From positions 1-60,475 of the forward strand of contig JBNJDL010000001.1 of NCBI GenBank assembly GCA_051744825.1: a stretch of 60,475 nucleotides of DNA, written 5' to 3'. The stretch comes from Bacillota bacterium. GTDB taxonomy: Bacteria > Bacillota > Halanaerobiia > Halanaerobiales > DATFIM01. The position numbers and the translations under genes are program-made. The notes under the pieces were generated by a model. It ran no database searches. It saw only the letters and a program-made list of their open reading frames with translations, and was not told the origin of the DNA. Numbering within the stretch: the first letter of the stretch is position 1; each line of letters begins with the position of its first letter. Below are positions 1 through 60,475 of this stretch, one piece after another.

Positions 1-84
1 ACAATTACAATCATTATGTTTAGCTACTTTTTCAGAATACATCATTTGGCATTTTCTACATATATAATAATTTTTATTACTCAT
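1..84 (-). CDS. Small Cys-rich protein, N-terminal part only (ORF runs off the left edge)
   Basis: ATG at 84..82 overlaps the stop of 77..442 (GATGAGTAA). Reads MSNKNYYICRKCQMMYSEKVAKHNDCNC with CxxC and CxC pairs. Truncated by the window. Confidence 0.35.
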   Translation of the reverse strand, partial: MSNKNYYICRKCQMMYSEKVAKHNDCNC

Positions 85-442
85 CTTCCCACCTCACAGT
101 TTTTTTAGAATTGCTTTTTATTTTCATAATAAATAGCTTAAATTTTATATAACTTATAAATCCTAATATCATTCCTTTATTGTCAAACATAATTATATCA
201 GCATGGACTTTACAAAAGTCTTCATATCTATTTTTATATCTAATATAACTACCATTAAATAATTCATCTTCATATTCTATCATATTATATTCTTCAAATT
301 TTTCTTTAAATTTATTAAAATTACTCCAGCCATATTTTTCTGTATTATTTCTAACCATTGAAATATGAGTTAACCAATCTAAAATAATAAGTATAATACT
401 AGCAGCAATTAAACTTACTAATAAAACTAACATCGCTTCCAT
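77..442 (-). CDS. Hypothetical protein with N-terminal transmembrane helix
   Basis: ORF in the packed minus-strand gene train. Hydrophobic N-terminus MEAMLVLLVSLIAASIILIILDW. Stop and start are shared with neighbours. Confidence 0.6.
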   Translation of the reverse strand: MEAMLVLLVSLIAASIILIILDWLTHISMVRNNTEKYGWSNFNKFKEKFEEYNMIEYEDELFNGSYIRYKNRYEDFCKVHADIIMFDNKGMILGFISYIKFKLFIMKIKSNSKKTVRWEDE

Positions 443-717
443 TATTCTACCTCCTCATATAATGATTGACTTCTTCTTAAATCGCCATATAAAATTATTC
501 TCATTTCATCATCTATATCACCACTATATTTTTCTAAAAAGTTAACATCTTTTGGGGTGAATTTATAATTCTTGAATAAATATTTCCAAGCAGCTAATTC
601 TGTTTCAAAGCTTTTTTCAACTAATAATCTTTTTTGTTGATAATCATAATCCCAATAAACAACACTAATATCATTTGGATAATTCCTTACATATAATTTA
701 TATGGACTCCTTCTCAT
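442..717 (-). CDS. Hypothetical protein
   Basis: ORF abuts its neighbours with no gap. No recognisable motif. Confidence 0.6.
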   Translation of the reverse strand: MRRSPYKLYVRNYPNDISVVYWDYDYQQKRLLVEKSFETELAAWKYLFKNYKFTPKDVNFLEKYSGDIDDEMRIILYGDLRRSQSLYEEVE

Positions 718-1038
718 TTATACCTCCTCCAGGATTATTTTAACTTTATTTCTATCACGATAATGCCATTTTATAATATGTCTCTGATTATTTAATTTAT
801 TAATTATAGTCTCAGATCTAATCCCAAAATAATCAGCTTCATACTCAAAAGCTTCATCAAATAATCTGTTCCCGCTTTCCAATCCTATTAACTTTAATTC
901 ATTACGGCCAGTTTGAACTAACATATAAGCTATTTCTGTTCTTTCCCCGTAACTATCTTCCATTTCAAGTATAAAAATGTCACCGGCGTTTACTAATTCA
1001 GGCTTATTATTAATTTTCAATTTATTTTTAACTATCAT
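718..1038 (-). CDS. Hypothetical protein
   Basis: ORF in the co-directional gene train, immediately followed by the next start. Confidence 0.6.
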   Translation of the reverse strand: MIVKNKLKINNKPELVNAGDIFILEMEDSYGERTEIAYMLVQTGRNELKLIGLESGNRLFDEAFEYEADYFGIRSETIINKLNNQRHIIKWHYRDRNKVKIILEEV

Positions 1039-1050
1039 TTTATCAGCTCC

Positions 1051-1563
1051 TTAATATATTTTTATAACACCTTTTAACTTCTCATCTTTCAATTCTTTAA
1101 ATTCAATATCAAACCTAAAATCATCTAACATAACTCGATAATCTTTTCTATTTGTAAATTCAATATTCTCAAAATATTTATATATTTCTTTACTTCCAAA
1201 ATTAAACATTTTTAAATACAACCAACCTATTTTATTAATAGATTTTATTGGTCTAAATAAACCATCTTTTTGTGTTATCCAAGCAACCTCATCTGGCATT
1301 TCATAAAATACATCTGAAAGCCACAATGAAAAGTTAGCTTCTATTTTTACTTTGGATTGTAACATCTGTATGTATTGTTCTGCTGCTAATTCTACATCTT
1401 CTTCAACAGTTTTTTCTGTCCCAACAAAAATATTGTATTTATCATATTCTATATCAGGCTCAAAGAATTGTGATTTATTTTTTCTAACTGCACCAACCAT
1501 ATCATCATCATATTCAAATATGCCATCATTTTTAAGTTTTTTAATCAGATCAGCTTTATTCAT
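1051..1563 (-). CDS. Hypothetical protein
   Basis: The track ORF 1051..1668 is trimmed to the ATG at 1563 (MNKADLIKKL). That ATG is preceded by GGGAGGG and overlaps the stop of 1556..1783. Confidence 0.55.
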   Translation of the reverse strand: MNKADLIKKLKNDGIFEYDDDMVGAVRKNKSQFFEPDIEYDKYNIFVGTEKTVEEDVELAAEQYIQMLQSKVKIEANFSLWLSDVFYEMPDEVAWITQKDGLFRPIKSINKIGWLYLKMFNFGSKEIYKYFENIEFTNRKDYRVMLDDFRFDIEFKELKDEKLKGVIKIY

Positions 1564-1783
1564 TATATCCCTCCCAAAAATTTCTTTCATTATATAATAT
1601 GTCATTCTCAATAAGCCACTGTTCTGCAACTTCTTTTGTGGCTTTACATAACGGAATATTATAATCAATCATTAAATCCCAGATTTTATTAGCTGGATAA
1701 AAGTCTGACATTATTTCTTCTTTATTGTTTTCAAGTATTTCTAAAATATAATCATCGCCTGAATTATACCATTCTTTTAACAT
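1556..1783 (-). CDS. Hypothetical protein
   Basis: ORF in the gene train, adjacent to the stop of 1784..2059. Confidence 0.55.
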   Translation of the reverse strand: MLKEWYNSGDDYILEILENNKEEIMSDFYPANKIWDLMIDYNIPLCKATKEVAEQWLIENDILYNERNFWEGYNE

Positions 1784-2059
1784 TTATATCACCCCTTGAA
1801 GTTTTAATTCCCCAATAACAAAATCAATCTGTTCATCAGCCATTTCTTTATATTCTATAAAGTCTCTTACAAATTTAAATTTATTATCATGCCAACCTAT
1901 TAAGATTCCAGTTTGAGTTAATTCAATTTCAACTTCAGTTCTATAATTAGGGATTTTCAATTCCCAATCATCAAAAAAGTCTTTAAAATTCATTCTTCTA
2001 ACATGGATAATTCTGCCTTCATCAGCACTCATTAATTTTATCTTTTCTTCTCTATTCAT
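1784..2059 (-). CDS. Hypothetical protein
   Basis: ORF in the gene train with an AGGGGTGAA-type RBS region upstream. Confidence 0.6.
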   Translation of the reverse strand: MNREEKIKLMSADEGRIIHVRRMNFKDFFDDWELKIPNYRTEVEIELTQTGILIGWHDNKFKFVRDFIEYKEMADEQIDFVIGELKLQGVI

Positions 2060-2074
2060 TTAATTCACCCCTTT

Positions 2075-2485
2075 TTAATATTCTTGAGTATTTAGATATT
2101 CAACAGCGGCTTCTCTTAATTCTTCTAATCTTTCACCATCAAACAGATCTTCATCAAATATTTCTAAATGAGTATAAAATTCATCTTCAGTAAAATCATA
2201 ATAATTTGCTTTATCAACTAAATCTTCATATTCTTGCCAATAGTCTTCAAGCCATTCTTGGTCTAAAGTTTCAGCTACTTCACTTCTTAAGAATCCTATT
2301 AAATATTCATAGCCATTATGAAGGAATTGTTCAACTCCTCCATTATAAACTTGGCTTGTAAATCTGCTAACAGCAAAAGCTAATTTATCATTAAAATTGA
2401 GCTTCAAAAATTCATCTCTTTCCCAACCTACTTTTTCATCTTCATCCATCTTTTTAAGCCAATCATTTAATTCTTTTATTTCCAT
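2075..2485 (-). CDS. DMP19/DUF4375-like protein (possible DNA-mimic family)
   Basis: Motif FTSQVYNGGVEQFLHNGY resembles the NGG..QF..N signature of the DMP19 family. The start is set at the ATG at 2485, after GAGGTGAATAAA; the track start GTG lies inside the RBS. Confidence 0.4.
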   Translation of the reverse strand: MEIKELNDWLKKMDEDEKVGWERDEFLKLNFNDKLAFAVSRFTSQVYNGGVEQFLHNGYEYLIGFLRSEVAETLDQEWLEDYWQEYEDLVDKANYYDFTEDEFYTHLEIFDEDLFDGERLEELREAAVEYLNTQEY

Positions 2486-2507
2486 TTTATTCACCTCTTT
2501 TGAGTTT

Positions 2508-2573
2508 TAGGCTATCTCATCAGTCCAAGGAGCCTATCCCTTGAAGACTGGGAAATGAATACCCAGTTTCGAA
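2508..2573 (-). ncRNA. Hammerhead ribozyme motif, stem II-open (type II) permutation, copy 1
   Basis: Minus strand: UUC-GAAAC-UGGG(9-nt loop)CCCA-GUC / UUCAAGG-GAUAGGCU-CCUUGGA-CUGAUGAG-AUAGCCUA. All core boxes are present in the correct order. Loop I UAGGCU is complementary to the 3' tail AGCCUA. It starts right after the stop codon of 2574..2942. Confidence 0.7.
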
Positions 2574-2942
2574 TTAAAGAATAAACATTGAGAAGTATTT
2601 TTTAGTAACATTATCTTTATTATAACTAAATCTTATCAATCTATTAGCCTCATATTGTATCACTTCTAATTCATCAACTTTTATTTCCATATTTATATAT
2701 CCTGGATTTCCGCCACCAATATTTGTTTGAATAAATAATTCAATAAATCCCGTTTTAGTAGCTCTCACATCTATATTACTTATTTTTGTATTTTCTATCA
2801 TACCTTTTCGCATTCTAGCTTCTGGTGATTGAAATTGAATGAAATCAATCTCTCTTTCTGAATAATCACTTAAGAATTCTTTAATAGACAACGCTAACTC
2901 TTCAGCTTCTTCAAAATGCTTAGTTATTAATCTTTTTTTCAT
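2574..2942 (-). CDS. Hypothetical protein
   Basis: ORF with ATG at 2942 after AAGGAGTGGATAAA. The stop TAA at 2576..2574 directly abuts the hammerhead motif. Confidence 0.6.
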   Translation of the reverse strand: MKKRLITKHFEEAEELALSIKEFLSDYSEREIDFIQFQSPEARMRKGMIENTKISNIDVRATKTGFIELFIQTNIGGGNPGYINMEIKVDELEVIQYEANRLIRFSYNKDNVTKKYFSMFIL

Positions 2943-2975
2943 TTTATCCACTCCTTTTGATTTTTGAAATTTATT

Positions 2976-3284
2976 TTAAAGTCTTTCAACTTTTGTATTT
3001 GACTTTACATAAATATCACTTTTATCAATTACAGTTATAACTTTTATTGTATTTTTTGAGAATCCAAATATTATGCTTACTTCATTATCTTCATCTATTA
3101 AAGCAACATCTTCTTCTTCATTTTGTAATTCTTGAATCTTATCTTTGCCTAAGCTCAATAAATCAGAAGCTACCAAATATTCATCTATATTTCTTTGAGC
3201 CATTCTTTCTAGACTATGTTTTGTAGCTCTTATTGAATACATCTCTTTATTAATTTTAAGTGTTGTTAGTGATTTAGATTTCAT
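2976..3284 (-). CDS. DUF4258-like small protein (putative toxin-fold family)
   Basis: KHSLERMAQRNIDE resembles the H..ER..eRgI motif of DUF4258. It is the first gene after an early promoter. Confidence 0.3.
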   Translation of the reverse strand: MKSKSLTTLKINKEMYSIRATKHSLERMAQRNIDEYLVASDLLSLGKDKIQELQNEEEDVALIDEDNEVSIIFGFSKNTIKVITVIDKSDIYVKSNTKVERL

Positions 3285-3332
3285 TTTTTGTGCCTCCCTT
3301 TTTTAGTGCCTCTTTTGTTACTCTCTAATTAT

Positions 3333-3361
3333 ATTATATCACGTCTGGAGCCATTTGTAAA
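3333..3361 (-). promoter_or_regulatory. Early sigma70-type promoter, family 1 copy 1 (TTTACA-N17-TATAAT)
   Basis: Minus strand: GGGGTTTACAAATGGCTCCAGACGTGATATAATATAATTAGAGAG. The spacing was counted as exactly 17 nt. An A/T-rich UP-like tract lies upstream and a conserved leader downstream. Confidence 0.75.
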
Positions 3362-3402
3362 CCCCTAAAAGCAAATTAATTCAATTATTTTTAAATTATT
3401 TT

Positions 3403-3466
3403 TTAGTCTGTCTCATCAGTGATAAGGGACTAATCTTATCAGACTGGGATCTCTCCCAGTTTCGAC
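3403..3466 (-). ncRNA. Hammerhead ribozyme motif, type II permutation, copy 2
   Basis: Minus strand: GUC-GAAAC-UGGGA-GAGA-UCCCA-GUC / UGAUAAG-AUUAGUCC-CUUAUCA-CUGAUGAG-ACAGACUAA. Loop I UUAGUC pairs with the tail GACUAA. It lies between the stop of 3479..3964 and promoter 3333..3361. Confidence 0.7.
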
Positions 3467-3478
3467 TCTATGTATTTT

Positions 3479-3964
3479 TTAGTTATTATCTATAACTGTA
3501 ATCTCATCAGCATATCTGCTAATTATTTCAAAAGAAGTTGAGATTAATTCTGCTTTTTCTCTTATTATATTTTCAGGAACTGTTCTTGGTCTTTGAGCAT
3601 TTCTTTTAAGTGAAGTTTGAAGACTGACTTGGACATAAACTACTTCTGTTGTATATCCAGCTGATTGAAGTTCTACAATTCTTTTCACCATTTTTTCTGA
3701 GTTTGTTCCTGTGCCATCTATTATCATATTTTTATCATTTGCTATTGCGTTATATCTTTTCTTATTAGCTTGCTTCTTAGACCATTCATGAATTGCTGCA
3801 GGATTCTCTGGGTCATATTCAGGGTGTTGTTGTTTTTCTAAGTCAGGGTCAACCATTACATATTCTTCAACTTCAGTTTCAAAATCTCTATTTAAGATGT
3901 AAGATTTGCCAGCTCCAGGAAGTCCCATTGTTAAAATTGCGTGCTTTTCATTTCTTTTAGTCAT
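3479..3964 (-). CDS. P-loop kinase (zeta-toxin / AAA_33-like nucleotide or polynucleotide kinase family)
   Basis: Walker A GLPGAGKS. IIDGTGTN segment. About 160 aa in size. Confidence 0.55.
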   Translation of the reverse strand: MTKRNEKHAILTMGLPGAGKSYILNRDFETEVEEYVMVDPDLEKQQHPEYDPENPAAIHEWSKKQANKKRYNAIANDKNMIIDGTGTNSEKMVKRIVELQSAGYTTEVVYVQVSLQTSLKRNAQRPRTVPENIIREKAELISTSFEIISRYADEITVIDNN

Positions 3965-4030
3965 TTTAAAATCTCTCCTTTTGAGTTTTTGAGAATTTTT
4001 TTAATGCCTCTTTTGTTACCTTCTAATTAT

Positions 4031-4059
4031 ATTATATCGCAAATGAAGGGGTTTGTAAA
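4031..4059 (-). promoter_or_regulatory. Early promoter, family 1 copy 2
   Basis: Minus strand: GGGTTTACAAACCCCTTCATTTGCGATATAATATAATTAGAAGG, giving TTTACA-N17-TATAAT. Confidence 0.75.
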
Positions 4060-4097
4060 CCCTTTTTTGCAAGTTTTTTAAGTTTTTTTCAATTATT

Positions 4098-5174
4098 TTA
4101 AAAATATTTCCCAAATTTTAAATCAAAATATTCTTTAGCTATTTCTGGATTATCAGCTTCAAATTTTTCTAAGTATCTCCAAGCTGCACCTTTTCTGCCA
4201 CTTTTTAGTATTCCACCTTTCTTTCTGCTATAATCTCTAAAAGTCATTTTAGTAAAAAAGCTTGGCTGATTACACCAACTCGCTAGATTTACATACATTC
4301 CGCGATATAAACTATCTTCGTATTTTTTGTATCTCATTATATAAGGAAGGCTTTTGTTTTCACCTAAAATCCTAATTCTTTCAAATGTATTTTTAATATC
4401 ATTTTTCCAAAATTCTTTATCATATTTTTTATTTTTATCAAAAGCTGTTAATACATAAAACCTTAATCTATTATTATTATATTTTCGCCATAATTTTAAT
4501 TTATTTTCTATAATTTCCCTATCTTCTATATTATCAAAAGCAAATATAAAATTGCCCCTACTTTTACTATTATTTAATAAATAAATTATCTCTTCATTTA
4601 TCAACCTAAAATCTAATCCTTGCTTAAATTCATAAGGTTTCCCAGTATCTATTATATTATTAAAAATTTCAACTCTATTTTTATATCCTAAAAAATTATC
4701 ATCTAAAAATACAAAATATTTATTTTTCTTATCATCAAATTCTTCAAGACTACTCCACCTTTCTACTTTAGTTTTATTTCTATTAACACAAAATTCACAT
4801 TGTCTAAAGCAAAATCTAGTCAAAAATCCTATCGAATGATTTTTATAATATTTTCCATCAACATCTATATTATTATATAAATTATAATCTGGTTTATAAT
4901 GTTCAATCTCATCAGCTAAAAAATCTTTTTTATCATAATTAAAACCAGTCCCACCATAAAATATATTTTTATTATTTTTAAAATCTATTGGGATATTAGT
5001 TTTAGTAAATACTTTTGATAAGAATATTTTATCATAATTATCTACCTTATCATAATCATCAATAAGTTTTATTTTATATCCTTTATTTTTATAATAATTG
5101 CTAATCTTCATTAAAGCTAAATTTGGGAATCTAGTTCCTTTATCTAATAAATCAGAATCTATTAATCCAATCAT
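4098..5174 (-). CDS. Radical SAM enzyme (CxxxCxxC), unknown substrate
   Basis: FCFRQCEFCVN carries the canonical CX3CX2C cluster motif. The N-terminal segment looks like a Rossmann or B12-binding-like region. Confidence 0.6.
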   Translation of the reverse strand: MIGLIDSDLLDKGTRFPNLALMKISNYYKNKGYKIKLIDDYDKVDNYDKIFLSKVFTKTNIPIDFKNNKNIFYGGTGFNYDKKDFLADEIEHYKPDYNLYNNIDVDGKYYKNHSIGFLTRFCFRQCEFCVNRNKTKVERWSSLEEFDDKKNKYFVFLDDNFLGYKNRVEIFNNIIDTGKPYEFKQGLDFRLINEEIIYLLNNSKSRGNFIFAFDNIEDREIIENKLKLWRKYNNNRLRFYVLTAFDKNKKYDKEFWKNDIKNTFERIRILGENKSLPYIMRYKKYEDSLYRGMYVNLASWCNQPSFFTKMTFRDYSRKKGGILKSGRKGAAWRYLEKFEADNPEIAKEYFDLKFGKYF

Positions 5175-5761
5175 GATTCATACCTCCTAATTAATTCTAC
5201 AACTTTTTTATAATAATTTTCATTACCTGTAAATGAATTATAGTTTTGTCCTTTATTATATCTTATTATACTTAGCAATCTATCCCCTTTGTTATTAAGC
5301 CAAGCTAAAAATGATATAATATATTTGGCTTGTAATTTATCTGAATTTATTATTTCATAATCAGGAACTTCTTTAAATCCATAAATCTTATTTAACATAT
5401 CAATAGTAGTTTTACGCATTGAAATCCAACCTAAACTTTTGCCTTGATCTAAGCTTTTATAATTTACAAATCTAGTTTCATGCAATACAATAAAAAATGC
5501 ATCTTTCCAAAGTCTATGCGGGTGAATATCTGTTTCAAATTTAGTAGAATAATATTTTAAATAAAATACCCTATCGCCAGCTTGTTTTTCATTCATATCT
5601 TTTATTCCATTCCATTCCGCGAATTCTTTATTATAGTCTTCAGCTATATTAATAAAATAATTTATTGTATTTCTATCTTCAGCTTCCACTATTGAATAAA
5701 ACAAAATTGAAATCAAAAATGTTGTTAATAAAATTAATATAAATATTTTTAATAGTTTCAT
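5171..5761 (-). CDS. Secreted or membrane-anchored protein, weakly lytic-transglycosylase-like
   Basis: N-terminal hydrophobic signal or anchor. HETRF...GKSLGWISM is only loosely similar to the SLT E-S...G-L-M-Q motif. Confidence 0.3.
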   Translation of the reverse strand: MKLLKIFILILLTTFLISILFYSIVEAEDRNTINYFINIAEDYNKEFAEWNGIKDMNEKQAGDRVFYLKYYSTKFETDIHPHRLWKDAFFIVLHETRFVNYKSLDQGKSLGWISMRKTTIDMLNKIYGFKEVPDYEIINSDKLQAKYIISFLAWLNNKGDRLLSIIRYNKGQNYNSFTGNENYYKKVVELIRRYES

Positions 5762-5772
5762 TTAATCACTCC

Positions 5773-6279
5773 TTAAAATTTATTAAACAAAATCAACGCC
5801 ATTACAGTTTCTACTGAAATAGGCTCATAATTTATTAATTCAACAGAAACACAAAAATGATTATTATCTTTCCATTTACTATTTTCATAAAACAATCCAT
5901 GAATATGACCATGGATATTAATTTGATTATTTTCAACTTCAATTGGTCTATGAGTAAATATTATATTTTTATCGTATTCATATTTATCAAATGCATCTTC
6001 AAATCCCATTCTATCTAAAAGTTTAGTTCTTGATTGTTGATCATGATTTCCTATTATTAAATATTTTTTACCATTCAACTGATTAAAAATTTCAAATTGT
6101 TTTTCAGTATTAGTCAAGGCAAAATCTCCTAAATGATAAACTATGTCATCTTCTTTAACTTTTTTATTCCAATTATGAATTAATTTTTTATCCATTTCAT
6201 CTGCGTTTTTAAATGGTCTATTTTCATATTTAATTATATTCTCATGACCAAAATGTGTATCAGCTATTAACCATTCCAT
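5773..6279 (-). CDS. Calcineurin-like metallophosphoesterase
   Basis: ADTHFGH, GDF, GNHD and HGHIH motifs occur in order. The start is set at MEWLIAD (ATG 6279) after AAAGGGGATGAAAAA. Confidence 0.75.
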   Translation of the reverse strand: MEWLIADTHFGHENIIKYENRPFKNADEMDKKLIHNWNKKVKEDDIVYHLGDFALTNTEKQFEIFNQLNGKKYLIIGNHDQQSRTKLLDRMGFEDAFDKYEYDKNIIFTHRPIEVENNQINIHGHIHGLFYENSKWKDNNHFCVSVELINYEPISVETVMALILFNKF

Positions 6280-6327
6280 TTTTTCATCCCCTTTATGTAT
6301 TACAAGGAGGAATTTCACCTCCTCATT

Positions 6328-7092
6328 TTAAGCTTCTTTTAATTGCTCTTTTAAATATTGTTTTGCTCCATCTAAAATTAAACTTATATATTGATGAGAT
6401 TTATCTAACTCTTCAGCTATTTCTTGAAGATTTTTCTGCTCAGTATCTATCCCATAATATTTATATATAATCTTTTTCTGTAATTCCGGAAGCTTTTTTA
6501 TTTCTTTGGTTAATTTATCAAACAATTCTCTTTGTCTTACATAATCAAAATGAGTTTTATTATCTTTTGATATTACATCACCAGCTAATTCTATTATATA
6601 ATCATAAGATACTATCTCAGAAAATGTTTGTTCAATTAAAAGACATTTATCATAACTCAAATCACTATTCTCAGATATTAATTTTGGAGTAATTTCTTTA
6701 TTATGCCTATCTTTTAATTCATTTTTAACAGCATTATATTTATTTAATTCTTCAAACATATTTTCTGGTATTTTTATTTTTGTATCCCTATATCTTATTA
6801 TAGAATGTTTTATCCAAAAACTAGCATAAGTTGAGAATTTTACATTTCTATCTGAATCAAATTTATCTATAGCTTTAACTAAACCTAAATATCCTTGCTG
6901 AATTAAATCTTCTAAATTATTATTTACATTATATTTTTGAGCTATGCTAATTGCCATACTCATGCATGATTTAATTAATTTATCTTTAGCTTCTTTATCA
7001 CCTTCTTGGGCTTTTTTAGCTAATTCTATTTGGTCTGATTTATTTAAATTATTATATTCTCCAGCTTGTTTTTTATATTCTAAAATATCCAT
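6328..7092 (-). CDS. RNA polymerase sigma factor, sigma-70 family (regions 2-4)
   Basis: Region 2: YLGLVKAIDKFD...FSTYASFWIKHSI. Region 4 HTH: LQEIAEELDKSHQYISLI. Confidence 0.8.
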   Translation of the reverse strand: MDILEYKKQAGEYNNLNKSDQIELAKKAQEGDKEAKDKLIKSCMSMAISIAQKYNVNNNLEDLIQQGYLGLVKAIDKFDSDRNVKFSTYASFWIKHSIIRYRDTKIKIPENMFEELNKYNAVKNELKDRHNKEITPKLISENSDLSYDKCLLIEQTFSEIVSYDYIIELAGDVISKDNKTHFDYVRQRELFDKLTKEIKKLPELQKKIIYKYYGIDTEQKNLQEIAEELDKSHQYISLILDGAKQYLKEQLKEA

Positions 7093-7119
7093 TATTTCAC
7101 CGCCTCTATCAGCATTTTA

Positions 7120-9384
7120 TTAACCACACTTAGACCAGCCACAATTTCTACAACTTGAACATCCACCTTCATGTTCTAACTTAAATCCACATTCTGGGCA
7201 TTTAGCTTCATCTTTTATTTCAACATCAGTTTTAACTTCTTTAGTTTTTTCTATAATATCAATTTCATCTGTGTGATTTATTTTTTCTTTTATTTCTTTT
7301 AATTTTAAAGCAATTGCTCCAGCGCAGCTTGCCCCTGGACTAACATCTTTTCCTTTACCTCTTGCAGCTTGATAAGCTGGGCAACTTCCTGCACTTAATA
7401 ATTGGTCAATTACATCATCTAATTTTATTCCACCTCTCAAAGATAATGAAATCAATCTTGATGTTGCTCTAGTGAATATCATACAACCTCCATTAGCTGA
7501 TTCAGTAAAAGTCTCAATAATATTATCATCATCATCAACAACAATTATAAGCCACATTGTGCCACAACCTGTGTCAAGTTTATATCTATAGCTTTTAGCT
7601 TTTTCTTGAGCGTCTCTAATTTCGCCTCTTTTAAGTTTATTATTTTTATTTGATTTTCCTTTTGTTTTTATATATGCTTCTGTATATGCCTCTATAAGTT
7701 TTTTATCTTCATTTTCATCTTCTTCATTTAAAACTTGGACTTGTCTGCTTCCATTCCTATAAATAGTTATTCCTTTTAATTGCCTCATAAATGCTTCTTT
7801 ATAAATAAAACTAACATCATCTTTAGTTGCATTTTCTGGGAGGTTAATTGTTTTAGATACTGCACTTCCAACATTTTTCTGCCAAGCAGCTTGCATTAAT
7901 AAATGGTCAATAGGATCAATATTTAAAGCTGTTCTTAAAGTATCTTTAGAAGCAACTTTAGTAAAATCATATTCTAATTGTGTTTTATTTCCATCCCCAT
8001 CAGTATGAGTATATTTTAAGCTAAAAAATGGCTCAATCCCATAACTAGTATTTGCTATTAAAGCTCTACTTCCCGTCGGAGCAACAGTTGTCAAAACTGC
8101 ATTTCTTCTAGGAGTTCTAATATCAGTATTATCAAAACCAGGAAATTCTCCTTTTTCTTCAGCTAGTTTTTCGCTATAATTAATAGCTGTATCATTAATG
8201 AATTCAGATAATTCTTCAGCTAAATCTCTTGCTTTTTTAGTATCATAAGGAATATCTAAATACATCAACATCTCATGAAATCCCATAACTCCAATCCCTA
8301 TTTTTCTATATTCTAAAGCTTTTTCTTCTAATTCTGGGAGTGGATAATCATTCATATCAATTACATCATCTAAAAACCTAACTGCATTTTCGACTATAGT
8401 TTCTAAATAATCCCAAGCAACTTCATAATTTATTGGCTTATTATCTACAAAATCAACAGCTCTTAACATATTAGCTAAATTAATTGCCCCTAAAATGCAT
8501 GATTCATAAGGAAGCAGAGGTTGCTCGCCGCATACATTTACTCCTTCAATTCTTTCATTAATTGGATGCTTTTCGTTTATTGTGTCTAAAAATATTAATC
8601 CTGGCTCTCCATTTTTATGAGCATATTCTACTATTAAATCAAACAATCCAACTGCGCTAACTGTGTCAACTACAGAATTATCTTTAGGACTTATTAAATC
8701 AAATTCTTCTTCATTCATAACTGCATCCATAAAATCATCAGTGATTCCAACTGAGATATTAAAATTAGTTAACTGTTTTTCAAGTAAAGTATTTTTTAAA
8801 ACTTCAGCTTCTTTTTTATTTAATTGAGATTTCATTGATTCATATATTTGTTTATTTTTATCATTAAGTTCACCTTTAGAAGTTACAAAATCAACTATAT
8901 CTGGATGATCTACTCTAAGAACTCCCATATTAGCGCCTTTTCTTCTTCCGCCTTGTTTTACAATATCAGTTGCTCTATCAAAAACTTTCATGAATGACAT
9001 CGGCCCACTTGAAACTCCATCAATATCGCCAACTCTTGCGCCTGATTCTCTTAATCTACTAAAAGCAAAACCAGTCCCACTCCCGGCTTTATTTACTAAA
9101 GCAAGTTCTTTTATAGCTTCAAATATTGAATCCATTGAGTCGTCTACTGGGAGAACATTGCAGGCTGACATATATTGTTCTTCAGTCCCTGCATTCATTA
9201 GACATGGACTATTAGGAATAAAATCCATATTAGTTAACATTGCTTCAAATTCTTCATACCATAAAACTGAATCAATTTCAGCTTCTGAAACAACATCAGC
9301 TACTCTTCTTGAAATATCTTGCCAATCTTCTTCTCCATCTAATAAGTATCTATCTTTTAAAAGTTGTTGAATTCTTTGCTCCAT
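7120..9384 (-). CDS. nrdJ: Ribonucleotide reductase, class II (adenosylcobalamin-dependent type) with C-terminal zinc ribbon
   Basis: NVCGEQPL active-site loop and TVAPTGS. C-terminal CPECG...CSSCRNCG. The start is set at MEQRIQQ (ATG 9384) after AGGAGG. Confidence 0.85.
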   Translation of the reverse strand: MEQRIQQLLKDRYLLDGEEDWQDISRRVADVVSEAEIDSVLWYEEFEAMLTNMDFIPNSPCLMNAGTEEQYMSACNVLPVDDSMDSIFEAIKELALVNKAGSGTGFAFSRLRESGARVGDIDGVSSGPMSFMKVFDRATDIVKQGGRRKGANMGVLRVDHPDIVDFVTSKGELNDKNKQIYESMKSQLNKKEAEVLKNTLLEKQLTNFNISVGITDDFMDAVMNEEEFDLISPKDNSVVDTVSAVGLFDLIVEYAHKNGEPGLIFLDTINEKHPINERIEGVNVCGEQPLLPYESCILGAINLANMLRAVDFVDNKPINYEVAWDYLETIVENAVRFLDDVIDMNDYPLPELEEKALEYRKIGIGVMGFHEMLMYLDIPYDTKKARDLAEELSEFINDTAINYSEKLAEEKGEFPGFDNTDIRTPRRNAVLTTVAPTGSRALIANTSYGIEPFFSLKYTHTDGDGNKTQLEYDFTKVASKDTLRTALNIDPIDHLLMQAAWQKNVGSAVSKTINLPENATKDDVSFIYKEAFMRQLKGITIYRNGSRQVQVLNEEDENEDKKLIEAYTEAYIKTKGKSNKNNKLKRGEIRDAQEKAKSYRYKLDTGCGTMWLIIVVDDDDNIIETFTESANGGCMIFTRATSRLISLSLRGGIKLDDVIDQLLSAGSCPAYQAARGKGKDVSPGASCAGAIALKLKEIKEKINHTDEIDIIEKTKEVKTDVEIKDEAKCPECGFKLEHEGGCSSCRNCGWSKCG

Positions 9385-9394
9385 TTTATACCTC

Positions 9395-9613
9395 CTATTT
9401 ATATTTATCTTCATTGAATATATTTTTTAAAGATTGTAATTTGTTGTTTATATAAATTACATATAAGATTACATAACTGAAACTAACTATAATAACTATT
9501 TTTGGCCCATAATAAATTCCATAGAATACTACAGTAAATCCTAAAACCGCTAACATCAACCAAAACATTATCCAACCTAATAATTCAAGAGGTTTAATCA
9601 GAATCACCCCCAT
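9395..9613 (-). CDS. Small two-helix membrane protein
   Basis: Two hydrophobic stretches (WIMFWLMLAVLGFTVVFYGIYYGPKIVIIVSFSYVILYVI). Confidence 0.5.
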   Translation of the reverse strand: MGVILIKPLELLGWIMFWLMLAVLGFTVVFYGIYYGPKIVIIVSFSYVILYVIYINNKLQSLKNIFNEDKYK

Positions 9614-10178
9614 TTATCATCTCAGGAAATGTAAGATTTTTATCTAAATAATTTCTAAAGTATTCCCATTCAACTAAACTAGAATGTTTTCTTTGAGAAT
9701 AAATAGTTTTCAACTGAAGATAATTAGTTGTAATTCTAGCTGTTAATTCCAATCCCATTGGAGAAGTTGCCATTATTTCTTGAAATATTGTTCTTTTGAC
9801 TTCTTTACTTTCAATGTCATTATAATCCTCAATTTTCTCTTCTAAAATATCAATTACTCTTTCATCAACAAAATCGCTGCATTGCTTTTTAATATCCATA
9901 TCTAATATTTTGTGCATTTTAGATTGACTTGAAATAATATCAGCAAAATGATAACGTCCAAATTGAAGCCACCAATATTGAGGAGCTGTAATATCAGCAT
10001 GAACTACAATTCCTTTTAAAGCACAATCATGACCACTCCCAATTGGAGCTTTAGCTAATTTTTCAAGTCTTTTATAATCTTTAGTTTCAACTATATTTTT
10101 TATCTCAGTTGATTTTGGATAACCGCTAGCAACTAAAGTTTCTTCAATATCATATTCCCTTAATTTATTTATTTTCAT
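9594..10178 (-). CDS. ThyX-like protein (FAD-dependent thymidylate synthase fold) with a divergent signature motif
   Basis: GHDCALKGIVVHADITAPQYWWLQFGRYHFADIISSQSKMH aligns by eye to the ThyX block ...QLvRHRiaSySqqSqRY. RYH replaces RHR. Confidence 0.45.
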   Translation of the reverse strand: MKINKLREYDIEETLVASGYPKSTEIKNIVETKDYKRLEKLAKAPIGSGHDCALKGIVVHADITAPQYWWLQFGRYHFADIISSQSKMHKILDMDIKKQCSDFVDERVIDILEEKIEDYNDIESKEVKRTIFQEIMATSPMGLELTARITTNYLQLKTIYSQRKHSSLVEWEYFRNYLDKNLTFPEMINGGDSD

Positions 10179-10179
10179 A

Positions 10180-10572
10180 TTAATTCCTCCATGCTATTTT
10201 ATAATTATTTTCTAAATACTTTTTATTAAAATTAAATTTTTGATTATCATCTGTTGTTGTTACATATTCTTCGTTATTTTCATATATTTCTAATATTTTT
10301 TTAGCATTAAATATTCCTTTTTTATTTTCTATAATATCGCCTTTTTTAAATTTAAAATCTTCAGCGGATAAATTATCTACAAAATCTTTAGCTTTCATTG
10401 CTGCCTCAGCTGGGCCTACTTCATTACATTCATATATTGTAGATTCGCTAACTATCTCTTTTACTATTGAATTCCACCCATACAACATATTTCTTAATAT
10501 TATTTTTTTATCTTTATATTCAAAAACTATTTCATAACAATCATCAAAAGGAATGTCAAAAGTTTTACTCAT
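10180..10572 (-). CDS. Hypothetical protein with FKxGD repeat (paralog group)
   Basis: The start is set at ATG 10572 (MSKTFDIP) after GGAGGG, overlapping the upstream stop. Contains FKKGDIIENKKG, which is shared with 10565..11152 and 11323..11691. Confidence 0.5.
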   Translation of the reverse strand: MSKTFDIPFDDCYEIVFEYKDKKIILRNMLYGWNSIVKEIVSESTIYECNEVGPAEAAMKAKDFVDNLSAEDFKFKKGDIIENKKGIFNAKKILEIYENNEEYVTTTDDNQKFNFNKKYLENNYKIAWRN

Positions 10573-11152
10573 CAGAATCCCTCCACAATAAATAATAATT
10601 ATCTTCAATATATGCTTTGTTATAATACAATTTATCTTTAAGTATTTCTGTGACTAAATAATGTTGCCTATCTTCATCATATTTTATAATTTTTTTATTA
10701 TTATATTCATCATCAGTTCCTATTATATCTCCAGCTTTAAATCTATTTTCTGCAATTATTTTTAGACTATTTTTACTAAACATATCATTCAAAAGATCAC
10801 CTTCAGAATCAATATAACTAACTGCATATCTATCCCCATAATAATCTTCTTCATCTGCTATCCCGAATATAGTTCCTTTATGATTATCATTAATTATAAC
10901 TTTGTCGCCGACTTTAAAACTTTCTGTTTTACAAATCTTTTCAATCATTTCTGGCCCCCAAGTCCAATCTTCATCACCCTCTAAATATATATATTCTTTA
11001 TCATAATCAATTTTTTCAACAGTCATTTTACTGCCTCTATATTTACCCATTAGTTTAGTGAAATAAATAGTATTTCCATATAGCTTTTCTTCAATTAAAT
11101 CATTTCTAATTATAACTTCATCACCAATTTCAAGTTCATCAATATTAATCAT
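10565..11152 (-). CDS. Hypothetical protein with three (L/F)x(I/V/A)GD(E/K/I)(V/I)I repeats
   Basis: LEIGDEVIIRND, FKVGDKVIINDN and FKAGDIIGTDD. The block YAVSYIDSEGDLL is shared with 11323..11691. Confidence 0.55.
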   Translation of the reverse strand: MINIDELEIGDEVIIRNDLIEEKLYGNTIYFTKLMGKYRGSKMTVEKIDYDKEYIYLEGDEDWTWGPEMIEKICKTESFKVGDKVIINDNHKGTIFGIADEEDYYGDRYAVSYIDSEGDLLNDMFSKNSLKIIAENRFKAGDIIGTDDEYNNKKIIKYDEDRQHYLVTEILKDKLYYNKAYIEDNYYLLWRDSDE

Positions 11153-11164
11153 TTTAGTTCCCCC

Positions 11165-11326
11165 TTAATTTTTTATGCCTCTTTCAAATCTTTTGCCTTC
11201 AAAATATTCTTTTTCATAATCACAGCCAGGAGTTTGACATCTTTCCAACTTCTCTCTCAGATAACCTCTATCATAATCTTCATAAACTAAAACCATTTTT
11301 GAGCCGCAATTTTTACAGTAACTCAT
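11165..11326 (-). CDS. Small zinc-ribbon protein (53 aa, below the ORF-track cutoff)
   Basis: ATGA overlap with the stop of 11323..11691. Sequence MSYCKNCGSKMV...CQTPGCDYEKEY has two Cys pairs. Confidence 0.45.
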   Translation of the reverse strand: MSYCKNCGSKMVLVYEDYDRGYLREKLERCQTPGCDYEKEYFEGKRFERGIKN

Positions 11327-11691
11327 TTTTCTTCTTCACTCCAAACTAAACTATAAATTCCACTTTCTACAAACTCTTTAGCATTTTTTAATTCTTCTCC
11401 GTGCTTAGTTTCCATAATGTATGAATTATCTACTATATCAGTTATTTTTCTATAAGGAAAATCAACATCTAAATACTTTAATATATCGCCTACTTTAAAT
11501 TTGAATTCTTTAACTTTTTCTAAATCTTCTTTTCTATATAATTCATAAACTAAATCACCTTCATAATCAATATAACTAACTAAAACATCATACCCGACAA
11601 AATCTTTTTTAGCCATTATACATTCAACAGTTGCTTTATCGCCACTTCTAATTATAACCTTATCCCCAACTTTTAAATTATCATTATTCAT
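11323..11691 (-). CDS. Hypothetical protein, FKVGD-repeat paralog
   Basis: LKVGDKVIIRSGD...VLVSYIDYEGDLV...FKVGDILKY. Confidence 0.55.
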   Translation of the reverse strand: MNNDNLKVGDKVIIRSGDKATVECIMAKKDFVGYDVLVSYIDYEGDLVYELYRKEDLEKVKEFKFKVGDILKYLDVDFPYRKITDIVDNSYIMETKHGEELKNAKEFVESGIYSLVWSEEEK

Positions 11692-11742
11692 TTTATCCCC
11701 TCCATATTTTTATTATAACATAAATAATTGACTTTGTAAAAT

Positions 11743-12132
11743 TTATTTTTCTTTAGGCCACCCAATTCTTTTACCTCCATTTTCATCAGTGCATTCTTGA
11801 GTATATAAGTATCCATCCAATTCAATTATTTTTTCTGTTAATCTCTCAGCTAATTTATAAATATCATTATACAATTTCATTCTCTTTTTATAGTCTTCAT
11901 AATAAGGTTGAGCCATCTCAGCTAATTGATATTCTTCTTTTTTAATCCTATCGAGTAATTTATAGTGTATATGTTTTAGATCGTTTAATTCTTCAAGTTC
12001 ATCTAACAATCCATATCTACCTAAGTGTGAATTACCATATTCTTTATCGCCTTCAGCCTCTCTTGCTTGTCTCCATTTTCTAAATTCTTTTTCTGACATA
12101 TCGCAAATTCTTTTAGGATTTTTAATTTTCAA
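11743..12132 (-). CDS. Hypothetical protein
   Basis: ORF in the gene train. The start is uncertain (TTG at 12132 close to a GGGGG tract). Confidence 0.45.
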   Translation of the reverse strand: MKIKNPKRICDMSEKEFRKWRQAREAEGDKEYGNSHLGRYGLLDELEELNDLKHIHYKLLDRIKKEEYQLAEMAQPYYEDYKKRMKLYNDIYKLAERLTEKIIELDGYLYTQECTDENGGKRIGWPKEK

Positions 12133-12263
12133 TACCCCCTACTTTTATATTAAAATATTCTATAACTAAAATTAATATAATCATAAAATCATTTAATGGC
12201 TTCATTATTAGTTTATAATACCAAGGCAAAAAGTCCGGAGAAGTATATAAAACTTTATCAATT

Positions 12264-12704
12264 TCATCCTCTAAAATGAACAGCTTCAACACCTCCGGCT
12301 TCTAAGAATTCTTTTTGATTATCATATTCATCAAAAGCTTCCATTCTATTATCATTATATTTATTGATATAAATTACTTTTTCAATTCCAGCTTGAATTA
12401 TAGCTTGACAACAATTAATACAAGGTTGATGAGTTACATAAAGAATAGCGCCTTTGGATTCTTTGCCAGCTTGGATTATCGCATTAATTTCAGCATGAAC
12501 TGCCCGATGACAATGATTATCTTCTCCAATTGCGCAACCAACATCAGTGCAGTGAGCCATATTTCTTGGAGCCCCATTATAACCAGTCCCTACTATATTA
12601 TTATTTTTAACTATCAAAGCCCCAACTGTGCCTCTTGGGCAGGTAGATCTTTCAGCTGCAGCTTTTACAATTTTTATAAAATACTCAGACCATGAAATCC
12701 TCAT
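12264..12704 (-). CDS. dCMP deaminase (cytidine/deoxycytidylate deaminase zinc-binding family)
   Basis: HAEINAI and PCINCCQAI zinc-ligand motifs with the spacing typical of dCMP deaminases. Confidence 0.85.
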   Translation of the reverse strand: MRISWSEYFIKIVKAAAERSTCPRGTVGALIVKNNNIVGTGYNGAPRNMAHCTDVGCAIGEDNHCHRAVHAEINAIIQAGKESKGAILYVTHQPCINCCQAIIQAGIEKVIYINKYNDNRMEAFDEYDNQKEFLEAGGVEAVHFRG

Positions 12705-13185
12705 ATAACTCCTCCTTTATTGATTTGATTTCCCTACTTATTGTTGATTGAGATAAATTTGTTTTATCAGCGATTTCAGATTGTGTATAATCATCTATTA
12801 ATAATTTCATAATTTCAAACTTCCTTTCATCTAATTCTTTTTTAAAATAATCTAAAGCTTCTAATTCATAATATGGATTCTCATTAGATTTTAAATATTT
12901 CATTTTATCATAACCATCTTCTTCTCTAGCTTCAACTTCACTCCAATCTATCTTAACAATATCATTTTTAGTTAACTTTTTAAGCCTATTCAATATAATT
13001 GTTTTTGCATAATTTGAAAAAGCTTTTACTGGGAAGTTTTCAAAATCAAATTTTATTGCAGCTAAAGTTAATCCATATAAAGCTTCTGAATATCTTTCCT
13101 GGTGATTAAGATTCTTAAATTTCTTACACAAAGATTTTGCTAACGGGATATATTTTATAATTAAAGTTTCCCTTCGTTCTTCCAC
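12685..13185 (-). CDS. Small sigma factor (ECF-like, regions 2 and 4 only)
   Basis: About 166 aa. Region 2-like: EALYGLTLAAIKFD. Region 4 HTH: YTQSEIADKTNLSQSTISREI. Confidence 0.6.
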   Translation of the reverse strand: MEERRETLIIKYIPLAKSLCKKFKNLNHQERYSEALYGLTLAAIKFDFENFPVKAFSNYAKTIILNRLKKLTKNDIVKIDWSEVEAREEDGYDKMKYLKSNENPYYELEALDYFKKELDERKFEIMKLLIDDYTQSEIADKTNLSQSTISREIKSIKEELYEDFMV

Positions 13186-13221
13186 ATAATCACTCCTTTT
13201 GAGTTTTGAGTTGATTAATTA

Positions 13222-13464
13222 TTATATTTTTCTTTTTTCATCTTCAACATTATCATTAGCTAAAGCTTCATTACAAGCAGACATTATATTTTTTAATCCA
13301 TCTCTATCAGTTTGAATTGCATTCTTTACAAAGAATTTTATTACTTGCCCATCCGATTCTGCAACAATCTGTTGAGCTACTGAGATTTTACCATCACTTC
13401 TTCTTGAGATAACTAAATTCCTATTTTCACCAATTTTAACTTTTGCTAATTCTTTAAATTTCAT
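13222..13464 (-). CDS. Hypothetical protein
   Basis: First ORF after family-2 element A, with RBS AGGGGGAATTAAA upstream. Confidence 0.55.
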   Translation of the reverse strand: MKFKELAKVKIGENRNLVISRRSDGKISVAQQIVAESDGQVIKFFVKNAIQTDRDGLKNIMSACNEALANDNVEDEKRKI

Positions 13465-13504
13465 TTTAATTCCCCCTGTTTTTTAGTTTATGTTATTTTA
13501 CAAA

Positions 13505-13605
13505 TATCGCATGAGAAGCCGTTCTGGCCACTTTTTATTATATGAGTATTATACTATTAATATTATAATTATCATAGCCTCATCGACCTCTCACACGCTG
13601 TGCAG
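13505..13605 (-). promoter_or_regulatory. Conserved roughly 100-nt intergenic element, family 2 copy A (function unknown; contains a TATAAT box)
   Basis: Minus strand: CUGCACAGCGUGUGAGAGGUCGAUGAGG-58 nt-GCUUCUCAUGCG. The same boxes with the same 58-nt spacing recur at 25241..25340 and 57798..57896. TAGTATAAT lies at 13556..13548. Confidence 0.5.
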
Positions 13606-13752
13606 CTATTTTACAATCTCTCTTATCTGTTCATAAGCCATAGCTTTTTCAGCCTTTTCTTGTGTAGCATTCACAATATCTTTTTTGCTATTCTTAGAAT
13701 ACTTATCTTCCATTTTATCAACAATAACTTTTATTTGTTCTAATTTATTCAT
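13606..13752 (-). CDS. Small hypothetical protein (48 aa)
   Basis: ATG 13752 overlaps the stop of 13745..14083 (AAAAATGAATAA). It ends at TAG 13608..13606, directly abutting element A. Confidence 0.4.
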   Translation of the reverse strand: MNKLEQIKVIVDKMEDKYSKNSKKDIVNATQEKAEKAMAYEQIREIVK

Positions 13753-14083
13753 TTTTTGCCACCTTAATTCTGACATTCTCTTCAATAATATTTGTTAGTT
13801 TATTTGTATCAAATGTTTTTGGATCACACTTGAATTCAAATTTAGCATTTCCATCTTTATAAATTTGCAGCTTCCAGAATATATTTCTAGGTATCTCAAT
13901 CAAAGCTTCTTCATCTAACTCTTCAAATATTTTAACTTCAAAAAAATCATCAACAACCATGACAGTTTGTATTACATTAGATATTTCAGAATATGGGGCC
14001 TCAAACCTTAACTTTAAATTCCCATCACTAAAAACATCACTTTTATCAAATACTGATTCAAACTCACAAATTTCTTTTGCCAT
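13745..14083 (-). CDS. Hypothetical protein
   Basis: ORF sharing its start/stop junction with 14083..14403. Confidence 0.6.
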   Translation of the reverse strand: MAKEICEFESVFDKSDVFSDGNLKLRFEAPYSEISNVIQTVMVVDDFFEVKIFEELDEEALIEIPRNIFWKLQIYKDGNAKFEFKCDPKTFDTNKLTNIIEENVRIKVAKNE

Positions 14084-14403
14084 TAATTATTACCCCCTAA
14101 TAATATTTTTACAGCTCTAGATAAAGCTAAGTATTTACCAAAGACTTCTATATTTAAGTCATCTTCACTAACCTTAGCTGTTGTATACAATTCAAATTCC
14201 CTAGTAGTTTTATTTTTCTTCCCCACTATGCAACAACTACTTCCGTTTATTGAACAATATAATTCTATTACTCTATAACCTCTTTTACCTAATTCAGCTT
14301 TTAATTCATTAATTTTACGTTCTGTTTTTTCAATTATAGCTTCAGCTACATTTATATCAGACAAAGCTAATTCTTCAGCATAACTAAGCTGATTTTTAGT
14401 CAT
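14083..14403 (-). CDS. Hypothetical protein
   Basis: ORF in the gene train. Confidence 0.6.
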   Translation of the reverse strand: MTKNQLSYAEELALSDINVAEAIIEKTERKINELKAELGKRGYRVIELYCSINGSSCCIVGKKNKTTREFELYTTAKVSEDDLNIEVFGKYLALSRAVKILLGGNN

Positions 14404-14405
14404 TA

Positions 14406-14696
14406 TTATTCCCCCTCCTTTTTGAGTTTTTCTAATTCTTGAGCTACTTCTAATAAATCAAATGGTCTAACCATTATCCAACTAAAATCACCAACAAAAT
14501 CAACAACAAAGAAAGGAAGTTTTTGATATTTTCTAGCATTAAATATTAAAGTCTTAAAGTCTTCTCTGTTCAACCTAGTAGTCTTCTTTTCTGTAGATTT
14601 TAATTGCATGAGTAATTTATCTGAAACACCATCTTCTTTATATAATACTGTATTTCCACTCCCTTTTTGAGGTTTCAATCCAAGGTTTCTGATCAA
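14406..14696 (-). CDS. Hypothetical protein, possibly PD-(D/E)XK-like; N-terminus uncertain
   Basis: The frame stays open upstream to 14747 with GGAGGG-N6-ATA but no ATG, GTG or TTG. The track start TTG 14696 has no spacing to AAGGAA. GSGN...D...QLK is only weakly nuclease-like. Confidence 0.4.
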   Translation of the reverse strand: MIRNLGLKPQKGSGNTVLYKEDGVSDKLLMQLKSTEKKTTRLNREDFKTLIFNARKYQKLPFFVVDFVGDFSWIMVRPFDLLEVAQELEKLKKEGE

Positions 14697-14770
14697 TTCC
14701 TTCTCATCTTTTGTAATCTCTTTTTTACTTCTATATTTACTTATATTAATCCCTCCTTTTTTAAGTTGTT

Positions 14771-14795
14771 AAAAGTGGTTTTTAAAGGGAACCAC
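14771..14795 (-). terminator. Weak intrinsic terminator-like hairpin after the SprT-like gene
   Basis: Minus strand: GUGGUU-9 nt-AACCAC followed by UUUUAA. Confidence 0.35.
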
Positions 14796-14810
14796 AAAAC
14801 CCTTCTATAA

Positions 14811-15767
14811 TTAATCTTCTTCAACTTCTAATCTGAAATCTCCACTTCCGCAATGGTTACAAGTATAGCCTGGATTGTTAATTATTATCATCATTTTATC
14901 TGTTTTTCTTGATTGAGTTTTAAGAAGTTTCCCACATTCTTCACAATATATTTTATATTTTCCAAATCCAATGTTGTGACTTAATCTTATATCTCTATCA
15001 TTACAATATTCTTTAAATATAGGACTACTGTCTCCTTCTTTGGTTATTGCATGAGCTAATTCATGTTTTATTGTGTTAAAATATTCATCAATTCCTTTAT
15101 CATTGTTAGGAAGCTTAGGATTAACCTTCATCTCAGCAAGGCCAACAACCTCGCCAGTTATTCTATTTCTTCTAATTCCAATATTTCCAGCTGAAGTTCT
15201 TAATCTTCCATCAAATTTTATATCTTCTATTTCATCTATTATTTGAGATTCATTTAAAAATTCTGCCATCATTTTACAATCTTCAATTAAGTCTTCATTT
15301 GTTAGAATATCTCCAATTGTATTTTCATCACTTTTTGAAATCATTGAAGTTCTTCTTGATATGTAAGTTTCTTCATTTACTTCAGTATCTTTAATTTTAT
15401 TTTCTACTTCATTTCCTTTTTTATAATTGGAATAAAATATTGCTGCTTTTTTCAACATTTTATATTCTGCAGATTGTTCTCTACTTCTCATGCTTCCATC
15501 AAATTTTAATGTTTCATTTTGGTTTTCTAATACTATTTCAATTGTTACATAATTTTTATAATTGGTTGGATATAAATAAGCACTAACTTCTCCAAAATTT
15601 ACTGCAAATTCTGGTTTATCTTTTCTTAAAAACTTTCCATATAATGTTGTTTTTACTTCATATTCAGATTCTAAATTATACTTTTCTTGTTCATTTTCAT
15701 TGAAAATTAATCTCTTTCTGCTAAAGTCACTTCCGTTTACTTTTCTTTCAATTGTTTTAAATTTCAT
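14811..15767 (-). CDS. SprT-like zinc metalloprotease domain protein with C-terminal zinc ribbon
   Basis: HELAHAI (HExxH) followed by CEECGK...CNHCGS. Confidence 0.65.
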   Translation of the reverse strand: MKFKTIERKVNGSDFSRKRLIFNENEQEKYNLESEYEVKTTLYGKFLRKDKPEFAVNFGEVSAYLYPTNYKNYVTIEIVLENQNETLKFDGSMRSREQSAEYKMLKKAAIFYSNYKKGNEVENKIKDTEVNEETYISRRTSMISKSDENTIGDILTNEDLIEDCKMMAEFLNESQIIDEIEDIKFDGRLRTSAGNIGIRRNRITGEVVGLAEMKVNPKLPNNDKGIDEYFNTIKHELAHAITKEGDSSPIFKEYCNDRDIRLSHNIGFGKYKIYCEECGKLLKTQSRKTDKMMIIINNPGYTCNHCGSGDFRLEVEED

Positions 15768-15822
15768 CTTAATCTCCCCTTTTTGAGTTTTTTGGGTTTT
15801 CTTATTTGCACCTTCTATATTA

Positions 15823-15851
15823 ATTATAACATGTTTCAGGGGATTTGTAAA
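15823..15851 (-). promoter_or_regulatory. Early promoter, family 1 copy 3
   Basis: Minus strand: GGGGTTTACAAATCCCCTGAAACATGTTATAATTAATATAGAAGG, giving TTTACA-N17-TATAAT. Confidence 0.7.
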
Positions 15852-15879
15852 CCCCTAAATGAAAGTTTTTTATATTTTT

Positions 15880-15945
15880 TTAATCTATCTCATCAGAGTG
15901 AAGTGATTAATCTTCACTGACTGGGAACTTAATCCCAGTTTCGAA
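15880..15945 (-). ncRNA. Hammerhead ribozyme motif, type II permutation, copy 3
   Basis: Minus strand: UUC-GAAAC-UGGGA-UUAAGU-UCCCA-GUC / AGUGAAG-AUUAAUCA-CUUCACU-CUGAUGAG-AUAGAUUAA. Loop I UUAAUC pairs with the tail GAUUAA. It starts 3 nt after the stop of 15948..16190. Confidence 0.7.
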
Positions 15946-15947
15946 TT

Positions 15948-16190
15948 TTATAGAAAATCTTTTTTAATTGCGTCTTCTATATATTCAATTATATTTTCTT
16001 CCCCATAATATTCTATTGGATCAACGCTATCTCTTAAAGTCTCATCAAAAATTGGAACTGTAATTGCAAATCCCTTATATTCAAAAAACGGCAGATAGTC
16101 AATATCATCATAACCTCTATTGATTTTTTCAAATACATCTTTAGCAACATCTTCAACTCTCTTTAATAATAATTCATTTTTAATTTCCAT
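15948..16190 (-). CDS. Hypothetical protein
   Basis: ORF with ATG 16190 after AAGGAGTGGATAAA. Confidence 0.55.
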   Translation of the reverse strand: MEIKNELLLKRVEDVAKDVFEKINRGYDDIDYLPFFEYKGFAITVPIFDETLRDSVDPIEYYGEENIIEYIEDAIKKDFL

Positions 16191-16253
16191 TTTATCCACT
16201 CCTTTTGATTTTTGAGTTTTTGAGCAGTTTTAAATCTTACTCAGGATTTTATT

Positions 16254-16523
16254 TTATTTCATATCATTTATTAAAAGCTGTGTATAAATTTTTTCTTTTA
16301 ACATTTTTTCTAATTTTGTCATAAACATTTTAAAACTTCTGTCTGTTAATCCATCAATATATTCGTTATATCTTGAATTATTTTTTATAGTTATTTTAGA
16401 CTGTTTTATAAAATATTTTAAATCATTTTCTTTTTCTTCTAATTTTTCTAATCCATTATTTTCTACAAAATTTGCTATTGTTCTATGAGCTATACTCCTA
16501 ATTGTCTCTTGCCTTTTAGTCAT
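16254..16523 (-). CDS. Hypothetical protein
   Basis: First ORF after promoter copy 4, with ATG 16523 after AAGGAGTGGAAATA. Confidence 0.55.
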   Translation of the reverse strand: MTKRQETIRSIAHRTIANFVENNGLEKLEEKENDLKYFIKQSKITIKNNSRYNEYIDGLTDRSFKMFMTKLEKMLKEKIYTQLLINDMK

Positions 16524-16571
16524 TATTTCCACTCCTTATTTTTATCCCTTATTTTCTTACCTTCTAATTAT

Positions 16572-16600
16572 ATTATATCATGTATTGAGTAGTTTGTAAA
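16572..16600 (-). promoter_or_regulatory. Early promoter, family 1 copy 4
   Basis: Minus strand: GGGGTTTACAAACTACTCAATACATGATATAATATAATTAGAAGGTAAGAAAATAAGG. Confidence 0.75.
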
Positions 16601-16629
16601 CCCCTAAAGGCAAATTATTTTAATTATTT

Positions 16630-17100
16630 TTAACTTTTTTCTTCCATATCCCTAATAGCGGTTAATCCTATTCCAACTGCGTCAGCTGTATCTTTTTGAA
16701 TATCTTCAGTTAATCCATAAAATTCACAAATATATTTATTCATTTCATCTTTACTACATCTACCATTTCCTGTAACAACTTTTTTAACATGAGTTGGATG
16801 ATAAAATTCATATTCATCAATACCAATTTCAACAGCTTTTGTTAATACTACTCCAAAGAATATGTTCATAGTTTCTAATGATTGCCTATTTGGTCCATAA
16901 GGCTTCTCTAAAGCTAAGTGGTCAATATTTTCATACATTTTTAATAATCTGCTAAAATCTTCAGCTATCTTTTTAACTCTTTTCAAACCTGTATTTTTAT
17001 ATTTAAAATTGCCATAAGCTTTTAATTCTTCATCATCAAAAATTGCCCAACCAGTAAGATTGCCAGTTGTAGTTCCTGGATCTATACTTAAAATTCTCAT
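16630..17100 (-). CDS. ruvC: RuvC-like Holliday junction resolvase
   Basis: N-terminal ILSIDPGTTTG catalytic Asp motif. About 156 aa. A C-terminal acidic residue lies in DTADAVGIG. Confidence 0.75.
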   Translation of the reverse strand: MRILSIDPGTTTGNLTGWAIFDDEELKAYGNFKYKNTGLKRVKKIAEDFSRLLKMYENIDHLALEKPYGPNRQSLETMNIFFGVVLTKAVEIGIDEYEFYHPTHVKKVVTGNGRCSKDEMNKYICEFYGLTEDIQKDTADAVGIGLTAIRDMEEKS

Positions 17101-17831
17101 TTATTTAATTCCCCCAATTTATTTTTATTAAAACAATATTCTGTGCAATTACAAGTATTAGCTCTTCCAGCATTTCTTGAAATACATCTATCATGTTGCG
17201 GCGGAAGAATCCCATTTTTATTAAATTTATTTATTCCTTCCCAAATTTTAGATTCTCTTTCAATATATTTTTTAACAAAGTCTGGCTCATATTCTTGAAA
17301 ATAAATTTCATAATCAGCTGTATTTATATTTTCATAAATAACAAAACCTCTAGGAATTCCAGTTAGATACATATAAAATTGTATTTGTCTTTTAGTTGCG
17401 ATTGGCAGTTTTGTCATTGAATTAAATTTTTCACCTTTACTAGTTTTAATTTCAACAATATATCTTTTGCCCCACATATTTGCAATAATATCTGGAGTCC
17501 CGGTTGTTCCAAACCTATTGCCATGCTGCTTTTCTATTCTATCAGCAATCCCATTATTTTTAAAAATATCTTGCCATTTTTCATGCAAATAATTACCATT
17601 TTCTAATCTGTTAATAGTTTTTGGCGGAAGTGGCATAAATTCATCTTTTTCAACAAAATAATTTATAACCTGTTCTCTTAAACAAAAACTTCCTTCCGGC
17701 ATTATAATTGAAGAAGCGTGGATTCCGCCTCTTTGTTTTTTATCATATTGAATTTTATTATTTTCAATAATTGCTTCATCTAATTTTTCTTTAATCATTC
17801 CCTCTTTTAAATCTAAAAAATCATTAGTCAT
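17097..17831 (-). CDS. PD-(D/E)XK nuclease of the Cas4/RecB-like type with a C-terminal Cys cluster
   Basis: GTPDIIA...YIVEIKTSK (D...ExK) plus C-terminal CISRNAGRANTCNCTEYC. Confidence 0.65.
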   Translation of the reverse strand: MTNDFLDLKEGMIKEKLDEAIIENNKIQYDKKQRGGIHASSIIMPEGSFCLREQVINYFVEKDEFMPLPPKTINRLENGNYLHEKWQDIFKNNGIADRIEKQHGNRFGTTGTPDIIANMWGKRYIVEIKTSKGEKFNSMTKLPIATKRQIQFYMYLTGIPRGFVIYENINTADYEIYFQEYEPDFVKKYIERESKIWEGINKFNKNGILPPQHDRCISRNAGRANTCNCTEYCFNKNKLGELNK

Positions 17832-18669
17832 CTTCCTTTTCCCTCCTAATCTTTCTAATCTCTCTCATAACTTTTCTATCTTCACTTGGATTTACAAAAC
17901 CTCTATCAAATATTAAACTAATTTCAGCTTCTCTATAAGGAGGACAAACTTTAGATTTATAACTTCTTAAATTTATTAATTGGCCTTCAACATCGCCTGA
18001 CATCCTTAGCCATTTTTTTCTTGCAACTCTTATTCTTAAACTACTATAATGTTTTAAAGCATGACCACCTGGAGTTGTATATGGAGCAAATCCACTTCCG
18101 ATATTATCTCTAACTTGATTTATAAATACAACTGTAGTTCCATTCTTTTCAGCTTCTCTTGCAATCTTAAACATCCATCTTGAAAGCAATCTAGCAACTC
18201 CAGCAAAATTAGCTTTACTTCTATCTTTTTCATTTATATTCTCTTTAGGGACTAATGCTGGAACTGAGTCAACTACTATTAATGGCATTCCGGCTTCACA
18301 AGCTTTTATAATTGTATCTATTGCTTCTTCCCCATAATCAGGTTTTCTTACAATTAATTGGCCTTCTTTATTGCCAAACTGTTTAGCCCTATCAGCACTA
18401 AAACTTCCTTCCATATCAATATGAAGTGCATAATCATATAAGCTTTCCCATTGATGAGCAATTGTAGTTTTTCCAGCTGATTCAACTCCATATAATTCTA
18501 TAATTCTGCCAACAGGAATCCCACCACCCATTAAAAAATCTATCTGTTCAATACCAGTTTCAACTCTTTCGATTTCCCTCCCACCATCTTCACCTAAAAA
18601 ATATATAGATCCTTTACCAAATTCATTATCAATTTCATCCATTAATTGTGTTACTTTCCCTTTATCCAT
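17824..18669 (-). CDS. RecA-family recombinase/ATPase
   Basis: Walker A: YGVESAGKTT. Walker B-like: LIVVDSV. About 280 aa, next to nuclease and resolvase genes. Confidence 0.7.
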   Translation of the reverse strand: MDKGKVTQLMDEIDNEFGKGSIYFLGEDGGREIERVETGIEQIDFLMGGGIPVGRIIELYGVESAGKTTIAHQWESLYDYALHIDMEGSFSADRAKQFGNKEGQLIVRKPDYGEEAIDTIIKACEAGMPLIVVDSVPALVPKENINEKDRSKANFAGVARLLSRWMFKIAREAEKNGTTVVFINQVRDNIGSGFAPYTTPGGHALKHYSSLRIRVARKKWLRMSGDVEGQLINLRSYKSKVCPPYREAEISLIFDRGFVNPSEDRKVMREIRKIRREKEDD

Positions 18670-18680
18670 CTAACCACCTC

Positions 18681-21278
18681 TTAATAAATATTTGTATTCA
18701 TGTTTTGTAAGAATTGATTCCACTTGATAGTTCTTCTCCAGTAAGTTTTAGAATTAAATTGTAAAGCTCCATATTCTTGCAACTTTTCAATTACTCTTTT
18801 ATTTGCATATCTTTTAGGAACTCTTTCAATAAAATCTTCTTCAGATTTGAATGGTGCTCTTTTACCAATCTCTTCAGCTGTAGTTTTACCAATCCCTTTT
18901 ATTTTCATAATTCCTTCTTGAATAACTTTTTCACCTTCAACTTCCTGAATTGTAAAATCTGCTCCTCCATTAACATGAGCTAATAAAATAAGAATATCAT
19001 TTTGTGTAGCAGCTGCTAAATATTTATTTATTTTATAGTCATGTTTTTCATTTTTAAGAAGTGCATAAAAGAATTCTATCGGATAATAATATTTTAACCA
19101 AGCTGTATAGAATGAAGTAATAGAATATGCAGCACCGTGCCCCTTATTAAATAAGTAAGCTGTCATTTGATTAAATAATTCATTAGCTTCATTTTCAGTT
19201 AATCCATTATTAGAAGCCCCTTTTATAAATTCATTTTTAACTTCTTCATCTTCACCTAAAGCTTTCATAATATAATCAGTTTTATCCCAATCAAGTTCGC
19301 CTAAATCCCTACAAATTCTCATAACCTGTTCTTGAAATATTATAGCTCCATAGGTTTCTTTAGCGTATTCATAAAAAGTTCCATCTTTATTTACTTCACC
19401 ATTTTTAGCTCTTATATATTCATCAAGAATTCCTAATTGTTTTGGAGCCGGTCTATTTAAAGCATTGCAGGCTATTAGTTCATGAATATTTTTTGGATTA
19501 ACTCTTTGCAAAACATCAACTGCACCAGGTTTTTCAAATTGAAATACCCCAACACTTTTACCTTCAGACAACATCTTATAGACATTTTTATCTTCTAAAT
19601 ATTCTTCTTTCAATTCTACTCCAACTTTCTTTTCTACATCATTTATTACAGACAAAGTTGATAAACCTAAAACATCCATTTTAAGAACACCAATATCACT
19701 CAAACCATCTAAATCATAAGCTGTTTGCAAACTTCCTTTATATTTTTGTAGTCCAACATAATTTGTAATATCATCTGGAGCTATTGCAATTCCTGCTGCA
19801 TGTTTTCCAGTAAATCTAGTTTGATTATATAACCTTTGGAAGTGCTCAAGATAATTATATTTTTTATCATATTTCCTTAATTTAGCATTATTCTGTAATT
19901 CAGCTAAAGGTGGTCTATCCCCACCATCGATTATTCTTGACAATTCTGATTTTATATCATCCCTATCATCATCAGGAATATCAAGAACTTTAGCTAAATC
20001 ATTCATCAAATTCTTTTCTTTATAGTATCCAAAAGTTGAAATATGAGCTGATTTTCCTTCATATTTTTTAAGCAAATAATCTAATATTTCATCCCTTCTA
20101 TTTGCATCAAAATCCATATCAATATCAGGCATTTTCTTCTTTTCTTTACGCATAAATCTTTCAAAGTCAGTCCCAAATATTATTGGATCTACATCAGTTA
20201 AACCTAAAGAATAAGCTAATAAACTTCCACCAACTGAGCCTCTTCCAAAACCATATCTAATTCCATTATCTTTTGCATATTCAACAATATCATAACAAAG
20301 TAAAAAGTAATCATCATACCCTTGGGAATGAATTACATCTAACTCAAATTCCAATTGATTTATATATTCTTCAGTATTCTTTTCTTTTTTATCAAGCCCA
20401 TTATAAGCCAATTCTTTTAACATTTTTGGTGATGGTTTTTCCCAATCTTGGTCAGGCATCATATTATCAAAATCTAATTCAACATTAACTTTATTGACTA
20501 ATTCTTCTGTGTTTTTTATAAGCGGCTCAATATCAATATCTGGATTTACATTATTTAATAAAGTCTTTAATTGTTCTTCAGTCGGCATGTATCGATTTTC
20601 ATATACCGGCCCAGGATTTTTATCTTTAATAGCCATCATTAGTCTATAAGTATCCCAAGCGTCAGCTTCTGTATAATGAGAATCATTTGTTATAATAACT
20701 GGAGTATCTGTTTTATCTCCTAATCTAACTATAGTAGAATTTATTTTAGGCTGAATATCTAAATCAACAGGCATAACTTCTAAATAAAAATCATCACCAA
20801 ATATTGATTTAAATTTATTAACTATTTCAATTAAGTTTTCATCTGACATTCCATTTGTAATCATCTTTGGAATATACCCACCGGCACAAGCTGTTGACAT
20901 TATTAAACCTTCATGATATTTTTCTAATAATTCAAAAGTAAAGTTTGGTTTATAATGATAATAATCTCTACTGGCTTCAGTCTGTAATTTCATTAAATTC
21001 TGATAACCTTTCATATTTTTAGCTAATATGACTATATGGTATCTATCATTTTCTTTGCTAAATTCAGGCATAAAATACCCTTCAACACCTAAAACTGGTT
21101 TTATATCATGTTTTTTACAAGCATTATAATGATTTATTAATCCACTAATATCTCCATGATCTGTTATTCCTAAAGCTGGTTGGCCAATTTTTGCCGCATA
21201 TTCTGCCGCTTGATTACAATCCCCAAATCCATCCCAACTACTGAACATTGAGTGTCTATGCAAATTACTCCATGTCAT
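18681..21278 (-). CDS. dnaE: DNA polymerase III alpha-type replicative polymerase (PHP + Pol IIIA domains)
   Basis: N-terminal PHP region HRHSMFS...GITDHG. Also GRGSVGGSLLAYSLGLTDVDP, PDIDMDF and a C-terminal HhH-like KIKGIGKTTAEEI. Confidence 0.85.
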   Translation of the reverse strand: MTWSNLHRHSMFSSWDGFGDCNQAAEYAAKIGQPALGITDHGDISGLINHYNACKKHDIKPVLGVEGYFMPEFSKENDRYHIVILAKNMKGYQNLMKLQTEASRDYYHYKPNFTFELLEKYHEGLIMSTACAGGYIPKMITNGMSDENLIEIVNKFKSIFGDDFYLEVMPVDLDIQPKINSTIVRLGDKTDTPVIITNDSHYTEADAWDTYRLMMAIKDKNPGPVYENRYMPTEEQLKTLLNNVNPDIDIEPLIKNTEELVNKVNVELDFDNMMPDQDWEKPSPKMLKELAYNGLDKKEKNTEEYINQLEFELDVIHSQGYDDYFLLCYDIVEYAKDNGIRYGFGRGSVGGSLLAYSLGLTDVDPIIFGTDFERFMRKEKKKMPDIDMDFDANRRDEILDYLLKKYEGKSAHISTFGYYKEKNLMNDLAKVLDIPDDDRDDIKSELSRIIDGGDRPPLAELQNNAKLRKYDKKYNYLEHFQRLYNQTRFTGKHAAGIAIAPDDITNYVGLQKYKGSLQTAYDLDGLSDIGVLKMDVLGLSTLSVINDVEKKVGVELKEEYLEDKNVYKMLSEGKSVGVFQFEKPGAVDVLQRVNPKNIHELIACNALNRPAPKQLGILDEYIRAKNGEVNKDGTFYEYAKETYGAIIFQEQVMRICRDLGELDWDKTDYIMKALGEDEEVKNEFIKGASNNGLTENEANELFNQMTAYLFNKGHGAAYSITSFYTAWLKYYYPIEFFYALLKNEKHDYKINKYLAAATQNDILILLAHVNGGADFTIQEVEGEKVIQEGIMKIKGIGKTTAEEIGKRAPFKSEEDFIERVPKRYANKRVIEKLQEYGALQFNSKTYWRRTIKWNQFLQNMNTNIY

Positions 21279-21866
21279 TTAATTCACCTCTTTAATATAA
21301 TCATTTATTTGATCTTCATTAGTTGCGTCTATTAAATATATTTTTGGCCAGACTTGGTTATATAAAAATGAATGAGTATATAATTCTATTAATCTATATT
21401 CTGATTTCTGTATCATCTTTAAATCTTTTGGCCTATATTTATCATTTACTGAGTCAAAATTTATCGGCTGAACTAAAATAATATTATCATATAAAATATT
21501 AGCATGTTCACTACATAAATCCATTAATTCAATTAAAAATTCATTATACTTTTCTTTATTTTCTGGAGTTAATTGAGATTCATCTATAAACCTTATATAA
21601 TAATATAAATTATCAATTAAATTTCTATCTAAAATATAAATGCCATCTTTTTTACTTAATGTTTTTTCTTGTTCAATCTTCTCTCTAATAACATCTAATT
21701 CAAACTCAAAATATTTATTAGTATCCTCCCTTAATTTATCTATGGATTCAAATTTATGAGTTCTAACTATTTCTTGCATAAATTTAGCACCATCGATTTC
21801 ATCTTCTAATTTTTTGCCTAAAGTAGTTTTACCACTATGACAAGCTCCACTTAATGTTATTATCAT
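21279..21866 (-). CDS. P-loop NTPase / nucleotide kinase-like protein
   Basis: Walker A: LSGACHSGKTTLG. About 195 aa. Confidence 0.45.
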   Translation of the reverse strand: MIITLSGACHSGKTTLGKKLEDEIDGAKFMQEIVRTHKFESIDKLREDTNKYFEFELDVIREKIEQEKTLSKKDGIYILDRNLIDNLYYYIRFIDESQLTPENKEKYNEFLIELMDLCSEHANILYDNIILVQPINFDSVNDKYRPKDLKMIQKSEYRLIELYTHSFLYNQVWPKIYLIDATNEDQINDYIKEVN

Positions 21867-22200
21867 TTATTTTTTCCCCCTCATTTAAATATATAGGCAC
21901 AATTGTTTTTCCAGTTTTAAAAGCATAATAATATTCTAAAGTTTGTCCATTACTCATATCTTCATCATATATAATCATTAAAACATAATCACAATTATCA
22001 ATCATTCTAAAACAAAAATCTAATATATCTTCTCTCTTTTTATCTTCTTCAAAAAACCAAAATAAATGCAATGGACTAATTGGAAGAATATCATCTTTTT
22101 TATTTATTATTTTACAAATTTTATTTATTCTATCTCTATTATTTTTTATATCACTTGACAACGGGTGACTTACAAAAACTTTATCTCTAATTTTTATCAT
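21835..22200 (-). CDS. Hypothetical protein, weakly nucleoside 2-deoxyribosyltransferase/DUF4406-like
   Basis: Size and the pattern VFVSHPLS...DYVLMI...SNGQTLEYYYA are only loosely reminiscent of that family. Confidence 0.25.
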   Translation of the reverse strand: MIKIRDKVFVSHPLSSDIKNNRDRINKICKIINKKDDILPISPLHLFWFFEEDKKREDILDFCFRMIDNCDYVLMIIYDEDMSNGQTLEYYYAFKTGKTIVPIYLNEGEKINDNNIKWSLS

Positions 22201-22243
22201 CTCCTTAAGATATGTAATGGGAGGATTTTCACCTCCCTTAGTT

Positions 22244-22822
22244 TTAATAATTATTATCCTGTCTTTTATGGTTAATTTTATTTTTATCTAAGAATTCTTG
22301 ATATAAGTCTTCCGAATCCATTCCTAAATATAAAGTAAGATTAATTACAAAATGCCATAAATCAGCTACTTCCATTCTTAAATTATCTAAGTCAGGAGAA
22401 TTAGGATTTTCTTTCCAATCTTTCCAAGCTTGTTGCTCTTCAAGAATCTCACCTAACTCACTTATTATTGAAGTTACTGTCATCGGTATCCTTTCTGGTT
22501 TCATCCCTGGTATATTATCATCATTTAACCTCAGCTGCATTTTCTTTTGTAATTCAAATAAATCTTTTAGCATATCTGTTTTGTTTTTTAATATAGCATT
22601 GTCTATAATTAATTCTGTATATTTTTCACTTAAATCTCTATATTGCATTTTTTTATTTATATATTTTTCTAATTTTAGTATATCAACATTTACTTCGTTA
22701 TCCCTTAAAACCTCTTTAATATATTCAACATTAGTATCTAAATCATCAGCTAAACTATTCAAGTCTATAAAAGGTTTATCTTCTACAATTTCTAGTATGC
22801 GTTGTTTTTTAGTTTTCTTCAT
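22244..22822 (-). CDS. All-alpha NTP pyrophosphohydrolase (dimeric dUTPase / MazG-like) with an N-terminal extension
   Basis: ELGEILEE...AWKDWK...EVADLWHF metal-binding Glu/Asp pattern. The start is set at ATG 22822 after GGGAGGATTAATT. Confidence 0.5.
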   Translation of the reverse strand: MKKTKKQRILEIVEDKPFIDLNSLADDLDTNVEYIKEVLRDNEVNVDILKLEKYINKKMQYRDLSEKYTELIIDNAILKNKTDMLKDLFELQKKMQLRLNDDNIPGMKPERIPMTVTSIISELGEILEEQQAWKDWKENPNSPDLDNLRMEVADLWHFVINLTLYLGMDSEDLYQEFLDKNKINHKRQDNNY

Positions 22823-22824
22823 AA

Positions 22825-23421
22825 TTAATCCTCCCAAGGAACTTTCATATCCCCAACTTCATCTTCAAACTCTGAAACTTTGTCAGGCTCTTCTTCATCG
22901 GCTTCTAATCTTACATTATGAATATCAGCTAATAAATCAAATATTTCTTTCTTATTAGGAGTATCAGCTTTTTTAGTAAAGTCTGATTTATCTTGCGGAA
23001 CTACCTGATATGAAATGTCAAATGATGTTCCAGATCTACTTATTTTAAAATCTCTATTAGTTAGTGTTCCATAATCTTCATACATTGACATCAATTGTGG
23101 GACTGGAGTATAACTATTTGCCGCCCATCTAAACAATTGAACTTTTTCATTTTCATAATTATATATTGCCCAAACAAAATTCTCTCTAGTTCTAACTTTT
23201 CCAGCTTCTTCATTACAATATTTACAATGCTTTCCATAATATTCTAAACAAGGAACATCAATTTTTTCATCCCAATTATCATGCCACTTGACAGGAATTG
23301 CTTCTTCAAAATCAAATAAAAATCTTATTCTTGCACTCTCACCATCTTTTAAATAGAATTCATCATCAAAACTTGCTCCGCCTCTTTTAATTTCTTTTTT
23401 AATTTTATCTAACATTCCCAT
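22825..23421 (-). CDS. Putative ssDNA-binding protein (zinc motif, acidic C-terminal tail)
   Basis: CxxxxxxxCxxC cluster (CLEYYGKHCKYC). Very acidic tail EADEEEPDKVSEFEDEVGD. Located in the replication module. Confidence 0.35.
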   Translation of the reverse strand: MGMLDKIKKEIKRGGASFDDEFYLKDGESARIRFLFDFEEAIPVKWHDNWDEKIDVPCLEYYGKHCKYCNEEAGKVRTRENFVWAIYNYENEKVQLFRWAANSYTPVPQLMSMYEDYGTLTNRDFKISRSGTSFDISYQVVPQDKSDFTKKADTPNKKEIFDLLADIHNVRLEADEEEPDKVSEFEDEVGDMKVPWED

Positions 23422-23711
23422 TATAAATTCCCCCTATTTTTTAAATAATTTATATAGTCTATACTATTTCTAAATATTTTAATATTTCCTAAACCAGCTT
23501 TTCTAATTTGATCAATCAGAAGTCCTTTCCCGTGAGCCCAACAATAACCATTTATACCTGCAAAACAATATTCATCTTCGCCAATCCTTGTTAACTTATA
23601 AATATTATCATATTCAGATTCAAAAATTGTTATATATCTTTTGTAATAATTTTTATCAACATATTCAGACAAAGTTATTTCTTTGCTATTATCATTTTTT
23701 AATGTTAACAT
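23421..23711 (-). CDS. Hypothetical protein
   Basis: ORF sharing its start/stop junction with 22825..23421. Confidence 0.55.
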   Translation of the reverse strand: MLTLKNDNSKEITLSEYVDKNYYKRYITIFESEYDNIYKLTRIGEDEYCFAGINGYCWAHGKGLLIDQIRKAGLGNIKIFRNSIDYINYLKNRGNL

Positions 23712-23714
23712 TTA

Positions 23715-24623
23715 TCACCCTCCATAATTAAATTTTTTAAAAGTCTTTTTCAATAAAATATAAAATTGTTCTTGATTTAATTCAGCAATATCTTTAACAT
23801 AAGGCAAATACTGAAATCTCATAAATTTACCTTCTAACTTTTCATATAAATATTTACTACCTTCTAAACCTGCTCTATCATTATCTAAAGCTGAAATAAC
23901 AACATCAGCTTCATTAATTCTTTCTAATTGGTATTCTGAAGCTTTCCAACCAAAAATTGAAACTACATTTTTATAATTATATTTATAAGCAATCATCAAG
24001 TCAAAAATCCCTTCAACAACAAGTAACGGATAATCATTATTAACTTTACCTACTATAGTTTTTAATCTTTCAAATCCTTTATTATATAAATATTTAGGTT
24101 GTCCTTTATCAATCCTCCTTTGTATGTATCCTTTAAAGTTATCTCCATCAAATATTGGAATAACTATTGGATATTGTGAAGATCTGTTAAACTTTATCCC
24201 AAACTTTTCTTGAGTTTTTTTATCAACTCCTCTATTTTTTAAATATTCGCTGCATTTATCACAATCGCCGCTAACTTCTTTATAAAACTTTTTAGCTCTT
24301 TCTAATAATTTCTTTTTATTTTGTCTATTATTTTTAAGACTTTTTAATATATCATTCTTAACATCTTCTTTGCCTTCAGCAATTCTTTTGACTCTTTGCA
24401 TTGCTTTTAGTCTATTAATCCCCTCAAGTTCGGCTATAAATTGAATAATATCACCTTTCTTCCCACAGCCGAAACAGAAGAATATATCTTTTTGTAAATC
24501 AAAATGAAGGGATTTAACATTTTCAGAATGGAATGGACAATATATTTTGGTTTTTAAATCTTGAGTTATTTCACTGTCTTCATCTAATAAACCATATTCT
24601 TCTAAAACTTGAATAGAATCCAT
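23715..24623 (-). CDS. dnaG: DNA primase (CHC2 zinc finger + TOPRIM)
   Basis: CPFHSENVKSLHF...FCFGCGKKGD zinc finger. TOPRIM motifs VVEGIFD and LDNDRAG. Confidence 0.8.
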   Translation of the reverse strand: MDSIQVLEEYGLLDEDSEITQDLKTKIYCPFHSENVKSLHFDLQKDIFFCFGCGKKGDIIQFIAELEGINRLKAMQRVKRIAEGKEDVKNDILKSLKNNRQNKKKLLERAKKFYKEVSGDCDKCSEYLKNRGVDKKTQEKFGIKFNRSSQYPIVIPIFDGDNFKGYIQRRIDKGQPKYLYNKGFERLKTIVGKVNNDYPLLVVEGIFDLMIAYKYNYKNVVSIFGWKASEYQLERINEADVVISALDNDRAGLEGSKYLYEKLEGKFMRFQYLPYVKDIAELNQEQFYILLKKTFKKFNYGG

Positions 24624-24626
24624 TTT

Positions 24627-24929
24627 CTACACCCTCAATCTTTCATTTATTTTTTCAAATATCTCCTCCTCTAATTCCATTTTAATAAATTCTTGAATAT
24701 CAATTTCAGTCTCATCAATCTCTCTTATTTTATAATTATCATCTGAAATAATTCTTTCAACTAAAATTTTATTATTTGTGGTAGTTATTTTATTTTCATC
24801 ATGGTTATAAATTATATAGCCAATATTATATTTATTTCTTTTTAAATAAAATATCATATATTTCTGCTTAATATTATCATCTTTATATTCATTTATAATA
24901 TTTATTTTATAAACTTTATTTAATATCAT
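24627..24929 (-). CDS. Hypothetical protein
   Basis: ORF in the gene train. Confidence 0.55.
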   Translation of the reverse strand: MILNKVYKINIINEYKDDNIKQKYMIFYLKRNKYNIGYIIYNHDENKITTTNNKILVERIISDDNYKIREIDETEIDIQEFIKMELEEEIFEKINERLRV

Positions 24930-25161
24930 CAGTCTCCCTCCAAAGCCTATCCTCTAATTCTTGCTTTTCATTATCTTCTAAATCAACAATATCTGTAACA
25001 GGATAATCTAAAACATAAGATAACTTTAATATTAATTCCATGCTGCCAACTCCATTTGATGAGAAGTTATATAAAGTGGATTTAGATACATTCATTATTT
25101 TTGATAGTTGTTCTAAATTCATATTCTGCTTTTTAATTATATCAATAAGTTTTATTTCCAT
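24916..25161 (-). CDS. XRE-family helix-turn-helix transcriptional regulator
   Basis: LEQLSKIMNVSKSTLYNFSSN is a typical HTH_3 core. The start is set at ATG 25161 after GAAGGAGGGTAAT. Confidence 0.7.
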   Translation of the reverse strand: MEIKLIDIIKKQNMNLEQLSKIMNVSKSTLYNFSSNGVGSMELILKLSYVLDYPVTDIVDLEDNEKQELEDRLWRETDDIK

Positions 25162-25169
25162 ATTACCCT

Positions 25170-25216
25170 CCTTCATTATTATATAGGCTATAGGATTAAA
25201 AATTATTCGTCAAATT
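25170..25216 (-). promoter_or_regulatory. Promoter/operator-like element, family 3 copy c3
   Basis: Minus strand: TTGACGAATAATTTTTAATCCTATAGCCTATATAATAATGAAGGAGG. TTGACG-N15/16-TATAGC is followed by a second TATAAT box. Contains the palindrome TATAG-C-CTATA. Confidence 0.5.
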
Positions 25217-25240
25217 TAAGTTTTTCACTTTTTTATTAAA

Positions 25241-25340
25241 GCTTGTGAGAAGCCCACGAGGAAGTCTCAAAGCCTTCGAGCATTATACTATAGCAAAATA
25301 TACAATCATAGCCTCATTATTCTGTCACGAGCTCTGCGAG
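25241..25340 (-). promoter_or_regulatory. Conserved intergenic element, family 2 copy B
   Basis: Minus strand: CUCGCAGAGCUCGUGACAGAAUAAUGAGG-58 nt-GCUUCUCACAAGC. TAGTATAAT lies at 25290..25282. The upstream ORF stop (UGA) lies inside the first box. Confidence 0.5.
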
Positions 25341-25573
25341 TCTTTTAATTCCATATCTAACATATCAAATAAAGCTTTAAAATCTTCATAATTATTTACT
25401 CCAACTACAATTCCTTTTTTACTCGGCTTGTAATCTTTAGAATGTTGATCATACCAGAATTCTCTAATATCAATATATTCTTTACCATCTAATTCTGTAA
25501 TTTTAAATTTTAATATATTTCCATTATTCTTTTCCATATCACCTATAAAAATCTCATTATCCCAAAAAGCCAT
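25325..25573 (-). CDS. PC4/YdbC-like ssDNA-binding protein
   Basis: GKEYIDIREFWYD...PSKKGIVV resembles the PC4-fold block (G..Y.DIR.W....P.KKGI). Confidence 0.45.
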   Translation of the reverse strand: MAFWDNEIFIGDMEKNNGNILKFKITELDGKEYIDIREFWYDQHSKDYKPSKKGIVVGVNNYEDFKALFDMLDMELKDSQSS

Positions 25574-25922
25574 CTTGTAACCTCCCTATAATTTCATTAA
25601 TAGTATAATAGTCTAAGTTTAATAATCTAATAGATGAAACAATAATCATCGCTAAATCAATTATTATAACAAATATTGAAAATACTATAGTGACAACCAT
25701 ATCTCCACTATTTTCTTTTTCTATTTGGCCAACTTTTGTAATTAAAAAATAAACTAAAATCATAACTACAAAACATATAGTTAGCGATACTACATTACTT
25801 ATTAATATTTTACGCCTAACTAGTGGATAATATTGTTGTATTAAGCTAACTGCTTCTCCCCCTATTTTATAACCTAATTCTTCAACTCTACTAACAATTA
25901 AATTAATTATTTCTTGATTCAT
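25557..25922 (-). CDS. Membrane protein (two TM helices)
   Basis: Hydrophobic segments VVSLTICFVVMILVYFLI and VVTIVFSIFVIIIDLAMIIV. Confidence 0.55.
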   Translation of the reverse strand: MNQEIINLIVSRVEELGYKIGGEAVSLIQQYYPLVRRKILISNVVSLTICFVVMILVYFLITKVGQIEKENSGDMVVTIVFSIFVIIIDLAMIIVSSIRLLNLDYYTINEIIGRLQDGFLG

Positions 25923-25923
25923 T

Positions 25924-26157
25924 TTATAGCCCCCTTAATTCTTTTAACCTATCAATAACTTCTTCTAAATTCTCTTCAGTATCTTCATCATTTAAATAGA
26001 ATTCATATTTTTCATCAAAACCTTTTTCTTCTTCCCAACCTTCTAAATAAATTTCAAAATCAATTTTATTAACATGTGGACTATAATCAACAAAAACATC
26101 ATGCTCATTAATTTTATAAGCTAAACCTAAAGCTTCTTCTAATAGAATTTTTATCAT
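25924..26157 (-). CDS. Hypothetical acidic protein
   Basis: ORF in the gene train. Confidence 0.55.
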   Translation of the reverse strand: MIKILLEEALGLAYKINEHDVFVDYSPHVNKIDFEIYLEGWEEEKGFDEKYEFYLNDEDTEENLEEVIDRLKELRGL

Positions 26158-26552
26158 TATATCACCTCCTCTAAATATTTACAAACTACACCTTTTTGCA
26201 ATAAATTATTAACACATTCATCTAAATATTTTTTATCATGTTCTTTATATATTTTACCACTAATCATGTGAAGGACATTTCTATCAACAAAATCTGGATC
26301 ATACATTAATTGTTTACCTCTATAATTCATATTCCACCATTTTTGATTTATATTATAACCTCTATCTTCCATTTCAAGCATAACTTTTGAATGATAGCTG
26401 AATAATTTTATTGGATTATATTTAAAAACATAATTAACAGTGCTATGTTTTTTATTCCAACCTTTACCTCTTAAAGCACAACATTCTCTATGTTGACCTA
26501 ATAATTGTTGTCTAGGAAGTTTGTCAATTAAATCTTCATGCCATAATCTCAT
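26157..26552 (-). CDS. Pyrimidine-dimer DNA glycosylase (DenV/TIGR02328-like) family protein
   Basis: MRLWHEDLIDKLPRQQLLGQHRECCALRGKGW matches the remembered N-terminal signature of this family. Confidence 0.5.
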   Translation of the reverse strand: MRLWHEDLIDKLPRQQLLGQHRECCALRGKGWNKKHSTVNYVFKYNPIKLFSYHSKVMLEMEDRGYNINQKWWNMNYRGKQLMYDPDFVDRNVLHMISGKIYKEHDKKYLDECVNNLLQKGVVCKYLEEVI

Positions 26553-26577
26553 TTAATCATCTCCTATTTATTTTTTT

Positions 26578-26607
26578 AAAACAAATTTAAAACAAATTTA
26601 AAACAAA
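26578..26607. repeat. Tandem 11-mer repeat (AAAACAAATTT x2 plus a partial third copy) in a 5' leader
   Basis: Direct reading of 26578..26607. It lies between a leader hairpin and the RBS of 26157..26552. Confidence 0.8.
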
Positions 26608-26634
26608 GAAGAAAGAGTAGCTTTTACACTACCC
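26601..26634 (-). terminator. Intrinsic terminator/attenuator-like hairpin
   Basis: Minus strand: GGGUAG-UGUAAAAG-CUACUC followed by UUUCUUCUUUGUUUU. It sits directly downstream of element c4. Confidence 0.5.
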
Positions 26635-26675
26635 TCATTATTATATAGGCTATATATCAATATTTTATTCGTCTA
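26632..26675 (-). promoter_or_regulatory. Promoter/operator-like element, family 3 copy c4 (degenerate -35)
   Basis: Minus strand: TAGACGAATAAAATATTGATATATAGCCTATATAATAATGAGGG. Confidence 0.4.
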
Positions 26676-26969
26676 TCTTAAATTTTTTCTTATATATCCT
26701 TCAAATCTTTTATAATCTCTAAAATAAGCATTTCCTTTTTTATCGTATTGGACTTTATATTCTTTAATCTTACTAACCTCAATTTTATCTAAATAATGAC
26801 TTATCTCTTGGATAAAAACAGATTCTCCAGTTTTATTGACTAAAAGCCATTCTTGAGTTCTATTATTTATATATTTGCTTGCTGTATTATCAATCTCAGA
26901 AAGATTATTGATTTCATTTTCATCCATCTTATTAAATAAATCATTTAAATTCATAGCTGTAATTTCCAT
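26673..26969 (-). CDS. Hypothetical protein
   Basis: ATG 26969 overlaps the upstream stop (TAATG) after AAGGAGTGGGAA. Confidence 0.55.
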   Translation of the reverse strand: MEITAMNLNDLFNKMDENEINNLSEIDNTASKYINNRTQEWLLVNKTGESVFIQEISHYLDKIEVSKIKEYKVQYDKKGNAYFRDYKRFEGYIRKNLR

Positions 26970-27157
26970 TATTCCCACTCCTTTATTTTATATGTATTAT
27001 AATCAAAATCAAATTCCATATCATAATTAACTTCCATTCTTTCTAACCAATTAATAAAAGCTTTATTTAAATCATTCATACTTCTTCTAATACTAACTTC
27101 ACCAGATTCATAAAATTGTCTCATTTTAAGATTTAAATACTTTTCGCTATAACTCAT
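26969..27157 (-). CDS. Hypothetical protein
   Basis: ORF in the gene train. Confidence 0.5.
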   Translation of the reverse strand: MSYSEKYLNLKMRQFYESGEVSIRRSMNDLNKAFINWLERMEVNYDMEFDFDYNTYKIKEWE

Positions 27158-27179
27158 TTTAATTCCCCCTTTATTTTAA

Positions 27180-27362
27180 TTATTCCATTTCAGCTAATGT
27201 TGAAATAACTTTTGACATTAGAACATTTTCTTCTTTAATACTTAAATTATTATCAAAACTTATAGCTTCAACAGCTGATTTAATTTCACTAAATTCTCTT
27301 CTGCCATTTAAGTCAAACAATACTGCATTTACTAATTCTGTAATTCTTCTAGTTGTTAACAT
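27180..27362 (-). CDS. Hypothetical protein
   Basis: First ORF after promoter copy 5, with ATG 27362 after AAGGAGTGAATAAA. Confidence 0.5.
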   Translation of the reverse strand: MLTTRRITELVNAVLFDLNGRREFSEIKSAVEAISFDNNLSIKEENVLMSKVISTLAEME

Positions 27363-27411
27363 TTTATTCACTCCTTATTTTTTATTCACTTTATTCTCAC
27401 TCACTAATTAT

Positions 27412-27440
27412 ATTATATCACACTTCAAACTATTTGTAAA
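27412..27440 (-). promoter_or_regulatory. Early promoter, family 1 copy 5
   Basis: Minus strand: AGGTTTACAAATAGTTTGAAGTGTGATATAATATAATTAGTGAG. Confidence 0.7.
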
Positions 27441-27461
27441 CCTTTATTTAAAAGTTTTTTA

Positions 27462-27842
27462 TTATTTTTTATATTCCCAAAGTTTTTCTATTCTTGTTGG
27501 AGGACCGCTTAATCTAAAAACAAATCTAAAAACTTTAACAATCTGTAGATTTTCTTTATCAATTATGAACATCAACCTTGTTTTATTTTTTCTATCTTCA
27601 ATTAATGAAAATGAATCTTTTAAAGTCCCTGGATCTGTTCTAAAAACTTTAGCTGATTTTTCATCAGAATATGCTTGGAAATGTTTGTGTATAAAATTAT
27701 ATTGTTTTTTACTTGCTAATTTCCCATTATACTTACCAACAGATTTTCTTAATGAATTTAAAACATCAGATCTAGTTTCATCTACCCACTCTTGATAACT
27801 ATCCCATCTTGCTTTTGAAAGTGCATTTGGATTATAATTCAT
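27462..27842 (-). CDS. Hypothetical protein
   Basis: First ORF after promoter copy 6, with ATG 27842 after AAGGAGTGAACAAA. Confidence 0.55.
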   Translation of the reverse strand: MNYNPNALSKARWDSYQEWVDETRSDVLNSLRKSVGKYNGKLASKKQYNFIHKHFQAYSDEKSAKVFRTDPGTLKDSFSLIEDRKNKTRLMFIIDKENLQIVKVFRFVFRLSGPPTRIEKLWEYKK

Positions 27843-27892
27843 TTTGTTCACTCCTTATTTTTTTATTCCTTATTTTCTTACCTTCTAATTAT

Positions 27893-27921
27893 ATTATATC
27901 ATGTTTTCTGCACTTTGTAAA
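27893..27921 (-). promoter_or_regulatory. Early promoter, family 1 copy 6 (leftward member of a divergent pair)
   Basis: Minus strand: GGGGTTTACAAAGTGCAGAAAACATGATATAATATAATTAGAAGGTAAGAAAATAAGG. Confidence 0.75.
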
Positions 27922-27996
27922 CCCCTAATTGAAAGTTTTTTAAGTTTTTTTAAAATAAATTTTTATAAAAAAAATAAAATTAATTGCTAAAAAAGG

Positions 27997-28025
27997 TTTA
28001 CAAACCTCCTGAAACACGATATAAT
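27997..28025 (+). promoter_or_regulatory. Early promoter, family 1 copy 7 (rightward member of the divergent pair)
   Basis: Plus strand: AGGTTTACAAACCTCCTGAAACACGATATAATATAATTAGAGAGTAAC, giving TTTACA-N17-TATAAT. Confidence 0.75.
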
Positions 28026-28075
28026 ATAATTAGAGAGTAACAAAAGGGACACTAAAAAAAAGAGGAGTGAATAAA

Positions 28076-28264
28076 ATGTATAAAAGATTAAAAATAAAGG
28101 CGGCTAAAAAAGAGATAAGCAAATTAAGAAAGACTGGCAAGATTTTAGTTCCACAAAATACAGCTGATATAATTGAAGGATTATTAAGTAACTCAACAAT
28201 GATGACTTTAAAATTTGAAAAGGTTTATAATAATGTAGTTAAAATTACTAAGGAGGGGATTTAA
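28076..28264 (+). CDS. Hypothetical basic protein
   Basis: ATG 28076 after AGAGGAGTGAATAAA. First gene of the only plus-strand operon. Confidence 0.5.
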   Translation: MYKRLKIKAAKKEISKLRKTGKILVPQNTADIIEGLLSNSTMMTLKFEKVYNNVVKITKEGI

Positions 28265-28265
28265 T

Positions 28266-28556
28266 ATGTTAAAAACTTATCAAGATAAAATTTTAGTAGA
28301 AAGATATAAAAGTAAAAATGAAGACTTTGATTTTAATAGAGTAATCAATTTCACACTTGTCGGAAGAGATAAAGCTCTTGTTCTTTATGAAAGAGAAGAT
28401 GAAGATATTGATTTTATAAAAATATTCAGAGATGATAACAATGAAATGAATATAGAAGTTAGAACAATGTTCGCTGGTGATATTAAAAACAAAAGTCACC
28501 TCGGATCCATAATGTTAATTTTATTAGATGAGTGGGAAGAATTAAAAAATATATAA
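28266..28556 (+). CDS. Hypothetical protein
   Basis: ATG 28266 after AAGGAGGGGATTTAAT. Confidence 0.55.
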   Translation: MLKTYQDKILVERYKSKNEDFDFNRVINFTLVGRDKALVLYEREDEDIDFIKIFRDDNNEMNIEVRTMFAGDIKNKSHLGSIMLILLDEWEELKNI

Positions 28557-28571
28557 AGGAGGAGATTATAA

Positions 28572-28712
28572 ATGATAAGCTGTAAAAATTGTAAACATTT
28601 TGGAATAAATTCAGATAAAAACAATATTAGTTGGTGTTGGGCTGGGGACAGAAAATGTTCTAAGGAAGAATCAGCTTGTATAATATTTGAAGCTAATAAG
28701 GAGGAGATATAA
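28572..28712 (+). CDS. Small Cys-rich protein (46 aa)
   Basis: ATG 28572 after AAGGAGGAGATTATAA. Sequence MISCKNCKHFG...WCWAGDRKCSKEESAC. Confidence 0.4.
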   Translation: MISCKNCKHFGINSDKNNISWCWAGDRKCSKEESACIIFEANKEEI

Positions 28713-28784
28713 ACGAAACAATTGACTAAATCCTGATGGATGGGAAGATATTAAAGATTATATAAAAGACAATCAACTGTATTA

Positions 28785-28812
28785 AGCCTCTTAATTGAGG
28801 CTCTTTTTTTTT
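28785..28812 (+). terminator. Rho-independent terminator of the plus-strand operon
   Basis: AGCCTC-TTAATT-GAGGCT followed by CTTTTTTTTT. Confidence 0.8.
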
Positions 28813-28842
28813 ATGCCTAATTACCAATAATTACCGCGGCAC

Positions 28843-28914
28843 ATGTGAGTTTTTAAAATTGGACGAATAATTTTTGAATATATACCCTATATAATAAAGG
28901 GTGCTGCGGGGAAG
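28843..28914 (+). promoter_or_regulatory. Promoter/operator-like element, family 3 copy c1 (plus orientation)
   Basis: ATGTGAGTTTTTAAAATTGGACGAATAATTTTTGAATATATACCCTATATAATAAAGGGTGCTGCGGGGAAGA. Near-identical over about 70 nt to 49400..49473. Confidence 0.45.
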
Positions 28915-28950
28915 ATTATTCTCTCAAAACTATCAAATCAAGCTTTATAA

Positions 28951-28982
28951 AATAAAAAATCCCCCACTTTTTAAGGTGAGGG
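28951..28982 (-). terminator. Rho-independent terminator at the end of the late (lysis) operon
   Basis: Minus strand: CCCUCAC-CUUAAAAA-GUGGGGG followed by AUUUUUUAUUUU. Confidence 0.75.
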
Positions 28983-29009
28983 TGGAGGGGAACAAATTTG
29001 AGAATCACT

Positions 29010-29579
29010 TTATTTTATCATAAATAAACTAGCTAAAATTCCTAAAACAAAACCATAAGCTGCATATTTAATATTATTATTCCTATTTAATTTCTGTTCA
29101 ATTTCGTATAATTCTTTATAATTTTCTTTTTGAGAAGTTAACAGTTCAATTGTTTTTTCGTCTAGCTTTTGTATCTCAATATAAGTTTTAATTTTATTTT
29201 CTAATAAATCAATCTCTTCATTTTTAAGTTGAATAATTTTATCTTTATTTTTTATAATTATTTCTAAATCATTTTTAATTTTTTGTAATTGTTCAATTTG
29301 TTTTTCTAAGTTATTTATTTTTTCATTTTTTATTTGTATTACATCATCATGAGCTTTTCTTTCTTCTTTTAAAGCTTGTTGCAAATCATCTATTTTTTTA
29401 TTAAGGGAATCATATAATTTGACTAATTTTTCTTTAGCAACATCTTCTATAAAATATCCGCCTTCTACTTCTTTAAAATATTTCAGATCATCAGCTAAAA
29501 TTGCTGGACTAAATATCGTCCATTGCATTATCAATATCAGAAAGACTGCTATTAGTTTCTTCTTTTTCATATTTTTCAA
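29010..29579 (-). CDS. Coiled-coil envelope protein with N-terminal signal and C-terminal TM helix (spanin-like partner)
   Basis: N-terminal KKKKLIAVFLILIMQWTIFSPAILA, a long heptad-rich middle, and C-terminal YAAYGFVLGILASLFMI. Its start overlaps the end of 29509..29982. There is no Cys and no lipobox. Confidence 0.45.
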   Translation of the reverse strand: MKNMKKKKLIAVFLILIMQWTIFSPAILADDLKYFKEVEGGYFIEDVAKEKLVKLYDSLNKKIDDLQQALKEERKAHDDVIQIKNEKINNLEKQIEQLQKIKNDLEIIIKNKDKIIQLKNEEIDLLENKIKTYIEIQKLDEKTIELLTSQKENYKELYEIEQKLNRNNNIKYAAYGFVLGILASLFMIK

Positions 29580-29982
29580 GTCCCTCCTCTAATAGCTCAT
29601 CATTTTTAGTTTTAATTTTTTTTAGTTTTTCTTGAGTCTCATCTTCTTTATCTTTTATATCTTTCATTTTAAGTCTTAAATTTTGTATCTCTTTTTGATG
29701 TTTTACAATATCATCTTTTTTATTTTCATTCTTATTTTTTAAGTTTTCTATTATTTCATATTTTTGTTGTATTTTTTCATCATATTCTTTAAGTTCTGAA
29801 GTTAATTTTTCGCGTCTACTTTTTAATTTTTTTATCATTTTATCTTGTTTTCTAATTATTTCTTTAAGTTCAATTTGTTCTTTTTTATGGTTAGCAGAAT
29901 CACTTCCTAAAAAATAAGCAATTGCAACTCCAATTGTTGTCAACACAAACCAAATAATTTTATCTTTTATTTTTTTCCACAT
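29509..29982 (-). CDS. Type II membrane coiled-coil protein (i-spanin-like)
   Basis: N-terminal TM helix IIWFVLTTIGVAIAYFL followed by a charged coiled coil. Located in the lysis cassette. Confidence 0.45.
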   Translation of the reverse strand: MWKKIKDKIIWFVLTTIGVAIAYFLGSDSANHKKEQIELKEIIRKQDKMIKKLKSRREKLTSELKEYDEKIQQKYEIIENLKNKNENKKDDIVKHQKEIQNLRLKMKDIKDKEDETQEKLKKIKTKNDELLEEGLEKYEKEETNSSLSDIDNAMDDI

Positions 29983-29983
29983 A

Positions 29984-30193
29984 TTAAGATTTCCTTATAT
30001 TAGTTAATTGGTTAGCACCTTCAGCTACAAATAAACTAGTTGAAACATATTTAAATATACTTTCAAAAGCTGGTCTAGATATTAATCCAAATACAGTTAA
30101 TAACGTTGAAATTACTATAATTGTTATATACCATTGAAATTTATTATTAGTTCCAAACTTTAAATAATCTTTTATAAATTGAGTTTTATTCAT
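29984..30193 (-). CDS. Putative holin
   Basis: About 69 aa with a TM helix (WYITIIVISTLLTVFGLI) and a charged C-terminus. ATGA overlap with the endolysin stop. Confidence 0.45.
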   Translation of the reverse strand: MNKTQFIKDYLKFGTNNKFQWYITIIVISTLLTVFGLISRPAFESIFKYVSTSLFVAEGANQLTNIRKS

Positions 30194-30552
30194 CTTAAAT
30201 CCCACCTTGCATTATATGGTCTACAATCAACATGGATAAAAGTATTATATTTGCCTATGCCAGTAAATCCAATCTCTTCAGCAATTTCAGCCATTTCATC
30301 TATTGTATAATCTTTAACTTTTTTAACATCAGCTGCAATTCCTTCCATGTGTTTTGATTCGGGGGCACCACCAACAGCTTTATTGTGTTCAGGCGTTCTA
30401 TATCCGGAATTAATTATAAGTGGTTGGCTGCCTAATTTATATCTTAATATTTCAAGTCTATCAATTAATTCTTTTGTAATTTTGACTTCTTTAGTGTCTC
30501 TACTTTCAAATTCTGATAATTTAAAGTTTTGACTTATTTTAATATCATTCAT
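30190..30552 (-). CDS. Endolysin, peptidase M15A-type zinc D-Ala-D-Ala carboxypeptidase fold
   Basis: SGYRTPEHNKAVGGAPESKHMEGIAADV...IHVD (H-x6-D...H zinc ligands). The start is set at ATG 30552 after GAGGAGG. Confidence 0.75.
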   Translation of the reverse strand: MNDIKISQNFKLSEFESRDTKEVKITKELIDRLEILRYKLGSQPLIINSGYRTPEHNKAVGGAPESKHMEGIAADVKKVKDYTIDEMAEIAEEIGFTGIGKYNTFIHVDCRPYNARWDLR

Positions 30553-30553
30553 T

Positions 30554-31201
30554 TTAGTCCTCCTCATGGTCAAGATTTTTGCCTTTAAATTCTAATCCAT
30601 TAAAATCACCATTTATATCATCAATAACATCTTCAAACCATGTCATAATATGCGAGAATTCGCCTATATATTTATCAAATATTAAAGCTTGCATTGTAAT
30701 CTGATCATTATAATATTTGCTATCAACCACTTTTCTAATATCATCTCTAAAATATTTTATTCTTTCGGATTGCTTTACTTGATATTTTTTTATCAATAAA
30801 TCTAATGCCATTCTTTCAGTTCTAGTATATTCATCTGTAAAAAAATAAGTTGACCTTTCATTAATAGCATTGTGCAATAGGCTTAAATTTAATTCTTTTA
30901 ACTCTTCATCTGTTAAATCTTTATTATCAACTATATCGCTTAATTCTTTAAATTTCAATCTATATATTTCAATCATGTGTAATAAAAAATCTTGGACAAT
31001 TCCTTCTCTGCCATCATTTTCAGCATTTATTTCATATTTTATATATTCTTTAAAATCATTCATACGTTGGTGAACGGGATGATATTTAAGTTTTCTATCC
31101 CCTAATTTGTGTCTGATATTTCTTTTTTGATAAGTAAAATACCCTATAACAGCTGCAATTATTGTTGCTGCTGCCGCAATTAGTGCTTTTATTATTTCCA
31201 A
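30554..31201 (-). CDS. Membrane-anchored hypothetical protein
   Basis: N-terminal TM helix IIKALIAAAATIIAAVIGYF followed by a roughly 190 aa soluble domain. Confidence 0.5.
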   Translation of the reverse strand: MEIIKALIAAAATIIAAVIGYFTYQKRNIRHKLGDRKLKYHPVHQRMNDFKEYIKYEINAENDGREGIVQDFLLHMIEIYRLKFKELSDIVDNKDLTDEELKELNLSLLHNAINERSTYFFTDEYTRTERMALDLLIKKYQVKQSERIKYFRDDIRKVVDSKYYNDQITMQALIFDKYIGEFSHIMTWFEDVIDDINGDFNGLEFKGKNLDHEED

Positions 31202-31229
31202 TTAATTCACCTCTAAAATTTGTATTATA

Positions 31230-31628
31230 TTAAATATTTAAGATTAAAACTATGTGTTTAGAATTACGATAATTTATATTAGTATTATCCCTAATTCTAA
31301 ACGTGTGTGTTCCTGTTATTCCAGACCAAAATTTGAAAGCAAATAAATTTTTATACAAACTAGGATGATGAGTAGAATATACGATACTTTCTTGACTATC
31401 CATTTCAAGATGCAAACCTTCAGCATAATCATTAAAAGTTGTATCCATTGTGCAATCTGTTACAAAATATTGTATGACTGATGTTGTTTCTGAAACATTT
31501 AATGTAATATCAAAATAGCTTGGATCAGAGCGAACTCCAGTATAAGTAATTACTGCAGATTCATCATTAAAAAGAATCTCCTCCAAATCGCCTGACTGTA
31601 AATTACCTATTGTCGCTATTTGTGGCAT
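31230..31628 (-). CDS. Small beta-rich virion-module protein (MPxI group)
   Basis: Starts MPQIATIG. Third of three consecutive genes of similar size. Confidence 0.5.
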   Translation of the reverse strand: MPQIATIGNLQSGDLEEILFNDESAVITYTGVRSDPSYFDITLNVSETTSVIQYFVTDCTMDTTFNDYAEGLHLEMDSQESIVYSTHHPSLYKNLFAFKFWSGITGTHTFRIRDNTNINYRNSKHIVLILNI

Positions 31629-31639
31629 TCTCTTTTCAC

Positions 31640-32098
31640 CTACTTATAAAATACTATTATTTGTATACTTCGATTAGAAGCTTGTATTGGGCTATCCCCT
31701 GAAGAATATGGTATTTTTATAGTATGATTTCCAGCTGAGACTTCTTTTTTGCCAGCTACTAAAGTTCCATTTATAGCGCTATATGATGAAACTCCACTAT
31801 CGTTGCGAAATACTAAAGGTTTAACTGTTGTTTCCCTTAAAACAGTCCCATCAAATTCAATGCCATAAGTAACAGGAGAATAAGGATATAATTCTGAGGT
31901 GCTACTCCCAATAAAAGTAGCTGTCATGACTATAATAACATCAGCATCTATATTTGCTGGTATAGAAAATGTAGTTTCTAAATCTCCCATATAACCACTT
32001 GAGTTTGCTGAAATATTTCCACCTAATTGATCTTCGGCAAAATATTCTTTATGAACATCACCATCTATTTCTATTTGTGTTGTTGTTATTGTTGGCAT
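31640..32098 (-). CDS. Small beta-rich virion-module protein (MPxI group)
   Basis: Starts MPTITTTQIEIDG. FSIPANIDADVIIVMTA resembles IDIPSNCRAILMINHN of 32103..32582. Confidence 0.5.
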   Translation of the reverse strand: MPTITTTQIEIDGDVHKEYFAEDQLGGNISANSSGYMGDLETTFSIPANIDADVIIVMTATFIGSSTSELYPYSPVTYGIEFDGTVLRETTVKPLVFRNDSGVSSYSAINGTLVAGKKEVSAGNHTIKIPYSSGDSPIQASNRSIQIIVFYK

Positions 32099-32102
32099 AA
32101 AA

Positions 32103-32582
32103 TCACCTCTTTAAAGCCGCTACTACTAATTCTGAGAATACATTATGAGCTGATTGAACATCAATATCAGTATATTGGACTTTTATATTGGTTAATCCAC
32201 TTGGAAATCCAGAATCAGTATCTTTTAAAAGATAAATATTCATTGAATCATCAGCTGAAGAAGCTAGTTGAGATGTTTCGGATAAAGCTCTAGTATCCAC
32301 TACTAACCACTGTTCAGGGGAAGTCCAGGCGCCATTGTCAATATTAAACCTAAAAGCGTATTCAACATCTCTTGTATCAATTGAATCAATAGTATTATGA
32401 TTAATCATTAATATTGCTCTGCAATTGGAAGGAATATCTATATTAATAGACAATCCCATATCTTCCCAACCTGTTATTGAATAGTCTAGTGAGACACTAT
32501 TTGCTATTTCTATTTCACCTTGTGTTATTGCTCCATTTTCTATATCATCTATCGTAAATAAACTTGTAAATATATCAGGCAT
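32103..32582 (-). CDS. Small beta-rich virion-module protein (MPxI group)
   Basis: Starts MPDIFTSLFTIDD. Immediately downstream of the 669-aa tail protein. Confidence 0.5.
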   Translation of the reverse strand: MPDIFTSLFTIDDIENGAITQGEIEIANSVSLDYSITGWEDMGLSINIDIPSNCRAILMINHNTIDSIDTRDVEYAFRFNIDNGAWTSPEQWLVVDTRALSETSQLASSADDSMNIYLLKDTDSGFPSGLTNIKVQYTDIDVQSAHNVFSELVVAALKR

Positions 32583-32596
32583 AATAAATCCCTCCT

Positions 32597-34606
32597 TTAA
32601 TAAGCAGCTGGACTTTTGTTATCTTCTATATCATAAGCTATAACTTTTACATAATAAGTTGTATTCCCTTGTAGTCCACCAACTTCAAAGTGGGCTTGTT
32701 TTCCTTTTGAGACTAAAGTTGATTCTGATGGAGTAAAAGTAGGGCTAGATGTTGAAGCATGAACTTCAAAACCATCCCAACCTTTGAAAGTTGGTTTTTC
32801 AAGAGTTATTGTGAATCCTCTATATATCCCTTGATAATCTAAAATAATAGGCTCTGCCATTTTTCTATTATTAGTAACACCATCAACATTTGTTGGATTG
32901 CCGTCAGCGCCTGGCCTAGTTTCCATTTCAAGCCATTTTTCTTTTGAGCCAACAACTTTCCCAGCGGTTATAACTTCAGTTCTTAATTGATTTGAAGCTG
33001 GATTTATAATGTGTTTTAAAGATTCAACAGCATAAAATCCCATGCTGCTTTCAATCCTTGGATCCCATATTGATAATGTTGAAAATAAATCTATATCAGT
33101 GAATAATGGCATTTGAATTCTACTTGTTGAAGTTATTTGTTTTAAATCACTAAGAAGTGCACCAGCAAAATTTGTAGCTTCTGTTGATGTATCAATTAAT
33201 GGAGTATCTTTAGTCCCAATTGTCATAGCCCTTCTTCTAAATTCATCTATAGAATCAGCATCAGTGACAGTAACAGTTTGAACTTCATCTGTGGCAGAAT
33301 CAATGTATTCAACAGTTACTGCATTTCTTATTGATGAATCATTAAAAGCAAGATTCCTTGAATAAATATCATTTTCAGCTGTTAATAAATAATCAATAGA
33401 ATTTTTAGTTCTAGGTGGTTCTTTAAAAGTTAGTCTCCATTGGTTAGTTGAATTATCCCATAGATAACCTAAAAACCAACCAATTTGTTTAGCTATCTGT
33501 TGAATTGCGTCCCAGACTGATTGATAATCCACTTCATAAGGTTTTATATCAAAGCCTGGATCTGATGGAGTATATAAAGTTGGAGCTTCTGCTTCTAAAT
33601 TATCATCTAATATATTTTGTATAACAGTTTGAGCTGGCGTTCCTGCCTCCGAGCCATATTCCCTTTTAGTTTCAATATAAGTATCTTGCAATATTTTACC
33701 CAAATCTCTACATTGACAAGATATTGTAGTCCCATCATCTGAAGAATCAATATCATCACCTAAATATCCTCTAAACAATTCTTTATAATAATTATAGCTA
33801 ACCTCTATTTTAGTTGACACATCATCTTCAAAAGTTATAATTCCATCATCTTCATTTATTGTGTAAGGAGCAACGTCTTCATCTGTATTAAAAATAGTGT
33901 TTACAAATTCTTCCCCGCTGTCAGTTTCATCTCCAATAGCTAATGTTTCATCTCCAGCTGTATAAGTTTCATCTTGAGCTGTGGTTTCATCCCAAGCATG
34001 AACATCTTCATAAGGAGTTCCATCAAAATAAACTGTAACTGAATCAGAATCTATTGGATAATGGTCTAATTGAAATACAGTTTGGGTTGAGCCGCTTGAT
34101 TGTAAAACTTCTTTTTCCACAAAAGTATTTCCTGGCAATGCCTCATTTTCATCATCTTCAATCATTACTCTTAAAACAGTTGTTCTTAAAGGCCATAATA
34201 AAGGGGAATATTCTCCGCTGCTATTTTTATTCCAGCTTGAAAGCTTATCCATTGGATGAAAAGAATCACCATTTATATTATTTCTTTGGTTTTGTAAAGT
34301 AAAATTTAATTCCCTTACAACAGCGTCTCCAGCCATATTTCCAGTCCCTAATTGATCAACATCACCAAAATCAACTTCAGCTTCTAATAAATAATCAGTA
34401 ACCTCTTCCCAACTTCCATCTGGTCTACTAATAAATAATCTAGGAGTAATATTCCTATCAGAAGCTATTACAGTTTCTAAGCTATATTCAATATTATATT
34501 CTTCTTCAATATTTATATTTAAAGAATCAGAACTACTTTTGCTAGTATATTCATATTCAGAATATAAAGTTTCATTATAAAGATTTCCGACTCCATAAAA
34601 TTCCAT
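32597..34606 (-). CDS. Large tail tip / baseplate protein with a C-terminal fibronectin type III-like domain
   Basis: 669 aa in the tail module. The C-terminus ...GLQGNTTYYVKVIAYDIEDNKSP is a typical FN3 ending. Confidence 0.55.
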   Translation of the reverse strand: MEFYGVGNLYNETLYSEYEYTSKSSSDSLNINIEEEYNIEYSLETVIASDRNITPRLFISRPDGSWEEVTDYLLEAEVDFGDVDQLGTGNMAGDAVVRELNFTLQNQRNNINGDSFHPMDKLSSWNKNSSGEYSPLLWPLRTTVLRVMIEDDENEALPGNTFVEKEVLQSSGSTQTVFQLDHYPIDSDSVTVYFDGTPYEDVHAWDETTAQDETYTAGDETLAIGDETDSGEEFVNTIFNTDEDVAPYTINEDDGIITFEDDVSTKIEVSYNYYKELFRGYLGDDIDSSDDGTTISCQCRDLGKILQDTYIETKREYGSEAGTPAQTVIQNILDDNLEAEAPTLYTPSDPGFDIKPYEVDYQSVWDAIQQIAKQIGWFLGYLWDNSTNQWRLTFKEPPRTKNSIDYLLTAENDIYSRNLAFNDSSIRNAVTVEYIDSATDEVQTVTVTDADSIDEFRRRAMTIGTKDTPLIDTSTEATNFAGALLSDLKQITSTSRIQMPLFTDIDLFSTLSIWDPRIESSMGFYAVESLKHIINPASNQLRTEVITAGKVVGSKEKWLEMETRPGADGNPTNVDGVTNNRKMAEPIILDYQGIYRGFTITLEKPTFKGWDGFEVHASTSSPTFTPSESTLVSKGKQAHFEVGGLQGNTTYYVKVIAYDIEDNKSPAAY

Positions 34607-34623
34607 AATAACACTTCCTAAAA

Positions 34624-34716
34624 TTATTTATTATTTGTTTCCTGCTTCAATTCACACCTCGGACATATATTTTCATCATCTTCCATCTTCTTGCGACAAA
34701 ACTTACATCTTTTCAT
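34624..34716 (-). CDS. Mini zinc-ribbon ORF (30 aa)
   Basis: The ATG directly follows the stop of 34717..34947. Sequence MKRCKFCRKKMEDDENICPRCELKQ. Confidence 0.3.
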   Translation of the reverse strand: MKRCKFCRKKMEDDENICPRCELKQETNNK

Positions 34717-34947
34717 TTATCTCACCTCTGCAAGTTTCTTTTGTAGTTGTGAAATCTCACTTATAATATTATCCCTAGCAACTTTGATGTCATCTATCTC
34801 TTGTGTGTCATCAAATAGTTGTGCCATTTTCAAGTCCTCTGCTAGTGCTTTGAGTTCTTGTTGTTTAGTTGATATATCGCTTTCAAGTTGTGCAATTTTC
34901 TTTTCCTGCTCAACTACACTAGCATCTTTTTTTAGTATATTCCCCAT
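34717..34947 (-). CDS. Small coiled-coil protein
   Basis: Heptad-rich 76-aa ORF abutting its neighbours. Confidence 0.5.
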   Translation of the reverse strand: MGNILKKDASVVEQEKKIAQLESDISTKQQELKALAEDLKMAQLFDDTQEIDDIKVARDNIISEISQLQKKLAEVR

Positions 34948-35286
34948 CTATACCACCTCATATTCCATAACGTTTACTCTATATGATTTATCGCCAAACA
35001 TTTTTATTCGCTTGTCAACAGGGTAAGGCATATGTGCTAATTTTACATATAATTCACCATTTTCTCGATAAGCATCAACTATCGGGTCAATAGGTAAGTC
35101 TGTTTCAACACCTTCAAATTTGTCACCTTCTGCAATAACTGACAAGTCAAATGTATCAGTTTTAGTTGTGCTTTCTGCGTCGACTTTGCCATTTGTGATA
35201 TATTTTGCTGTGATAGTTTCGCCATCAAACTCGTAAGCTATATCATCATTGTAATTATTTCCTCTAAGTGTGTAAATTATTTTCAT
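34948..35286 (-). CDS. Hypothetical tail-module protein
   Basis: ORF adjacent to the tail fibre gene. Confidence 0.5.
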   Translation of the reverse strand: MKIIYTLRGNNYNDDIAYEFDGETITAKYITNGKVDAESTTKTDTFDLSVIAEGDKFEGVETDLPIDPIVDAYRENGELYVKLAHMPYPVDKRIKMFGDKSYRVNVMEYEVV

Positions 35287-36288
35287 TTATTTCCACCTGC
35301 CTATTGCTATTAATTTTGCGTGGTCTATAGTGTCATCAGTTTGTTCTTCTAACGAGTGAATTGAAAATTGGGCATTATTCGTGCTTGAAGTTGTTAGTAT
35401 TGTAGAAGTTAATGTATTTGTACTAGTAAGTCTAAATTGTAAATCTGCATAAGGAGCTTTGTCAAAAGATTGAGGAAAATCCCACTCATAATTAACATAC
35501 CTATAGATTGTTAATCCTTGTGCTGAACTATCGTTCCTTAAAGCGGATAAGTCGTCGCTACCTAAGTTATATACACATATCTGCCACCCATTCTCATACC
35601 TTATATAATCACCATCTGATGTGCTTCCTTCATCTACTACACCTGCACTCGACAAAGCGTTAAGTGCTGTTGCTACATCAGGGGCTGTGTCGAAGAAGGA
35701 AGTGTCGTCGAATAAAACATTAGCGGTTAAATCGCCATTTGGAATACTAACATCCCCACCAGTTTCAGCAACTAAAATATCTTGAATATTATAATTATCA
35801 TATATGGTTACCTTAGCCGTATTATCTGGACCTAAAGTTGAAATATTAAGATTTTGTATACCAGAATTTAAATTTCCTAAATCATCTATATAATTTCCCC
35901 CCATATCTAAAGAGCCTGTCATACTTTTACTACCATCTAAGGGGAGCACAGTATTAACATCTTCTGCTTCAACAAAATCCCCAACTGTATAATAAAAGAA
36001 ATATAAATCTCCTGTCTCATAAGTAGGATTAATAATTTTAATATACCTGTAAACATCATTTGCAGCTTCGCTAGACAAATCAGTAATTTTAGTATCTAAT
36101 ATATAATCTGTTCCTTTTGTTAATTGTGTTCCAGTTTTAGAAGGTCCAGTCCAAACATCTAAATTTGTATCTTCTAAAATTGTATCATGATCTAATCCAA
36201 AAGCAGTGCTCCCAACATTAGAATGCAATTCATTAAATTGTGAAATTCCATTTATATCTTTGTTTAATTTATCAGCCATAAAACTCAC
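35287..36288 (-). CDS. Tail fibre / receptor-binding protein
   Basis: LPLDGSKSMTGSLDMGGNYIDDLGN is the widespread tail-fibre motif (pLdGs..MtG.L.m.gn.I.nl). Confidence 0.6.
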   Translation of the reverse strand: MSFMADKLNKDINGISQFNELHSNVGSTAFGLDHDTILEDTNLDVWTGPSKTGTQLTKGTDYILDTKITDLSSEAANDVYRYIKIINPTYETGDLYFFYYTVGDFVEAEDVNTVLPLDGSKSMTGSLDMGGNYIDDLGNLNSGIQNLNISTLGPDNTAKVTIYDNYNIQDILVAETGGDVSIPNGDLTANVLFDDTSFFDTAPDVATALNALSSAGVVDEGSTSDGDYIRYENGWQICVYNLGSDDLSALRNDSSAQGLTIYRYVNYEWDFPQSFDKAPYADLQFRLTSTNTLTSTILTTSSTNNAQFSIHSLEEQTDDTIDHAKLIAIGRWK

Positions 36289-36293
36289 CTACC

Positions 36294-36680
36294 TTATGTT
36301 CCTATAATTATAGTAATATCAACCTCAAAAATCCAAGTAGTTCCTGAAATTTTAGTTCCTTGGGTGTCAACTAATCTATTTAAAAATTTAGTTCCGTTTG
36401 AAACTCCCCACTCTTCCCAACCAAAATTAGCCTCAGTATCACCAAAAGTAGCTTTAAATCTTAATTTATTATTACTTCCATCATTATCAGGATCTATTAA
36501 AGGATAATCAGAATCCATATTTGCAACAGCGGTTGAAGTTCCTTGTAAACTAGATTGACTAGCACTAACAGCTGTAGTTCCATTCCCAATATTTAATTGT
36601 GCATTTGTATTATCTAAAGCAGTTCCAGAATTAACAGCTAAACTTGTTAATAAATCTCTTCCATCATTTAATAGAGGCAT
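36294..36680 (-). CDS. Hypothetical tail-module protein
   Basis: ORF beginning MPLLNDGRD. Ser/Thr/Asn-rich. Confidence 0.5.
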   Translation of the reverse strand: MPLLNDGRDLLTSLAVNSGTALDNTNAQLNIGNGTTAVSASQSSLQGTSTAVANMDSDYPLIDPDNDGSNNKLRFKATFGDTEANFGWEEWGVSNGTKFLNRLVDTQGTKISGTTWIFEVDITIIIGT

Positions 36681-36856
36681 TATTTGTCCTCCTTTTTAGA
36701 GATGTTTTCAAATAATTTTTTAGCATTTTCGCCAGTTACTTCAAATGCTTTTTCTATAATTTCATCAGGCTCATCTTTATTAGGATTTTTGCCTTTTCCA
36801 TATTTATATAATTTAGTATCTACACCTATTTTAATTTTAAATTTATCTTTTTCCAT
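36680..36856 (-). CDS. Small hypothetical protein (58 aa)
   Basis: ATG 36856 after GGGGAATAAC. Its stop overlaps the next start (TAATG). Confidence 0.4.
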   Translation of the reverse strand: MEKDKFKIKIGVDTKLYKYGKGKNPNKDEPDEIIEKAFEVTGENAKKLFENISKKEDK

Positions 36857-37092
36857 AAAAGTTATTCCCCTTTTTTAATTATTATTATATATTTTGAGTT
36901 TTAAAAGTGAAACGATATCTTACTATTGTTGCAGTTATTCATCATTATACTCATCTGCGTTTCTACGCCAAACAGCCTTTTCTTCTTCAGGTGTTCTTTT
37001 CATTCCCCAAAATTCCCAATTTTCTCCCTCGGGGGTAATTTCTTTATTATTTGTTTCTTTGTATTCATAATTATTTATCACAAATTCACCTC

Positions 37093-37629
37093 CTATGAAA
37101 TCCATTCTACAACAAGCTCACAATCTATACCCTCTTCCGCTTCAAAAGTTCCCGATATGTTAATCCTAAACCTCATTTCTCGTGATAATGGTATAGACGC
37201 AACTAATACTTCTCCTAATTCATCACCTCCAACTATATTGTTATAATTACCCCAATATATTGACTGCACAAAGGATGTACTGTCACTATAATCAGTACTA
37301 TACTTCAGACTACTTTTGTTATTTTTTCTGCTTTGTATTTCTAATGAAAAACCTTCTCCATCTGCGAAAGTTCCTGTCATTCCGTATGATGTCAGATAAG
37401 CAATCATACCCGTTACTCCAGTAGGTACAGAAATTTCTTCTGTGACAGTAGATGTTCTGACTGCTCTATTTATAATTGTTTCATTTGACACATTTCTCCC
37501 ATACTGTTTCACTTTTGCATATCCGCTTAAATCTAAATTGTCAGGCCTAACGTTTAAGCTTCCACCAGATGTATTTAAAGGCTCAGTGCTGTTTGTGTGT
37601 AGTATCTGACCTAACGTAATATTTGCCAA
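37093..37629 (-). CDS. Hypothetical tail-module protein
   Basis: Track ORF 37093..37638. TTG 37629 has better spacing to GAGGTGA. Confidence 0.5.
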   Translation of the reverse strand: MANITLGQILHTNSTEPLNTSGGSLNVRPDNLDLSGYAKVKQYGRNVSNETIINRAVRTSTVTEEISVPTGVTGMIAYLTSYGMTGTFADGEGFSLEIQSRKNNKSSLKYSTDYSDSTSFVQSIYWGNYNNIVGGDELGEVLVASIPLSREMRFRINISGTFEAEEGIDCELVVEWIS

Positions 37630-37837
37630 TTGTATCACCTCTTACCTTTTTTATATCATCACTAAAAATAATCATGTCTTCACTAACAACAGTATTCTCA
37701 TCACCTAAAACAATATCAACATTTTTATTTGTATGGCACTTATTACATTTTGGATATTGTTGAGCTGGATGAATAGGGAGACTTAATTCAGCAATCTCCC
37801 CACCGCATTCCATACATTTATAATAGGGATAATTCAT
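37583..37837 (-). CDS. Small zinc-ribbon protein
   Basis: CMECGG...CNKCH. Its start overlaps the stop of 37834..38208. Confidence 0.45.
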   Translation of the reverse strand: MNYPYYKCMECGGEIAELSLPIHPAQQYPKCNKCHTNKNVDIVLGDENTVVSEDMIIFSDDIKKVRGDTIGKYYVRSDTTHKQH

Positions 37838-38208
37838 TCTTCTTTCACCTCTAAAGTTATTGAATGGCCTTTATCATGTTTGCCTCTATCGTCTATAAAT
37901 GGAGTTCTTTCATCAGATTCTATTCTAACAAAAGCATTAATGGAATTAGATAATTGAGTCCCGCCAAATTCATCTGACCAAAATTTAGTTAATCCATTTT
38001 GAATTTCAAGGACATGTTCCTTTATTGCAAAATATTCATCCCAAGTTAAATATTGAGCTTCAATAGTCCATACTTCTTTGATATTTATACTATCTTGTCT
38101 TTGTTTGCCTAAAGCTGTTCTGCTGCTTTCACCAATAAATTCATATCTAATATCAGTAATAGTTGCTCTTGGGATTGGAATATTTTCATCTATATAAGCT
38201 ATGGCCAT
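37834..38208 (-). CDS. Minor tail protein directly after the tape measure
   Basis: Assigned by position (its start shares a junction with the TMP stop) and small size. No motif. Confidence 0.4.
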   Translation of the reverse strand: MAIAYIDENIPIPRATITDIRYEFIGESSRTALGKQRQDSINIKEVWTIEAQYLTWDEYFAIKEHVLEIQNGLTKFWSDEFGGTQLSNSINAFVRIESDERTPFIDDRGKHDKGHSITLEVKEE

Positions 38209-41200
38209 TATTTACCACCTACTCCATATTTAGCTTTACCTTTTTTCTTTTTAGCTTTATCCATAGTTCTGATTATTTTTCTTTCTAAATCATTAATTCC
38301 ATAAACATCACCAATTGTTATTTGATAGGTATCTCCGCCTTGCTGATCTTGATTTCTAATAACTTCAGCAGCGTGAACATTTACTAATCCTGATTTTTTA
38401 ACAGTTGCTCCATTTGCAGCTGATGGGATTCTACTTCTTGATTTAGTTCCAATTGAAGATTCCCAAGCCCTTTGCATAACCTTAACGCCTCTTGGAATGT
38501 TTCTCATAGCGTCAGCAGCTTGTTTAGCTGATTCAGAAGTATTTTCTAAATTATCATCTAATTCTTTCATACTAACTTTCCATTTATCAAGACTAGTCCA
38601 AAAGATTATAACATCTAAAACATCAACTATTCCATTCCATACTTTAATAATTATCCCAGCTACCCACCTTAAAACTTCAGCTACTAATCTTAAAGGTGGT
38701 TCTATTATTTTAACGATTGGAAGCAACACTACACCCAAAGTATCTGCTAATAATTGTAATATAGGATTTATAGTTGCTAATAATTTTTGGAATGATTTAG
38801 AGTTTGTTATTAAACTTGTAATAATTCCAACTATTCCACCTTGCTTAAACCCTTCCATCATACTTTGCACCATCGGCATGCCTGATTTTAATTCACTCAT
38901 AACCCCTAGCATTACTTTAGAAGTTCCCTCTAATGTTCTACTAAATAAACTAGCTTTTTGTTGAATTCCGCCAGCCGGGCCAGCACCCATAAATTCTTGC
39001 TGATCTAAAGCTCTACTTCCATAACCAGTGCCGCCACTATCTTTTTCAGTAAATAAATTATTAAATCTATCCCTCAAATCATTTATTGTGTCCATTAATT
39101 TTTGCCCAGCGTCTTCAATTCCAAAGAATTCTCCAAATATATCAACAGTTTTAACTATTACTTTAATTAATATATTAAAAACATCAGCTAACATTTTTCC
39201 AATATTATTAATTGATTTTCCAATTCCTTCTAACCAGCCAGACATATTATCTTTGATATTAGTAAAGTTCATATTAGCAAAACTAAGTCCAACTCCACCG
39301 CCATCTTTATAACCTTTACTTCTCATGCTTTCTAAAGTTGATGTTAATTGTGGGAATTTTTTTACCATCCAAGCAGGCATTACCCATTCTCCGCCATGGA
39401 CTACTCCGGCCACTTGGTTAACTCCAGCATTACCAGTCAATCCTCCAGCTTTCTTTTCAGGCAGATTTCTACCACTAAAGTCTATAAACTTTTGAGCGTC
39501 AGTAAATATTTCAACTGTGCCTTGGCCTAACTCTTTAGAAGTTTTGCCTGTGATTGCTTTCAATAATGAATCTGAAACTCCTTGAACAAATTGCCAAGTT
39601 ATTTTTCCAATTGAAATAACTAATTCATCTATTTTCATAGCCATTCTATTTCCTTTAGATCCTTCTAAAGATAATAAATCGCCTAACCATTGAATTGCAT
39701 TTATTGACATTTTTAACATTTGAACTGCTATATAACCAACTATTCTTCCTAAGCTGTAAGCATAACCTTGTCTATGCACCCAATCTAAAGCATCAGCTAT
39801 TGCACCAATTCCAGTAGCTGTCATAGATTTTATATCTACATTAAAATCAGGAATTATATCAACTTCACCTTTTATAGCTTGCCCAGTCCATTCAACAACA
39901 CCTTTAAGCCAATTCCAAGTTGTGTTAACTGATTTACCTACCCAAGGAATTGCAGTATCTCTTAAAAAAGTGTTTAATTCTTGAGACTTATCTAAAGTCC
40001 AATTCCAAGAAGTTTCCATAAAATCAGCAGTTCCTGGACTAACTTTTTTAATCCAATTCCATAATTTCTTTGAGCCTTCTTCAATTAATTCAATTGACCA
40101 TTCCCAACCATCTGTCATCCAACCTTTTACATCTTCCCATTTTTCAGCCCAAGTTGTATCTTTCAGCCAATCCCAAGCCGTCCCAGCGATGTCTATAGAC
40201 CAGTCCCAAGCCTTTTGAAGCCATTCCCATATCTTTTCGAATACAGGCTTGATATACTTCTCCCATGAGTTCTGCACAGTCTCTCTGATTCCTAACCAGT
40301 TGTTATCCCAGGCAGCATATAACAAGAATGCTCCTAAAGCTAACAACCCTACCCATGAGAATATTATGCTTCCTAGTCCAGAGACTAAAGTCCCTATTCC
40401 TATTAAAGCTTTCATAGAAAGTTGAACAGCTGTGGCTAATAAACCAAAAGCAACGACTCCAGCTAGAATTCCACTGATTAAAACAGTCCATCTTAAAATA
40501 TTAGCTTTTACAGCATCATCCAAAGCATTAAATTTTTCAACTTGGTCAGTTAAATATCCTACAAATTGTTCAGCATAAGGTAGCAAATATTTACCCATAT
40601 TTCTTGCAAGATTATCTAATTGTCCTCTTAAACCTTTCATTCTATTAGCAAATGAATCTGCAGTTCTTACGGCGTCTCCCTGGATATGAGTTGTGTTTTC
40701 CATTAAATAATTGTATCTCAATTGGACTTTTTCAGCTTGATCCATAGATTCTACTTTTTCATCTATACCTTTTCTTAAAGCATAAGATTGAAGTGTAGCT
40801 TGAGTCATATCAATACCGAATTGCCTTAGAGGTTTTACCATTCCCATAAGACCAGATTGGATTGCTTCAAAAGCTTGTTTATCTGCTACTTCAAAAAATG
40901 ACCCCATATCGACAGATAATTTTGTTAAATTCTTTGACATATTCGCTGTCGCTTCAGAAGTCCCAAGTAAAGGTTTTAATATTGCTTGATTAAAAGCAGC
41001 AAATTCTCTCATTTGATAAGTTGAGCGATTCATAGCGTCTCCGGTTTCTTTCGCCCAATCATTTATAGAATCAGCCATTTCGCCAAAAGATTGATTAACA
41101 ACATTGGAAAGCTCTTTAGCTTCTGAAGCCATTTGTGTTAAATGATAAGCTCCAGCACCTATTCCTGCTAAAGCTACTCCAGCAACCATTGCTGCTCTCC

Positions 41201-41309
41201 TGGATTTTCTAGCAAAGCTATCCATTCTTCTTTCAGCTGTTCTGAGGCCTTTTTCTAAGCCTGTCGTGTCTGCGTTTATTCTAGCTGTTAATGTTCCTAT
41301 ATTAGCCAT
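38208..41309 (-). CDS. Tail tape measure protein
   Basis: 1033 aa, directly after the G/T chaperone pair. Helical N-terminus, internal hydrophobic segments and Trp-rich repeats (WxW...). Confidence 0.85.
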   Translation of the reverse strand: MANIGTLTARINADTTGLEKGLRTAERRMDSFARKSRRAAMVAGVALAGIGAGAYHLTQMASEAKELSNVVNQSFGEMADSINDWAKETGDAMNRSTYQMREFAAFNQAILKPLLGTSEATANMSKNLTKLSVDMGSFFEVADKQAFEAIQSGLMGMVKPLRQFGIDMTQATLQSYALRKGIDEKVESMDQAEKVQLRYNYLMENTTHIQGDAVRTADSFANRMKGLRGQLDNLARNMGKYLLPYAEQFVGYLTDQVEKFNALDDAVKANILRWTVLISGILAGVVAFGLLATAVQLSMKALIGIGTLVSGLGSIIFSWVGLLALGAFLLYAAWDNNWLGIRETVQNSWEKYIKPVFEKIWEWLQKAWDWSIDIAGTAWDWLKDTTWAEKWEDVKGWMTDGWEWSIELIEEGSKKLWNWIKKVSPGTADFMETSWNWTLDKSQELNTFLRDTAIPWVGKSVNTTWNWLKGVVEWTGQAIKGEVDIIPDFNVDIKSMTATGIGAIADALDWVHRQGYAYSLGRIVGYIAVQMLKMSINAIQWLGDLLSLEGSKGNRMAMKIDELVISIGKITWQFVQGVSDSLLKAITGKTSKELGQGTVEIFTDAQKFIDFSGRNLPEKKAGGLTGNAGVNQVAGVVHGGEWVMPAWMVKKFPQLTSTLESMRSKGYKDGGGVGLSFANMNFTNIKDNMSGWLEGIGKSINNIGKMLADVFNILIKVIVKTVDIFGEFFGIEDAGQKLMDTINDLRDRFNNLFTEKDSGGTGYGSRALDQQEFMGAGPAGGIQQKASLFSRTLEGTSKVMLGVMSELKSGMPMVQSMMEGFKQGGIVGIITSLITNSKSFQKLLATINPILQLLADTLGVVLLPIVKIIEPPLRLVAEVLRWVAGIIIKVWNGIVDVLDVIIFWTSLDKWKVSMKELDDNLENTSESAKQAADAMRNIPRGVKVMQRAWESSIGTKSRSRIPSAANGATVKKSGLVNVHAAEVIRNQDQQGGDTYQITIGDVYGINDLERKIIRTMDKAKKKKGKAKYGVGGK

Positions 41310-41614
41310 TAATTATCACCTTTATCTCTTAAGTCTTTCCCTCCGAAAGCTTTATTTAAATTCTCAACAATACTTAATAATTTGTTTTGTTTATCTTCTT
41401 CTTCTTCATAAAACTCAGGCATAAAATCTTGAGGCTTGTACTCTTTCTTATTTTTACTATCACCAAAAGATTGAATCGCATTGACAATTGTGCTTGCAAT
41501 TATACCTGTTCTTAAATCTTCTCTCTCTTCACCAAATGGATTTAAAGTATAAAACGCCATCCATTCAGTTAATTCTTTTGAGCTCATAGATAATAACAGC
41601 TCCCGCCTGGTCAT
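41309..41614 (-). CDS. Tail assembly chaperone, T-like part (probably expressed as a G-T frameshift fusion)
   Basis: ELTEWMAFYTLNPFGEERED resembles the gpT signature. Its frame stays open upstream across the G stop and is -1 relative to G. Confidence 0.65.
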   Translation of the reverse strand: MTRRELLLSMSSKELTEWMAFYTLNPFGEEREDLRTGIIASTIVNAIQSFGDSKNKKEYKPQDFMPEFYEEEEDKQNKLLSIVENLNKAFGGKDLRDKGDN

Positions 41615-41664
41615 ACCAAGTTTTAAAGCTAAAACATAAGTAAAATAACGGAAGCTGTTCTTGT

Positions 41665-42042
41665 TTAGTTTTTTGTCATTTCATCTACATCTTCATCTGA
41701 AATTCCATTTAATTCTTGAGCTACTTCAAAAACTCTATCAAGAGCTTTAGCGGATTTTTCACCTAATTTTTTAATATCATTCTCAGAGAATATTCTATTT
41801 CCATCTTCATCAACAACTGTATAAGCGACAAGTCTAGCTCTTAAATTTTCCTGCTTATATTCAGCTTTTTGATTTTTAGTTCCAAAGTTTCTAATTTGAA
41901 ACATGGAAGCTTCAAACTTATCTCTCTTTTCAGCTGTTATTGTTGAAACTCTAACTTTGCCACCCCATTCAGGAACATCTACAACTTTCACATCTTTATC
42001 ATCTGCACCTAATATTTCATCTCTTCCTAAAAATTTACTCAT
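41665..42042 (-). CDS. Tail assembly chaperone, G-like
   Basis: Lies between the major tail proteins and the TMP. Ends with the slippery A AAA AAC immediately before its stop. Confidence 0.7.
   Translation of the reverse strand: MSKFLGRDEILGADDKDVKVVDVPEWGGKVRVSTITAEKRDKFEASMFQIRNFGTKNQKAEYKQENLRARLVAYTVVDEDGNRIFSENDIKKLGEKSAKALDRVFEVAQELNGISDEDVDEMTKN
41668..41674 (-). promoter_or_regulatory. Programmed -1 ribosomal frameshift slippery heptamer AAAAAAC
   Basis: Minus strand: ACA AAA AAC TAA. Codon-by-codon reading shows the -1 frame is open from here into 41309..41614. Confidence 0.7.
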
Positions 42043-42061
42043 AATAATTTTCCTCCTCCTA

Positions 42062-42091
42062 TTTTTTAAAGAAGGGGGAACTTAATCCCCC
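42062..42091 (-). terminator. Hairpin / partial terminator after the major tail protein genes
   Basis: Minus strand: GGGGGA-UUAAGU-UCCCCC followed by UUCUUUAAAAAA. Confidence 0.45.
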
Positions 42092-42101
42092 AGTATTTAT
42101 T

Positions 42102-42551
42102 TTAAGCTAATGTTGGTTGTCCAGTAACTTTTAATGTTAAGCTTGCACTTAATTTATCATCATGTGGAGCGCTAGGCTCAAATCCAGTTACAATAGCATC
42201 AAAATTCCAAGTTGTTGCGCCAGAGTTTGAAAAGACTAATTCATAATTCTTTTTAGCTCCGCCATCTAACTCTCCTAACATTCCAGAAGCAGAACTATGA
42301 GTAGATTCATCTGGAACATAATTAATATCAAAAGTCACTTCGCCACTTCTTAAGACTGTAACTACATGTTCTTCCCATCCGCCTTCATTTACAAAGGAAT
42401 CATGAGAAGTAACATCAGAAGTGTCAGCTGATAAACCTGGACCAGTTATATCAACAACCTCAGCGATTGTAGTATAAGTAGTTCCAGAAGTTCCAGCTTG
42501 ATCACCTAATTTTAATAATGTTCCACCAGCAGCTATTCCATTACTTGCCAA
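42102..42551 (-). CDS. Major tail protein, paralog 2
   Basis: Lies before the chaperones. Shares long blocks with 42567..43055 (VDITGPGLS.DTSD, GWEEHV.TVLRSGEVTFD.NYVP, VTGFEPS.PHDDK.SAS.TLK.TGQPTL). Confidence 0.7.
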   Translation of the reverse strand: MASNGIAAGGTLLKLGDQAGTSGTTYTTIAEVVDITGPGLSADTSDVTSHDSFVNEGGWEEHVVTVLRSGEVTFDINYVPDESTHSSASGMLGELDGGAKKNYELVFSNSGATTWNFDAIVTGFEPSAPHDDKLSASLTLKVTGQPTLA

Positions 42552-42566
42552 TTTATATCACCTCTC

Positions 42567-43055
42567 TTAATTTAAAGTAGGTTGCCCGGTTATTTTCAAT
42601 GTCACACTTGCACTTGACTTATCATCATGAGGATTTGAAGGCTCAAAACCTGTAACAAAAGCATCAAATTGCCATTGAGTATTTGATAAATCAGTAAATG
42701 TGATTTGAAATCCATTTTTAGTTCTATTATTTAACATATATAATAGTCCAGGGGCTTCACCTGAGCCAACAGTTGTGCTTCCTGAAGAATTATTTTGAGT
42801 CGTATTTGAAGGAACATAATTTAAATCAAAAGTAACTTCTCCAGACCTTAAAACTGTTGCAACATGTTCTTCCCAACCATTCTCAGTTGTAAAAGAATCA
42901 TGATTTGTAATATCAGAAGTATCAGATGAAAGTCCTGGACCAGTAATATCTACTATTTCAGCAATATCACTATAACCAGAACTAGCACCAGACCCTTCTT
43001 CAATATATTTTGCGCTTAAAATTGTTCCACCTGCAGCTAAACCTTTAGAAGCCAT
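42567..43055 (-). CDS. Major tail protein, paralog 1
   Basis: Same blocks as 42102..42551, plus a Ser/Gly/Thr-rich insertion (NNSSGSTTVGSGEAPG). Confidence 0.7.
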   Translation of the reverse strand: MASKGLAAGGTILSAKYIEEGSGASSGYSDIAEIVDITGPGLSSDTSDITNHDSFTTENGWEEHVATVLRSGEVTFDLNYVPSNTTQNNSSGSTTVGSGEAPGLLYMLNNRTKNGFQITFTDLSNTQWQFDAFVTGFEPSNPHDDKSSASVTLKITGQPTLN

Positions 43056-43070
43056 TTAATCACCTCTCTC

Positions 43071-43460
43071 TTACATCATAAGTTCAAAATTGATTGACCA
43101 CTCTGGCCTATTATTTTCATCATAACCTAACCAGATTGGCTCTCCAACCGCTATCACTTGTTTATATAAATTCTCATTCATGTTTTCTAAATATAATTTA
43201 TGAAGATTATCGTAAACATCTTCAGCTAATTCTCTTGTATCAACATAACTATTTTTAGTGCCTCTAATCCTTACTTGGACGGTTGGATATTTTAATCCCT
43301 GCTCATCTGAATTCAATAAATTTTGTTCAGCCATTCCGCCAGTATCAAAAAAAGTAATAACTTTATCTGGCTCAGTAGGTATTTTCCCAAGTCTAGTCTC
43401 AACAGTTTTTGTAGTCATATCCGAATAATATTCTAATAAATCATTAGCGGGATCTATCAT
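43071..43460 (-). CDS. Putative tail completion/terminator protein
   Basis: Assigned by position between the gp10-like gene and the major tail protein genes. Confidence 0.35.
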   Translation of the reverse strand: MIDPANDLLEYYSDMTTKTVETRLGKIPTEPDKVITFFDTGGMAEQNLLNSDEQGLKYPTVQVRIRGTKNSYVDTRELAEDVYDNLHKLYLENMNENLYKQVIAVGEPIWLGYDENNRPEWSINFELMM

Positions 43461-43828
43461 ACAATTAACTCACCTCTAATCGCAGCAAGAACTTGTTTTT
43501 CTTTTGCCTTCAGCGCTTTTTCTAGGAATTTAGCTTCTCCAACTATATGCCTATTTTCTGTTTTTTCATGAACATGAATTGCATAATTAGAAGTGTATCC
43601 TATTTCAGCACCTGGCCCTCTACTAGTTTTGAGTGGTCTAGTATAAGTCCCAGCTTTTAAATTTCCAGTATCAACTGGAGTTCTTTTTTTAGATTCTCTT
43701 TCAATAATAAGTGCAGCTTTATAAACTCCTTGTTCCGACATATTTTTAATATCATCTATTTTTTCATTTAAGTTCTGTAATACATTTTGCAAACCTGTCA
43801 ATTTATAACTATAACCTTTAGGAGCCAT
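43457..43828 (-). CDS. HK97 gp10-like head-tail joining protein
   Basis: KKRTPVDTGNLK is the family hallmark (P.DTG.L). Confidence 0.6.
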   Translation of the reverse strand: MAPKGYSYKLTGLQNVLQNLNEKIDDIKNMSEQGVYKAALIIERESKKRTPVDTGNLKAGTYTRPLKTSRGPGAEIGYTSNYAIHVHEKTENRHIVGEAKFLEKALKAKEKQVLAAIRGELIV

Positions 43829-44152
43829 TTACAACAACACCTTATATTGATATTTATCTCCTTTTATTGAAGGAATTTTATCAACCTTTTTTATTTCATA
43901 AGCATTGGAAATGTCAGTTCCAGAATGTTCCCCCTCCTGAATATATTCTTCAGCTGATAAAATTTGATTAACAAAAATAACAGCCTCTGAAACTTTTTCA
44001 TTTCCTTCAGCATCTTTATATAATTCTTTTTTATCTTCCCATCTACAGTTTAATATAACAGGAGATTTAATATTGGGATTGGAGAATTTATCAAACCCTG
44101 AAGTTCCCCAATATGTTAATTTTTGGTTAAGCATATTAGAATACCAGCTCAA
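43829..44152 (-). CDS. Head-tail adaptor candidate
   Basis: Assigned by position. TTG 44152 after GAAGGTGA is the likely start. Confidence 0.35.
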   Translation of the reverse strand: MSWYSNMLNQKLTYWGTSGFDKFSNPNIKSPVILNCRWEDKKELYKDAEGNEKVSEAVIFVNQILSAEEYIQEGEHSGTDISNAYEIKKVDKIPSIKGDKYQYKVLL

Positions 44153-44153
44153 A

Positions 44154-44525
44154 TTAATCACCTTCACTCATCACATTAAATACTGGTTTTTTAAGACCTA
44201 GCTTTGAAAGAGTTCCTGTTGTATCTAATAATTTAACTTGTTGTCCATATTCAGTAGAGTCTAATCCTAATCCTTTTTTATTAGTATCAAATTTCACACT
44301 TGCGTCTCCCATAGATTCTTGAGATATTCTTTTATCACTAACAGCAACTAGATGAGCAGATAGCCACCTTTCAATCTCTTTTAGTAATTCATCGCCTAAG
44401 GCAGAACTACCTAATTTATTAGTTACAATAAGATTAGCTGCTGTTATAAATGGGTCAACAGTTATTTCTGTATTTATTATTTCTTTTACCTCATCAGAAG
44501 TTACCCTATTGGACATAAGTTTCAT
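44154..44525 (-). CDS. Head-tail connector (gp6-like) candidate
   Basis: Position after the capsid genes, and the pattern LLKEIERWLSAHLVA. Confidence 0.4.
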   Translation of the reverse strand: MKLMSNRVTSDEVKEIINTEITVDPFITAANLIVTNKLGSSALGDELLKEIERWLSAHLVAVSDKRISQESMGDASVKFDTNKKGLGLDSTEYGQQVKLLDTTGTLSKLGLKKPVFNVMSEGD

Positions 44526-44928
44526 CTCCAGAATCTAACCTGATATTTATAATTTCTAAAGCCTCATCTTTTCTAACTTTCTTTTCCATGTGAGGTAGAT
44601 CATACCAATTAGTGGAAGTTTTATATTGCTCAACATATTTTTCTATATTATCTTTAGTGACATCATCAAAAAGGATTAATTCATCTTCTTCATTAGTTTC
44701 TTCGTTTGTTTCTTCATTTGTTTCTTTATTAATTTCTTCAACTTCTTCTTCAACTGATTTTTCTTCTATTTCTTCAACTTCTTTTACTTCACCTAATTTT
44801 TCAAATCTGTCAGGCCATTTTTCATAATGTTTTAAAGGAAGATTTTCAATAGTGTCTCCAGCTTCATACCTAACTCTTTTGCCATCTTCTTTTAATGAAT
44901 GTCTACCACTTTTTAACTTAACTCTCAT
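44506..44928 (-). CDS. Hypothetical acidic protein with NEET repeats
   Basis: ORF after the capsid terminator. Contains NKETNEETNEETNEE. Confidence 0.5.
   Translation of the reverse strand: MRVKLKSGRHSLKEDGKRVRYEAGDTIENLPLKHYEKWPDRFEKLGEVKEVEEIEEKSVEEEVEEINKETNEETNEETNEEDELILFDDVTKDNIEKYVEQYKTSTNWYDLPHMEKKVRKDEALEIINIRLDSGDETYVQ
44696..44731. repeat. Tandem 12-nt repeat (GTTTCTTCNTTT x3) encoding NEET repeats
   Basis: Direct reading of the sequence. Confidence 0.7.
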
Positions 44929-44950
44929 TTTACCACTCCTTTTTTAAATC

Positions 44951-44987
44951 TTAAATAAAACCGAGGAGGTAGGAGGGGGTTACCTCC
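44951..44987 (-). terminator. Hairpin/terminator after the major capsid gene
   Basis: Minus strand: GGAGGUA-9 nt-UACCUCC followed by UCGGUUUUAUUU. Confidence 0.55.
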
Positions 44988-45020
44988 CCAGCAATATTAT
45001 AATAAAGCTAATCATCTAAC

Positions 45021-45986
45021 TTAGCTATAATAAACAATTCCTTGATTTCCATCATCATCAGATTTTACTCTTGGAGCTAAAGCAGACATAACTTTAAAGT
45101 AAACCATCATGCCGGAGCCGTGCTCCCAATCAACAGTTGTAACATCTTGACCAATACTTAAATCAACAACATCTGGAGTCATCTGAACTAATAGTCCATC
45201 AGTATCTCCTAATGAATCAGCAGTTTTAACATTATTGATTTGGTCAAGTTGCAAGATTCTACTTCTCTTAGTTTGGCCAGATCCATCAGAATAAACTATT
45301 CTTGACCAAGCGGAATTCTGCTTGCCAATATATAGATTGAATGGACCATAATATTTATTATCTTCAGCATCAGCAATCATATCTAAAACATCTAAATATG
45401 GGTCTGTGCCTGAGCCACTCCAACTTGAAATAGATCCAGTGTTAGAAGTATCAGTTAAACCATTAATAGAATTCCCATCAATATTATAACTAACACCATT
45501 AAGGATTAAGTCTTCAATTTTTTCAGCTACTTTTCTTGCAGCAGTTGCCGCTTGAGTTGTATCTATTGTAGCCCCCATTTTTCTTGAAGCTTGTAACCTT
45601 CTGATATTAATTCTAAAATCTTTATGAATTATTGGAATTGGAACACTAACTGTGGAGAATGTAACGTCATCTTCTTCACCTGGACTAACTCCAGCCATAT
45701 CAAGGTTAGCGTCACTCATATCAGATTGTTTTTCATACTGGTCTACAGTAGTTCCTAAACCACCTAAATTTCTTACAAGTCCAGCATTTCTTAAATCATC
45801 AGCAACAACAAGTCTACTTCTTGCAACATCAATTACTGTCTCATCTAACATTTTCCATTCATCTTGTCTCAAAACCCTATTAGTTTTCAAGGCGTCAATA
45901 TTCATACTATTAGCAATAAGTTTTTCAATTGCTCCGCCTTGCATATTCTCTAAGTTCTGAGAATTTGTAATTTTAGCTTCGCTCAT
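45021..45986 (-). CDS. Major capsid protein
   Basis: 321 aa, after the scaffold and decoration-like genes and followed by a strong hairpin. Assigned by position and size. Confidence 0.7.
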   Translation of the reverse strand: MSEAKITNSQNLENMQGGAIEKLIANSMNIDALKTNRVLRQDEWKMLDETVIDVARSRLVVADDLRNAGLVRNLGGLGTTVDQYEKQSDMSDANLDMAGVSPGEEDDVTFSTVSVPIPIIHKDFRINIRRLQASRKMGATIDTTQAATAARKVAEKIEDLILNGVSYNIDGNSINGLTDTSNTGSISSWSGSGTDPYLDVLDMIADAEDNKYYGPFNLYIGKQNSAWSRIVYSDGSGQTKRSRILQLDQINNVKTADSLGDTDGLLVQMTPDVVDLSIGQDVTTVDWEHGSGMMVYFKVMSALAPRVKSDDDGNQGIVYYS

Positions 45987-45987
45987 A

Positions 45988-46419
45988 TTATATCACCTCT
46001 ATTTTAATTCTATCATTACTACCAGTGGAACCAGTAGTTGCTTCAATAACTTGTCCAACTATACTTTCACCATCAGCGCCAGTTGTTGTGTAAGCTTGTA
46101 GATAGCCGGAGCCATCAGAAGCTAACATATCCCCAACACTATAAGATGTAGCACCAGAAGTTAATAGTGCATTAATTTCGTCGCCAGGTTTACAGAATAA
46201 AAATTTAACTCTGTCTCCATCAGCATAATCAGTGTCAATTCCTTCACCCATATAATCTTCATTATCGGCGAATATTTTAGCAGCATTTCCATTAGCACTA
46301 GAATGAGCTTTAACAGTGCCATTTGAAGTTCTTTCTAACAACATCCCAGGAGTTACTGCACCAGAAGCTTCAGCTTCCTTGGATATTGGACTTCCTTTTA
46401 ATAAAATCTTATTAGCCAT
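45988..46419 (-). CDS. Head decoration-like / DUF2190-like protein
   Basis: 143 aa, Gly/Ala/Ser-rich, located between scaffold and capsid. Confidence 0.35.
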   Translation of the reverse strand: MANKILLKGSPISKEAEASGAVTPGMLLERTSNGTVKAHSSANGNAAKIFADNEDYMGEGIDTDYADGDRVKFLFCKPGDEINALLTSGATSYSVGDMLASDGSGYLQAYTTTGADGESIVGQVIEATTGSTGSNDRIKIEVI

Positions 46420-47822
46420 TATTGATCATCTCCTTTATCTTTTTTGTTGAAGAATAAACCAGGACTCTTATATTCTTTTTCTTCATTTGTTTTATGGCCT
46501 GGTCTGCCAGAATAATCAGCAGCTTCTTCATTTATTTTAGCTAATTTTTTAAGACTATTTAAAGACATTCCTTCTAAGTCTTCTTCCTCAAAGTCAAGCG
46601 CTTCATTTTCAATAACCTCTTTTTTAGTATCAGCTATTTCTTCTTCTAACTCTTTTTCGGCCTGTTTTTTATTTTCAATCATTTCTTCTAATTCTTCTTC
46701 AGTAATATCATAATTTTCTTTTAACAAGTCTTTGAATTCCACTGTTTCTTCTTCATCTCCTTCATCATTAGTTTTAGGATTTTCATCCTCTTCATCTTCT
46801 TCAGAATTTGAGCAATTAATTGATAAGCCTTCTTCGATGGTTTTTAATTGATTCTCATTAAAACCTTTCAAAGTTTCTTCATCAAATTCATTGCATTCAT
46901 ATTCTGAAATCTTTGTAATTAATTCATCTTTCATATTTTCACCTCTTGTTTTAAAATTATTTTTAATAAACTCTTTTAACTCATCTAACTTTTGAGCTAT
47001 TATATTTTGACTCTCATCATTAGCTTTAGGATTTTCACCTTCTTCATCTTCATTATTATTAGCTTTATAATGATTGACTTTCATAGTTCCACACCCATCT
47101 TCTAAACTACAAGCACCTTTTTGAGAAGGTAGTAAAGCTAAATGGTCTGGCCTAATATTTCTTTGAACGCCATTATACTTAATTCCTTCATGAGTTCCTT
47201 CTACCATTTCAACATCACTAAAATAAGCAGTTGAAACATCCATTGGCTCATGATTTTTAAGTTTATTTAGGGCTTCTTTTATGTCATCATTATTTTCAGC
47301 TAATTTTTCAGCTTTATTTATTTCTACCCAGATTTCACCTTTTAGTTTATTATCTTCCCAATTTACATTGTAGAATCTACCTATGACTTCAGAATCAATA
47401 ACTTCTTTATGTCTGGAACTAACATTTTTACCCATTCTTTCCGGGTGCATTACTGGAACAGGAACATCATTCCAAACATCAATATAAGTATTCAATTCTT
47501 CTTTGGGAGCAAATTGCCCATTTAAAACTTGCTCTCTTACAGCAACAACCGGGACTACTAAATAATCAATCCCATCTTTTGTAACTTCTTTGACTTTATC
47601 ACTATTTAAGCTATGAATTATAATTGTATTTTGATTCATATTTTCAATCACCCCATTTGCAGTTTTAATAGCTTTTGCTTCACATTTTTCTTGTTCACCT
47701 CCACCTTGAAGACATTCTTCTAAAATAGAGTTTGCAACACTTTTCCATCTTTCTTTTTGCTTTCGGTTTAAACCTTTTTTAAATTTATCAACATCAGAAA
47801 CTTCCCATGGCAATTTTACCAC
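46419..47822 (-). CDS. Scaffolding or prohead-maturation protein (DUF2213-like N-domain, acidic repeated C-half)
   Basis: Lies before the capsid. N-domain block VPVMHPE...EVIGRFYNV...RPDHLALLP. Two nucleotide repeats of about 39 nt (46762..46800 and 47014..47052) encode EDEE.ENPK.NDE. Confidence 0.5.
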   Translation of the reverse strand: MVKLPWEVSDVDKFKKGLNRKQKERWKSVANSILEECLQGGGEQEKCEAKAIKTANGVIENMNQNTIIIHSLNSDKVKEVTKDGIDYLVVPVVAVREQVLNGQFAPKEELNTYIDVWNDVPVPVMHPERMGKNVSSRHKEVIDSEVIGRFYNVNWEDNKLKGEIWVEINKAEKLAENNDDIKEALNKLKNHEPMDVSTAYFSDVEMVEGTHEGIKYNGVQRNIRPDHLALLPSQKGACSLEDGCGTMKVNHYKANNNEDEEGENPKANDESQNIIAQKLDELKEFIKNNFKTRGENMKDELITKISEYECNEFDEETLKGFNENQLKTIEEGLSINCSNSEEDEEDENPKTNDEGDEEETVEFKDLLKENYDITEEELEEMIENKKQAEKELEEEIADTKKEVIENEALDFEEEDLEGMSLNSLKKLAKINEEAADYSGRPGHKTNEEKEYKSPGLFFNKKDKGDDQ

Positions 47823-47829
47823 CTTCTAA

Positions 47830-48453
47830 TTAGCTACCATATTTTTCTTCATAAAGGAACATTCTAAAATATACATCAACTGCATCATCGGCAGAACTTA
47901 TATTTAAGATTTTTATATGATAATAAGAATCATTTTTTGTTACTATTTCTTCATTAGGATTTTGACTTAATTCCCCTGATGTAACTTGATTCCCAGCTGA
48001 ATTTCCTTTAATTTCAAAACTATGCCATGAACTACCGGAAGTGCCTGTAAATGAAACTCCGCTAGTCCTTAATTCAGATTTTGCCGGATTGTTAATATTG
48101 TCATTTAAATTATTAATATCTAAAAGTTCACTACCAGAATTTGTTATATTAGAACCACTAAAACTATTTTTTATTTCAACTCTTAAACTAGCCCCTAATC
48201 CATTTAATCCGATATTTTTTATATGATTATATTTATCAACCCCTGTTTTTAATAACAAACTTTTAGAACTTCCTGCTGTTAAACTTGGAATTTTAAATTC
48301 TGTTTGATAGCCGATTCCTCTATGGATATATGAATGATCAGTGTTGATATTATTCATGGCTTCTGTTATTTTATCAGCTTTTAGTCTGACAGGATTGCCC
48401 TCGTCATCAAAACTATATAAATAAAATTCTCCTCTTCCATCATCATTAGGCAT
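47830..48453 (-). CDS. Hypothetical Ser/Thr/Asn/Gly-rich beta protein (virion module)
   Basis: First ORF after terminator 48473..48508. No motif. Confidence 0.5.
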   Translation of the reverse strand: MPNDDGRGEFYLYSFDDEGNPVRLKADKITEAMNNINTDHSYIHRGIGYQTEFKIPSLTAGSSKSLLLKTGVDKYNHIKNIGLNGLGASLRVEIKNSFSGSNITNSGSELLDINNLNDNINNPAKSELRTSGVSFTGTSGSSWHSFEIKGNSAGNQVTSGELSQNPNEEIVTKNDSYYHIKILNISSADDAVDVYFRMFLYEEKYGS

Positions 48454-48472
48454 TTATATCATCCCTTTCACT

Positions 48473-48508
48473 AAAAAAGACCTACCACTTTATTTATTGT
48501 AGTAGGCC
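48473..48508 (-). terminator. Rho-independent terminator closing the cargo cassette
   Basis: Minus strand: GGCCUACUAC-AAUAAAUAAA-GUGGUAGGUC followed by UUUUUU. Confidence 0.8.
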
Positions 48509-48527
48509 TTCAAGAGGCTCAGCTATA

Positions 48528-48683
48528 TTAACTTGGATTTACAACAAATTCTTTTTCAAAACTTCCGCCTGATGTCACATAATTCATTTCGCCACATCTT
48601 GGACATTTTATTTCTATGTTACCTCTAAGCTTTTTAAAATCAAACAATCTTTTATTACAATTTTCACACCTAAATTCAATCAT
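48528..48683 (-). CDS. Com-like zinc-finger protein (51 aa)
   Basis: MIEFRCENCNKRLFDFKKLRGNIEIKCPRCGEMNY parallels the phage Mu Com pattern (C.NCNK.LF....IEI.CPRC). Its start overlaps the cytidylyltransferase stop. Confidence 0.55.
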   Translation of the reverse strand: MIEFRCENCNKRLFDFKKLRGNIEIKCPRCGEMNYVTSGGSFEKEFVVNPS

Positions 48684-49374
48684 TGGTTTCCCTCTCCTTT
48701 AACAAAACTTCAGCTATTTTAAAATCTTTTATATTATCTACATCATGATCTGAATATTTATCTACTTTTAATGCTAAACAATCTTCTAACATATTATAAT
48801 ATTTTATATCTCTTTTAGTTTTATAAATCATAATTGTGAAATTGGTCCAATAAGTTTTGTCGTATTTATAAAAGTGACTTTGGTATTTATCTAATGGAAC
48901 AATCTTATTATTTTTAACTTTAAAAGCATGAGTATAAAGAGAATGATATAATTCAGAAACAGTTATTAATTTATTAGCTGTATTATTTTTAATCATTTCC
49001 AAACCTCTATTAATATCTTGCCATTTTACTAATGGTGAGGTTGGTGCGATAACTGTGTGATAGCACGGTGTATAGCCTTCTTCTTTGTTAAGGTTATACA
49101 ATACATTCTCAACTACTTTATCTACTGTAACAGCCCCATTAGCGAGCTCTGCGGGCCTATCCATCACTTCATAGCCGTAGTTTTCGCCGATTTCTTTTAT
49201 TTCATCATCTTCAGTGCTGATTATTATTCTATCTATATTAGATTTTTTCATCGCCTCAGCTACCCAAATCATCATAGGTTTGCCATTAAGCATTTTTATA
49301 TTCTTTCTTTTTAGCCTTTGGCTTCCGCCTCTTGCTGGTATTATTCCTAAAGTTTCGCTGTTATTTTTGACCAT
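48676..49374 (-). CDS. Nonulosonic-acid-type cytidylyltransferase (NeuA/PseF/LegF family)
   Basis: N-terminal GIIPARGGSQRLKRKNI signature. About 230 aa. Confidence 0.75.
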   Translation of the reverse strand: MVKNNSETLGIIPARGGSQRLKRKNIKMLNGKPMMIWVAEAMKKSNIDRIIISTEDDEIKEIGENYGYEVMDRPAELANGAVTVDKVVENVLYNLNKEEGYTPCYHTVIAPTSPLVKWQDINRGLEMIKNNTANKLITVSELYHSLYTHAFKVKNNKIVPLDKYQSHFYKYDKTYWTNFTIMIYKTKRDIKYYNMLEDCLALKVDKYSDHDVDNIKDFKIAEVLLKERETND

Positions 49375-49399
49375 CTAAAGTGGTTCCCTCCTTAAAAAA

Positions 49400-49473
49400 A
49401 TGTGAGTTTTTAATTTTGGACGAATAATTTTTGATTCTATAGGCTATATAATAAAGGGGCCTGCGGGGAAGAG
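49400..49473 (+). promoter_or_regulatory. Promoter/operator-like element, family 3 copy c2 (plus orientation, antisense to flanking genes)
   Basis: ATGTGAGTTTTTAATTTTGGACGAATAATTTTTGATTCTATAGGCTATATAATAAAGGGGCCTGCGGGGAAGAG. Confidence 0.45.
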
Positions 49474-49477
49474 TGTA

Positions 49478-50263
49478 TTATTTTTTTATCCCGCTAAGGT
49501 TAACTTTACCTAAAAATTGACTGCTAAATACTAAAAATATAATTATCATTGGAATCGAAGCGAATACAGATCCAGCCATTATTAATTGTATTCTTTGGTC
49601 AAATTGTTGTTGTAAAGAAGCAACTGCTAAAGGCAAAGTATTCATCTCAGAAGTCCTTATCATAATTAAATGCCAAAAATAATCATTATAACTTTTTATA
49701 AAAGTAAATATTGCTAACGCTGTGATTGATGATTTAGAAAGCGGTATTATTATTTTATAAAATATCTTAAATTCACTTGCCCCATCAATTCTAGCAGCGT
49801 CTATAACTTCTGAAGGAATTGTTTTTATTGATTGCCTCATTAAAAATACTCCAAACGGCCAAGCTAATGTTGGAAGTATTAAACCTAAATAATTATTAAT
49901 CATTCCAAAGTTTTTCATCATCTGAAATAAAGGAACTATTATCGCTTGTTTAGGAATTGCCATTGTTCCAATCATTATTATTAATATTATATTTGCTCCC
50001 GGAATTTTTAATTTACTTAAACTATAACCTGCCATAGTTGAAAATATACACATTAAAATTGTTGTGACTACAGCTATAAATATTGAATTAAAATTCCATC
50101 TTAAAAAATTATCTAAACCCAGGAGCTCTTTGTAATTTTCTAAAGTAAATTTATTTGGTATTAATTTTAAATCAGCTTTTTCAGGTTGAACTGAAGTTGC
50201 TAACATCCAAATCATAGGGGATATAAAAACTAATGCTATTAATATTATAAACAGTTTTTTCAT
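49478..50263 (-). CDS. ABC transporter permease (CUT1/MalG-like)
   Basis: Six hydrophobic segments and an EAA loop (IDAARIDGASEFKIFYKIIIPL). The start is set at ATG 50263 after AAGGAGGGGAAT. Confidence 0.8.
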   Translation of the reverse strand: MKKLFIILIALVFISPMIWMLATSVQPEKADLKLIPNKFTLENYKELLGLDNFLRWNFNSIFIAVVTTILMCIFSTMAGYSLSKLKIPGANIILIIMIGTMAIPKQAIIVPLFQMMKNFGMINNYLGLILPTLAWPFGVFLMRQSIKTIPSEVIDAARIDGASEFKIFYKIIIPLSKSSITALAIFTFIKSYNDYFWHLIMIRTSEMNTLPLAVASLQQQFDQRIQLIMAGSVFASIPMIIIFLVFSSQFLGKVNLSGIKK

Positions 50264-50273
50264 ATTCCCCTCC

Positions 50274-51125
50274 TTAATATTCAAAATCTGATTTTAAAAA
50301 TCTATATTGGAATACAGTTAATATAGTTACTATAACTAACAATATTGATCCCATAGTTGAGGCTAATCCATATTCATTAAATTGGAATACTGTTTTATAT
50401 AATTGAAATGCAATTGTTGATGTTTTATAATATGGGCCTCCTCCAGTTAATAACTGAATTATTACAAATACATTAAAAGCCCCAATAGTCCTAACTATCA
50501 TTAAATATAGTATAGTAGGTTTTATTAGTGGAATTGTTATATAATAAATTCTTTGCAGCCAATTAATCCCATCAATTTCAGCCGCTTCATAATACTCTTC
50601 AGGAATATTATTTATAGCTCCTGTTAAAAGTATAATTGGCTGGCCAACTGCTATATAAATTAAAACTAATATTAAGCTGTAAATCGCTATATTAGAGTTT
50701 CCTAAAAAATCTATATTCAAGCCGAATACATTATTGATTAATCCATTATAAGAATATATCATTTTCCATGTCAAGAATATTGAAACTCCACTTGCTATAT
50801 GAGGCAAATAAAATAAACTTAAATATAGATATTGTTTTTTGAGTTCAGCTATAATTAATGATATTGCTAAACTAAATATTAAAACTAAAGGAGTTGAAAT
50901 AAATACAAATAATAAAGTATTTTTTATTGATTGTATAAAAATTGAATCAGTAAACAAATTTATATAATTATTAAATCCTACAAACTCAAATGTTGTTAAA
51001 TTGTATATAAAGAAACTATTATATATTGTCTTAAATATAGGATACAACAAAAACATAGAATATATTATAAGGGATGGGAGAAGCAGTAAATAACCTGCTC
51101 CCCACCTTTTTATTTTATTTTTCAT
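50274..51125 (-). CDS. ABC transporter permease (CUT1/MalF-like)
   Basis: Multi-TM protein with an EAA loop (YEAAEIDGINWLQRIYYITIPL). Confidence 0.8.
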   Translation of the reverse strand: MKNKIKRWGAGYLLLLPSLIIYSMFLLYPIFKTIYNSFFIYNLTTFEFVGFNNYINLFTDSIFIQSIKNTLLFVFISTPLVLIFSLAISLIIAELKKQYLYLSLFYLPHIASGVSIFLTWKMIYSYNGLINNVFGLNIDFLGNSNIAIYSLILVLIYIAVGQPIILLTGAINNIPEEYYEAAEIDGINWLQRIYYITIPLIKPTILYLMIVRTIGAFNVFVIIQLLTGGGPYYKTSTIAFQLYKTVFQFNEYGLASTMGSILLVIVTILTVFQYRFLKSDFEY

Positions 51126-52339
51126 TTTAAAATCTTATTAGCTTTATTTTGAAAATCTTCTAAAGCCTCAGCTGGCTCTTTCATATCAGCAAATACTGCT
51201 TGCATTTCAGGATAGAATCTAGCTCTTAATTGACCGTATTCAGCTAAATCGCTTCCTTTATAAGTTGTATATTCTAAAAAGTCTTGCAGTATCCACATTT
51301 CTTTTAAATCATAAGCAGGAACAGTATTTTTCCAAGCTGAGAATCTACTTAAATATCTTGTAGCTTCTTTATTATAATTATTTATAAAGAATCTAACAAA
51401 TTTCTTAGCATATTCTATTTTTTCTTTATCGCCGTTATCAAATATTCCAAAAGCGTTAAAAGTTGCTACATGTTTTGGCTTAAGTCCTTCAGGATGTGGA
51501 GAAGCCATCATTATTGAATCAACTTTTTCAATATTATCTTCAGATAAGAAGTATGATCCACCATAAATAATTGCTCCTACATTTCCTTCTAAATAATCTT
51601 GAATTACTTCAGTAGCTTTTACATTGCCTGGATTTCTATAAGTTAAACCCTCTTTTTGTAATTCTTTAAGATATTTTAACCCTTCAACAGCTTCAGGTTG
51701 ATTTATAACGACCTCTCCATCAACAATATATTCTGGACCATAATTTTGTAGGAATAATCTTATCCTATCATCGCCCTGCTCATTATTAATTCCAAATCCA
51801 AATGGAACTTTCACATAAGGTTTTATAGTTGTTAAGAATTCTTTAAATTCTTCTATAGTCCAATGTCTATCTTCAGGAATATCATATCCAGCTTTCTCAG
51901 CTATACTTTTATTAATAGTTATCGCACTTATATAGCTGGAAGTAGGATAAACATAAAGCTTATCATCTATCTCACAAAATTCTTTTACTGATTTATATAT
52001 ATTATTATTCTCTGTTTCAGTTAACTCAAACGGAACTAACTTTCCTTGAGCTGCATAAGATAACAATCTTGAATCTCCATCATAAATAATATCAGGAGTT
52101 GTATTAGAAGCTATCGCCATATTTACTTTTTCTGGGCCACCATTATATGGAATTGTTTGAAAGTTAATTTCTACCTCTGGATATTTATCCTCAAAAGCTT
52201 CTATAACCTCTTGCTCAAACCAACCGTTTTCAACACCATCTTTGTTCCATCTGGGATAGCCCCAATAGTCTAATTCTACAGCTCCGACAGATAATGTCAT
52301 AACAAAAACCAACAATAAAGCAATTAATAATTTTTTCAT
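51122..52339 (-). CDS. ABC transporter extracellular solute-binding protein (family 1, sugar type)
   Basis: N-terminal signal MKKLLIALLLVFVMTLSVGA with no Cys. About 400 aa with a typical SBP_bac_1 layout. Confidence 0.7.
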   Translation of the reverse strand: MKKLLIALLLVFVMTLSVGAVELDYWGYPRWNKDGVENGWFEQEVIEAFEDKYPEVEINFQTIPYNGGPEKVNMAIASNTTPDIIYDGDSRLLSYAAQGKLVPFELTETENNNIYKSVKEFCEIDDKLYVYPTSSYISAITINKSIAEKAGYDIPEDRHWTIEEFKEFLTTIKPYVKVPFGFGINNEQGDDRIRLFLQNYGPEYIVDGEVVINQPEAVEGLKYLKELQKEGLTYRNPGNVKATEVIQDYLEGNVGAIIYGGSYFLSEDNIEKVDSIMMASPHPEGLKPKHVATFNAFGIFDNGDKEKIEYAKKFVRFFINNYNKEATRYLSRFSAWKNTVPAYDLKEMWILQDFLEYTTYKGSDLAEYGQLRARFYPEMQAVFADMKEPAEALEDFQNKANKILK

Positions 52340-52365
52340 TATATAACCTCCAAGGGATTCTTTTT

Positions 52366-54108
52366 TTATTCTACATAACTATATTCATCTAAAATCATAT
52401 CTCTACAATTTTCTAATTCTTTTTTAAAAGCTCTTCTATATTCATTATATTTTCTTAATATTTTTTCTTGTTTATTCTTTTCGCTCAAATACATTCTTTT
52501 AGTGGCTTCATTGTATTCCATTATTTCCGGGATTAAAACTCGCTCAGTAAAATATTTAACATTATCAAATTGGTCAATCTTATTTTCTAATTCGCTGAGT
52601 CTGGTATTATCCCAATTGCCGTTATCATCTAAATTAGATATTAAGCCTCTAACTTCAAGAATAATTTTATGAGCAATATCTATTGCTTGATTAATTTCTT
52701 GTAAAGTCTTAGCCATTTTATCTTGAGCATCTTCTTTATAATCTTCAAATCTAGGTTTTTTGTTTTTATATAGTTCATCTAATATTTCTTTTGCATTAAT
52801 CTCACCTTCAAAAGAATCGATTACATCTTTTAATTTTTTATTCTCTGCACCTTTAAAATTACAACCGCCTTCAGTTGCGTCTATAACTTTACAATCAAAC
52901 TGCTCAAATAAACTTTCAAAATATGCAATCATAGTTTTATATTTCTTAGTAGTTTTAACTTTACCATCCCAGCCATCAATCTCAACAGTATCATAATCAT
53001 CAAATTCTTTGCCATCATAGCCTGACTTTTCTGAGTGATATTTATCATCAGTAAATGCCAAATCCTGCCCAACAAAAACTATTGGATCACAACCTAATTT
53101 ATAAGCTAAATAAGCTGAAGAGTGAGCAACAGTTCCGCCAGTCCTTATTGTTTCATATTCGCCTTTTAAATCTTCAATCCAACCGCTGAAATTTCTTTTC
53201 ATTGTAAAGAATAATTGTGGACCTTTCCAATTCCTATTAATCATATACTGATTGCCTAACTCAGAAGCTAAAATAGTGTCATCTATTTTATCAACAATAT
53301 CTTCAAAATGAATTTCCCAGTTTTCAACCTTGCCATCAATCGAAACAACAATATCCGGCTCAATTCCATGATTTAATAGTGCTTTAGTAGAACTCCCAGC
53401 TGAAATGATAATAGCTTTATCCTTAGCTTGCTTTAAGTCCTCTATATTTTTGTCAAGCGAAGGACCATTACTGACTACAATAGCTGGTATACCGCTTAAA
53501 TCATCAAAGAAGTCATCAGCTTTAGGACTATCTAATATATTACTAATATTCCCTATTATATTATTCCGCCATTTTCTAGAATGTCTTATATTAGTTATTA
53601 AATTAATCCTTTTATATTGTAATCCATTTTGTATCTCATCAATTAAGTTTTTGCTCATGTCAGGATAATTATTTTTATAGTAACTATTGTCAACTATTTC
53701 AGGAACTCTATTTAATTGTATATCTACAAATTCATTTACAGCTTGAAATACTGAAGATAATTGTTGGAATATAATTATTAGATTGTCTCTTTTAAATGTA
53801 TCACTAAAATCAAACTCATGGAGCAAAGCATAAAATACTGACATATTAGGCTCAATTATAATAATCTTCTCGCAGCGACCAATATTATTTACAGTTCCCT
53901 GCAGCCCAACAAATATTATCTGACTTCTATTATTATAATCTACGTCTACTATTTGATTAAAATTCTTGTATAAAAATTCTTCACCAGTAACTAAGTTTTT
54001 AACTATATTGCCTTCAATCTCAAATTGATGTTCCATTTTATTTAATAAAGTTTTTATGCTTGGATAATTTTTATTTAATGCATTTTTATTTTTATTGTAG
54101 TAGTTCAA
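52366..54108 (-). CDS. Maf-type (motility accessory factor, DUF115 / MptE-like) putative nonulosonic-acid protein glycosyltransferase
   Basis: IPAIVVSNGPSLDKN (GPSL motif) and VIDATEGG. N-terminus NKNALNKNYPSI resembles Maf N-termini. 580 aa. Confidence 0.65.
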   Translation of the reverse strand: MNYYNKNKNALNKNYPSIKTLLNKMEHQFEIEGNIVKNLVTGEEFLYKNFNQIVDVDYNNRSQIIFVGLQGTVNNIGRCEKIIIIEPNMSVFYALLHEFDFSDTFKRDNLIIIFQQLSSVFQAVNEFVDIQLNRVPEIVDNSYYKNNYPDMSKNLIDEIQNGLQYKRINLITNIRHSRKWRNNIIGNISNILDSPKADDFFDDLSGIPAIVVSNGPSLDKNIEDLKQAKDKAIIISAGSSTKALLNHGIEPDIVVSIDGKVENWEIHFEDIVDKIDDTILASELGNQYMINRNWKGPQLFFTMKRNFSGWIEDLKGEYETIRTGGTVAHSSAYLAYKLGCDPIVFVGQDLAFTDDKYHSEKSGYDGKEFDDYDTVEIDGWDGKVKTTKKYKTMIAYFESLFEQFDCKVIDATEGGCNFKGAENKKLKDVIDSFEGEINAKEILDELYKNKKPRFEDYKEDAQDKMAKTLQEINQAIDIAHKIILEVRGLISNLDDNGNWDNTRLSELENKIDQFDNVKYFTERVLIPEIMEYNEATKRMYLSEKNKQEKILRKYNEYRRAFKKELENCRDMILDEYSYVE

Positions 54109-54125
54109 AGACTATCTCCCTCCTT

Positions 54126-54335
54126 TTATTTTTCTTCAAAAGTAATTCCATTATCATCAATATATTCTTCAGTATGATTAACTTCACCTGTTAATATTTC
54201 ATGCGGTATCCCTTTTGGATAAGCTTTGCAATGATAATATTCTACACTTTCGTCATCATTTGGCTGTTTTACCCATTTCAAATGTTTACATATATTCCCT
54301 TTTAAGCAAGTAGCATCTTCTGAAATATATATCAT
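54126..54335 (-). CDS. Small hypothetical protein downstream of the MuF fusion
   Basis: Its start overlaps the stop of 54332..56062. Contains Cys and His residues (C..C...H...HC). Confidence 0.5.
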   Translation of the reverse strand: MIYISEDATCLKGNICKHLKWVKQPNDDESVEYYHCKAYPKGIPHEILTGEVNHTEEYIDDNGITFEEK

Positions 54336-56062
54336 TGTAATCCCTCTCTTATTAAGCCCATAATTTTATTTGCTAATGGTTTATCTGTATTTAATTCATC
54401 ATTTACAAAACTTTCAGCTACAAATTCTTTGTTATTAGTCCTAGCATACCCAGTGAGCTGATTATACATTTCCCTACTTGATAATTTAGAATATTTTTGA
54501 TAAGCTTCTTCAACAATATCATTTATTTTAGCTAAATTATTATAATGATAAGCATGACCGAATTCATGTGTTAATGTGTAATCCATACCATCTTTAACTA
54601 AACTGCTACCAAATTCAACTTTATTAGGATTTATAAAATAATCTGGATTAACAGTTACTGAATTATTTTGCGGGAAATATTGTCCAGCAGCTCCAGCATC
54701 ATCTCCAAATTTACCAATAAAACTCATATCATCAAAATTAGGTTTATTTGGCATTGTATTTTGAAGTTTTTTATCAAAATCCATTTTTCTTCTTTTAACA
54801 ATTTTTTCTAAAGTATCACCAGTTGCGCCTCTATCTTTATAATATTGTCTTATAGTTTTACCATCGAATAATGTTTCCCTCAATTCTTCTTCGGCTTCAT
54901 CAACCGCTTTCTGCCAATTCTTTAATTTTTGAGAATACATATCTGTGAAATTATCAATACTATTTGCTGTTTTTGGATATTTTTTACATAATTCATCAAA
55001 TCTTTTAGTAATTTCATTAAAAGCATTCATGTCCATATTATCTACTACTTCATCAGCCATATCTATATTTATATCATATTCTTTTTTAAAATAATCATCT
55101 GCTTGCTTTATATTATTAAAATCACCAATTGTCCCAGCAGCTCCATCTTTAACCCTACCGCCTGGCTTCATCTTCTCGCCATCTTTTTCAACAACAGGCA
55201 ACCAAGCACACCTACAATTTGGATGAACAGGAATAACTCCCCTTGCTCCATCAATGCTATAAGTTTGCCCTTCTAAACCTTGACAAATTCCGCAGACTCT
55301 TCCATCACCGGCTGTTGATAATTCAACTTCAGCTGTAACCTCTTTTAATCCAGCTTGTTGATAAGTATTTAAAGTGGCTTCAGCGTGAGCGTTAACGACT
55401 TCAGTTCTTGCCATAGTTCTTGCTCTAGTTATTCCTATCTTATCTACTCTTTTATTTAACATGGATGCTATCTGTCTTGGATTCTTGCCTTGGGCAAAAC
55501 CTTTAGATAACTCTCTGCCTATATCTCTATTCATTGCTTCAGTTATTCCATCAAGCGCTTTATAATTGCGGCTATATAATAATTCAACAGAATCCTTATG
55601 AACAGGCATTGCAAATATTGAACTGCCGCCTCCTGATGGAGTATTAATTCCAGTCTGATTAAGATAATTTCTGGCACTCTCATTTGCTTTTTGATAAGAT
55701 GATCTAATATATTTCTGCTGCCAATCTGAATTATCTAATATTTCTAATTCATTTCGTTCAACATTTCTAAGCCAACTCATAAATTCATCTAACTTTTTAG
55801 CATCTGTATCAAACTTAAATTGTTGATAAGGAACATCATAATTAGCTTTTAAGTCTTTATTCATAACTCTATTGGTTAATCCAAATATATCTAAATCTAT
55901 AATGCCTTCCCTAATTCTACCTTTTAATTTGCGAAATCTTTTATAACAATCAGCTGAATATCTTCTTCTAATAGTTTTAGTCTGAGTGGGGTCAATTTTA
56001 AATTGTGCATTAGTTGTTATATTATTATTTACATGTGTTCTATTTCCACATATTTTGCACAT
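54332..56062 (-). CDS. Head morphogenesis protein (Mu F / SPP1 gp7 family) fused to a C-terminal HExxH domain
   Basis: The MuF core is ITRARTMARTEVVNAHAEAT...CGICQGL...HPNCRC. The C-terminal roughly 280 aa carries THEFGHAYH and a downstream EFVAESF. Confidence 0.7.
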   Translation of the reverse strand: MCKICGNRTHVNNNITTNAQFKIDPTQTKTIRRRYSADCYKRFRKLKGRIREGIIDLDIFGLTNRVMNKDLKANYDVPYQQFKFDTDAKKLDEFMSWLRNVERNELEILDNSDWQQKYIRSSYQKANESARNYLNQTGINTPSGGGSSIFAMPVHKDSVELLYSRNYKALDGITEAMNRDIGRELSKGFAQGKNPRQIASMLNKRVDKIGITRARTMARTEVVNAHAEATLNTYQQAGLKEVTAEVELSTAGDGRVCGICQGLEGQTYSIDGARGVIPVHPNCRCAWLPVVEKDGEKMKPGGRVKDGAAGTIGDFNNIKQADDYFKKEYDINIDMADEVVDNMDMNAFNEITKRFDELCKKYPKTANSIDNFTDMYSQKLKNWQKAVDEAEEELRETLFDGKTIRQYYKDRGATGDTLEKIVKRRKMDFDKKLQNTMPNKPNFDDMSFIGKFGDDAGAAGQYFPQNNSVTVNPDYFINPNKVEFGSSLVKDGMDYTLTHEFGHAYHYNNLAKINDIVEEAYQKYSKLSSREMYNQLTGYARTNNKEFVAESFVNDELNTDKPLANKIMGLIREGLQ

Positions 56063-56065
56063 CCA

Positions 56066-56257
56066 CTAAAACCCCTTTTCGTCTAAGTTTCGTTGATTCT
56101 CCTTTTTATCTTCTTTCAATTTTTTAAGATAATACTTTTTAGCTTTAAGCTCTAACTCTAATGACTCAATCTGATGTTCTAAATTATCAATATTAGCATA
56201 TATCTCTTTTTGCCTTTGGAATAAATTTACTATTTCAGTTGTTGAGATAAATTTCAC
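56066..56257 (-). CDS. Small coiled-coil protein
   Basis: ORF with a GTG start overlapping the upstream stop. Confidence 0.45.
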   Translation of the reverse strand: MKFISTTEIVNLFQRQKEIYANIDNLEHQIESLELELKAKKYYLKKLKEDKKENQRNLDEKGF

Positions 56258-56397
56258 TCCTTATCTAATAGTTTGTCTAATTTAGCCTCTATTCTTTTTT
56301 GCCTTTCAGCATTAGAATCGACTTGTTTTAATATTTTCTTAGACTTCTTTAGATTAAGCTCAACATATCTCAATAAATCTTTTGTAAATCCAGGCAT
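56254..56397 (-). CDS. Small hypothetical protein (47 aa)
   Basis: ATG 56397 after GGAGGGGGAATTCTA. Fills the portal-proximal gap. Confidence 0.4.
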   Translation of the reverse strand: MPGFTKDLLRYVELNLKKSKKILKQVDSNAERQKRIEAKLDKLLDKE

Positions 56398-56411
56398 TAG
56401 AATTCCCCCTC

Positions 56412-57773
56412 CTAATTTAGATTATTAAACTGTTCCTGGACTTCATCATCTTCTTCATCTAACGGCTCTTCTTCTAAATCATTAATTGGAAGATTAAGCT
56501 CATCTCTTAATATCTTCTCAATATCAACAATAGAGCCAGCAGCTCCTTTTGCGTATTCATTAGCAGCTTTAGCTTTAGATAAGTGCATTTCAGCTTTTTC
56601 TTTATCATCAAGTTCAATAAGTTCATGCCAATTAATTTTATATTCAACTTTAGGAAGTGCGCCATATTTAATTAATCTATCAATAAATGGCCTTAAGATT
56701 GTAGGCTCAGCAAAATTAGTCTGCCTTGTTTTTATGATACTTGACCAGTTTTTAGCGTCCTGAGAAGATGATAGTTCTCCTCTTTCTGAGCCGAGTAATA
56801 TTCTTTTAGGAATACCAGTAGTTGCTGAAATTAAACTCATTATAACCTCAAAAGTAGGTTTCGGATTGGCTACACTCACACCTAAGTCTTTTAATTCTAC
56901 ACCTTGAGTTCTTACATATCTTCTTAATCCATTAAAGTATTCATCTAATTCATCTTGTAAATCTTCCATATCTTCAGTTCCTGGATCAAACTCTTCACTA
57001 ATATCAGCATGTAATCCTTTTCTAGCATTCTGCCAAAACATCTCAGGACTACCACCAGCTACTTTATATAAATCATCTAACAAATTATAAACTCTTTTTA
57101 AATCTGGCCTACCATAAATCTCATCTTCTTCTAAATTATCAGCTATATGGATAACTCTTGAATGATGGACTTTTGTAGTTTTAGACTTATCTGAATCTAA
57201 AGTATTATTCCCAATCTCAATTGAATAATATTTAGGTAGTCTAAATCTTGGATTAAATGGATCATCTTCAAAAGTATCTATATCAACTCTTCCTTGAGAA
57301 TATGGTGCTAAAAATATTATATCTTCCGGGCCGCTTAATTTAGGCATTTCATCTGACAATTTACCTTTTCCTTTTGCGCCTATTAATAACACACCAAATT
57401 CGCCAATTCTTGAAAGTTTATCAGCTCTCTTAAAATAATGTGAGATTCTTAGTCTATCTTCTAATTTATCCCAAGCTTTTTCAAACTCAGTATTCCTTTC
57501 TTCATCATCGGTTTCATGTATATCTGGCATATCTTTCCAGGTTTCATCTGCTGGAGCATCTATAATTCTGCCAGCAATATCTTGCCTTTGATATTTAGCC
57601 ATATAATTATTAAAAGCTATTTTATCTTTATAACCGAATGTATCATAATAATCTCTATTACCTTCAAATGACTGACCGAGATAACCGGCTAAAGTTTTTC
57701 TAGCAAGCAATGTTGTGTTCTGTATTAGTTTATTGAATTGAGATTTATTCATTTTAATTTCTTTATCGCTCAA
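56412..57773 (-). CDS. Portal protein
   Basis: 453 aa, directly after the large terminase. Acidic C-terminus. TTG start after AAGGTGGTG. Confidence 0.75.
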   Translation of the reverse strand: MSDKEIKMNKSQFNKLIQNTTLLARKTLAGYLGQSFEGNRDYYDTFGYKDKIAFNNYMAKYQRQDIAGRIIDAPADETWKDMPDIHETDDEERNTEFEKAWDKLEDRLRISHYFKRADKLSRIGEFGVLLIGAKGKGKLSDEMPKLSGPEDIIFLAPYSQGRVDIDTFEDDPFNPRFRLPKYYSIEIGNNTLDSDKSKTTKVHHSRVIHIADNLEEDEIYGRPDLKRVYNLLDDLYKVAGGSPEMFWQNARKGLHADISEEFDPGTEDMEDLQDELDEYFNGLRRYVRTQGVELKDLGVSVANPKPTFEVIMSLISATTGIPKRILLGSERGELSSSQDAKNWSSIIKTRQTNFAEPTILRPFIDRLIKYGALPKVEYKINWHELIELDDKEKAEMHLSKAKAANEYAKGAAGSIVDIEKILRDELNLPINDLEEEPLDEEDDEVQEQFNNLN

Positions 57774-57797
57774 ATAATTTCACCACCTTATATACAA

Positions 57798-57896
57798 AGC
57801 TGTGAGAAGCTCTATATGGAGTTTTATAGTCTAAGTAGTATATTAATACTTATATAAGCTTAAAATGTCCTCATCAATCTTACACAAGCTGTGCGG
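57798..57896 (-). promoter_or_regulatory. Conserved intergenic element, family 2 copy C (between large terminase and portal)
   Basis: Minus strand: CCGCACAGCUUGUGUAAGAUUGAUGAGG-58 nt-GCUUCUCACAGC. Confidence 0.5.
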
Positions 57897-57926
57897 TATG
57901 TATCTATGTAATACCTACACCACACA

Positions 57927-59354
57927 TTAACTGCCCCATGTAATTCTTGACTTTTTATTCCTAACTCTATCAGCTAATCCTGTTAAACTATCAGGAGCAT
58001 CATCATGTTTATTTTTGCCTGCTTTAGAATATGTCAAAAATTGCTGCATGAATTTATCATAAGGACTTCCTTCTTCATAATCTTTCCTAAAATAGAAGTT
58101 CTCTTTTATAAATCCAGATTGCATTAGAATTCTTGTTTCCTTATTTCTAGTCTCAGCTCTGGAATTAACATTACAATAATAATTGCTCTGATGTAATAAT
58201 TCCTTTATATCTTTAGCAAATATTCTGCCCCCGTTATTGGATTCAATAGTTACATCTTCTATATCATTATTTATAATTGATTGAACAACAAGCGGCTCAC
58301 TAATTTCAACTGGCTCCTGAGTAAAAACTACATCTGTTATAAAATACTTACCTTTTATTTTTTTAGCTATTGGGAACGATAAAAAGTCAGTGCCTTCATC
58401 TGCTGTATCACAAAAACCAATAATTGCATCCGGCTTATGATTCTTAATATCTTCTAAATTAAATCTGTTCAACTCATCTTGCTTAAATAATAAGCCTTTA
58501 GCTTCAATTGGATTTTGCATCCACTCAGCTTGCCAAATCATATCATCATTTATTTTCTTCTCTTCTAACAATTCTTCTTTAGAATGAGCAGCTTCACAAT
58601 AAGACTTGCCATCTATAATAGCAGGGATTACAATTTTTTCAGCATCCGGTGAATCAAAATAATCATCTTGAATTAACTTTCCTGGTATATCATTAACTGA
58701 CCACCTAGTTGCTATATGAATTTCAGGGCAACCTTTTTCTTTCCTGGATCTGTGAGTTGATGTATACCAATCCCACTTTTTGTTAAGTGTATTCTCATTC
58801 ATTGCCTCTTCCCAGTTTTTAACTGAGTCATCTAAGATTGCAACTTTACTACAACCAAAGCCAATAATTGAGCCACCAACACCAGCACCAAAATATGATA
58901 CTCCCTTTTGGGATTGTTTTAACTTCCAGCCATCTACTTTATCAACACTAAACTTAATTTGCGGAAATATTTCTTTGTATTTATTATCATGAGTTTCCCC
59001 TTGCATTATATCTCTACAATCCGTGGAGAACTTAGAATAAAGTGTAGCTGTTACTGTATTCCGCATGATTGAGCCTGTTGGATCTCTCCCTAAACTCCAA
59101 GCAGCAAATAAAGTTGTTATATAAGATTTGCCAGTTCTAGGAGGCATTGCTACATATAATAAATTAAGATTGCCTTCTTCAATTCTTTGGAAAGCCTCAG
59201 CTACTGGTTTTAAGATTGAACTCCTATTATAAAAGAATTCATAATCCATATATAAGCAGAAGTCCCAAAAGTTTTCATAAGCTTCTAGCTGCTTAAGCTC
59301 TCTAAAATCTTTATCAAGTTTTATCAGCTCATAAAATTCTTCATGATTTAACAT
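57927..59354 (-). CDS. terL: Terminase large subunit
   Basis: 475 aa. Walker A-like PPRTGKS. Acidic nuclease half with C-terminal HDDAPD. Lies after the small subunit. Confidence 0.85.
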   Translation of the reverse strand: MLNHEEFYELIKLDKDFRELKQLEAYENFWDFCLYMDYEFFYNRSSILKPVAEAFQRIEEGNLNLLYVAMPPRTGKSYITTLFAAWSLGRDPTGSIMRNTVTATLYSKFSTDCRDIMQGETHDNKYKEIFPQIKFSVDKVDGWKLKQSQKGVSYFGAGVGGSIIGFGCSKVAILDDSVKNWEEAMNENTLNKKWDWYTSTHRSRKEKGCPEIHIATRWSVNDIPGKLIQDDYFDSPDAEKIVIPAIIDGKSYCEAAHSKEELLEEKKINDDMIWQAEWMQNPIEAKGLLFKQDELNRFNLEDIKNHKPDAIIGFCDTADEGTDFLSFPIAKKIKGKYFITDVVFTQEPVEISEPLVVQSIINNDIEDVTIESNNGGRIFAKDIKELLHQSNYYCNVNSRAETRNKETRILMQSGFIKENFYFRKDYEEGSPYDKFMQQFLTYSKAGKNKHDDAPDSLTGLADRVRNKKSRITWGS

Positions 59355-59364
59355 ATTGCCTCCG

Positions 59365-59826
59365 CTAATCTTTATTAAGTTTATTCCTTAATTCCTGGAT
59401 TCTTTTATTTCTTTCTTCTTCAGACATATCAGTAATATCTTGAGTAGTCTGGTTAATATTGACATTCTGTTCTTTATTCCAATCAGGATAATTATTTGTT
59501 AGGGCAAACATAACGCCTCTAGTTGTTCCTTTAGTCCTATACAATTCTTCTGCAGCATAGGCTTCAATTTTTTCTTTCGCGCGACTAATGATGTTATGAA
59601 ACTCATCCCCATATTCTTTCTGGTACCTGAGCAACGTTGACCTATTTGTATCTAATGCTACTGCCAAACCTGCTACTGTTGGAGGCCTATGATAAACTCT
59701 AATTTTATTTCCATCAGCGTCCTCTATTACTTTAGTTATTGAGTCAAAATATTTATTTACATCTTTTTGCATTTCATCTGGATCTTCATATAATTTCCTT
59801 GGCCCACCTCTACTACCTACAGTCAT
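59365..59826 (-). CDS. terS: Terminase small subunit
   Basis: PPTVAGLAVALDTNRSTLLRYQ HTH block typical of small terminases. Lies upstream of terL. Confidence 0.75.
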   Translation of the reverse strand: MTVGSRGGPRKLYEDPDEMQKDVNKYFDSITKVIEDADGNKIRVYHRPPTVAGLAVALDTNRSTLLRYQKEYGDEFHNIISRAKEKIEAYAAEELYRTKGTTRGVMFALTNNYPDWNKEQNVNINQTTQDITDMSEEERNKRIQELRNKLNKD

Positions 59827-60014
59827 TTTAATTCACTTCCTTTAAATTCTATTCCATATTTTATTGTTTTATTTACAAAATCATTGTATATACTTTTAAT
59901 TTTATTTTCATTTATCAGCTGAAGCTTATCGCTTATAACTAATATAATTATAACAACTTTTATTAAAAACACATACCATGATTTTAATTTTATATTAACG
60001 TGTAATCTTTTCAT
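59823..60014 (-). CDS. Small membrane protein
   Basis: Hydrophobic helix WYVFLIKVVIIILVI. Confidence 0.45.
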   Translation of the reverse strand: MKRLHVNIKLKSWYVFLIKVVIIILVISDKLQLINENKIKSIYNDFVNKTIKYGIEFKGSELK

Positions 60015-60015
60015 A

Positions 60016-60150
60016 TTAAACCTCTCTTAGATTGCCTAAATGAAGTTTGCTCATACATTTTGGACATTGAAGGGAACCAGCGTGTAACCTTCTTTTCTTC
60101 CATTGATTTAAGTTCATTATCTTTCCACACATTGGACATTGTAAGCCGAT
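60016..60150 (-). CDS. Small zinc-ribbon ORF lacking a canonical start codon at the RBS-spaced position
   Basis: GGAGTGATTAAA-ATC-GGC...: the frame reads (I)GLQCPMCGK...LQCPKCMSK. The first in-frame ATG is at 60132. Its stop abuts the next start. Confidence 0.35.
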   Translation of the reverse strand: MGLQCPMCGKIMNLNQWKKRRLHAGSLQCPKCMSKLHLGNLREV

Positions 60151-60221
60151 TTTAATCACTCCTTAGAATAAATATATTCATATTATATTAAATACACTCA
60201 TTTATTATTTAATGGATATAT

Positions 60222-60297
60222 TGGTTGCGGCAGGCAGATTCGAACTGCCAGCTTTGGGATATGAACCCAACGAGTTAAACCGTTACTCTATGCCGCT
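60222..60297 (-). tRNA. tRNA-Met (CAU), initiator-like
   Basis: Hand-folded 76-nt cloverleaf with encoded CCA. Anticodon loop UUCAUAU. GGG:CCC closes the anticodon stem. A11:U24 pair. Position 1:72 is an A-A mismatch. Confidence 0.8.
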
Positions 60298-60305
60298 AAA
60301 TTTTA

Positions 60306-60382
60306 TGGAGCTGGGAATGAGATTTGAACTCATAACCTGCTATTTACAAAACAGCTGCTCTTCCAAATTGAGCTATCCCAGC
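60306..60382 (-). tRNA. tRNA-Thr (UGU)
   Basis: Hand-folded 77-nt cloverleaf. Acceptor GCUGGGA/UCCCAGC. Anticodon loop UUUGUAA. T-loop UUCAAAU. CCA is encoded. Confidence 0.8.
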
Positions 60383-60387
60383 TTTAA

Positions 60388-60475
60388 TTAATATGGCCTT
60401 TGATTATAACCTAAAGTATAAGATTTAGTTCTTTTAATCCAATATTTTTCACGCTCTCTAATTTTATTTATATGA
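60388..60475 (-). CDS. GIY-YIG nuclease-like ORF, C-terminal end only (truncated by window)
   Basis: Reads ...HINKIREREKYWIKRTKSYTLGYNQRPY*. The RE..WI....GYN pattern is typical of the end of a GIY-YIG domain. Confidence 0.4.
   Translation of the reverse strand, partial: HINKIREREKYWIKRTKSYTLGYNQRPY

Follow-up and report, generated by a model that had tools for sequence, protein, structure and literature searches.

The window, i.e. the whole 60-kb stretch of DNA that was analysed (60,475 nucleotides), belongs to an undescribed low-GC phage (23-35% GC), in which nearly all genes lie on the minus strand. With genes for a terminase (57927-59354), a portal protein, a major capsid protein (45021-45986), DnaE (18681-21278), RNR (7120-9414) and RuvC, it is apparently a complete phage genome. 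Structural and lysis genes are on one side of a short plus-strand unit (28067-28556), and on the other is a minus-strand region that runs from 27921 to 1. This region is probably driven by a repeated cassette of about 110 nt, which has the composition of a promoter: AAAAACTT..TTAGGGGTTTACAAA, N, TG-n-TATAAT, ATAATTAGAAGGTAA, Shine-Dalgarno. Cassettes occur at 27921, 27440, 16600, 15851, 4059 and 3361, and a weaker one at 11740. P3361 (3333-3361, minus strand; TTTACA, 17 nt, TG-n-TATAAT) and P15851 (15823-15851, minus strand) both match the consensus at 11/12 positions and have an extended -10; the latter is predicted to drive an SprT-like gene (15767-14811). On the coding strand between 1 and 25000, neither a tool scan nor our own scan found any intergenic terminator-like hairpin.

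Three hammerhead ribozyme motifs lie in this region. Read along the coding strand, the first stretch of interest contains P4059, a kinase gene, copy 2, P3361, a DUF4258-like gene (3284-2976), a 125-aa gene, copy 1, a DMP19-like gene and further genes. The kinase (3479-3964, minus strand), predicted to be transcribed from P4059, is a P-loop protein of the zeta-toxin / AAA_33 / polynucleotide-kinase-like type. It has a polynucleotide-kinase-like PHROG match; among solved structures, the sugar-nucleotide kinase zeta toxin matches it best. The predicted P3361 unit comprises the DUF4258-like gene, the 125-aa gene, copy 1 and the subsequent genes. The 125-aa cistron (2574-2951, minus strand) gave no family match, and its stop codon abuts the 5' end of copy 1. 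The cistron downstream of copy 1 encodes 136 aa from the ATG at 2485 (2075-2485, minus strand), and the product resembles DMP19 weakly, at a score that does not reach the Pfam cut-off. The Shine-Dalgarno sequence of this cistron, GAGGTG (2497-2492), lies about 8 nt past the tail of copy 1. In the second stretch the order is P16600, a 92-aa ORF, an 83-aa ORF (15948-16199, minus strand, TAA at 15950-15948), which is the last gene of the P16600 unit, then copy 3, P15851 and the SprT-like gene. A PADLOC scan of eight small neighbouring proteins gave no significant match.

Structure of the three hammerhead copies

The minus strand between 2574 and 2505, which is the coding strand, contains every invariant hammerhead nucleotide, arranged in type II order. 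From position 2576 downward it reads TAA-UUC-GAAAC-UGGG-UAUUCAUUU-CCCA-GUC-UUCAAGG-GAUAGGCU-CCUUGGA-CUGAUGA-GAU-AGCCUA, exactly as a preliminary description of this DNA had given it. The stop codon TAA (2576-2574) is followed by UUC, and a 2-bp stem II is formed by U2572-C2571 with G2516-A2515. The GAAA box (2570-2567) leads into stem III (ACUGGG/CCCAGU, 2567-2562 / 2552-2547, with the loop at 2561-2553), after which come C17 at 2546, stem I (UUCAAGG/CCUUGGA, 2545-2539 / 2530-2524, with loop I at 2538-2531) and the CUGAUGA box (2523-2517). The boxes CUGAUGA, GAAA and GUC are thus present in the expected order, and the topology previously assigned to this copy, with stems I and III as hairpins and stem II open, is correct. 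The same is true of the 6-bp pseudoknot proposed between loop I and the 3' tail: UAGGCU (2536-2531) is perfectly complementary to AGCCUA (2513-2508). Cleavage is predicted between 2546 and 2545, since the hammerhead rule puts the cut 3' of H17, here C2546; the site named in the preliminary description agrees with this.

That description had also mentioned two further copies. They exist, at 3401-3467 (copy 2) and 15878-15946 (copy 3), both on the minus strand, so that the window contains exactly three hammerheads, all on the coding strand. In copy 2, a 3-bp stem II (G3466-U3465-C3464 with G3412-A3411-C3410) is followed by GAAA (3463-3460), stem III (3460-3454 / 3449-3443) with a GAGA tetraloop, C17 at 3442 with predicted cleavage between 3442 and 3441, stem I (3441-3435 / 3426-3420) and CUGAUGA (3419-3413); the pseudoknot pairs UUAGUC (3433-3428) with GACUAA (3408-3403). 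Copy 3 has a 2-bp stem II, GAAA at 15942-15939, stem III at 15939-15933 / 15926-15920, C17 at 15919 with predicted cleavage between 15919 and 15918, stem I at 15918-15912 / 15903-15897 and CUGAUGA at 15896-15890, and its pseudoknot is formed by UUAAUC (15910-15905) and GAUUAA (15885-15880).

All three copies have CUGAUGA, GAAA and GUC in the correct order and follow the type II permutation, i.e. GAAA, stem III hairpin, GUC, stem I hairpin, CUGAUGA. The invariant core (C3-U4-G5-A6-N7-G8-A9, G12-A13-A14, A15.1-U16.1, and H17 not G) is intact in each, and the pairs adjacent to it are canonical throughout: G-C at 10.1-11.1, A-U at 15.1-16.1, and U-A, U-A and A-U at 1.1-2.1 in copies 1, 2 and 3, respectively. 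Stem I has 7 bp and stem III 6-7 bp. Stem II consists of G-C and A-U followed by a U/U mismatch in copies 1 and 3, and reaches 3 bp in copy 2.

The preliminary description had maintained that the copies differ from one another by compensatory changes in stem I, stem III and the pseudoknot. This holds for stem I, whose pairs are U-A, U-G, C-G, A-U, A-U, G-C, G-C in copy 1, U-A, G-C, A-U, U-A, A-U, A-U, G-C in copy 2 and A-U, G-C, U-A, G-C, A-U, A-U, G-C in copy 3, with changes on both sides at five of the seven pairs. It also holds for the pseudoknots (UAGGCU/AGCCUA, UUAGUC/GACUAA and UUAAUC/GAUUAA), which share a common register, that of the family, have 6 bp in every copy as compared with the family minimum of 4 bp, and are changed on both sides in two columns. 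It does not hold for stem III, where the six core pairs A-U, C-G, U-A, G-C, G-C, G-C (ACUGGG/CCCAGU) are identical in all copies; the seventh pair is A-U in copies 2 and 3 and an unpaired U/U in copy 1. The energies of the pseudoknot duplexes are -8.1, -6.1 and -4.3 kcal/mol in copies 1, 2 and 3, respectively, the one of copy 3 being weak and AU-rich. Nested minimum-free-energy folding returned the native fold for copy 3 only, and in copies 1 and 2 the pseudoknot strands entered alternative nested helices. We consider this result uninformative, because pseudoknots lie outside what the algorithm can model.

The window copies are mutually their nearest relatives, with 70-78% identity, as would be expected if the element was duplicated within this genome and the copies then diverged while their structure was constrained. 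The fact that the cores are intact in all three copies, while the stems diverged to this extent through compensatory changes, argues for selection on the structure.

Covariance-model evidence and distribution of relatives

The pattern GAAAC-N(8-38)-GTC-N(10-40)-CTGATGA has three matches in the window, all on the coding strand, as compared to 0.06 expected from shuffled sequences. Four other CTGATGAG sites (3503, 4908, 10568 and 44490) lie inside ORFs and were rejected as hammerheads. A default scan of the whole window with the Rfam gathering scores reported two tRNAs only, since the speed filters dropped two copies that are above threshold. With laxer filters, the Hammerhead_II model (RF02276) scored 44.3 bits on copy 1 (2574-2506; E = 4e-8 in a local search and 8e-6 for the whole window) and 40.3 bits on copy 2 (3467-3402), both above the gathering score of 37. 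The covariance-model check that had been proposed for this locus was therefore passed by copies 1 and 2. Copy 3, searched twice with shrinking windows (down to 81 nt), gave no RF02276 match at E <= 10. The whole-window Rfam scan at E <= 1 contained the two tRNAs, Hammerhead_II, one chance snoRNA match and nothing else; in particular, no twister, twister-sister, pistol, hatchet or HDV-like ribozyme was matched. In practical terms, default Rfam filters can lose above-threshold matches in AT-rich phage DNA.

A second covariance model, R1, was built from hammerheads of other viral contigs, with no window sequence included: a pattern scan of IMG/VR led to 26 viral loci, which contain 35 distinct type II hammerheads. 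Run over the 60-kb window with filters off, R1 gave exactly three matches, at 3401-3467 (copy 2, 69.7 bits), 15878-15946 (copy 3, 61.8 bits, E = 3e-16) and 2505-2574 (copy 1, 55.9 bits, E = 2e-14). The E-values span 1e-18 to 2e-14 and the next-best match reached 12.6 bits, although part of the R1 score reflects the choice of relatives, whose retrieval pattern fixed the stem III sequence; the Rfam scores are free of this bias. Points that count against reading all three copies as ribozymes include that copy 3 goes unreported by Rfam, that copies 1 and 3 have a 2-bp stem II with a U/U mismatch and that the pseudoknot of copy 3 is weak.

Covariation was evaluated for stems I, II and III and the pseudoknot in an alignment of 45 distinct sequences, in which 94.1% of the cells were paired, as compared to 72.3% in shuffles (none of 500 reached the observed value) and 27-42% when the partners were slid; these values are to be read considering that the alignment was made by, and thus fitted to, the model, and that the retrieval pattern of the relatives fixes stem III. 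Changes on both sides were found in 16 of 20 pairs and all four helices covary. The pseudoknot helix was paired in 83% of the cells, with 4/5 pairs compensatory.

The relatives of the phage itself were also searched for hammerheads. No match was obtained when 20 kb were compared by Megablast with 50,697 phage records, an exact-protein look-up returned no record, and the nearest DnaE in the phage records, from phages of gut Clostridia, is 38% identical. No IMG/VR relatives were found through the SprT-like and DMP19-like neighbour proteins. No hammerhead was present in 58 IMG/VR loci (549 kb) around homologues of the radical-SAM-like gene, nor in 19 metagenome loci with DnaE relatives. Among the latter, the closest relative found is the metagenome contig L085, with a DnaE 69% identical, which has different small genes at the corresponding place and was also searched with filters off. 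The lack of hammerheads in L085 indicates that these elements are dispensable for this phage lineage and, together with their absence from the phages with radical-SAM-like gene homologues, that they are sporadic accessories and not conserved parts of the lineage. Scans of genome collections for the hammerhead subtype gave no match with the strict pattern and three MAG contigs with a relaxed one.

This sporadic distribution might be expected of selfish or relic elements that bring no benefit to the phage, and decayed copies with mutated cores were in fact found in another viral contig, L026. Such an origin, or a chance or artefactual motif, is however very improbable for the window copies. Chance is excluded by the three matches against 0.06 expected and by E-values of 1e-14 to 1e-18. 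Decay is at odds with three intact cores whose stems remain paired at 70-78% identity through compensatory changes, and with a precise placement at gene boundaries, on the coding strand only. We conclude that the motif is a genuine, textbook-type hammerhead RNA, present in three intact paralogous copies, as judged from sequence and covariance-model evidence.

Position in the transcription units and proposed function

The stop codons of the upstream genes are located 0, 11 and 1 nt upstream of copies 1, 2 and 3, respectively. Copy 1 is placed in the order stop codon, ribozyme, Shine-Dalgarno, start codon. The preliminary description had stated that there is no promoter between the two ORFs flanking it, and indeed the 88-nt gap is filled by the ribozyme and the Shine-Dalgarno sequence, with no promoter cassette. 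Cleavage at copy 1 would therefore cut a polycistronic RNA begun at P3361. The designation of this transcript as an early mRNA, also made previously, is plausible from the gene content and the promoter layout. A block of two genes (3284-2574) has copy 2 on one side and copy 1 on the other; copy 3 is found at a different boundary between units. When 47 distinct contexts of this hammerhead type were compared (window copies included), a Shine-Dalgarno sequence and start codon followed within about 30 nt in 42, and the stop codon of a long ORF preceded within 20 nt in 31. The position of copy 1 is therefore typical.

Among the exceptions to the Shine-Dalgarno and start codon layout are copies 2 and 3, which end 39 and 26 nt ahead of the -35 hexamer of the next cassette, and one ribozyme in the 153-kb phages L011 and L018, which has TTGACA-18-TATAAT about 35 nt downstream. 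L011 and L018 are unrelated to the phage described here, and the layout of a ribozyme followed by a promoter thus recurs.

These observations make it probable that the three elements are intact paralogous type II self-cleaving ribozymes within minus-strand phage mRNAs, where they would act in processing at cistron and unit boundaries; mRNA processing at these boundaries is the most likely function. By analogy with the family, for which the order of folding is established, the stem III hairpin would form first behind the RNA polymerase and the stem I hairpin next. The 3' tail would then pair with loop I in the 6-bp pseudoknot; this would keep stem I aligned in parallel with the very short stem II and close the conserved core. 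In this family, cleavage is known to proceed by Mg-assisted nucleophilic attack, in which the 2'-OH of C17 reacts with the phosphate of the same nucleotide, and here this would leave an upstream RNA with a 2',3'-cyclic phosphate and a downstream RNA with a 5'-OH. In vivo, cleavage would probably be co-transcriptional. The products should separate at once, because just 2-3 stem II pairs join them. The upstream cistron would retain its stop codon, its RNA ending in the stem III hairpin and GUC>p, and the first, 5'-OH nucleotide of the downstream RNA would be base-paired within the stem I/pseudoknot fold.

In this way, a single transcript would give rise to separate mRNAs, with stabilities and translation independent of each other. 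Copy 1 would separate the promoter-proximal two-gene block from the remaining operon. Copies 2 and 3, positioned after the last gene of a unit and before the next cassette, would set the 3' end of read-through RNA and so, in a region without terminators, may define 3' ends at the unit boundaries. As the precedent of glmS illustrates, RNA with a 5'-OH can be targeted for decay where the host possesses RNase J1. For this reason, the direction of any effect on stability is uncertain, and would depend on the RNases of the host.

The placement of copies 2 and 3 could also mean that they serve chiefly as substitutes for terminators, cutting read-through RNA before the next promoter so that each unit yields one discrete mRNA. 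The adjacent polynucleotide-kinase-like (PNK-like) enzyme might next add a phosphate to the 5'-OH end of the downstream RNA, and 5' to 3' degradation of this RNA could dislodge the polymerase. The short distances from the -35 hexamers of two strong cassettes, the lack of intergenic terminator-like hairpins on the coding strand of 1-25000, the same layout in L011 and L018 and the kinase gene immediately upstream of copy 2 are all consistent with this idea. However, copy 1 and 42 of the 47 contexts precede a ribosome-binding site and not a promoter, and the cassettes at 16600, 11740 and 4059, in the same region, have neither a ribozyme nor a terminator ahead of them. A ribozyme is thus found ahead of just two of the five cassettes in 1-25000, which excludes such a role as a general rule. 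Moreover, the best structural match of the kinase is zeta toxin, and cleavage of the RNA alone does not halt the polymerase. Overall, we regard this role of copies 2 and 3 as unlikely. It is similarly doubtful that a subset of type II hammerheads, here and in the unrelated L011 and L018, replaces terminators at the RNA level in the 25-kb early region, with a PNK-like kinase that might act on the 5'-OH product. A functional link between the ribozymes and this kinase is unsupported beyond adjacency. The stem III hairpin was also considered as an intrinsic terminator and rejected: GUC and stem I come next, not a U-tract, and two terminator scans were silent there.

The tight spacing after the stop codons (0-1 nt for copies 1 and 3, and at most 20 nt in 31 of the 47 contexts) may be viewed in another way. 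A ribosome terminating at the abutting stop codon would cover stem II, GAAA and the 5' half of stem III, and cleavage might then report translation of the upstream ORF, or else the Mg2+ or ionic state. Folding could be marginal and tunable on account of the short stem II and of the weak, AU-rich pseudoknot in copy 3, and Perreault et al. (2011; PMC3088659) mention the possibility that the cleavage of phage hammerheads is regulated. Nevertheless, the copies have no added sensing domain and show the canonical architecture of fast cleavers, and genome compaction equally predicts tight packing after a stop codon, so that we hold conditional cleavage to be quite improbable.

Processing at cistron and unit boundaries is retained as the preferred reading. 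The window offers a clean natural layout for testing the role of phage hammerheads, with three intact paralogous ribozymes in one co-directional early region, one of them in the common position between stop codon and ribosome-binding site and two upstream of well-defined cassettes in the absence of terminators.

Comparison with known hammerheads and related systems

Self-cleavage that generates a defined 5'-OH end, and thereby alters the fate of the downstream mRNA and its translation context, is familiar from the RiboJ insulators and from glmS with RNase J1; RiboJ is engineered and glmS is metabolite-dependent. We know of no sequence relationship between either of them and the window hammerheads.

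Much closer are the natural type II hammerheads described by Perreault et al. (2011; PMC3088659). The preliminary description had found it unusual that stem II has only 2-3 bp and that copy 1 sits between two cistrons with no promoter; both features, like the pseudoknot, are documented norms of this class. In that work, activity was retained with a 1-bp stem II provided that the pseudoknot was present, and the rule for accepting a candidate was canonical core-adjacent pairs in all three stems. The window ribozymes thus add an example to a class that has been known from phages as well as prophages since 2011, and they do not represent an element of a new kind. There is no structural or catalytic novelty in them; the sole point that is mildly new is that two copies are placed directly upstream of promoter cassettes. 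According to a 2019 review (PMC6765202), the biological role of phage-encoded hammerheads is still unsettled, and the suggested one, i.e. processing of polycistronic transcripts into RNAs that differ in stability or translation, has not been concretely established.

In position, the window copies resemble the clustered prophage hammerheads (the A. tumefaciens ardA triple, C. scindens and A. caulinodans; Perreault et al., 2011, Figure 3), which bracket short gene blocks, as copies 2 and 1 do, lie on the coding strand and were proposed to cut long transcripts into gene-length mRNAs. Polycistronic prophage RNAs of about 2 kb were cleaved in vitro by such clusters (Perreault et al., 2011). The differences are that the window is an apparently complete phage genome and not an integrated prophage, and that two of its copies are followed directly by a promoter cassette and not by a ribosome-binding site. 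Circular or spliced products were sought in comparable clusters and not detected (Perreault et al., 2011), and for circular or spliced RNA between copies 2 and 1 we found no support. HHphage of the haloviruses HF1/HF2 (Perreault et al., 2011) is likewise located in the early region, a few nt upstream of a start codon and in a polycistronic transcript, with a mapped 5' end near the cleavage site. In contrast to the window copies, it is a variant-core hammerhead from an archaeal virus, and a salt-dependent role was proposed for it.

In structure, the RF02276 hammerheads (Perreault et al., 2011) have the same core and the same circular permutation as the window copies, with a pseudoknot of at least 4 bp beginning one nucleotide past a 2-3 bp stem II, and share with them the register of the GA(C/U)A tail. 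With respect to this family, stem I and the pseudoknot of the window copies are AU-rich, the third stem II position is a U/U mismatch in copies 1 and 3, and copy 3 is missed by the model. A solved pseudoknot-containing hammerhead (PMC11300833) differs in that its pseudoknot stands in place of helix II and an extra stem-loop is present, whereas the window copies keep stem II and join loop I to the 3' tail. As in the window copies, a 6-bp pseudoknot replaces the loop-loop contacts as the tertiary stabiliser in that structure.

Detection and distribution of the hammerhead subtype

When the 60-kb window was scanned with the default Rfam 'gathering' procedure, two Hammerhead_II (RF02276) matches were overlooked although their scores, 44.3 and 40.3 bits, are above the gathering score, and they surfaced only under laxer filters. 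The third hammerhead of the window was never reported by the Rfam model. Hammerheads of the subtype whose stem III reads ACUGGG/CCCAGU occurred at 26 loci in 2.9 million viral contigs and in only 3 MAG contigs among the 32 million genome contigs scanned; the subtype appears to be mostly virus-borne.

The covariance model R1, built from 35 type II hammerheads of viral contigs other than the window, gave 18 matches within about 11 kb of the viral contig L026 (IMGVR_UViG_3300033551_000003, 1-11100), where they occupy almost all gene boundaries, and most of them are followed by UUAGGAGA and a start codon. Since several of these copies have mutated cores (CUGAGGA, CCGAUGA, UUGAAGA, AUGAUUA and CUGACGC), the array is a mixture of intact and decayed ribozymes.

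Promoter cassettes, terminator-like hairpins and other features of the window

Copies of one promoter cassette, roughly 110 nt long, lie on the minus strand at 27921, 27440, 16600, 15851, 11740, 4059 and 3361. In this cassette GGGGTTTACAAA stands behind an AT-rich upstream element and is followed, in order, by a 17-nt spacer with TG at its end, TATAAT, the leader ATAATTAGAAGGTAA, which is conserved among the cassettes, and a Shine-Dalgarno sequence. The repeat looks like the early-promoter family of the phage. Only two of the seven cassettes are preceded by a hammerhead.

Terminator-like hairpins of the coding strand are strongest in the late region, at 44961 and 48480 (-), and one of these two (-13.8 kcal/mol) lies directly past the major capsid gene. 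No intergenic hairpin of this type was found on the coding strand between 1 and 25000 of the window.

Plus-strand genes (65 and 96 aa) are confined to 28067-28556 (+), which is also the exception to a GC skew that is strongly negative throughout the window. This segment, which has the lysis/structural module on one side and the first promoter cassette (27921) on the other, probably represents a divergent regulatory switch region. Neighbouring tRNA-Met (CAT) and tRNA-Thr (TGT) genes are located at 60222-60382 (-), upstream of the terminase genes. Among the head-morphogenesis genes sit a bacterial solute-binding protein (51122-52339 (-); SBP_bac_1, 1.9e-25) and an MptE-like protein (52366-54108 (-); 1.7e-48), passengers that are unusual for a structural module.

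Genes beside the hammerheads and comparison with other systems

The upstream side of hammerhead copy 2 (3401-3467 (-)) is adjoined by a P-loop kinase gene (3479-3964 (-)), whose product matches Zeta_toxin (1.9e-18), AAA_33 and PHROG 505 'polynucleotide kinase', with zeta toxin as the top solved-structure match. A 5'-OH RNA kinase would have hammerhead products as substrate, and this protein may be a candidate for such a role. The block between copies 2 and 1 begins with a DUF4258-like gene (2976-3284 (-); 24.0 bits, slightly below the Pfam cut-off), and the next gene after copy 1 (2505-2574 (-)) is weakly DMP19-like (2075-2485 (-); 22.1 bits, below the curated threshold). DMP19 is a DNA-mimic family.

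Two other low-GC phage contigs of about 153 kb carry type II hammerheads, at L011:5531-5601 (-) and L018:2119-2189 (+). In both, a consensus TTGACA-18-TATAAT promoter is found about 35 nt past the hammerhead, followed by a Shine-Dalgarno sequence and ATG, and this hammerhead-promoter order is that of copy 2 and of copy 3 (15878-15946 (-)). The sub-threshold DUF4258-like and DMP19-like neighbours, in turn, recall A. tumefaciens, in which the gene of a DNA mimic, ardA, has flanking hammerheads.

Follow-up and report, generated by a model that had tools for sequence, protein, structure and literature searches.

A type II hammerhead ribozyme predicted to separate adjacent early RNAs in an uncultured tailed phage

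Introduction

Bacteria and phages commonly carry type II hammerheads (Perreault et al., 2011, PMC3088659), and a 2019 review regarded the biological role of bacterial self-cleaving ribozymes as largely elusive (PMC6765202). Several of these hammerheads flank genes in prophages, and the flanked genes are not constant (PMC3088659). One proposal is that long phage transcripts are processed by hammerheads into mRNAs of gene or operon length (PMC3088659). The locus described here poses the same question at a single junction. What would a hammerhead do in the 3′ untranslated region of a phage kinase gene, just ahead of the promoter of the next genes? The element, HH-B, is the second of three copies in the window, the 60,475-nt stretch of DNA that was analysed. 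A first-pass annotation placed it between a stop codon and an early promoter and suggested that it trims read-through transcripts. The reading preferred here, with a probability of roughly 0.8, is that HH-B is a functional type II hammerhead that splits adjacent early RNAs without stopping transcription.

The Phage and the Locus

The window is from an uncultured tailed phage. It encodes a terminase, a portal protein, a tape-measure protein, a DnaE-like polymerase, RecA, a primase, a ribonucleotide reductase, and a sigma factor of the phage's own (6328..7092), and its G+C content is about 25-35%. All but one of the 42 ORFs of at least 150 aa lie on the minus strand, and the exception is nested in a longer minus-strand ORF. 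The nearest database phages have a polymerase that is only about 37% identical, and a megablast search of 2000..8000 against GenBank phages gave no match. HH-B is on the same strand as all adjoining genes. The features that surround it, and the further promoters of the same family, are as follows.

4031..4059, minus strand: early-type promoter P4059, TTTACA-17-TATAAT, positioned to transcribe the kinase gene and HH-B
3479..3964, minus strand: kinase gene upstream of HH-B, 161 aa, stop codon 3481..3479 (Zeta_toxin, E 1.9e-18; AAA_33, E 8e-13)
3333..3361, minus strand: early-type promoter P3361, TTAGGGGTTTACAAA ... TGaTATAAT
2976..3284, minus strand: first gene of the unit after HH-B, 102 aa, weak DUF4258 match below Pfam's cut-off
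15823..15851, 16572..16600 and 27893..27921, minus strand: further promoters of the family
27997..28025, plus strand: plus-strand promoter of the family

The context given in the first-pass annotation is accurate. The upstream ORF, annotated there as a P-loop kinase, has the two matches listed, and HH-B lies between its stop codon and a promoter of the form TTTACA-17-TGnTATAAT at 3361..3333. The promoters are nearly identical and of the sigma-70 type. They share TTAGGGGTTTACAAA, a 17-nt spacing between hexamers, a (TG)nTATAAT element, a conserved leader ATAATTAGAAGGTAA, and A/T-rich tracts upstream. They are likely early promoters read by the host polymerase.

Architecture of HH-B

The minus-strand RNA of HH-B (3466..3403) reads 5′-GUC GAA ACUGGGA GAGA UCCCAGU C/UGAUAAG AUUAGUCC CUUAUCA CUGAUGA GAC A GACUAA-3′, where the slash marks the predicted cut. 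Its parts are listed in the order of the RNA.

3403..3466, minus strand: HH-B, complete type II hammerhead including the pseudoknot tail (from the sequence, RF02276 and covariance model R1)
3464..3466, minus strand: stem II 3′ strand GUC, with C11.1 at 3464; its partner GAC is at 3410..3412 (from the sequence and a descriptor scan)
3463..3461, minus strand: G12 A13 A14, read from the sequence
3443..3460, minus strand: stem III hairpin ACUGGGA-GAGA-UCCCAGU, 7 bp, with A15.1 at 3460 and U16.1 at 3443; 5′ strand 3460..3454, loop GAGA 3453..3450, 3′ strand 3449..3443
3441..3442, minus strand: predicted scissile bond between C17 (3442) and U1.1 (3441), from the hammerhead consensus
3420..3441, minus strand: stem I hairpin, UGAUAAG (3441..3435) with CUUAUCA (3426..3420), 7 bp
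3434..3427, minus strand: loop I, 8 nt, AUUAGUCC
3413..3419, minus strand: catalytic core strand C3-A9, CUGAUGA
3412..3410, minus strand: stem II 5′ strand GAC, followed by linker A3409
3403..3408, minus strand: 3′ tail GACUAA, forming a 6-bp pseudoknot with loop I UUAGUC (3433..3428)

All invariant positions of the hammerhead core are present, namely C3-A9, G12 A13 A14, the A15.1-U16.1 pair, and H17, which is C3442. The core nucleotides are likewise complete in copies 1 and 3. Read base by base, the core and stems I, II, and III agree in every element and coordinate with those first annotated. [quoted passage not shown] Along the minus strand, the order is the stem II 3′ strand, GAAA, hairpin III, UC, hairpin I, CUGAUGA, and the stem II 5′ strand. 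Stem II has 3 bp, with the G10.1-C11.1 pair at 3412/3464. The pseudoknot expected of a type II hammerhead joins loop I to the bases directly 3′ of stem II by 4 bp or more (PMC3088659); HH-B has 6 bp, and the duplex is computed at -6.1 kcal/mol. The cut is deduced from the hammerhead consensus, in which cleavage occurs 3′ of H17, and the predicted position coincides with the 3442/3441 bond proposed earlier.

Three Copies in the Window

The window holds exactly three hammerheads, all on the minus strand. Besides HH-B at 3403..3466, they are the following.

2507..2573, minus strand: HH-A (copy 1), predicted cleavage between C2546 and U2545; RF02276 44.3 bits, R1 57.6 bits
15880..15945, minus strand: HH-C (copy 3), predicted cleavage between C15919 and A15918; R1 58.4 bits

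A composite pattern, CGAAA-N-UC-N-CUGAUGAG, matches the window three times (minus strand, 2516..2571, 3412..3464, and 15889..15943), against 0.00 expected from 100 shuffles. A structural descriptor scan for core and stems returns the same three copies and one weak match within an ORF, compared with a mean of 0.17 in shuffled windows. That additional match (5637..5673) is attributed to chance, with stems of 4, 3, and 0 bp inside the ORF. Taken alone, CUGAUGAG occurs seven times in the window. The occurrence at 3510..3503 in the kinase ORF was examined as a possible piece of an alternative type I hammerhead and set aside, as no stem I is possible there and the sequence encodes Ala-Asp-Glu.

The copies differ from one another by compensation, and stem I and the pseudoknot also covary across relatives in IMG/VR. 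Stem I is UUCAAGG/CCUUGGA in HH-A, UGAUAAG/CUUAUCA in HH-B, and AGUGAAG/CUUCACU in HH-C. The pseudoknot is UAGGCU/AGCCUA, UUAGUC/GACUAA, and UUAAUC/GAUUAA, respectively.

Family Membership and Covariation

On the evidence of its sequence, HH-B is a genuine type II hammerhead of known architecture (RF02276, Hammerhead_II). In narrow scans of 84-91 nt, HH-B scores 40.3 bits over 3402..3467, covering model positions 1-66 of 66, and HH-A scores 44.3 bits at full length; the gathering score of RF02276 is 37 bits. HH-C is not reported by Rfam, including in its narrow scan. A whole-window Rfam scan at the gathering threshold gave no hammerheads and two tRNAs only, and a 261-nt scan at E <= 10 gave no hammerhead. 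Since the narrow-scan scores exceed the gathering score, these negatives are most likely filter losses on AT-rich sequence. HH-B has 42% G+C, compared with 55-65% in matched viral loci, and is much more AT-rich than the Rfam consensus, which most likely explains why default filtered scans miss it. AT-rich type II hammerheads are therefore probably under-annotated in low-GC phages, because a standard whole-sequence scan passed over copies that exceed the Rfam threshold. Other AT-rich structured RNAs in the window could have escaped the Rfam scans in the same way. The two phage tRNA genes, tRNA-Met (CAU) and tRNA-Thr (UGU), lie on the minus strand at 60222..60297 and 60306..60382.

Covariance model R1 was built from seven hammerheads, all from other phages, and was run with filters off. 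It scores HH-B at 70.6 bits (E 1.8e-16), HH-C at 58.4 bits, and HH-A at 57.6 bits. The next-best match in the 60 kb has 13.7 bits, which fixes the number of copies at three. Agreement with R1 in stem III is partly by construction because six of the seven training sequences were found by a pattern that fixes this stem.

Alignment A2 contains ten sequences of equal geometry, and 92.6% of its cells are paired, compared with 32-44% when the partners are slid. Stem I is paired in 100% of cells, with compensatory changes at all seven pairs, and helix 1 (stem II) is 90% paired. Stem III is nearly invariant in A2, as it was fixed by the search pattern. The pairing of loop I UUAGUC with the tail GACUAA, as first annotated, is confirmed. 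Both sides have changed in four of the six pseudoknot pairs, and a 6-bp Watson-Crick pseudoknot at the usual offset is reached by only 0.5% of shuffled tails for HH-B, and by 0.2% and 2% for the other two copies. Across 40 non-redundant type II hammerheads, the pseudoknot mostly begins at the fifth nucleotide after A9 (G10.1, N, N, A, helix), and it does so in all three window copies. The hammerhead pattern matches 27 loci in IMG/VR, several of which are recognised by RF02276. Among GTDB genomes, it gave a single match, in one Sumerlaeota MAG contig that is uninformative about the host.

Placement Among Early Transcription Units

A conserved early-type promoter is found 0.58-0.78 kb upstream of each copy. 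In the first unit, P4059 is followed by the kinase gene and HH-B; in the second, P3361 is followed by two ORFs and HH-A; and in the third, P16600 is followed by two ORFs and HH-C. The genes that flank the hammerheads are small, mostly unannotated ORFs of an accessory type. HH-A starts directly after the stop codon 2576..2574, and 7 nt separate its end from the ribosome-binding site of the ORF with its ATG at 2484. HH-C starts 2 nt past the stop codon 15950..15948. Beyond HH-B and HH-C lies the next promoter, and beyond HH-A a ribosome-binding site. The pseudoknot tail of HH-B is 41 nt from the -35 hexamer of P3361, and that of HH-C is 28 nt from the -35 hexamer of P15851. A hammerhead is found upstream of two of at least five early promoters, and P4059, P16600, and P27921 have none upstream. 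The ORF directly downstream of HH-A (2075..2484, minus strand) has a weak match to DMP19-like DNA-mimic proteins (E 2.5e-4, below Pfam's cut-off). The DNA-mimic gene ardA lies directly downstream of hammerheads in Legionella (PMC3088659).

No terminator-like site was found at the three hammerhead junctions, the terminator scan lists none in 3300-3480, and none was found between P4059 and HH-B. Canonical terminators occur elsewhere in the phage, at 28785..28802 (plus strand) and 28982..28961 (minus strand), at a module boundary near 28.8-29.0 kb. The idea that hammerheads stand in for missing terminators was rejected because the phage has canonical ones. These two terminators belong to a divergent control region (27850..29010). 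There, the plus-strand promoter is followed by three small ORFs (about 28076..28715), the only clear plus-strand genes in the window, and by the plus-strand terminator. The minus-strand terminator closes the structural module.

A Model for RNA Separation Without Termination

In the preferred model, RNA polymerase coming from P4059 or from further upstream would read through the kinase gene into HH-B. The RNA would fold during transcription, and its tail would pair with loop I. This pseudoknot would take the place of a long stem II and hold stems I and II parallel, allowing fast cleavage at physiological Mg2+. The RNA would then cut itself between C3442 and U3441. As a result, the kinase mRNA would end in the stem III hairpin with a 2′,3′-cyclic phosphate, and read-through RNA across P3361 would begin with a 5′-OH and the stem I hairpin. 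The cleavage products should part quickly because stem II has only 3 bp. The net effect would be that adjacent early units become separate RNAs while transcription continues. Cleavage of HH-B, together with any effect on RNA stability or expression, is a prediction from sequence.

The earlier suggestion that HH-B trims read-through transcripts is reasonable and matches the proposal for phage hammerheads (PMC3088659). However, the role is better described as separation without termination than as trimming, since cleavage leaves the polymerase running and separates RNAs rather than ending the unit. The window is a clean case in that each of three ribozymes closes a unit of one or two genes, headed by a highly conserved promoter of the host type. 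With promoter-gene-ribozyme units at these loci and ordinary terminators elsewhere, RNA separation without termination is directly testable, provided that the phage or a reporter construct can be obtained.

Alternative Roles

A different product of the same cleavage may be the one under selection. It is possible, though on the doubtful side, that the selected function belongs to the downstream fragment, whose 5′-OH and stem I hairpin would alter its stability or translation. This reading overlaps with the preferred one and differs only in which product matters. Relatives in IMG/VR speak for it: in 42 of 45, a ribosome-binding site and start codon follow the hammerhead within 30 nt, and the same is true of HH-A. 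The family role may thus concern the 5′ end of the downstream RNA as much as the 3′ end of the upstream one. A 153-kb viral sequence, L018 (IMGVR_UViG_2541047117_000001), points the same way. At 4090..4216, a TTGACA-17-TATAAT promoter lies just upstream of a hammerhead, so cleavage there could do little other than give the primary transcript a new 5′ end. However, HH-B and HH-C precede a strong promoter, and the next start codon is about 120 nt past the pseudoknot tail, so most of the downstream mRNA need not carry a ribozyme-made end. For this family, a position directly ahead of a promoter is unusual but not unique, as another L018 hammerhead (2119..2189) is followed by a TTGACA-17-TATAAT promoter (region 2119..2260). 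An IMG/VR search for the hammerhead core combined with the window promoter gave one match (L028), inside a coding region and attributed to chance. In a further viral sequence, L027 (IMGVR_UViG_3300033551_000003, 1..14610), a stretch of 14.6 kb contains about 17 type II hammerheads. With few exceptions, they stop 0-6 nt short of an AGGAG ribosome-binding site, so that nearly all genes there have a ribozyme in front of them.

It is improbable that the copies are active or decaying passengers, duplicated or acquired with small cassettes of accessory genes and lacking a selected role. The flanking ORFs are of the accessory type described above, and the genes flanked by hammerheads are not constant in the survey of Perreault et al. 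(PMC3088659). The only close relative found also fits such a history. This 15.4-kb sequence, L030 (Ga0207421_10004788), has a DNA polymerase that is 69% identical and syntenic RecA- and RuvC-size genes. It contains no hammerhead in its 15.4 kb, syntenic region included, even with filters off, and its corresponding intergenic regions are without the promoter motif of the window. Among 19 metagenome loci with relatives of the DNA polymerase, no hammerhead was found with default filters. The absence from L030 indicates that the element is not fixed in the design of this phage lineage, that such elements come and go, and that their function is dispensable or replaceable. Against the passenger reading, every core nucleotide is kept in three copies, and stem I and the pseudoknot change by compensation, which is a signature of selection for the fold rather than of decay.

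A conditional switch is very unlikely. In such a scheme, HH-B would be gated by a hairpin between CUUAUC and GAUGAG or by ribosomes that terminate just upstream. The nested minimum-free-energy fold of HH-B (-22.4 kcal/mol) does pair CUUAUC, from the 3′ strand of stem I, with GAUGAG in the core and retains the stem III hairpin. Such pairing would leave the ribozyme inactive. For the active nested fold, the computed value is -18.2 kcal/mol, plus about -6 for the pseudoknot. In HH-A and HH-C, the stop codon is 0-2 nt before the first stem II pair, a distance that falls within the footprint of a terminating ribosome. However, the alternative hairpin is not conserved: HH-C folds directly into stems I and III, and the alternative fold of HH-A is weak (z = -1.1). 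Co-transcriptional folding should also favour the active form because stem I is transcribed before the core.

Equally improbable is a role for the three ribozymes in a phage RNA-end system rather than as simple cutters. If they had such a role, the RNA from HH-B (5′-OH at 3441) to HH-A (2′,3′-cyclic phosphate at 2546) would span about 0.9 kb. Its ends would suit RtcB-type ligation or religation catalysed by the hammerhead, and it could circularise. The P-loop kinase and a calcineurin-like metallophosphoesterase could then heal or re-mark the ends made by the hammerheads. Circular or spliced products were sought in the systems of Perreault et al., and none were found (PMC3088659). The metallophosphoesterase is encoded at 5773..6318 (minus strand), 2 kb from the kinase gene. 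Together, the two proteins resemble the kinase/phosphatase modules of RNA end healing, whose substrates are ends of the hammerhead type. The kinase also matches PHROG 505, 'polynucleotide kinase' (E 1.4e-11), and is equally similar to zeta toxin and PSTK. Its assignment as a dedicated polynucleotide kinase was set aside, as nothing goes past a family-level resemblance. The kinase protein had no match in IMG/VR or by exact-product look-up, and the scanned proteins include no ligase.

The probability that HH-B is a chance match or the hairpin of an intrinsic terminator is negligible. The genome is AT-rich, CUGAUGAG occurs seven times, and the stem III hairpin contains GC, but the full pattern is expected zero times, the R1 match has the E value given above, and stem III is followed by UCUGAUAAG rather than by the U-run of an intrinsic terminator.

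Comparison With Known Systems

HH-B is closest to the type II hammerheads of RF02276 and Perreault et al. In that class, stem II can be as short as 1-2 bp and loop I pairs with a 3′ tail just past stem II (PMC3088659). The core of HH-B is identical, stems I and III end in loops, stem II is open and of 2-3 bp, and a 6-bp pseudoknot follows directly after stem II. This pairing is important for activity in the known examples, in which shortening a 6-bp pseudoknot lowered the cleavage rate by 20- to >100-fold (PMC3088659). The setting is also similar, with intergenic placement in phage DNA and several copies flanking small blocks of genes. Unlike the usual type II hammerhead, HH-B is followed by a promoter and not by a ribosome-binding site. 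L027 and L018 share with the window the architecture and the stem III sequence CUGGG/CCCAG. However, they are unrelated phages without detectable DNA similarity beyond the ribozyme, and nearly all of their copies lie directly before a ribosome-binding site.

Desulfovibrio vulgaris has three type II hammerheads near phage-like genes (PMC8782182). Their cleavage was observed in vivo by cyPhyRNA-seq and in vitro (PMC8782182), whereas cleavage by the window copies is predicted. The two sets are alike in their Rfam family, in their position near phage-like genes, and in having two copies close together.

A functional parallel is provided by phage T7. There, RNase III cuts the long early transcript of the host polymerase between genes, which separates the RNAs without termination and leaves them with 3′ hairpin ends. 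At the T7 sites, a protein enzyme of the host cleaves within a double-stranded stem and produces a 5′-phosphate and a 3′-OH. These sites and HH-B have no sequence or structural relationship, and the analogy is one of function. Whereas the T7 RNA is cut by a host enzyme, HH-B would cut itself, leaving a 5′-OH and a 2′,3′-cyclic phosphate.

Follow-up and report, generated by a model that had tools for sequence, protein, structure and literature searches.

The DNA analysed here, which we call the window, is a 60,475-nt segment of the genome of an uncultured low-GC phage (29% GC), and its minus strand bears nearly all of the genes.

Three intergenic copies at gene-block borders

Three intergenic sites on the minus strand carry the same set of short boxes, as the first-pass annotation of this DNA had claimed. 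A search for ATGAGG followed after 45 to 75 nt by GCTTCTCA returned three matches in the window, at 13512-13583 (copy A), 25246-25317 (copy B), and 57803-57874 (copy C). All are on the minus strand and all have a gap of 58 nt, which confirms the exact spacing described earlier; none of 100 dinucleotide shuffles contained a match. The only occurrences of GCTTCTCA in the window are those in the three copies, and a search for a fourth intergenic copy, allowing up to two mismatches in total and gaps of 50 to 66 nt, found none in the window. Set in the same register, copies A, B, and C share the fuller pattern GCAsAGC-nn-GTG-nnAGnnnn-ATGAGG-N58-GCTTCTCA, and the 5' part is more regular than first described. 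Conservation is patchy, with 8/8 and 6/6 invariant positions beside stretches of identical length at random-level identity. Positions 61 to 84 are among the latter (copies A and B are unrelated there), yet the box-to-box distance stays at 58 nt.

The whole module of copy A occupies 13505..13605 on the minus strand and scores 111 bits with covariance model R1. We number it from 13603 as element position 1, so that position p corresponds to 13604 - p. Its 5' box, GCACAGCGTGTGAGAGGTCG (13584..13603), contributes positions 7 to 20 as the 5' strand of a helix, P1, and is followed by the ATGAGG box (13578..13583), placed by both pattern search and folding. The 3' arm, CGGCTTCTCATGCG (13508..13521), contains the invariant GCTTCTCA (13512-13519) and supplies the 3' strand of P1. 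In a second helix, P2, the last GG of the ATGAGG box and the next CUAU pair with GUGGCC at 13526-13531. As noted before, copy A starts directly after a stop codon, the TAG of the open reading frame (ORF) at 13606-13785, and lies ahead of a sigma-like gene; downstream are an 80-aa ORF, the sigma-like protein (12685-13185), a dCMP deaminase, and a ribonucleotide reductase. The sigma-like protein, encoded on the minus strand, matches PHROG sigma-factor families and, below threshold, Pfam region 4. A set of 5.8 billion proteins contains just two relatives (82% and 54% identity), and GenBank phages have none; by these counts, the family is unusually isolated for a putative sigma factor.

Copy B (25238..25337, minus strand; 95.7 bits) has its ATGAGG at 25312-25317, a TATAAT at 25282-25287, and GCTTCTCA at 25246-25253. 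Its 5' box shares sequence with the end of the ORF at 25325-25573 (the final codons and the stop), and the genes downstream encode an 86-aa HTH protein, primase, SSB, PolIII-alpha, RecA, and RuvC. The overlapped ORF, also on the minus strand, encodes an 82-aa protein (GKEYIDIREFWY...KPSKKGI) whose sole database match is a weak one to a PHROG "transcriptional regulator"; its sequence reads like that of a PC4/YdbC-type single-strand DNA-binding transcriptional cofactor.

Copy C (57795..57894, minus strand; 85.2 bits) has ATGAGG at 57869-57874, TATACT at 57837-57842, and GCTTCTCA at 57803-57810, and it sits between TerL (57927-59354) and the portal gene (56412-57773). All three copies thus lie at borders of gene blocks: sigma and nucleotide metabolism; HTH, primase, PolIII-alpha, and RecA; and the TerL-portal junction. 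A terminator scan found no terminator-like sites upstream of copies A, B, and C, so upstream transcription should run into each of them. Two further features belong to this part of the map. Genes for tRNA-Met(CAT) and tRNA-Thr(TGT) lie at 60222-60297 and 60306-60382 on the minus strand, upstream of the small terminase gene. In the structural block, the adjacent ORFs 42102-42551 and 42567-43055 contain stretches of 73-76% identical DNA (repeat families D3 and D6) and look like a tandem gene duplication.

The TerL-portal junction could be compared with those of five metagenomic phages related by TerL (L124, L129, L131, L132, and L133; 55-62% identity). In these, TerL abuts the portal gene with gaps of 13-38 nt and the element is absent from the junction in 5/5; it is also absent from the closest GenBank phage, MT835752 (46% TerL identity). 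Because TerL abuts portal in the relatives, we read copy C as a lineage-specific insertion. Wider searches found no further copies. Exact-pattern scans of viral contigs (five patterns), genome contigs (three), and metagenome contigs (one) gave nothing or chance matches, which fell in GC-rich coding DNA. Comparison of the 12-27 kb stretch with GenBank phages by megablast gave no matches, and distant blastn of copy A against phages returned AT-rich noise alone. The copies had no Rfam match, either at gathering score or at E values up to 10, and no signature of a known ribozyme or riboswitch class, in agreement with the first-pass annotation. The hammerhead model did find matches elsewhere in the window, showing that the Rfam search itself worked.

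RNA folding at the copies and their relatives

The 5' box had been predicted to pair with the 3' box and so enclose the module. This pairing is strong in copy A, where 11-14 bp give a duplex of -22.7 kcal/mol that none of 2000 shuffles equalled (P < 0.0005), but not in copy B (10 bp with one mismatch, P about 0.10) or copy C (about 5 bp plus fragments, P about 0.09). Folding of the whole element gave z-scores of -3.60 for A (-31.6 kcal/mol), -0.16 for B (not significant), and -1.93 for C. With 14 + 6 bp, the helix of copy A reaches the minimum of about 20 bp for an RNase III-type hairpin, and copies B and C fall short of it. In longer sequence context, the boxes of copy C pair with other partners. 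Two features are common to all three copies: pair 16-87 is G-U, and AUGAGG can pair with UCUCA. Copies A, B, and C show no copy-specific covariation; their non-cognate 5' and 3' boxes pair as well as cognate ones. The 3' box has no other complementary copy in the window, and we rejected an antisense partner on this ground.

Orthologues of copy A were reached through the sigma-like and 80-aa proteins, which led to syntenic contigs; the orthologous locus is the intergenic region between a 51/52-aa ORF and the 80-aa ORF. The closest relative, L137, has the 5' box GCAGAGCTTGTGAGAAGTCG, then TTGAGC replacing ATGAGG, then exactly 58 nt, then GCCTCTCA. L135, whose locus is incomplete at the contig, has the same 3' half. 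In L136, AGAAUGCAC pairs with GUGUAUUCU and UUCUCA is retained. Contigs L138-141 and L146-148, which are mutually identical, have GAUAGC/GCUAUC and a 16-bp helix, and L142-144, also mutually identical, have a 14-bp helix and AGAAU/AUUCU. AUGAGG is kept in none of L137, L136, L138, and L142. In L145 the copy-A locus is without the element and the gap between the genes is zero. The same contig contains, at 1776-2028, a 250-nt GC-richer intergenic stretch (GGGGGTCGC...GCCCTGCCCCC) that looks like a structured RNA and gave no match in a permissive Rfam search.

The orthologues fold with z-scores of -5.78 (L137), -6.51 (L138), -5.23 (L142), and -1.14 (L136). Those of L137, L138, and L142 are coding-strand rods with a 20-29 bp helix, and their stem sequences differ. 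L138 and L142 align without gaps, and their 16-pair helix is 93.8% paired, versus 22-47% with a slid partner, with two double and four one-sided compatible changes. Copy A has AUGAGGCU where L137 has UUGAGCUU, and the opposite side of P2 has changed to match, giving two double changes (G-C to C-G and C-G to U-A). Over the four alignable sequences, 69.9% of cells are paired versus 33-50% when slid, with shuffle controls that are not significant; the sample sizes behind all of this compensatory-change evidence are tiny. In 6/7 variants, the coding strand gives a more stable fold than the reverse complement. The long-range helices hold 14 G-U pairs versus 3 A-C mismatches, a count biased by the choice of helices by energy. 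From the orthologue z-scores, the compensatory changes, and the strand bias, we conclude that a predicted coding-strand RNA hairpin is under selection at the copy-A locus.

The first-pass annotation had proposed a covariance-model search and had staked its reading on homologous phages keeping the boxes and spacing. A model of the four alignable copies, run over 177 kb of related loci, recovered its own training sequences and the partial L135 alone. The closest relative keeps both boxes and spacing, whereas the distant ones keep the hairpin architecture alone. The suggestion of RNA processing or antitermination on read-through transcripts is strengthened by the conserved, compensated hairpins at locus A but not by copies B and C, which lack a significant fold.

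Promoter-like interior and accompanying repeats

A -10-like block lies in the middle of the element. It reads TATAAT in A and B, GATAAT in L137, TATACT in C, and TATAAA in L136, and in the more distant relatives TGgTATATA (L138) and TGaTATAAG (L142). The string GCTATGAT-N17-TATAAT in A and B and the shifted block in C read as described before, the latter displaced by 2 nt (+2) within the fixed 58 nt. The loops of L138 and L142 share TTGAyT-N18-TACATT and TGnTATA. A second -10-like hexamer often follows 4-8 nt after the first, giving a tandem pair in 6/7 variants, an arrangement that we take to resemble the sigma-dependent pause sites of Q-dependent promoters.

In a promoter consensus scan, copy A had a sigma70-like match of 10/12, ATGATA-16-TATAAT (13548..13575, minus strand). 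It alone passed the threshold, with B and C below, and such matches were equally frequent in shuffles. Because promoter matches are at chance level in 29% GC DNA, our promoter call draws on conservation and not on score. For the idea of a promoter flanked by an inverted-repeat operator, the support lies in the conserved -10-like interior. As for a phage-sigma promoter, nothing ties the element to the phage sigma-like protein. We rejected three other readings of the interior and its surroundings: a sigma54 promoter, for want of GG/GC doublets; a T4 MotA-box promoter downstream of GCTTCTCA, as copy C is too tight before the ribosome-binding site (RBS); and a leader peptide, as A and B have 8-codon mini-ORFs with a Shine-Dalgarno spacing of 2 nt and C has none.

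The same genome carries type II hammerhead ribozymes. Two on the minus strand, at 2506-2574 (44.3 bits) and 3402-3467 (40.3 bits), match RF02276 (gathering score, 37) when permissive filters are used. A putative third at 15878-15947 (minus strand), with the same core, and another putative one in relative L136 (309-412) were recognised by eye. The core order is CGAAAC, stem III, GUC, stem I, and CUGAUGAG, and loop I and the 3' tail form a covarying pseudoknot (UAGGCU/AGCCUA, UUAGUC/GACUAA, and AUUAAUC/GAUUAA). Copies A, B, and C are not hammerheads themselves; the CUGAUGA / GAAA / GUC core is absent, and copy B reads AAUGAGG. A K-turn or C/D box, raised by a chance SNORD34 match, was rejected as well, since the opposing strand is without GA.

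Each hammerhead follows a stop codon, and two lie directly upstream of early-type promoters of a TTTACA-N17-TATAAT family. This family of near-consensus sigma70-type repeats has copies at 3299-3396, 3997-4094, 15789-15886, 16538-16635, 27378-27475, 27859-27956, and 11692-11742, and on the plus strand at about 27960-28060. They read (GGGG)TTTACAAA-N13-GATATAAT, followed by a conserved leader, ATAATTAGAAGGTAA, and some have a GGGG...CCCC stem around the -35. They are probably host-RNAP early promoters. A scan for the early-promoter sequence returned unrelated bacterial promoters alone. Given hammerheads directly upstream of sigma70-type promoters, this phage seems habitually to cut transcripts that read through into its internal promoters.

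A third promoter-like repeat, GACGAATAATTTTT-N-CTATATAATAA, faces genes on the minus strand at 25170-25225 and 26632-26687. Copies facing the other way lie on the plus strand at 28843-28915 and 49400-49472; they are 89% identical to each other, are followed by GGGGCCTGCGGGGAAGA, and may be antisense or small-RNA promoters. Another promoter-like repeat, GACGAATAA...CTATATAAT, comes after copy B, and the genes downstream could be transcribed from it.

A proposed processing hairpin around a promoter, and its rivals

The explanation that we favour, tentatively, is a junction cassette in which a hairpin of about 20 bp on read-through transcripts, serving RNase III-type processing or RNA stability, is wrapped around a weak sigma70-like promoter. 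On RNA coming from upstream genes, the 5' and 3' boxes would pair as P1. In copy A, the end of AUGAGG would also pair, as P2, with a stretch that contains CC and lies about 8 nt ahead of the 3' box, and the two helices together would make an irregular hairpin of some 20 bp, or roughly two turns of helix. A double-strand-specific endonuclease of the RNase III type would cut this hairpin, or the hairpin would act in stability. Either role would separate the fate of the upstream cistrons from that of the block downstream, like hammerheads cutting just upstream of early promoters. At the DNA level, the AT-rich interior would act as a weak sigma70-like promoter and restart transcription; its -10 (TATAAT/TATACT) is good and its -35 poor. 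Transcripts from this internal promoter would carry the 3' arm alone, with a small variable hairpin and GCUUCUCA at about +10 to +29. Cleavage, promoter activity, and the reason for the fixed boxes and 58-nt spacing in B and C are points that we infer.

Known systems offer partial precedents. Like the early and late RNase III sites of T7 and the SP82 sites in Bacillus, the element is intercistronic, lies right after a stop codon, has an irregular hairpin of about two turns with internal loops, and occurs in several sequence-related copies per genome. Several T7 RNase III sites are reported to have a phage promoter some tens of bases away or closer. Unlike in the T7 and SP82 sites, the arms here enclose 40-70 nt of AT-rich promoter-like sequence rather than a small loop, a convincing rod is found in copy A and its orthologues alone, and cleavage is predicted. 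An idealised RNase III substrate is a helix of about 22 bp, and the T7 early region has five such signals; single-strand cuts at RNase III sites leave stabilising 3' hairpins, and 3' hairpins are stability determinants (PMC3867540).

The second precedent is the PeSL or PmSL of T4-type phages, short repeated intergenic cassettes of a promoter and a stem-loop (PMC2839356, PMC4122927). As with this element, the PeSL consensus changes from one phage group to the next, and PeSLs sit at junctions prone to indels (PMC4122927, PMC2839356). Our element is likewise a repeated cassette between gene modules, with a putative sigma70-like promoter and a stem-loop and with indels among relatives: there are three copies, C is absent in the TerL relatives, and locus A is empty in L145. 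However, PeSLs come in many copies, each with a small terminator-like stem-loop next to a near-consensus early promoter, whereas here a long-range stem without a U-tract wraps a putative weak promoter, in three copies. The promoter-like region lies between the arms, the scan found no terminator-like sites, and the near-consensus early promoters of this genome are a separate repeat family. The element most likely works like T7 RNase III sites and PeSL cassettes, as a lineage-specific variant of a known design and not as a new ribozyme or riboswitch. We do not assign it to either class, because one PeSL feature, the small stem of terminator type beside the promoter, is missing and RNase III cleavage is a prediction.

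The preferred reading also has to account for copies B and C, which keep the boxes and spacing without a significant fold and so imply that something sequence-specific is read as well. An RNA stem alone predicts neither invariant boxes nor an exact 58-nt distance, while a two-sided sequence-specific reader predicts both. For this reason, a DNA-level regulated promoter keeps substantial weight, even if we consider it less probable than the hairpin cassette and unlikely on balance. Here the boxes would be putative protein-binding sites (a CAC-N5-GTG dyad near -56, ATGAGG near -40, and GCTTCTCA near +25), from which a regulator would activate the weak promoter or repress it by bridging. The HTH protein after copy B, the PC4-like protein before copy B, and the sigma-like protein after copy A are candidates, and copies A and B adjoin such regulator genes, but the candidate sigma-like protein is without characterised relatives. 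The boxes and exact 58 nt are kept in A, B, C, and L137 while positions 61 to 84 are random, and the 2-nt move of the -10 of copy C inside a fixed distance fits protein-DNA geometry better than an RNA stem. ATGAGG aligns with the -35-like TTGAGC, TTGACT, or TTGATT of relatives; however, it stands 24 nt from TATAAT, beyond the -35 distance, and 67 bp (about 6.4 turns) separate the centres of the half-sites, which puts them out of phase. The arms also covary between phages instead of staying constant, G-U is favoured on the coding strand, and the G-U pair 16-87 of the three copies would be a conserved mismatch at the DNA level.

A nut/put-type antitermination leader appears improbable. In such a leader, the small variable hairpin and the single-stranded GCUUCUCA would load host Nus factors or a phage protein, so that RNA polymerase passes the terminator-like hairpins of the long downstream operons. 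Lambda-type nut sites share with the element a small variable hairpin adjoining a conserved single-stranded box of high pyrimidine content, near the start of a long operon. In five variants, the box is immediately preceded by a short hairpin of differing sequence (GGCC/GGCU, CCU/GGG, CUC/GAG, CUG/CAG, and UGCAC/GUGUA), and the box resembles boxA in being rich in pyrimidines. Copy C stands at the head of a block of about 28 kb, with terminator-like hairpins at about 48.5, 45.0, and 42.1 kb, and the tandem -10-like hexamers would suit this model too. However, GCUUCUCA differs from the boxA consensus, GCUCUUUA, the small hairpins are not in one register, and L138 and L142 lack a comparable hairpin and box. 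An unsystematic look recognised no N-like or Q-like gene. The model also requires a real internal promoter, which is predicted here, and leaves the conserved 5' box unexplained.

We give similarly little credence to the view that the copies and the hairpins of the relatives form an undescribed class of cis-acting RNA, self-acting or read by a dedicated phage or host factor. The boxes and 58-nt geometry would then be a three-dimensional or protein-bound core, and the element would work with the hammerheads to divide the long transcripts of the phage into units. A new self-cleaving or ligand- or protein-sensing RNA, a hammerhead companion in the RAGATH sense with the boxes as core and the 58 nt as scaffold, is still less probable. 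Like the type II hammerheads of this genome, the element is on the coding strand directly after a stop codon and upstream of a promoter or RBS, and it shares the string GAUGAG; three hammerheads occupy such equivalent positions. Its conserved nucleotides are clustered, its length is fixed, and AUGAGG/UCUCA is pairable in every copy. Against this are the missing Rfam match even at E up to 10, the loss of AUGAGG in L137, L136, L138, and L142, the inconsistent folds of B and C, and the near-perfect rods of L138 and L142, which are without conserved junctions and unlike known catalytic cores.

The least probable reading is a mobile or duplicated regulatory cassette, with repeated ends promoting recombination and module shuffling, as proposed for PeSLs, and boxes that reflect recent copying or gene conversion: the insertion of copy C, the empty locus in L145, and the few changes in the boxes of L137 fit it, but sharply patchy conservation indicates selection over recent copying, there are no target-site duplications and no terminal repeats at true ends, and exact-pattern scans found no other copies in public collections. 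A MITE or inverton was rejected, being without terminal repeats at true ends, target duplication, or a recombinase; the repeats are imperfect and in B and C depend on G-U, the segment is about 70 bp, and no recombinase or invertase was seen among the subset of ORFs scanned.

If the preferred reading, a processing or stability hairpin around a weak promoter, is true, this phage would split its nearly single-strand 60-kb transcription map in two ways, with self-cleaving hammerheads at certain junctions and, elsewhere, with host-cleaved or stabilising hairpins around internal promoters. The element would then be a compact natural coupling of transcription restart with the cutting or marking of read-through RNA, and it might offer short insulator parts for low-GC hosts. 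The fixed 58-nt geometry and the invariant boxes in the unfolded copies point to a sequence-specific reader, and finding that reader would be the most interesting outcome.

Follow-up and report, generated by a model that had tools for sequence, protein, structure and literature searches.

A predicted type II hammerhead ribozyme between a small open reading frame and a promoter in an A+U-rich tailed-phage genome

The locus and the anatomy of copy 3

The DNA analyzed here (hereafter the window) is an entire NCBI contig of 60,475 bp, labelled 'MAG: Bacillota bacterium'. Its G+C content is 29%, nearly all of its genes lie on the minus strand, and it encodes a large terminase, a head protein, a tape measure protein, a polymerase III alpha subunit (Pol III alpha), RuvC and two tRNAs. 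The contig is a tailed-phage genome. The two tRNA genes, tRNA-Thr(UGU) and tRNA-Met(CAU), are adjacent (60222-60382, minus strand) and sit at the upstream end of the minus-strand gene array. The element studied here, copy 3 of three hammerhead motifs in the window, is found in the replication and accessory-gene half of the genome. It is flanked by the following features, all on the minus strand; the internal positions of copy 3 were read from the sequence.

15948..16190: upstream open reading frame (ORF) of 80 aa, from an ATG at 16190 to a TAA stop at 15950-15948, with no family match
15880..15945: type II hammerhead ribozyme copy 3 (sequence, descriptor scan, custom CM R1, MFE fold, covariation)
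U15944-C15943 (5') and G15889-A15888 (3'): the two strands of stem II
C15943-G15942-A-A-A15939: C11.1, G12, A13, A14 and A15.1
15938-15933 and 15926-15921: stem III, CUGGGA and UCCCAG
15932-15927: stem III loop, UUAAGU (6 nt)
15920 and 15919: U16.1 and C17
15918-15912 and 15903-15897: stem I, AGUGAAG and CUUCACU (7 bp)
15911-15904: loop I, AUUAAUCA (8 nt)
15896-15890: core C3-A9, CUGAUGA
15889: G10.1
15887-15886: linker, U15887-A15886
15885-15880 with 15910-15905: pseudoknot, tail GAUUAA with loop I UUAAUC
15823..15851: sigma70-type promoter, TTTACA-17-TATAAT with a TG extended -10, downstream of the copy 3 tail
14811..15767: downstream gene of 318 aa, with a weak SprT-like metalloprotease match and an HELAH motif

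Read from 15945 to 15880 on the minus strand, the RNA is UUC-GAAA-CUGGGA-UUAAGU-UCCCAG-UC/AGUGAAG-AUUAAUCA-CUUCACU-CUGAUGA-GAUA-GAUUAA, where the slash marks the predicted cut. The open helix is stem II, which makes copy 3 a type II permutation. This helix has 2 bp (C15943-G15889 and U15944-A15888), and its third position is a U-U. Most type II members have a pseudoknot of at least 4 bp joining loop I to the bases 3' of stem II; that of copy 3 has 6 bp, and its tail starts 4 nt past CUGAUGA, as in most family members. The invariant core that defines the class is complete (CUGAUGA at 15896-15890, GAA at 15942-15940, the A15939-U15920 pair and C15919). The pairs next to the core are all canonical, namely G15889-C15943 (10.1-11.1), A15918-U15897 (1.1-2.1) and A15939-U15920 (15.1-16.1), so that copy 3, with its three helices, falls within the acceptance rule of Perreault et al. 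The MFE fold of a 74-nt copy 3 RNA consists of exactly stems III and I (-18.9 kcal/mol, z = -3.4).

An initial annotation of this DNA had placed a hammerhead with intact core boxes at 15880-15945, and the minus-strand sequence, the descriptor scan and CM R1 all agree with it. Its assignments of stems and loops and its pairing of loop I with the tail are confirmed by the sequence, as is its predicted cut between 15919 and 15918, a position set by C17 (15919). A few details had to be adjusted. The CUGGGA/UCCCAG pairs of stem III are correct as annotated, and the helix comes to 7 bp once A15.1-U16.1 is counted. The order of stop codon, ribozyme and sigma70-type promoter holds as well; the ribozyme had been said to begin 3 nt after the stop, and in fact 2 nt separate the TAA from 15945, with the stop 4 nt away from C11.1. 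The distance from the tail (15880) to the -35 hexamer (15851), given as about 30 nt, is 28 nt.

Two further candidate features were discarded. A plus-strand ORF of 45 aa that overlaps copy 3 (15783-15920) was considered a chance ORF, in an A+T-rich genome whose genes are on the other strand. An alternative stem II between UCUAU (15954-15950) and AUAGA (15888-15884) was rejected, being absent from copies 1 and 2.

Sister copies, covariation and the wider family

The other two hammerheads of the window lie close to each other on the minus strand.

3403..3466, minus: type II hammerhead copy 2 (descriptor scan, R1, and RF02276 in a local scan)
3333..3361, minus: promoter of the same family as 15823..15851, 41 nt downstream of copy 2
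2508..2572, minus: type II hammerhead copy 1 (descriptor scan, R1)

Copy 2 has a stem II of 3 bp, stem I UGAUAAG/CUUAUCA and pseudoknot UUAGUC/GACUAA, with a predicted cut between 3442 and 3441. Copy 1 has stem I UUCAAGG/CCUUGGA and pseudoknot UAGGC/GCCUA, and would be cut between 2546 and 2545. It starts 1 nt after a stop codon (2576-2574), and the next ATG lies about 25 nt past its tail with a ribosome-binding site (RBS) in between. Between copies 2 and 1 lies a block of two genes, a DUF4258 gene (2976-3284) and a 125-aa ORF. A gene for a Zeta_toxin/AAA_33-like kinase (3479-3964) precedes copy 2, and the gene after copy 1 (2075-2494, minus strand) has a weak match to DMP19-like DNA mimics, which at 22.1 bits does not reach the 25-bit cut-off. 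The neighbors of copies 1 and 2 resemble accessory genes for toxins or anti-defence.

A strict descriptor of the type II fold, made up of GAAA, an A-U-closed hairpin, H, a second hairpin and CUGANGA in that order, matched the window three times, always on the minus (coding) strand, and the matches are the three copies. Chance would yield 0.03 descriptor matches per Markov-simulated window of the same dinucleotide make-up, and none occurred in 300 simulations once a pair in stem II and a pseudoknot of 5 bp or more were demanded as well. The heptamer CTGATGA occurs 26 times in the window, exclusively on the minus strand, with 8.7 occurrences expected over both strands. When its contexts were inspected, the hammerhead layout was present around three of these heptamers and missing around the other 23. 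Chance as the origin of the motif was considered and rejected, only 3 of the 26 CTGATGA contexts being hammerhead cores.

To place these copies in a wider family, we used a pattern scan of IMG/VR with CGAAACUGGG..CCCAGUC..CUGAUGAG, which gave 27 phage contigs of the same layout; a scan of 13 of these 27 loci found 12 elements at the RF02276 (Hammerhead_II) gathering score. The CM R1 was built from 23 IMG/VR relatives, with no window sequence in the training set. It scored copy 2 at 73.1, copy 3 at 64.6 (E 1e-16) and copy 1 at 59.4 bits, values that are somewhat inflated because 18 of the 23 training sequences had been retrieved by a pattern fixing the stem III that the window copies share. The best non-hammerhead match to R1 in the window reached 11.9 bits, and with filters off the model found nothing else above that score, hence no further or degenerate copy.

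The initial annotation had made its case depend on compensatory changes maintaining the stems in relatives. Since the closest relatives found for the phage lack the ribozyme (see below), compensatory change was assessed with paralogues and the wider family rather than with orthologues. Such changes are present at both levels. The window copies have the same core and the same stem III, but almost entirely different stem I sequences. Both sides have changed in 5 of 7 stem I pairs and in 2 of 6 pseudoknot pairs (AU/GC swaps), and 95.7% of cells are paired among the three copies, as compared to 33-46% when the partners are slid; stem III, invariant among these copies, is uninformative for covariation there. 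The wider family, represented by 46 distinct members, has 98% of its cells paired and double changes at 12 of 15 pairs, values that none of 500 shuffles reached. Of the 40 members that could be parsed, 35 have the helix between loop I and the tail at the same tail offset, and this helix occurs in 28 different sequences. Its mean length is 5.0 bp, against 3.24 +/- 0.16 bp with permuted tails, and none of 5000 permutations reached 5.0. The hammerhead helices have therefore undergone compensatory substitution both in the window and in the family. On this sequence evidence, copy 3 is a canonical and statistically secure type II hammerhead.

Rfam in its default form does not see it. A whole-window gathering scan reported just two tRNAs, with no hammerhead, twister, twister-sister, hatchet or pistol. 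Scans of 241 nt and 81 nt gave no RF02276 match for copy 3 even at E <= 10, only noise that was mostly snoRNA-like; the missing report means that no score was given, and is not a measured sub-threshold value. Copy 2 (here 3402-3467, minus strand) scored 40.3 bits in a local scan against the gathering score of 37, and was nevertheless missed in the whole-window scan, which indicates that speed filters lose A+U-rich members. The gathering threshold (37 bits) was taken as an operational criterion, not a structural or defining one, and the structural features that define a type II hammerhead (RF02276) are all present in copy 3. None of the three copies in this A+U-rich genome is picked up by default Rfam annotation, so that hammerheads are probably under-counted in low-GC phages.

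The architecture of copy 3 adds nothing new to what was described, together with its phage context, in 2011. In the type II consensus, both stem I and stem III end in loops, a stem II of only 1-2 bp is allowed, and loop I pairs as a pseudoknot with the bases directly 3' of stem II (Perreault et al., 2011, PLoS Comput Biol, PMC3088659). Copy 3 shares with the members of RF02276 the circular permutation, the invariant core, a stem II of 1-3 bp and a pseudoknot of 4-7 bp that starts 3-4 nt after G10.1. The placement between phage or prophage genes, often with several ribozymes per genome, is also common to both, and the stem III CUGGG/CCCAG of the window copies recurs in many members. Copy 3 differs in its base composition (34% G+C, against 50-65% in most type II members), in a stem I that opens with A-U where the family usually has U-A, and in the U-U of its stem II. 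Its minimal stem II and its 6-bp clamp between loop I and tail resemble the ribozyme of Figure 4 of Perreault et al. (2011), whose sequence differs. Deletion, mutation and compensation established that the pseudoknot is needed for fast cleavage, with kobs > 1 min-1 at 0.5 mM Mg2+ requiring it (PMC3088659, Figure 4).

No close phage was found in INPHARED, single-query searches of IMG/VR with either the SprT-like protein or Pol III alpha yielded no relative, and the SprT-like protein had no record in the assemblies index. The closest relatives of Pol III alpha came from a protein search (loci L028-L032, at 69, 67, 54 and 49% polymerase identity). They keep the order polymerase, exonuclease-like gene and RuvC, and differ in gene content after RuvC. 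A CM search with filters off found no type II hammerhead in these loci, including in a syntenic region of Pol III alpha, RuvC and small ORFs, and no Rfam family was found in L028-L031. A first pattern scan of JGI metagenomes gave no close copies of the A+U-rich versions. The single match of a second metagenome scan (L033) was discarded as a chance occurrence inside a GC-rich coding region. In GTDB genomes, a scan with the general pattern returned one Sumerlaeota MAG contig alone, carrying two copies. The absence of the ribozymes from relatives, together with the lack of close copies in these searches, suggests that they belong to a variable, accessory part of the genome.

The neighboring promoters

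The promoter at 15851-15823, which serves the SprT-like gene (14811..15767), belongs to a family of seven near-identical promoter and leader copies at 27921, 27440, 16600, 15851, 4059 and 3361 on the minus strand and at 27997 on the plus strand. The consensus of the seven is GGGGTTTACAAA...TATAAT, and promoter and leader together read (A)GGGGTTTACAAA-N13-gaTATAATATAATTAGAAGGTAA.... Several copies have their -35 region within a short inverted repeat (GGTTTACAAACC-like) that could be an operator. A divergent pair of these promoters at 27.9-28.0 kb flanks two plus-strand genes (28067-28556).

The initial annotation had proposed, from the shared layout of copies 2 and 3, that ribozyme and promoter may behave as one reusable unit-boundary module. 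Under this hypothesis the two would have been copied together and would act as one cassette, closing a transcription unit and opening the following one. In its favor, a promoter of this family comes within 28-41 nt after two of the window's three ribozymes. Some support also comes from a 153-kb contig of an unrelated phage, which carries a type II hammerhead followed after about 35 nt by a perfect TTGACA-18-TATAAT (L011, 5440-5601, minus strand; the same element is in L018). The proposal is not supported as worded, however. A hammerhead precedes only two of the seven promoter copies (15851 and 3361) and is lacking at the other five, while copy 1 has no promoter and is directly followed by an RBS and ATG. 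The spacers of 28 and 41 nt have no sequence in common beyond the promoter itself, and the stem I and pseudoknot sequences of the copies are unrelated, which argues against recent duplication of one block. Outside the window, the distance from the end of the ribozyme model to the next start codon has a median of 14 nt and is at most 31 nt in 38 of 41 members, leaving no room for a promoter. We thus consider a jointly copied cassette improbable; ribozyme and promoter are juxtaposed, and do not form a duplicated DNA unit.

The juxtaposition is unusual all the same. Given that most gaps in the family do not exceed 31 nt, the gaps of about 110 nt that follow copies 2 and 3 stand out, gaps of at least 100 nt being found in just 3 of the 41 members elsewhere. 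The 153-kb contig of L011 and L018 accounts for one of these three, and its promoter is situated in that gap. The arrangement of stop codon, ribozyme and promoter is distinct from the usual one of stop codon, ribozyme and RBS. Its presence in the unrelated 153-kb contig indicates that it arose at least twice, and because it recurs there, ribozyme and promoter may still be paired functionally. The promoter-adjacent layout and the failure of default Rfam in a low-GC phage are the only points of some novelty here.

Proposed role, alternatives and meaning

The explanation that we favor is that copy 3 is very probably a type II hammerhead of tailed-phage RNA that cleaves itself in cis, positioned between the 80-aa ORF and the next promoter. 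This grade applies to the explanation as a whole. Its secure part is the identity of the ribozyme, to which architecture, statistical significance, covariation and family relationship speak directly; from these we infer catalysis and its physiological consequence, and the physiological role is considerably less certain, five of the seven related promoters doing without a ribozyme.

Cleavage would proceed along the following lines. Transcripts from an upstream promoter, for instance the one at 16600-16572, would traverse two small ORFs and enter the ribozyme; they would be expected to reach copy 3 because a simple terminator scan detected no intergenic intrinsic terminator on the minus strand in positions 1-20000. 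Stems III and I would fold as local hairpins during transcription, as the hammerhead literature suggests. The GAUUAA tail would then pair with UUAAUC of loop I and hold stem I parallel to the 2-bp stem II, and this pseudoknot would close the catalytic core (CUGAUGA and GAAA). The 2'-OH of C17 (15919) would attack the adjacent phosphate and cut the RNA between 15919 and 15918. The upstream mRNA would be left with an end formed by the stem III hairpin, 29 nt past the stop codon, and a 2',3'-cyclic phosphate, and the downstream RNA with a 5'-OH at the base of the stem I hairpin. Read-through or polycistronic transcripts would in this way be split at the boundary of a gene cassette, and both units could acquire independent ends and stabilities.

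A role of this kind has precedents. The general proposal, as yet unproven, is that such ribozymes process polycistronic transcripts into messages of differing stability or translatability (PMC3088659; PMC6765202). Multiple hammerheads often flank individual genes or small clusters of them in prophages (PMC3088659). In the triple arrangement of Agrobacterium tumefaciens (Perreault et al., 2011, Figure 3), as in the window, several ribozymes bracket genes or gene blocks. The window departs from such prophage arrays in that a strong promoter comes after copies 2 and 3 instead of the next gene's RBS, which is rare in the family. One IMG/VR contig (L027, IMGVR_UViG_3300033551_000003) has 16 R1 matches in about 11 kb (about 80-11050), nearly one per gene boundary, several with variant cores such as CCGAUGA at 2973-3040 and CUUGAAGA at 3850-3919.

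Other self-cleaving RNAs offer points of comparison. The glmS ribozyme of Bacillota is ligand-dependent, lies in a 5' UTR and destabilizes its own message (summarized in PMC6765202). Like copy 3, it is a self-cleaving RNA within an mRNA of a Gram-positive system, and its 5'-OH product decides the fate of the downstream RNA; copy 3 has no ligand domain, and its 5'-OH end is predicted to lie at the base of a hairpin. The anti-restriction protein ArdA is a DNA mimic. The ardA gene is immediately downstream of a hammerhead in three Legionella strains (PMC3088659), an arrangement reminiscent of copy 1 and the DMP19-like DNA-mimic gene that follows it. Twister, twister-sister, hatchet and pistol ribozymes occur in the same phage-associated contexts and have likewise been proposed to process polycistronic mRNA (review, PMC6765202), so that the same job is ascribed to different folds.

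A more specific reading, which we put forward tentatively as possible rather than probable, is that certain phages use a type II hammerhead, set between a stop codon and a strong promoter of host type, as a terminator-free boundary of transcription units that trims read-through RNA. The downstream unit would then be expressed solely from its own promoter-defined leader. The layout occurs twice in this genome and once in the unrelated 153-kb contig, which under this reading would make it a recurrent, selected arrangement. In another IMG/VR locus (L004, 720-790, minus strand), a terminator-like hairpin with a U-run (GGGGAGCG...CGCUCCUCUUUUU) lies directly upstream of a type II hammerhead, an arrangement indicating that ribozyme and terminator can coexist at one boundary.

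The proximity of the stop codon raises the question of whether copy 3 might instead act as a conditional switch. With the stop just 4 nt from the core, a terminating or queued ribosome could cover GAAA and the 5' half of stem III, which would make cleavage dependent on whether the upstream ORF is translated; the pseudoknot might otherwise be modulated by a protein or ligand. The spacing is compatible with such a switch: in each of the window's three copies the stop lies 1-11 nt away from the ribozyme model, and in 43 family members it does so at a median of 6 nt, overlapping the model in several of them. At this distance a terminating ribosome would be expected to occlude part of the ribozyme, and regulated cleavage of phage hammerheads was raised as a possibility by Perreault et al. 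(PMC3088659). Genome compaction alone would give equally tight spacing, however, and we saw no additional conserved domain, aptamer-like insertion or alternative conserved pairing, so that regulation of this type appears unlikely. Across the family loci (L001-L027) and the window, the upstream stop usually either overlaps the 5' strand of stem II or lies 0-6 nt away.

The element could also be an inactive relic, or serve a purely structural purpose in which its two hairpins stabilize the RNA or act as a barrier to decay. The lack of an Rfam match for copy 3, a stem II of just 2 bp with U-U at the third position, and stems rich in A+U would all fit a degenerate ribozyme. They weigh little against the pattern of sequence change: the invariant core is kept in all three copies while stem I has been almost entirely replaced through compensatory changes, which points to selection on the catalytic architecture, and the pseudoknot covaries too. 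Moreover, natural type II hammerheads with a stem II of 1-2 bp and a 6-bp pseudoknot cleave fast (PMC3088659). We therefore regard a relic or a mere structural element as very improbable, and a self-cleaving hammerhead in phage RNA is the explanation we retain.

The role of the thousands of hammerheads of bacteria and phages has been described as 'largely elusive' (PMC6765202). The window offers a natural comparison within one phage genome, where two of seven near-identical promoters are accompanied by a ribozyme and another ribozyme occupies an ordinary inter-cistronic position. Such a set-up could be used to measure the effect of cleavage on the stability and translation of the flanking messages. 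With two promoters preceded by a ribozyme and five not, a defined system of this sort could make the long-open function of bacterial and phage hammerheads directly testable.
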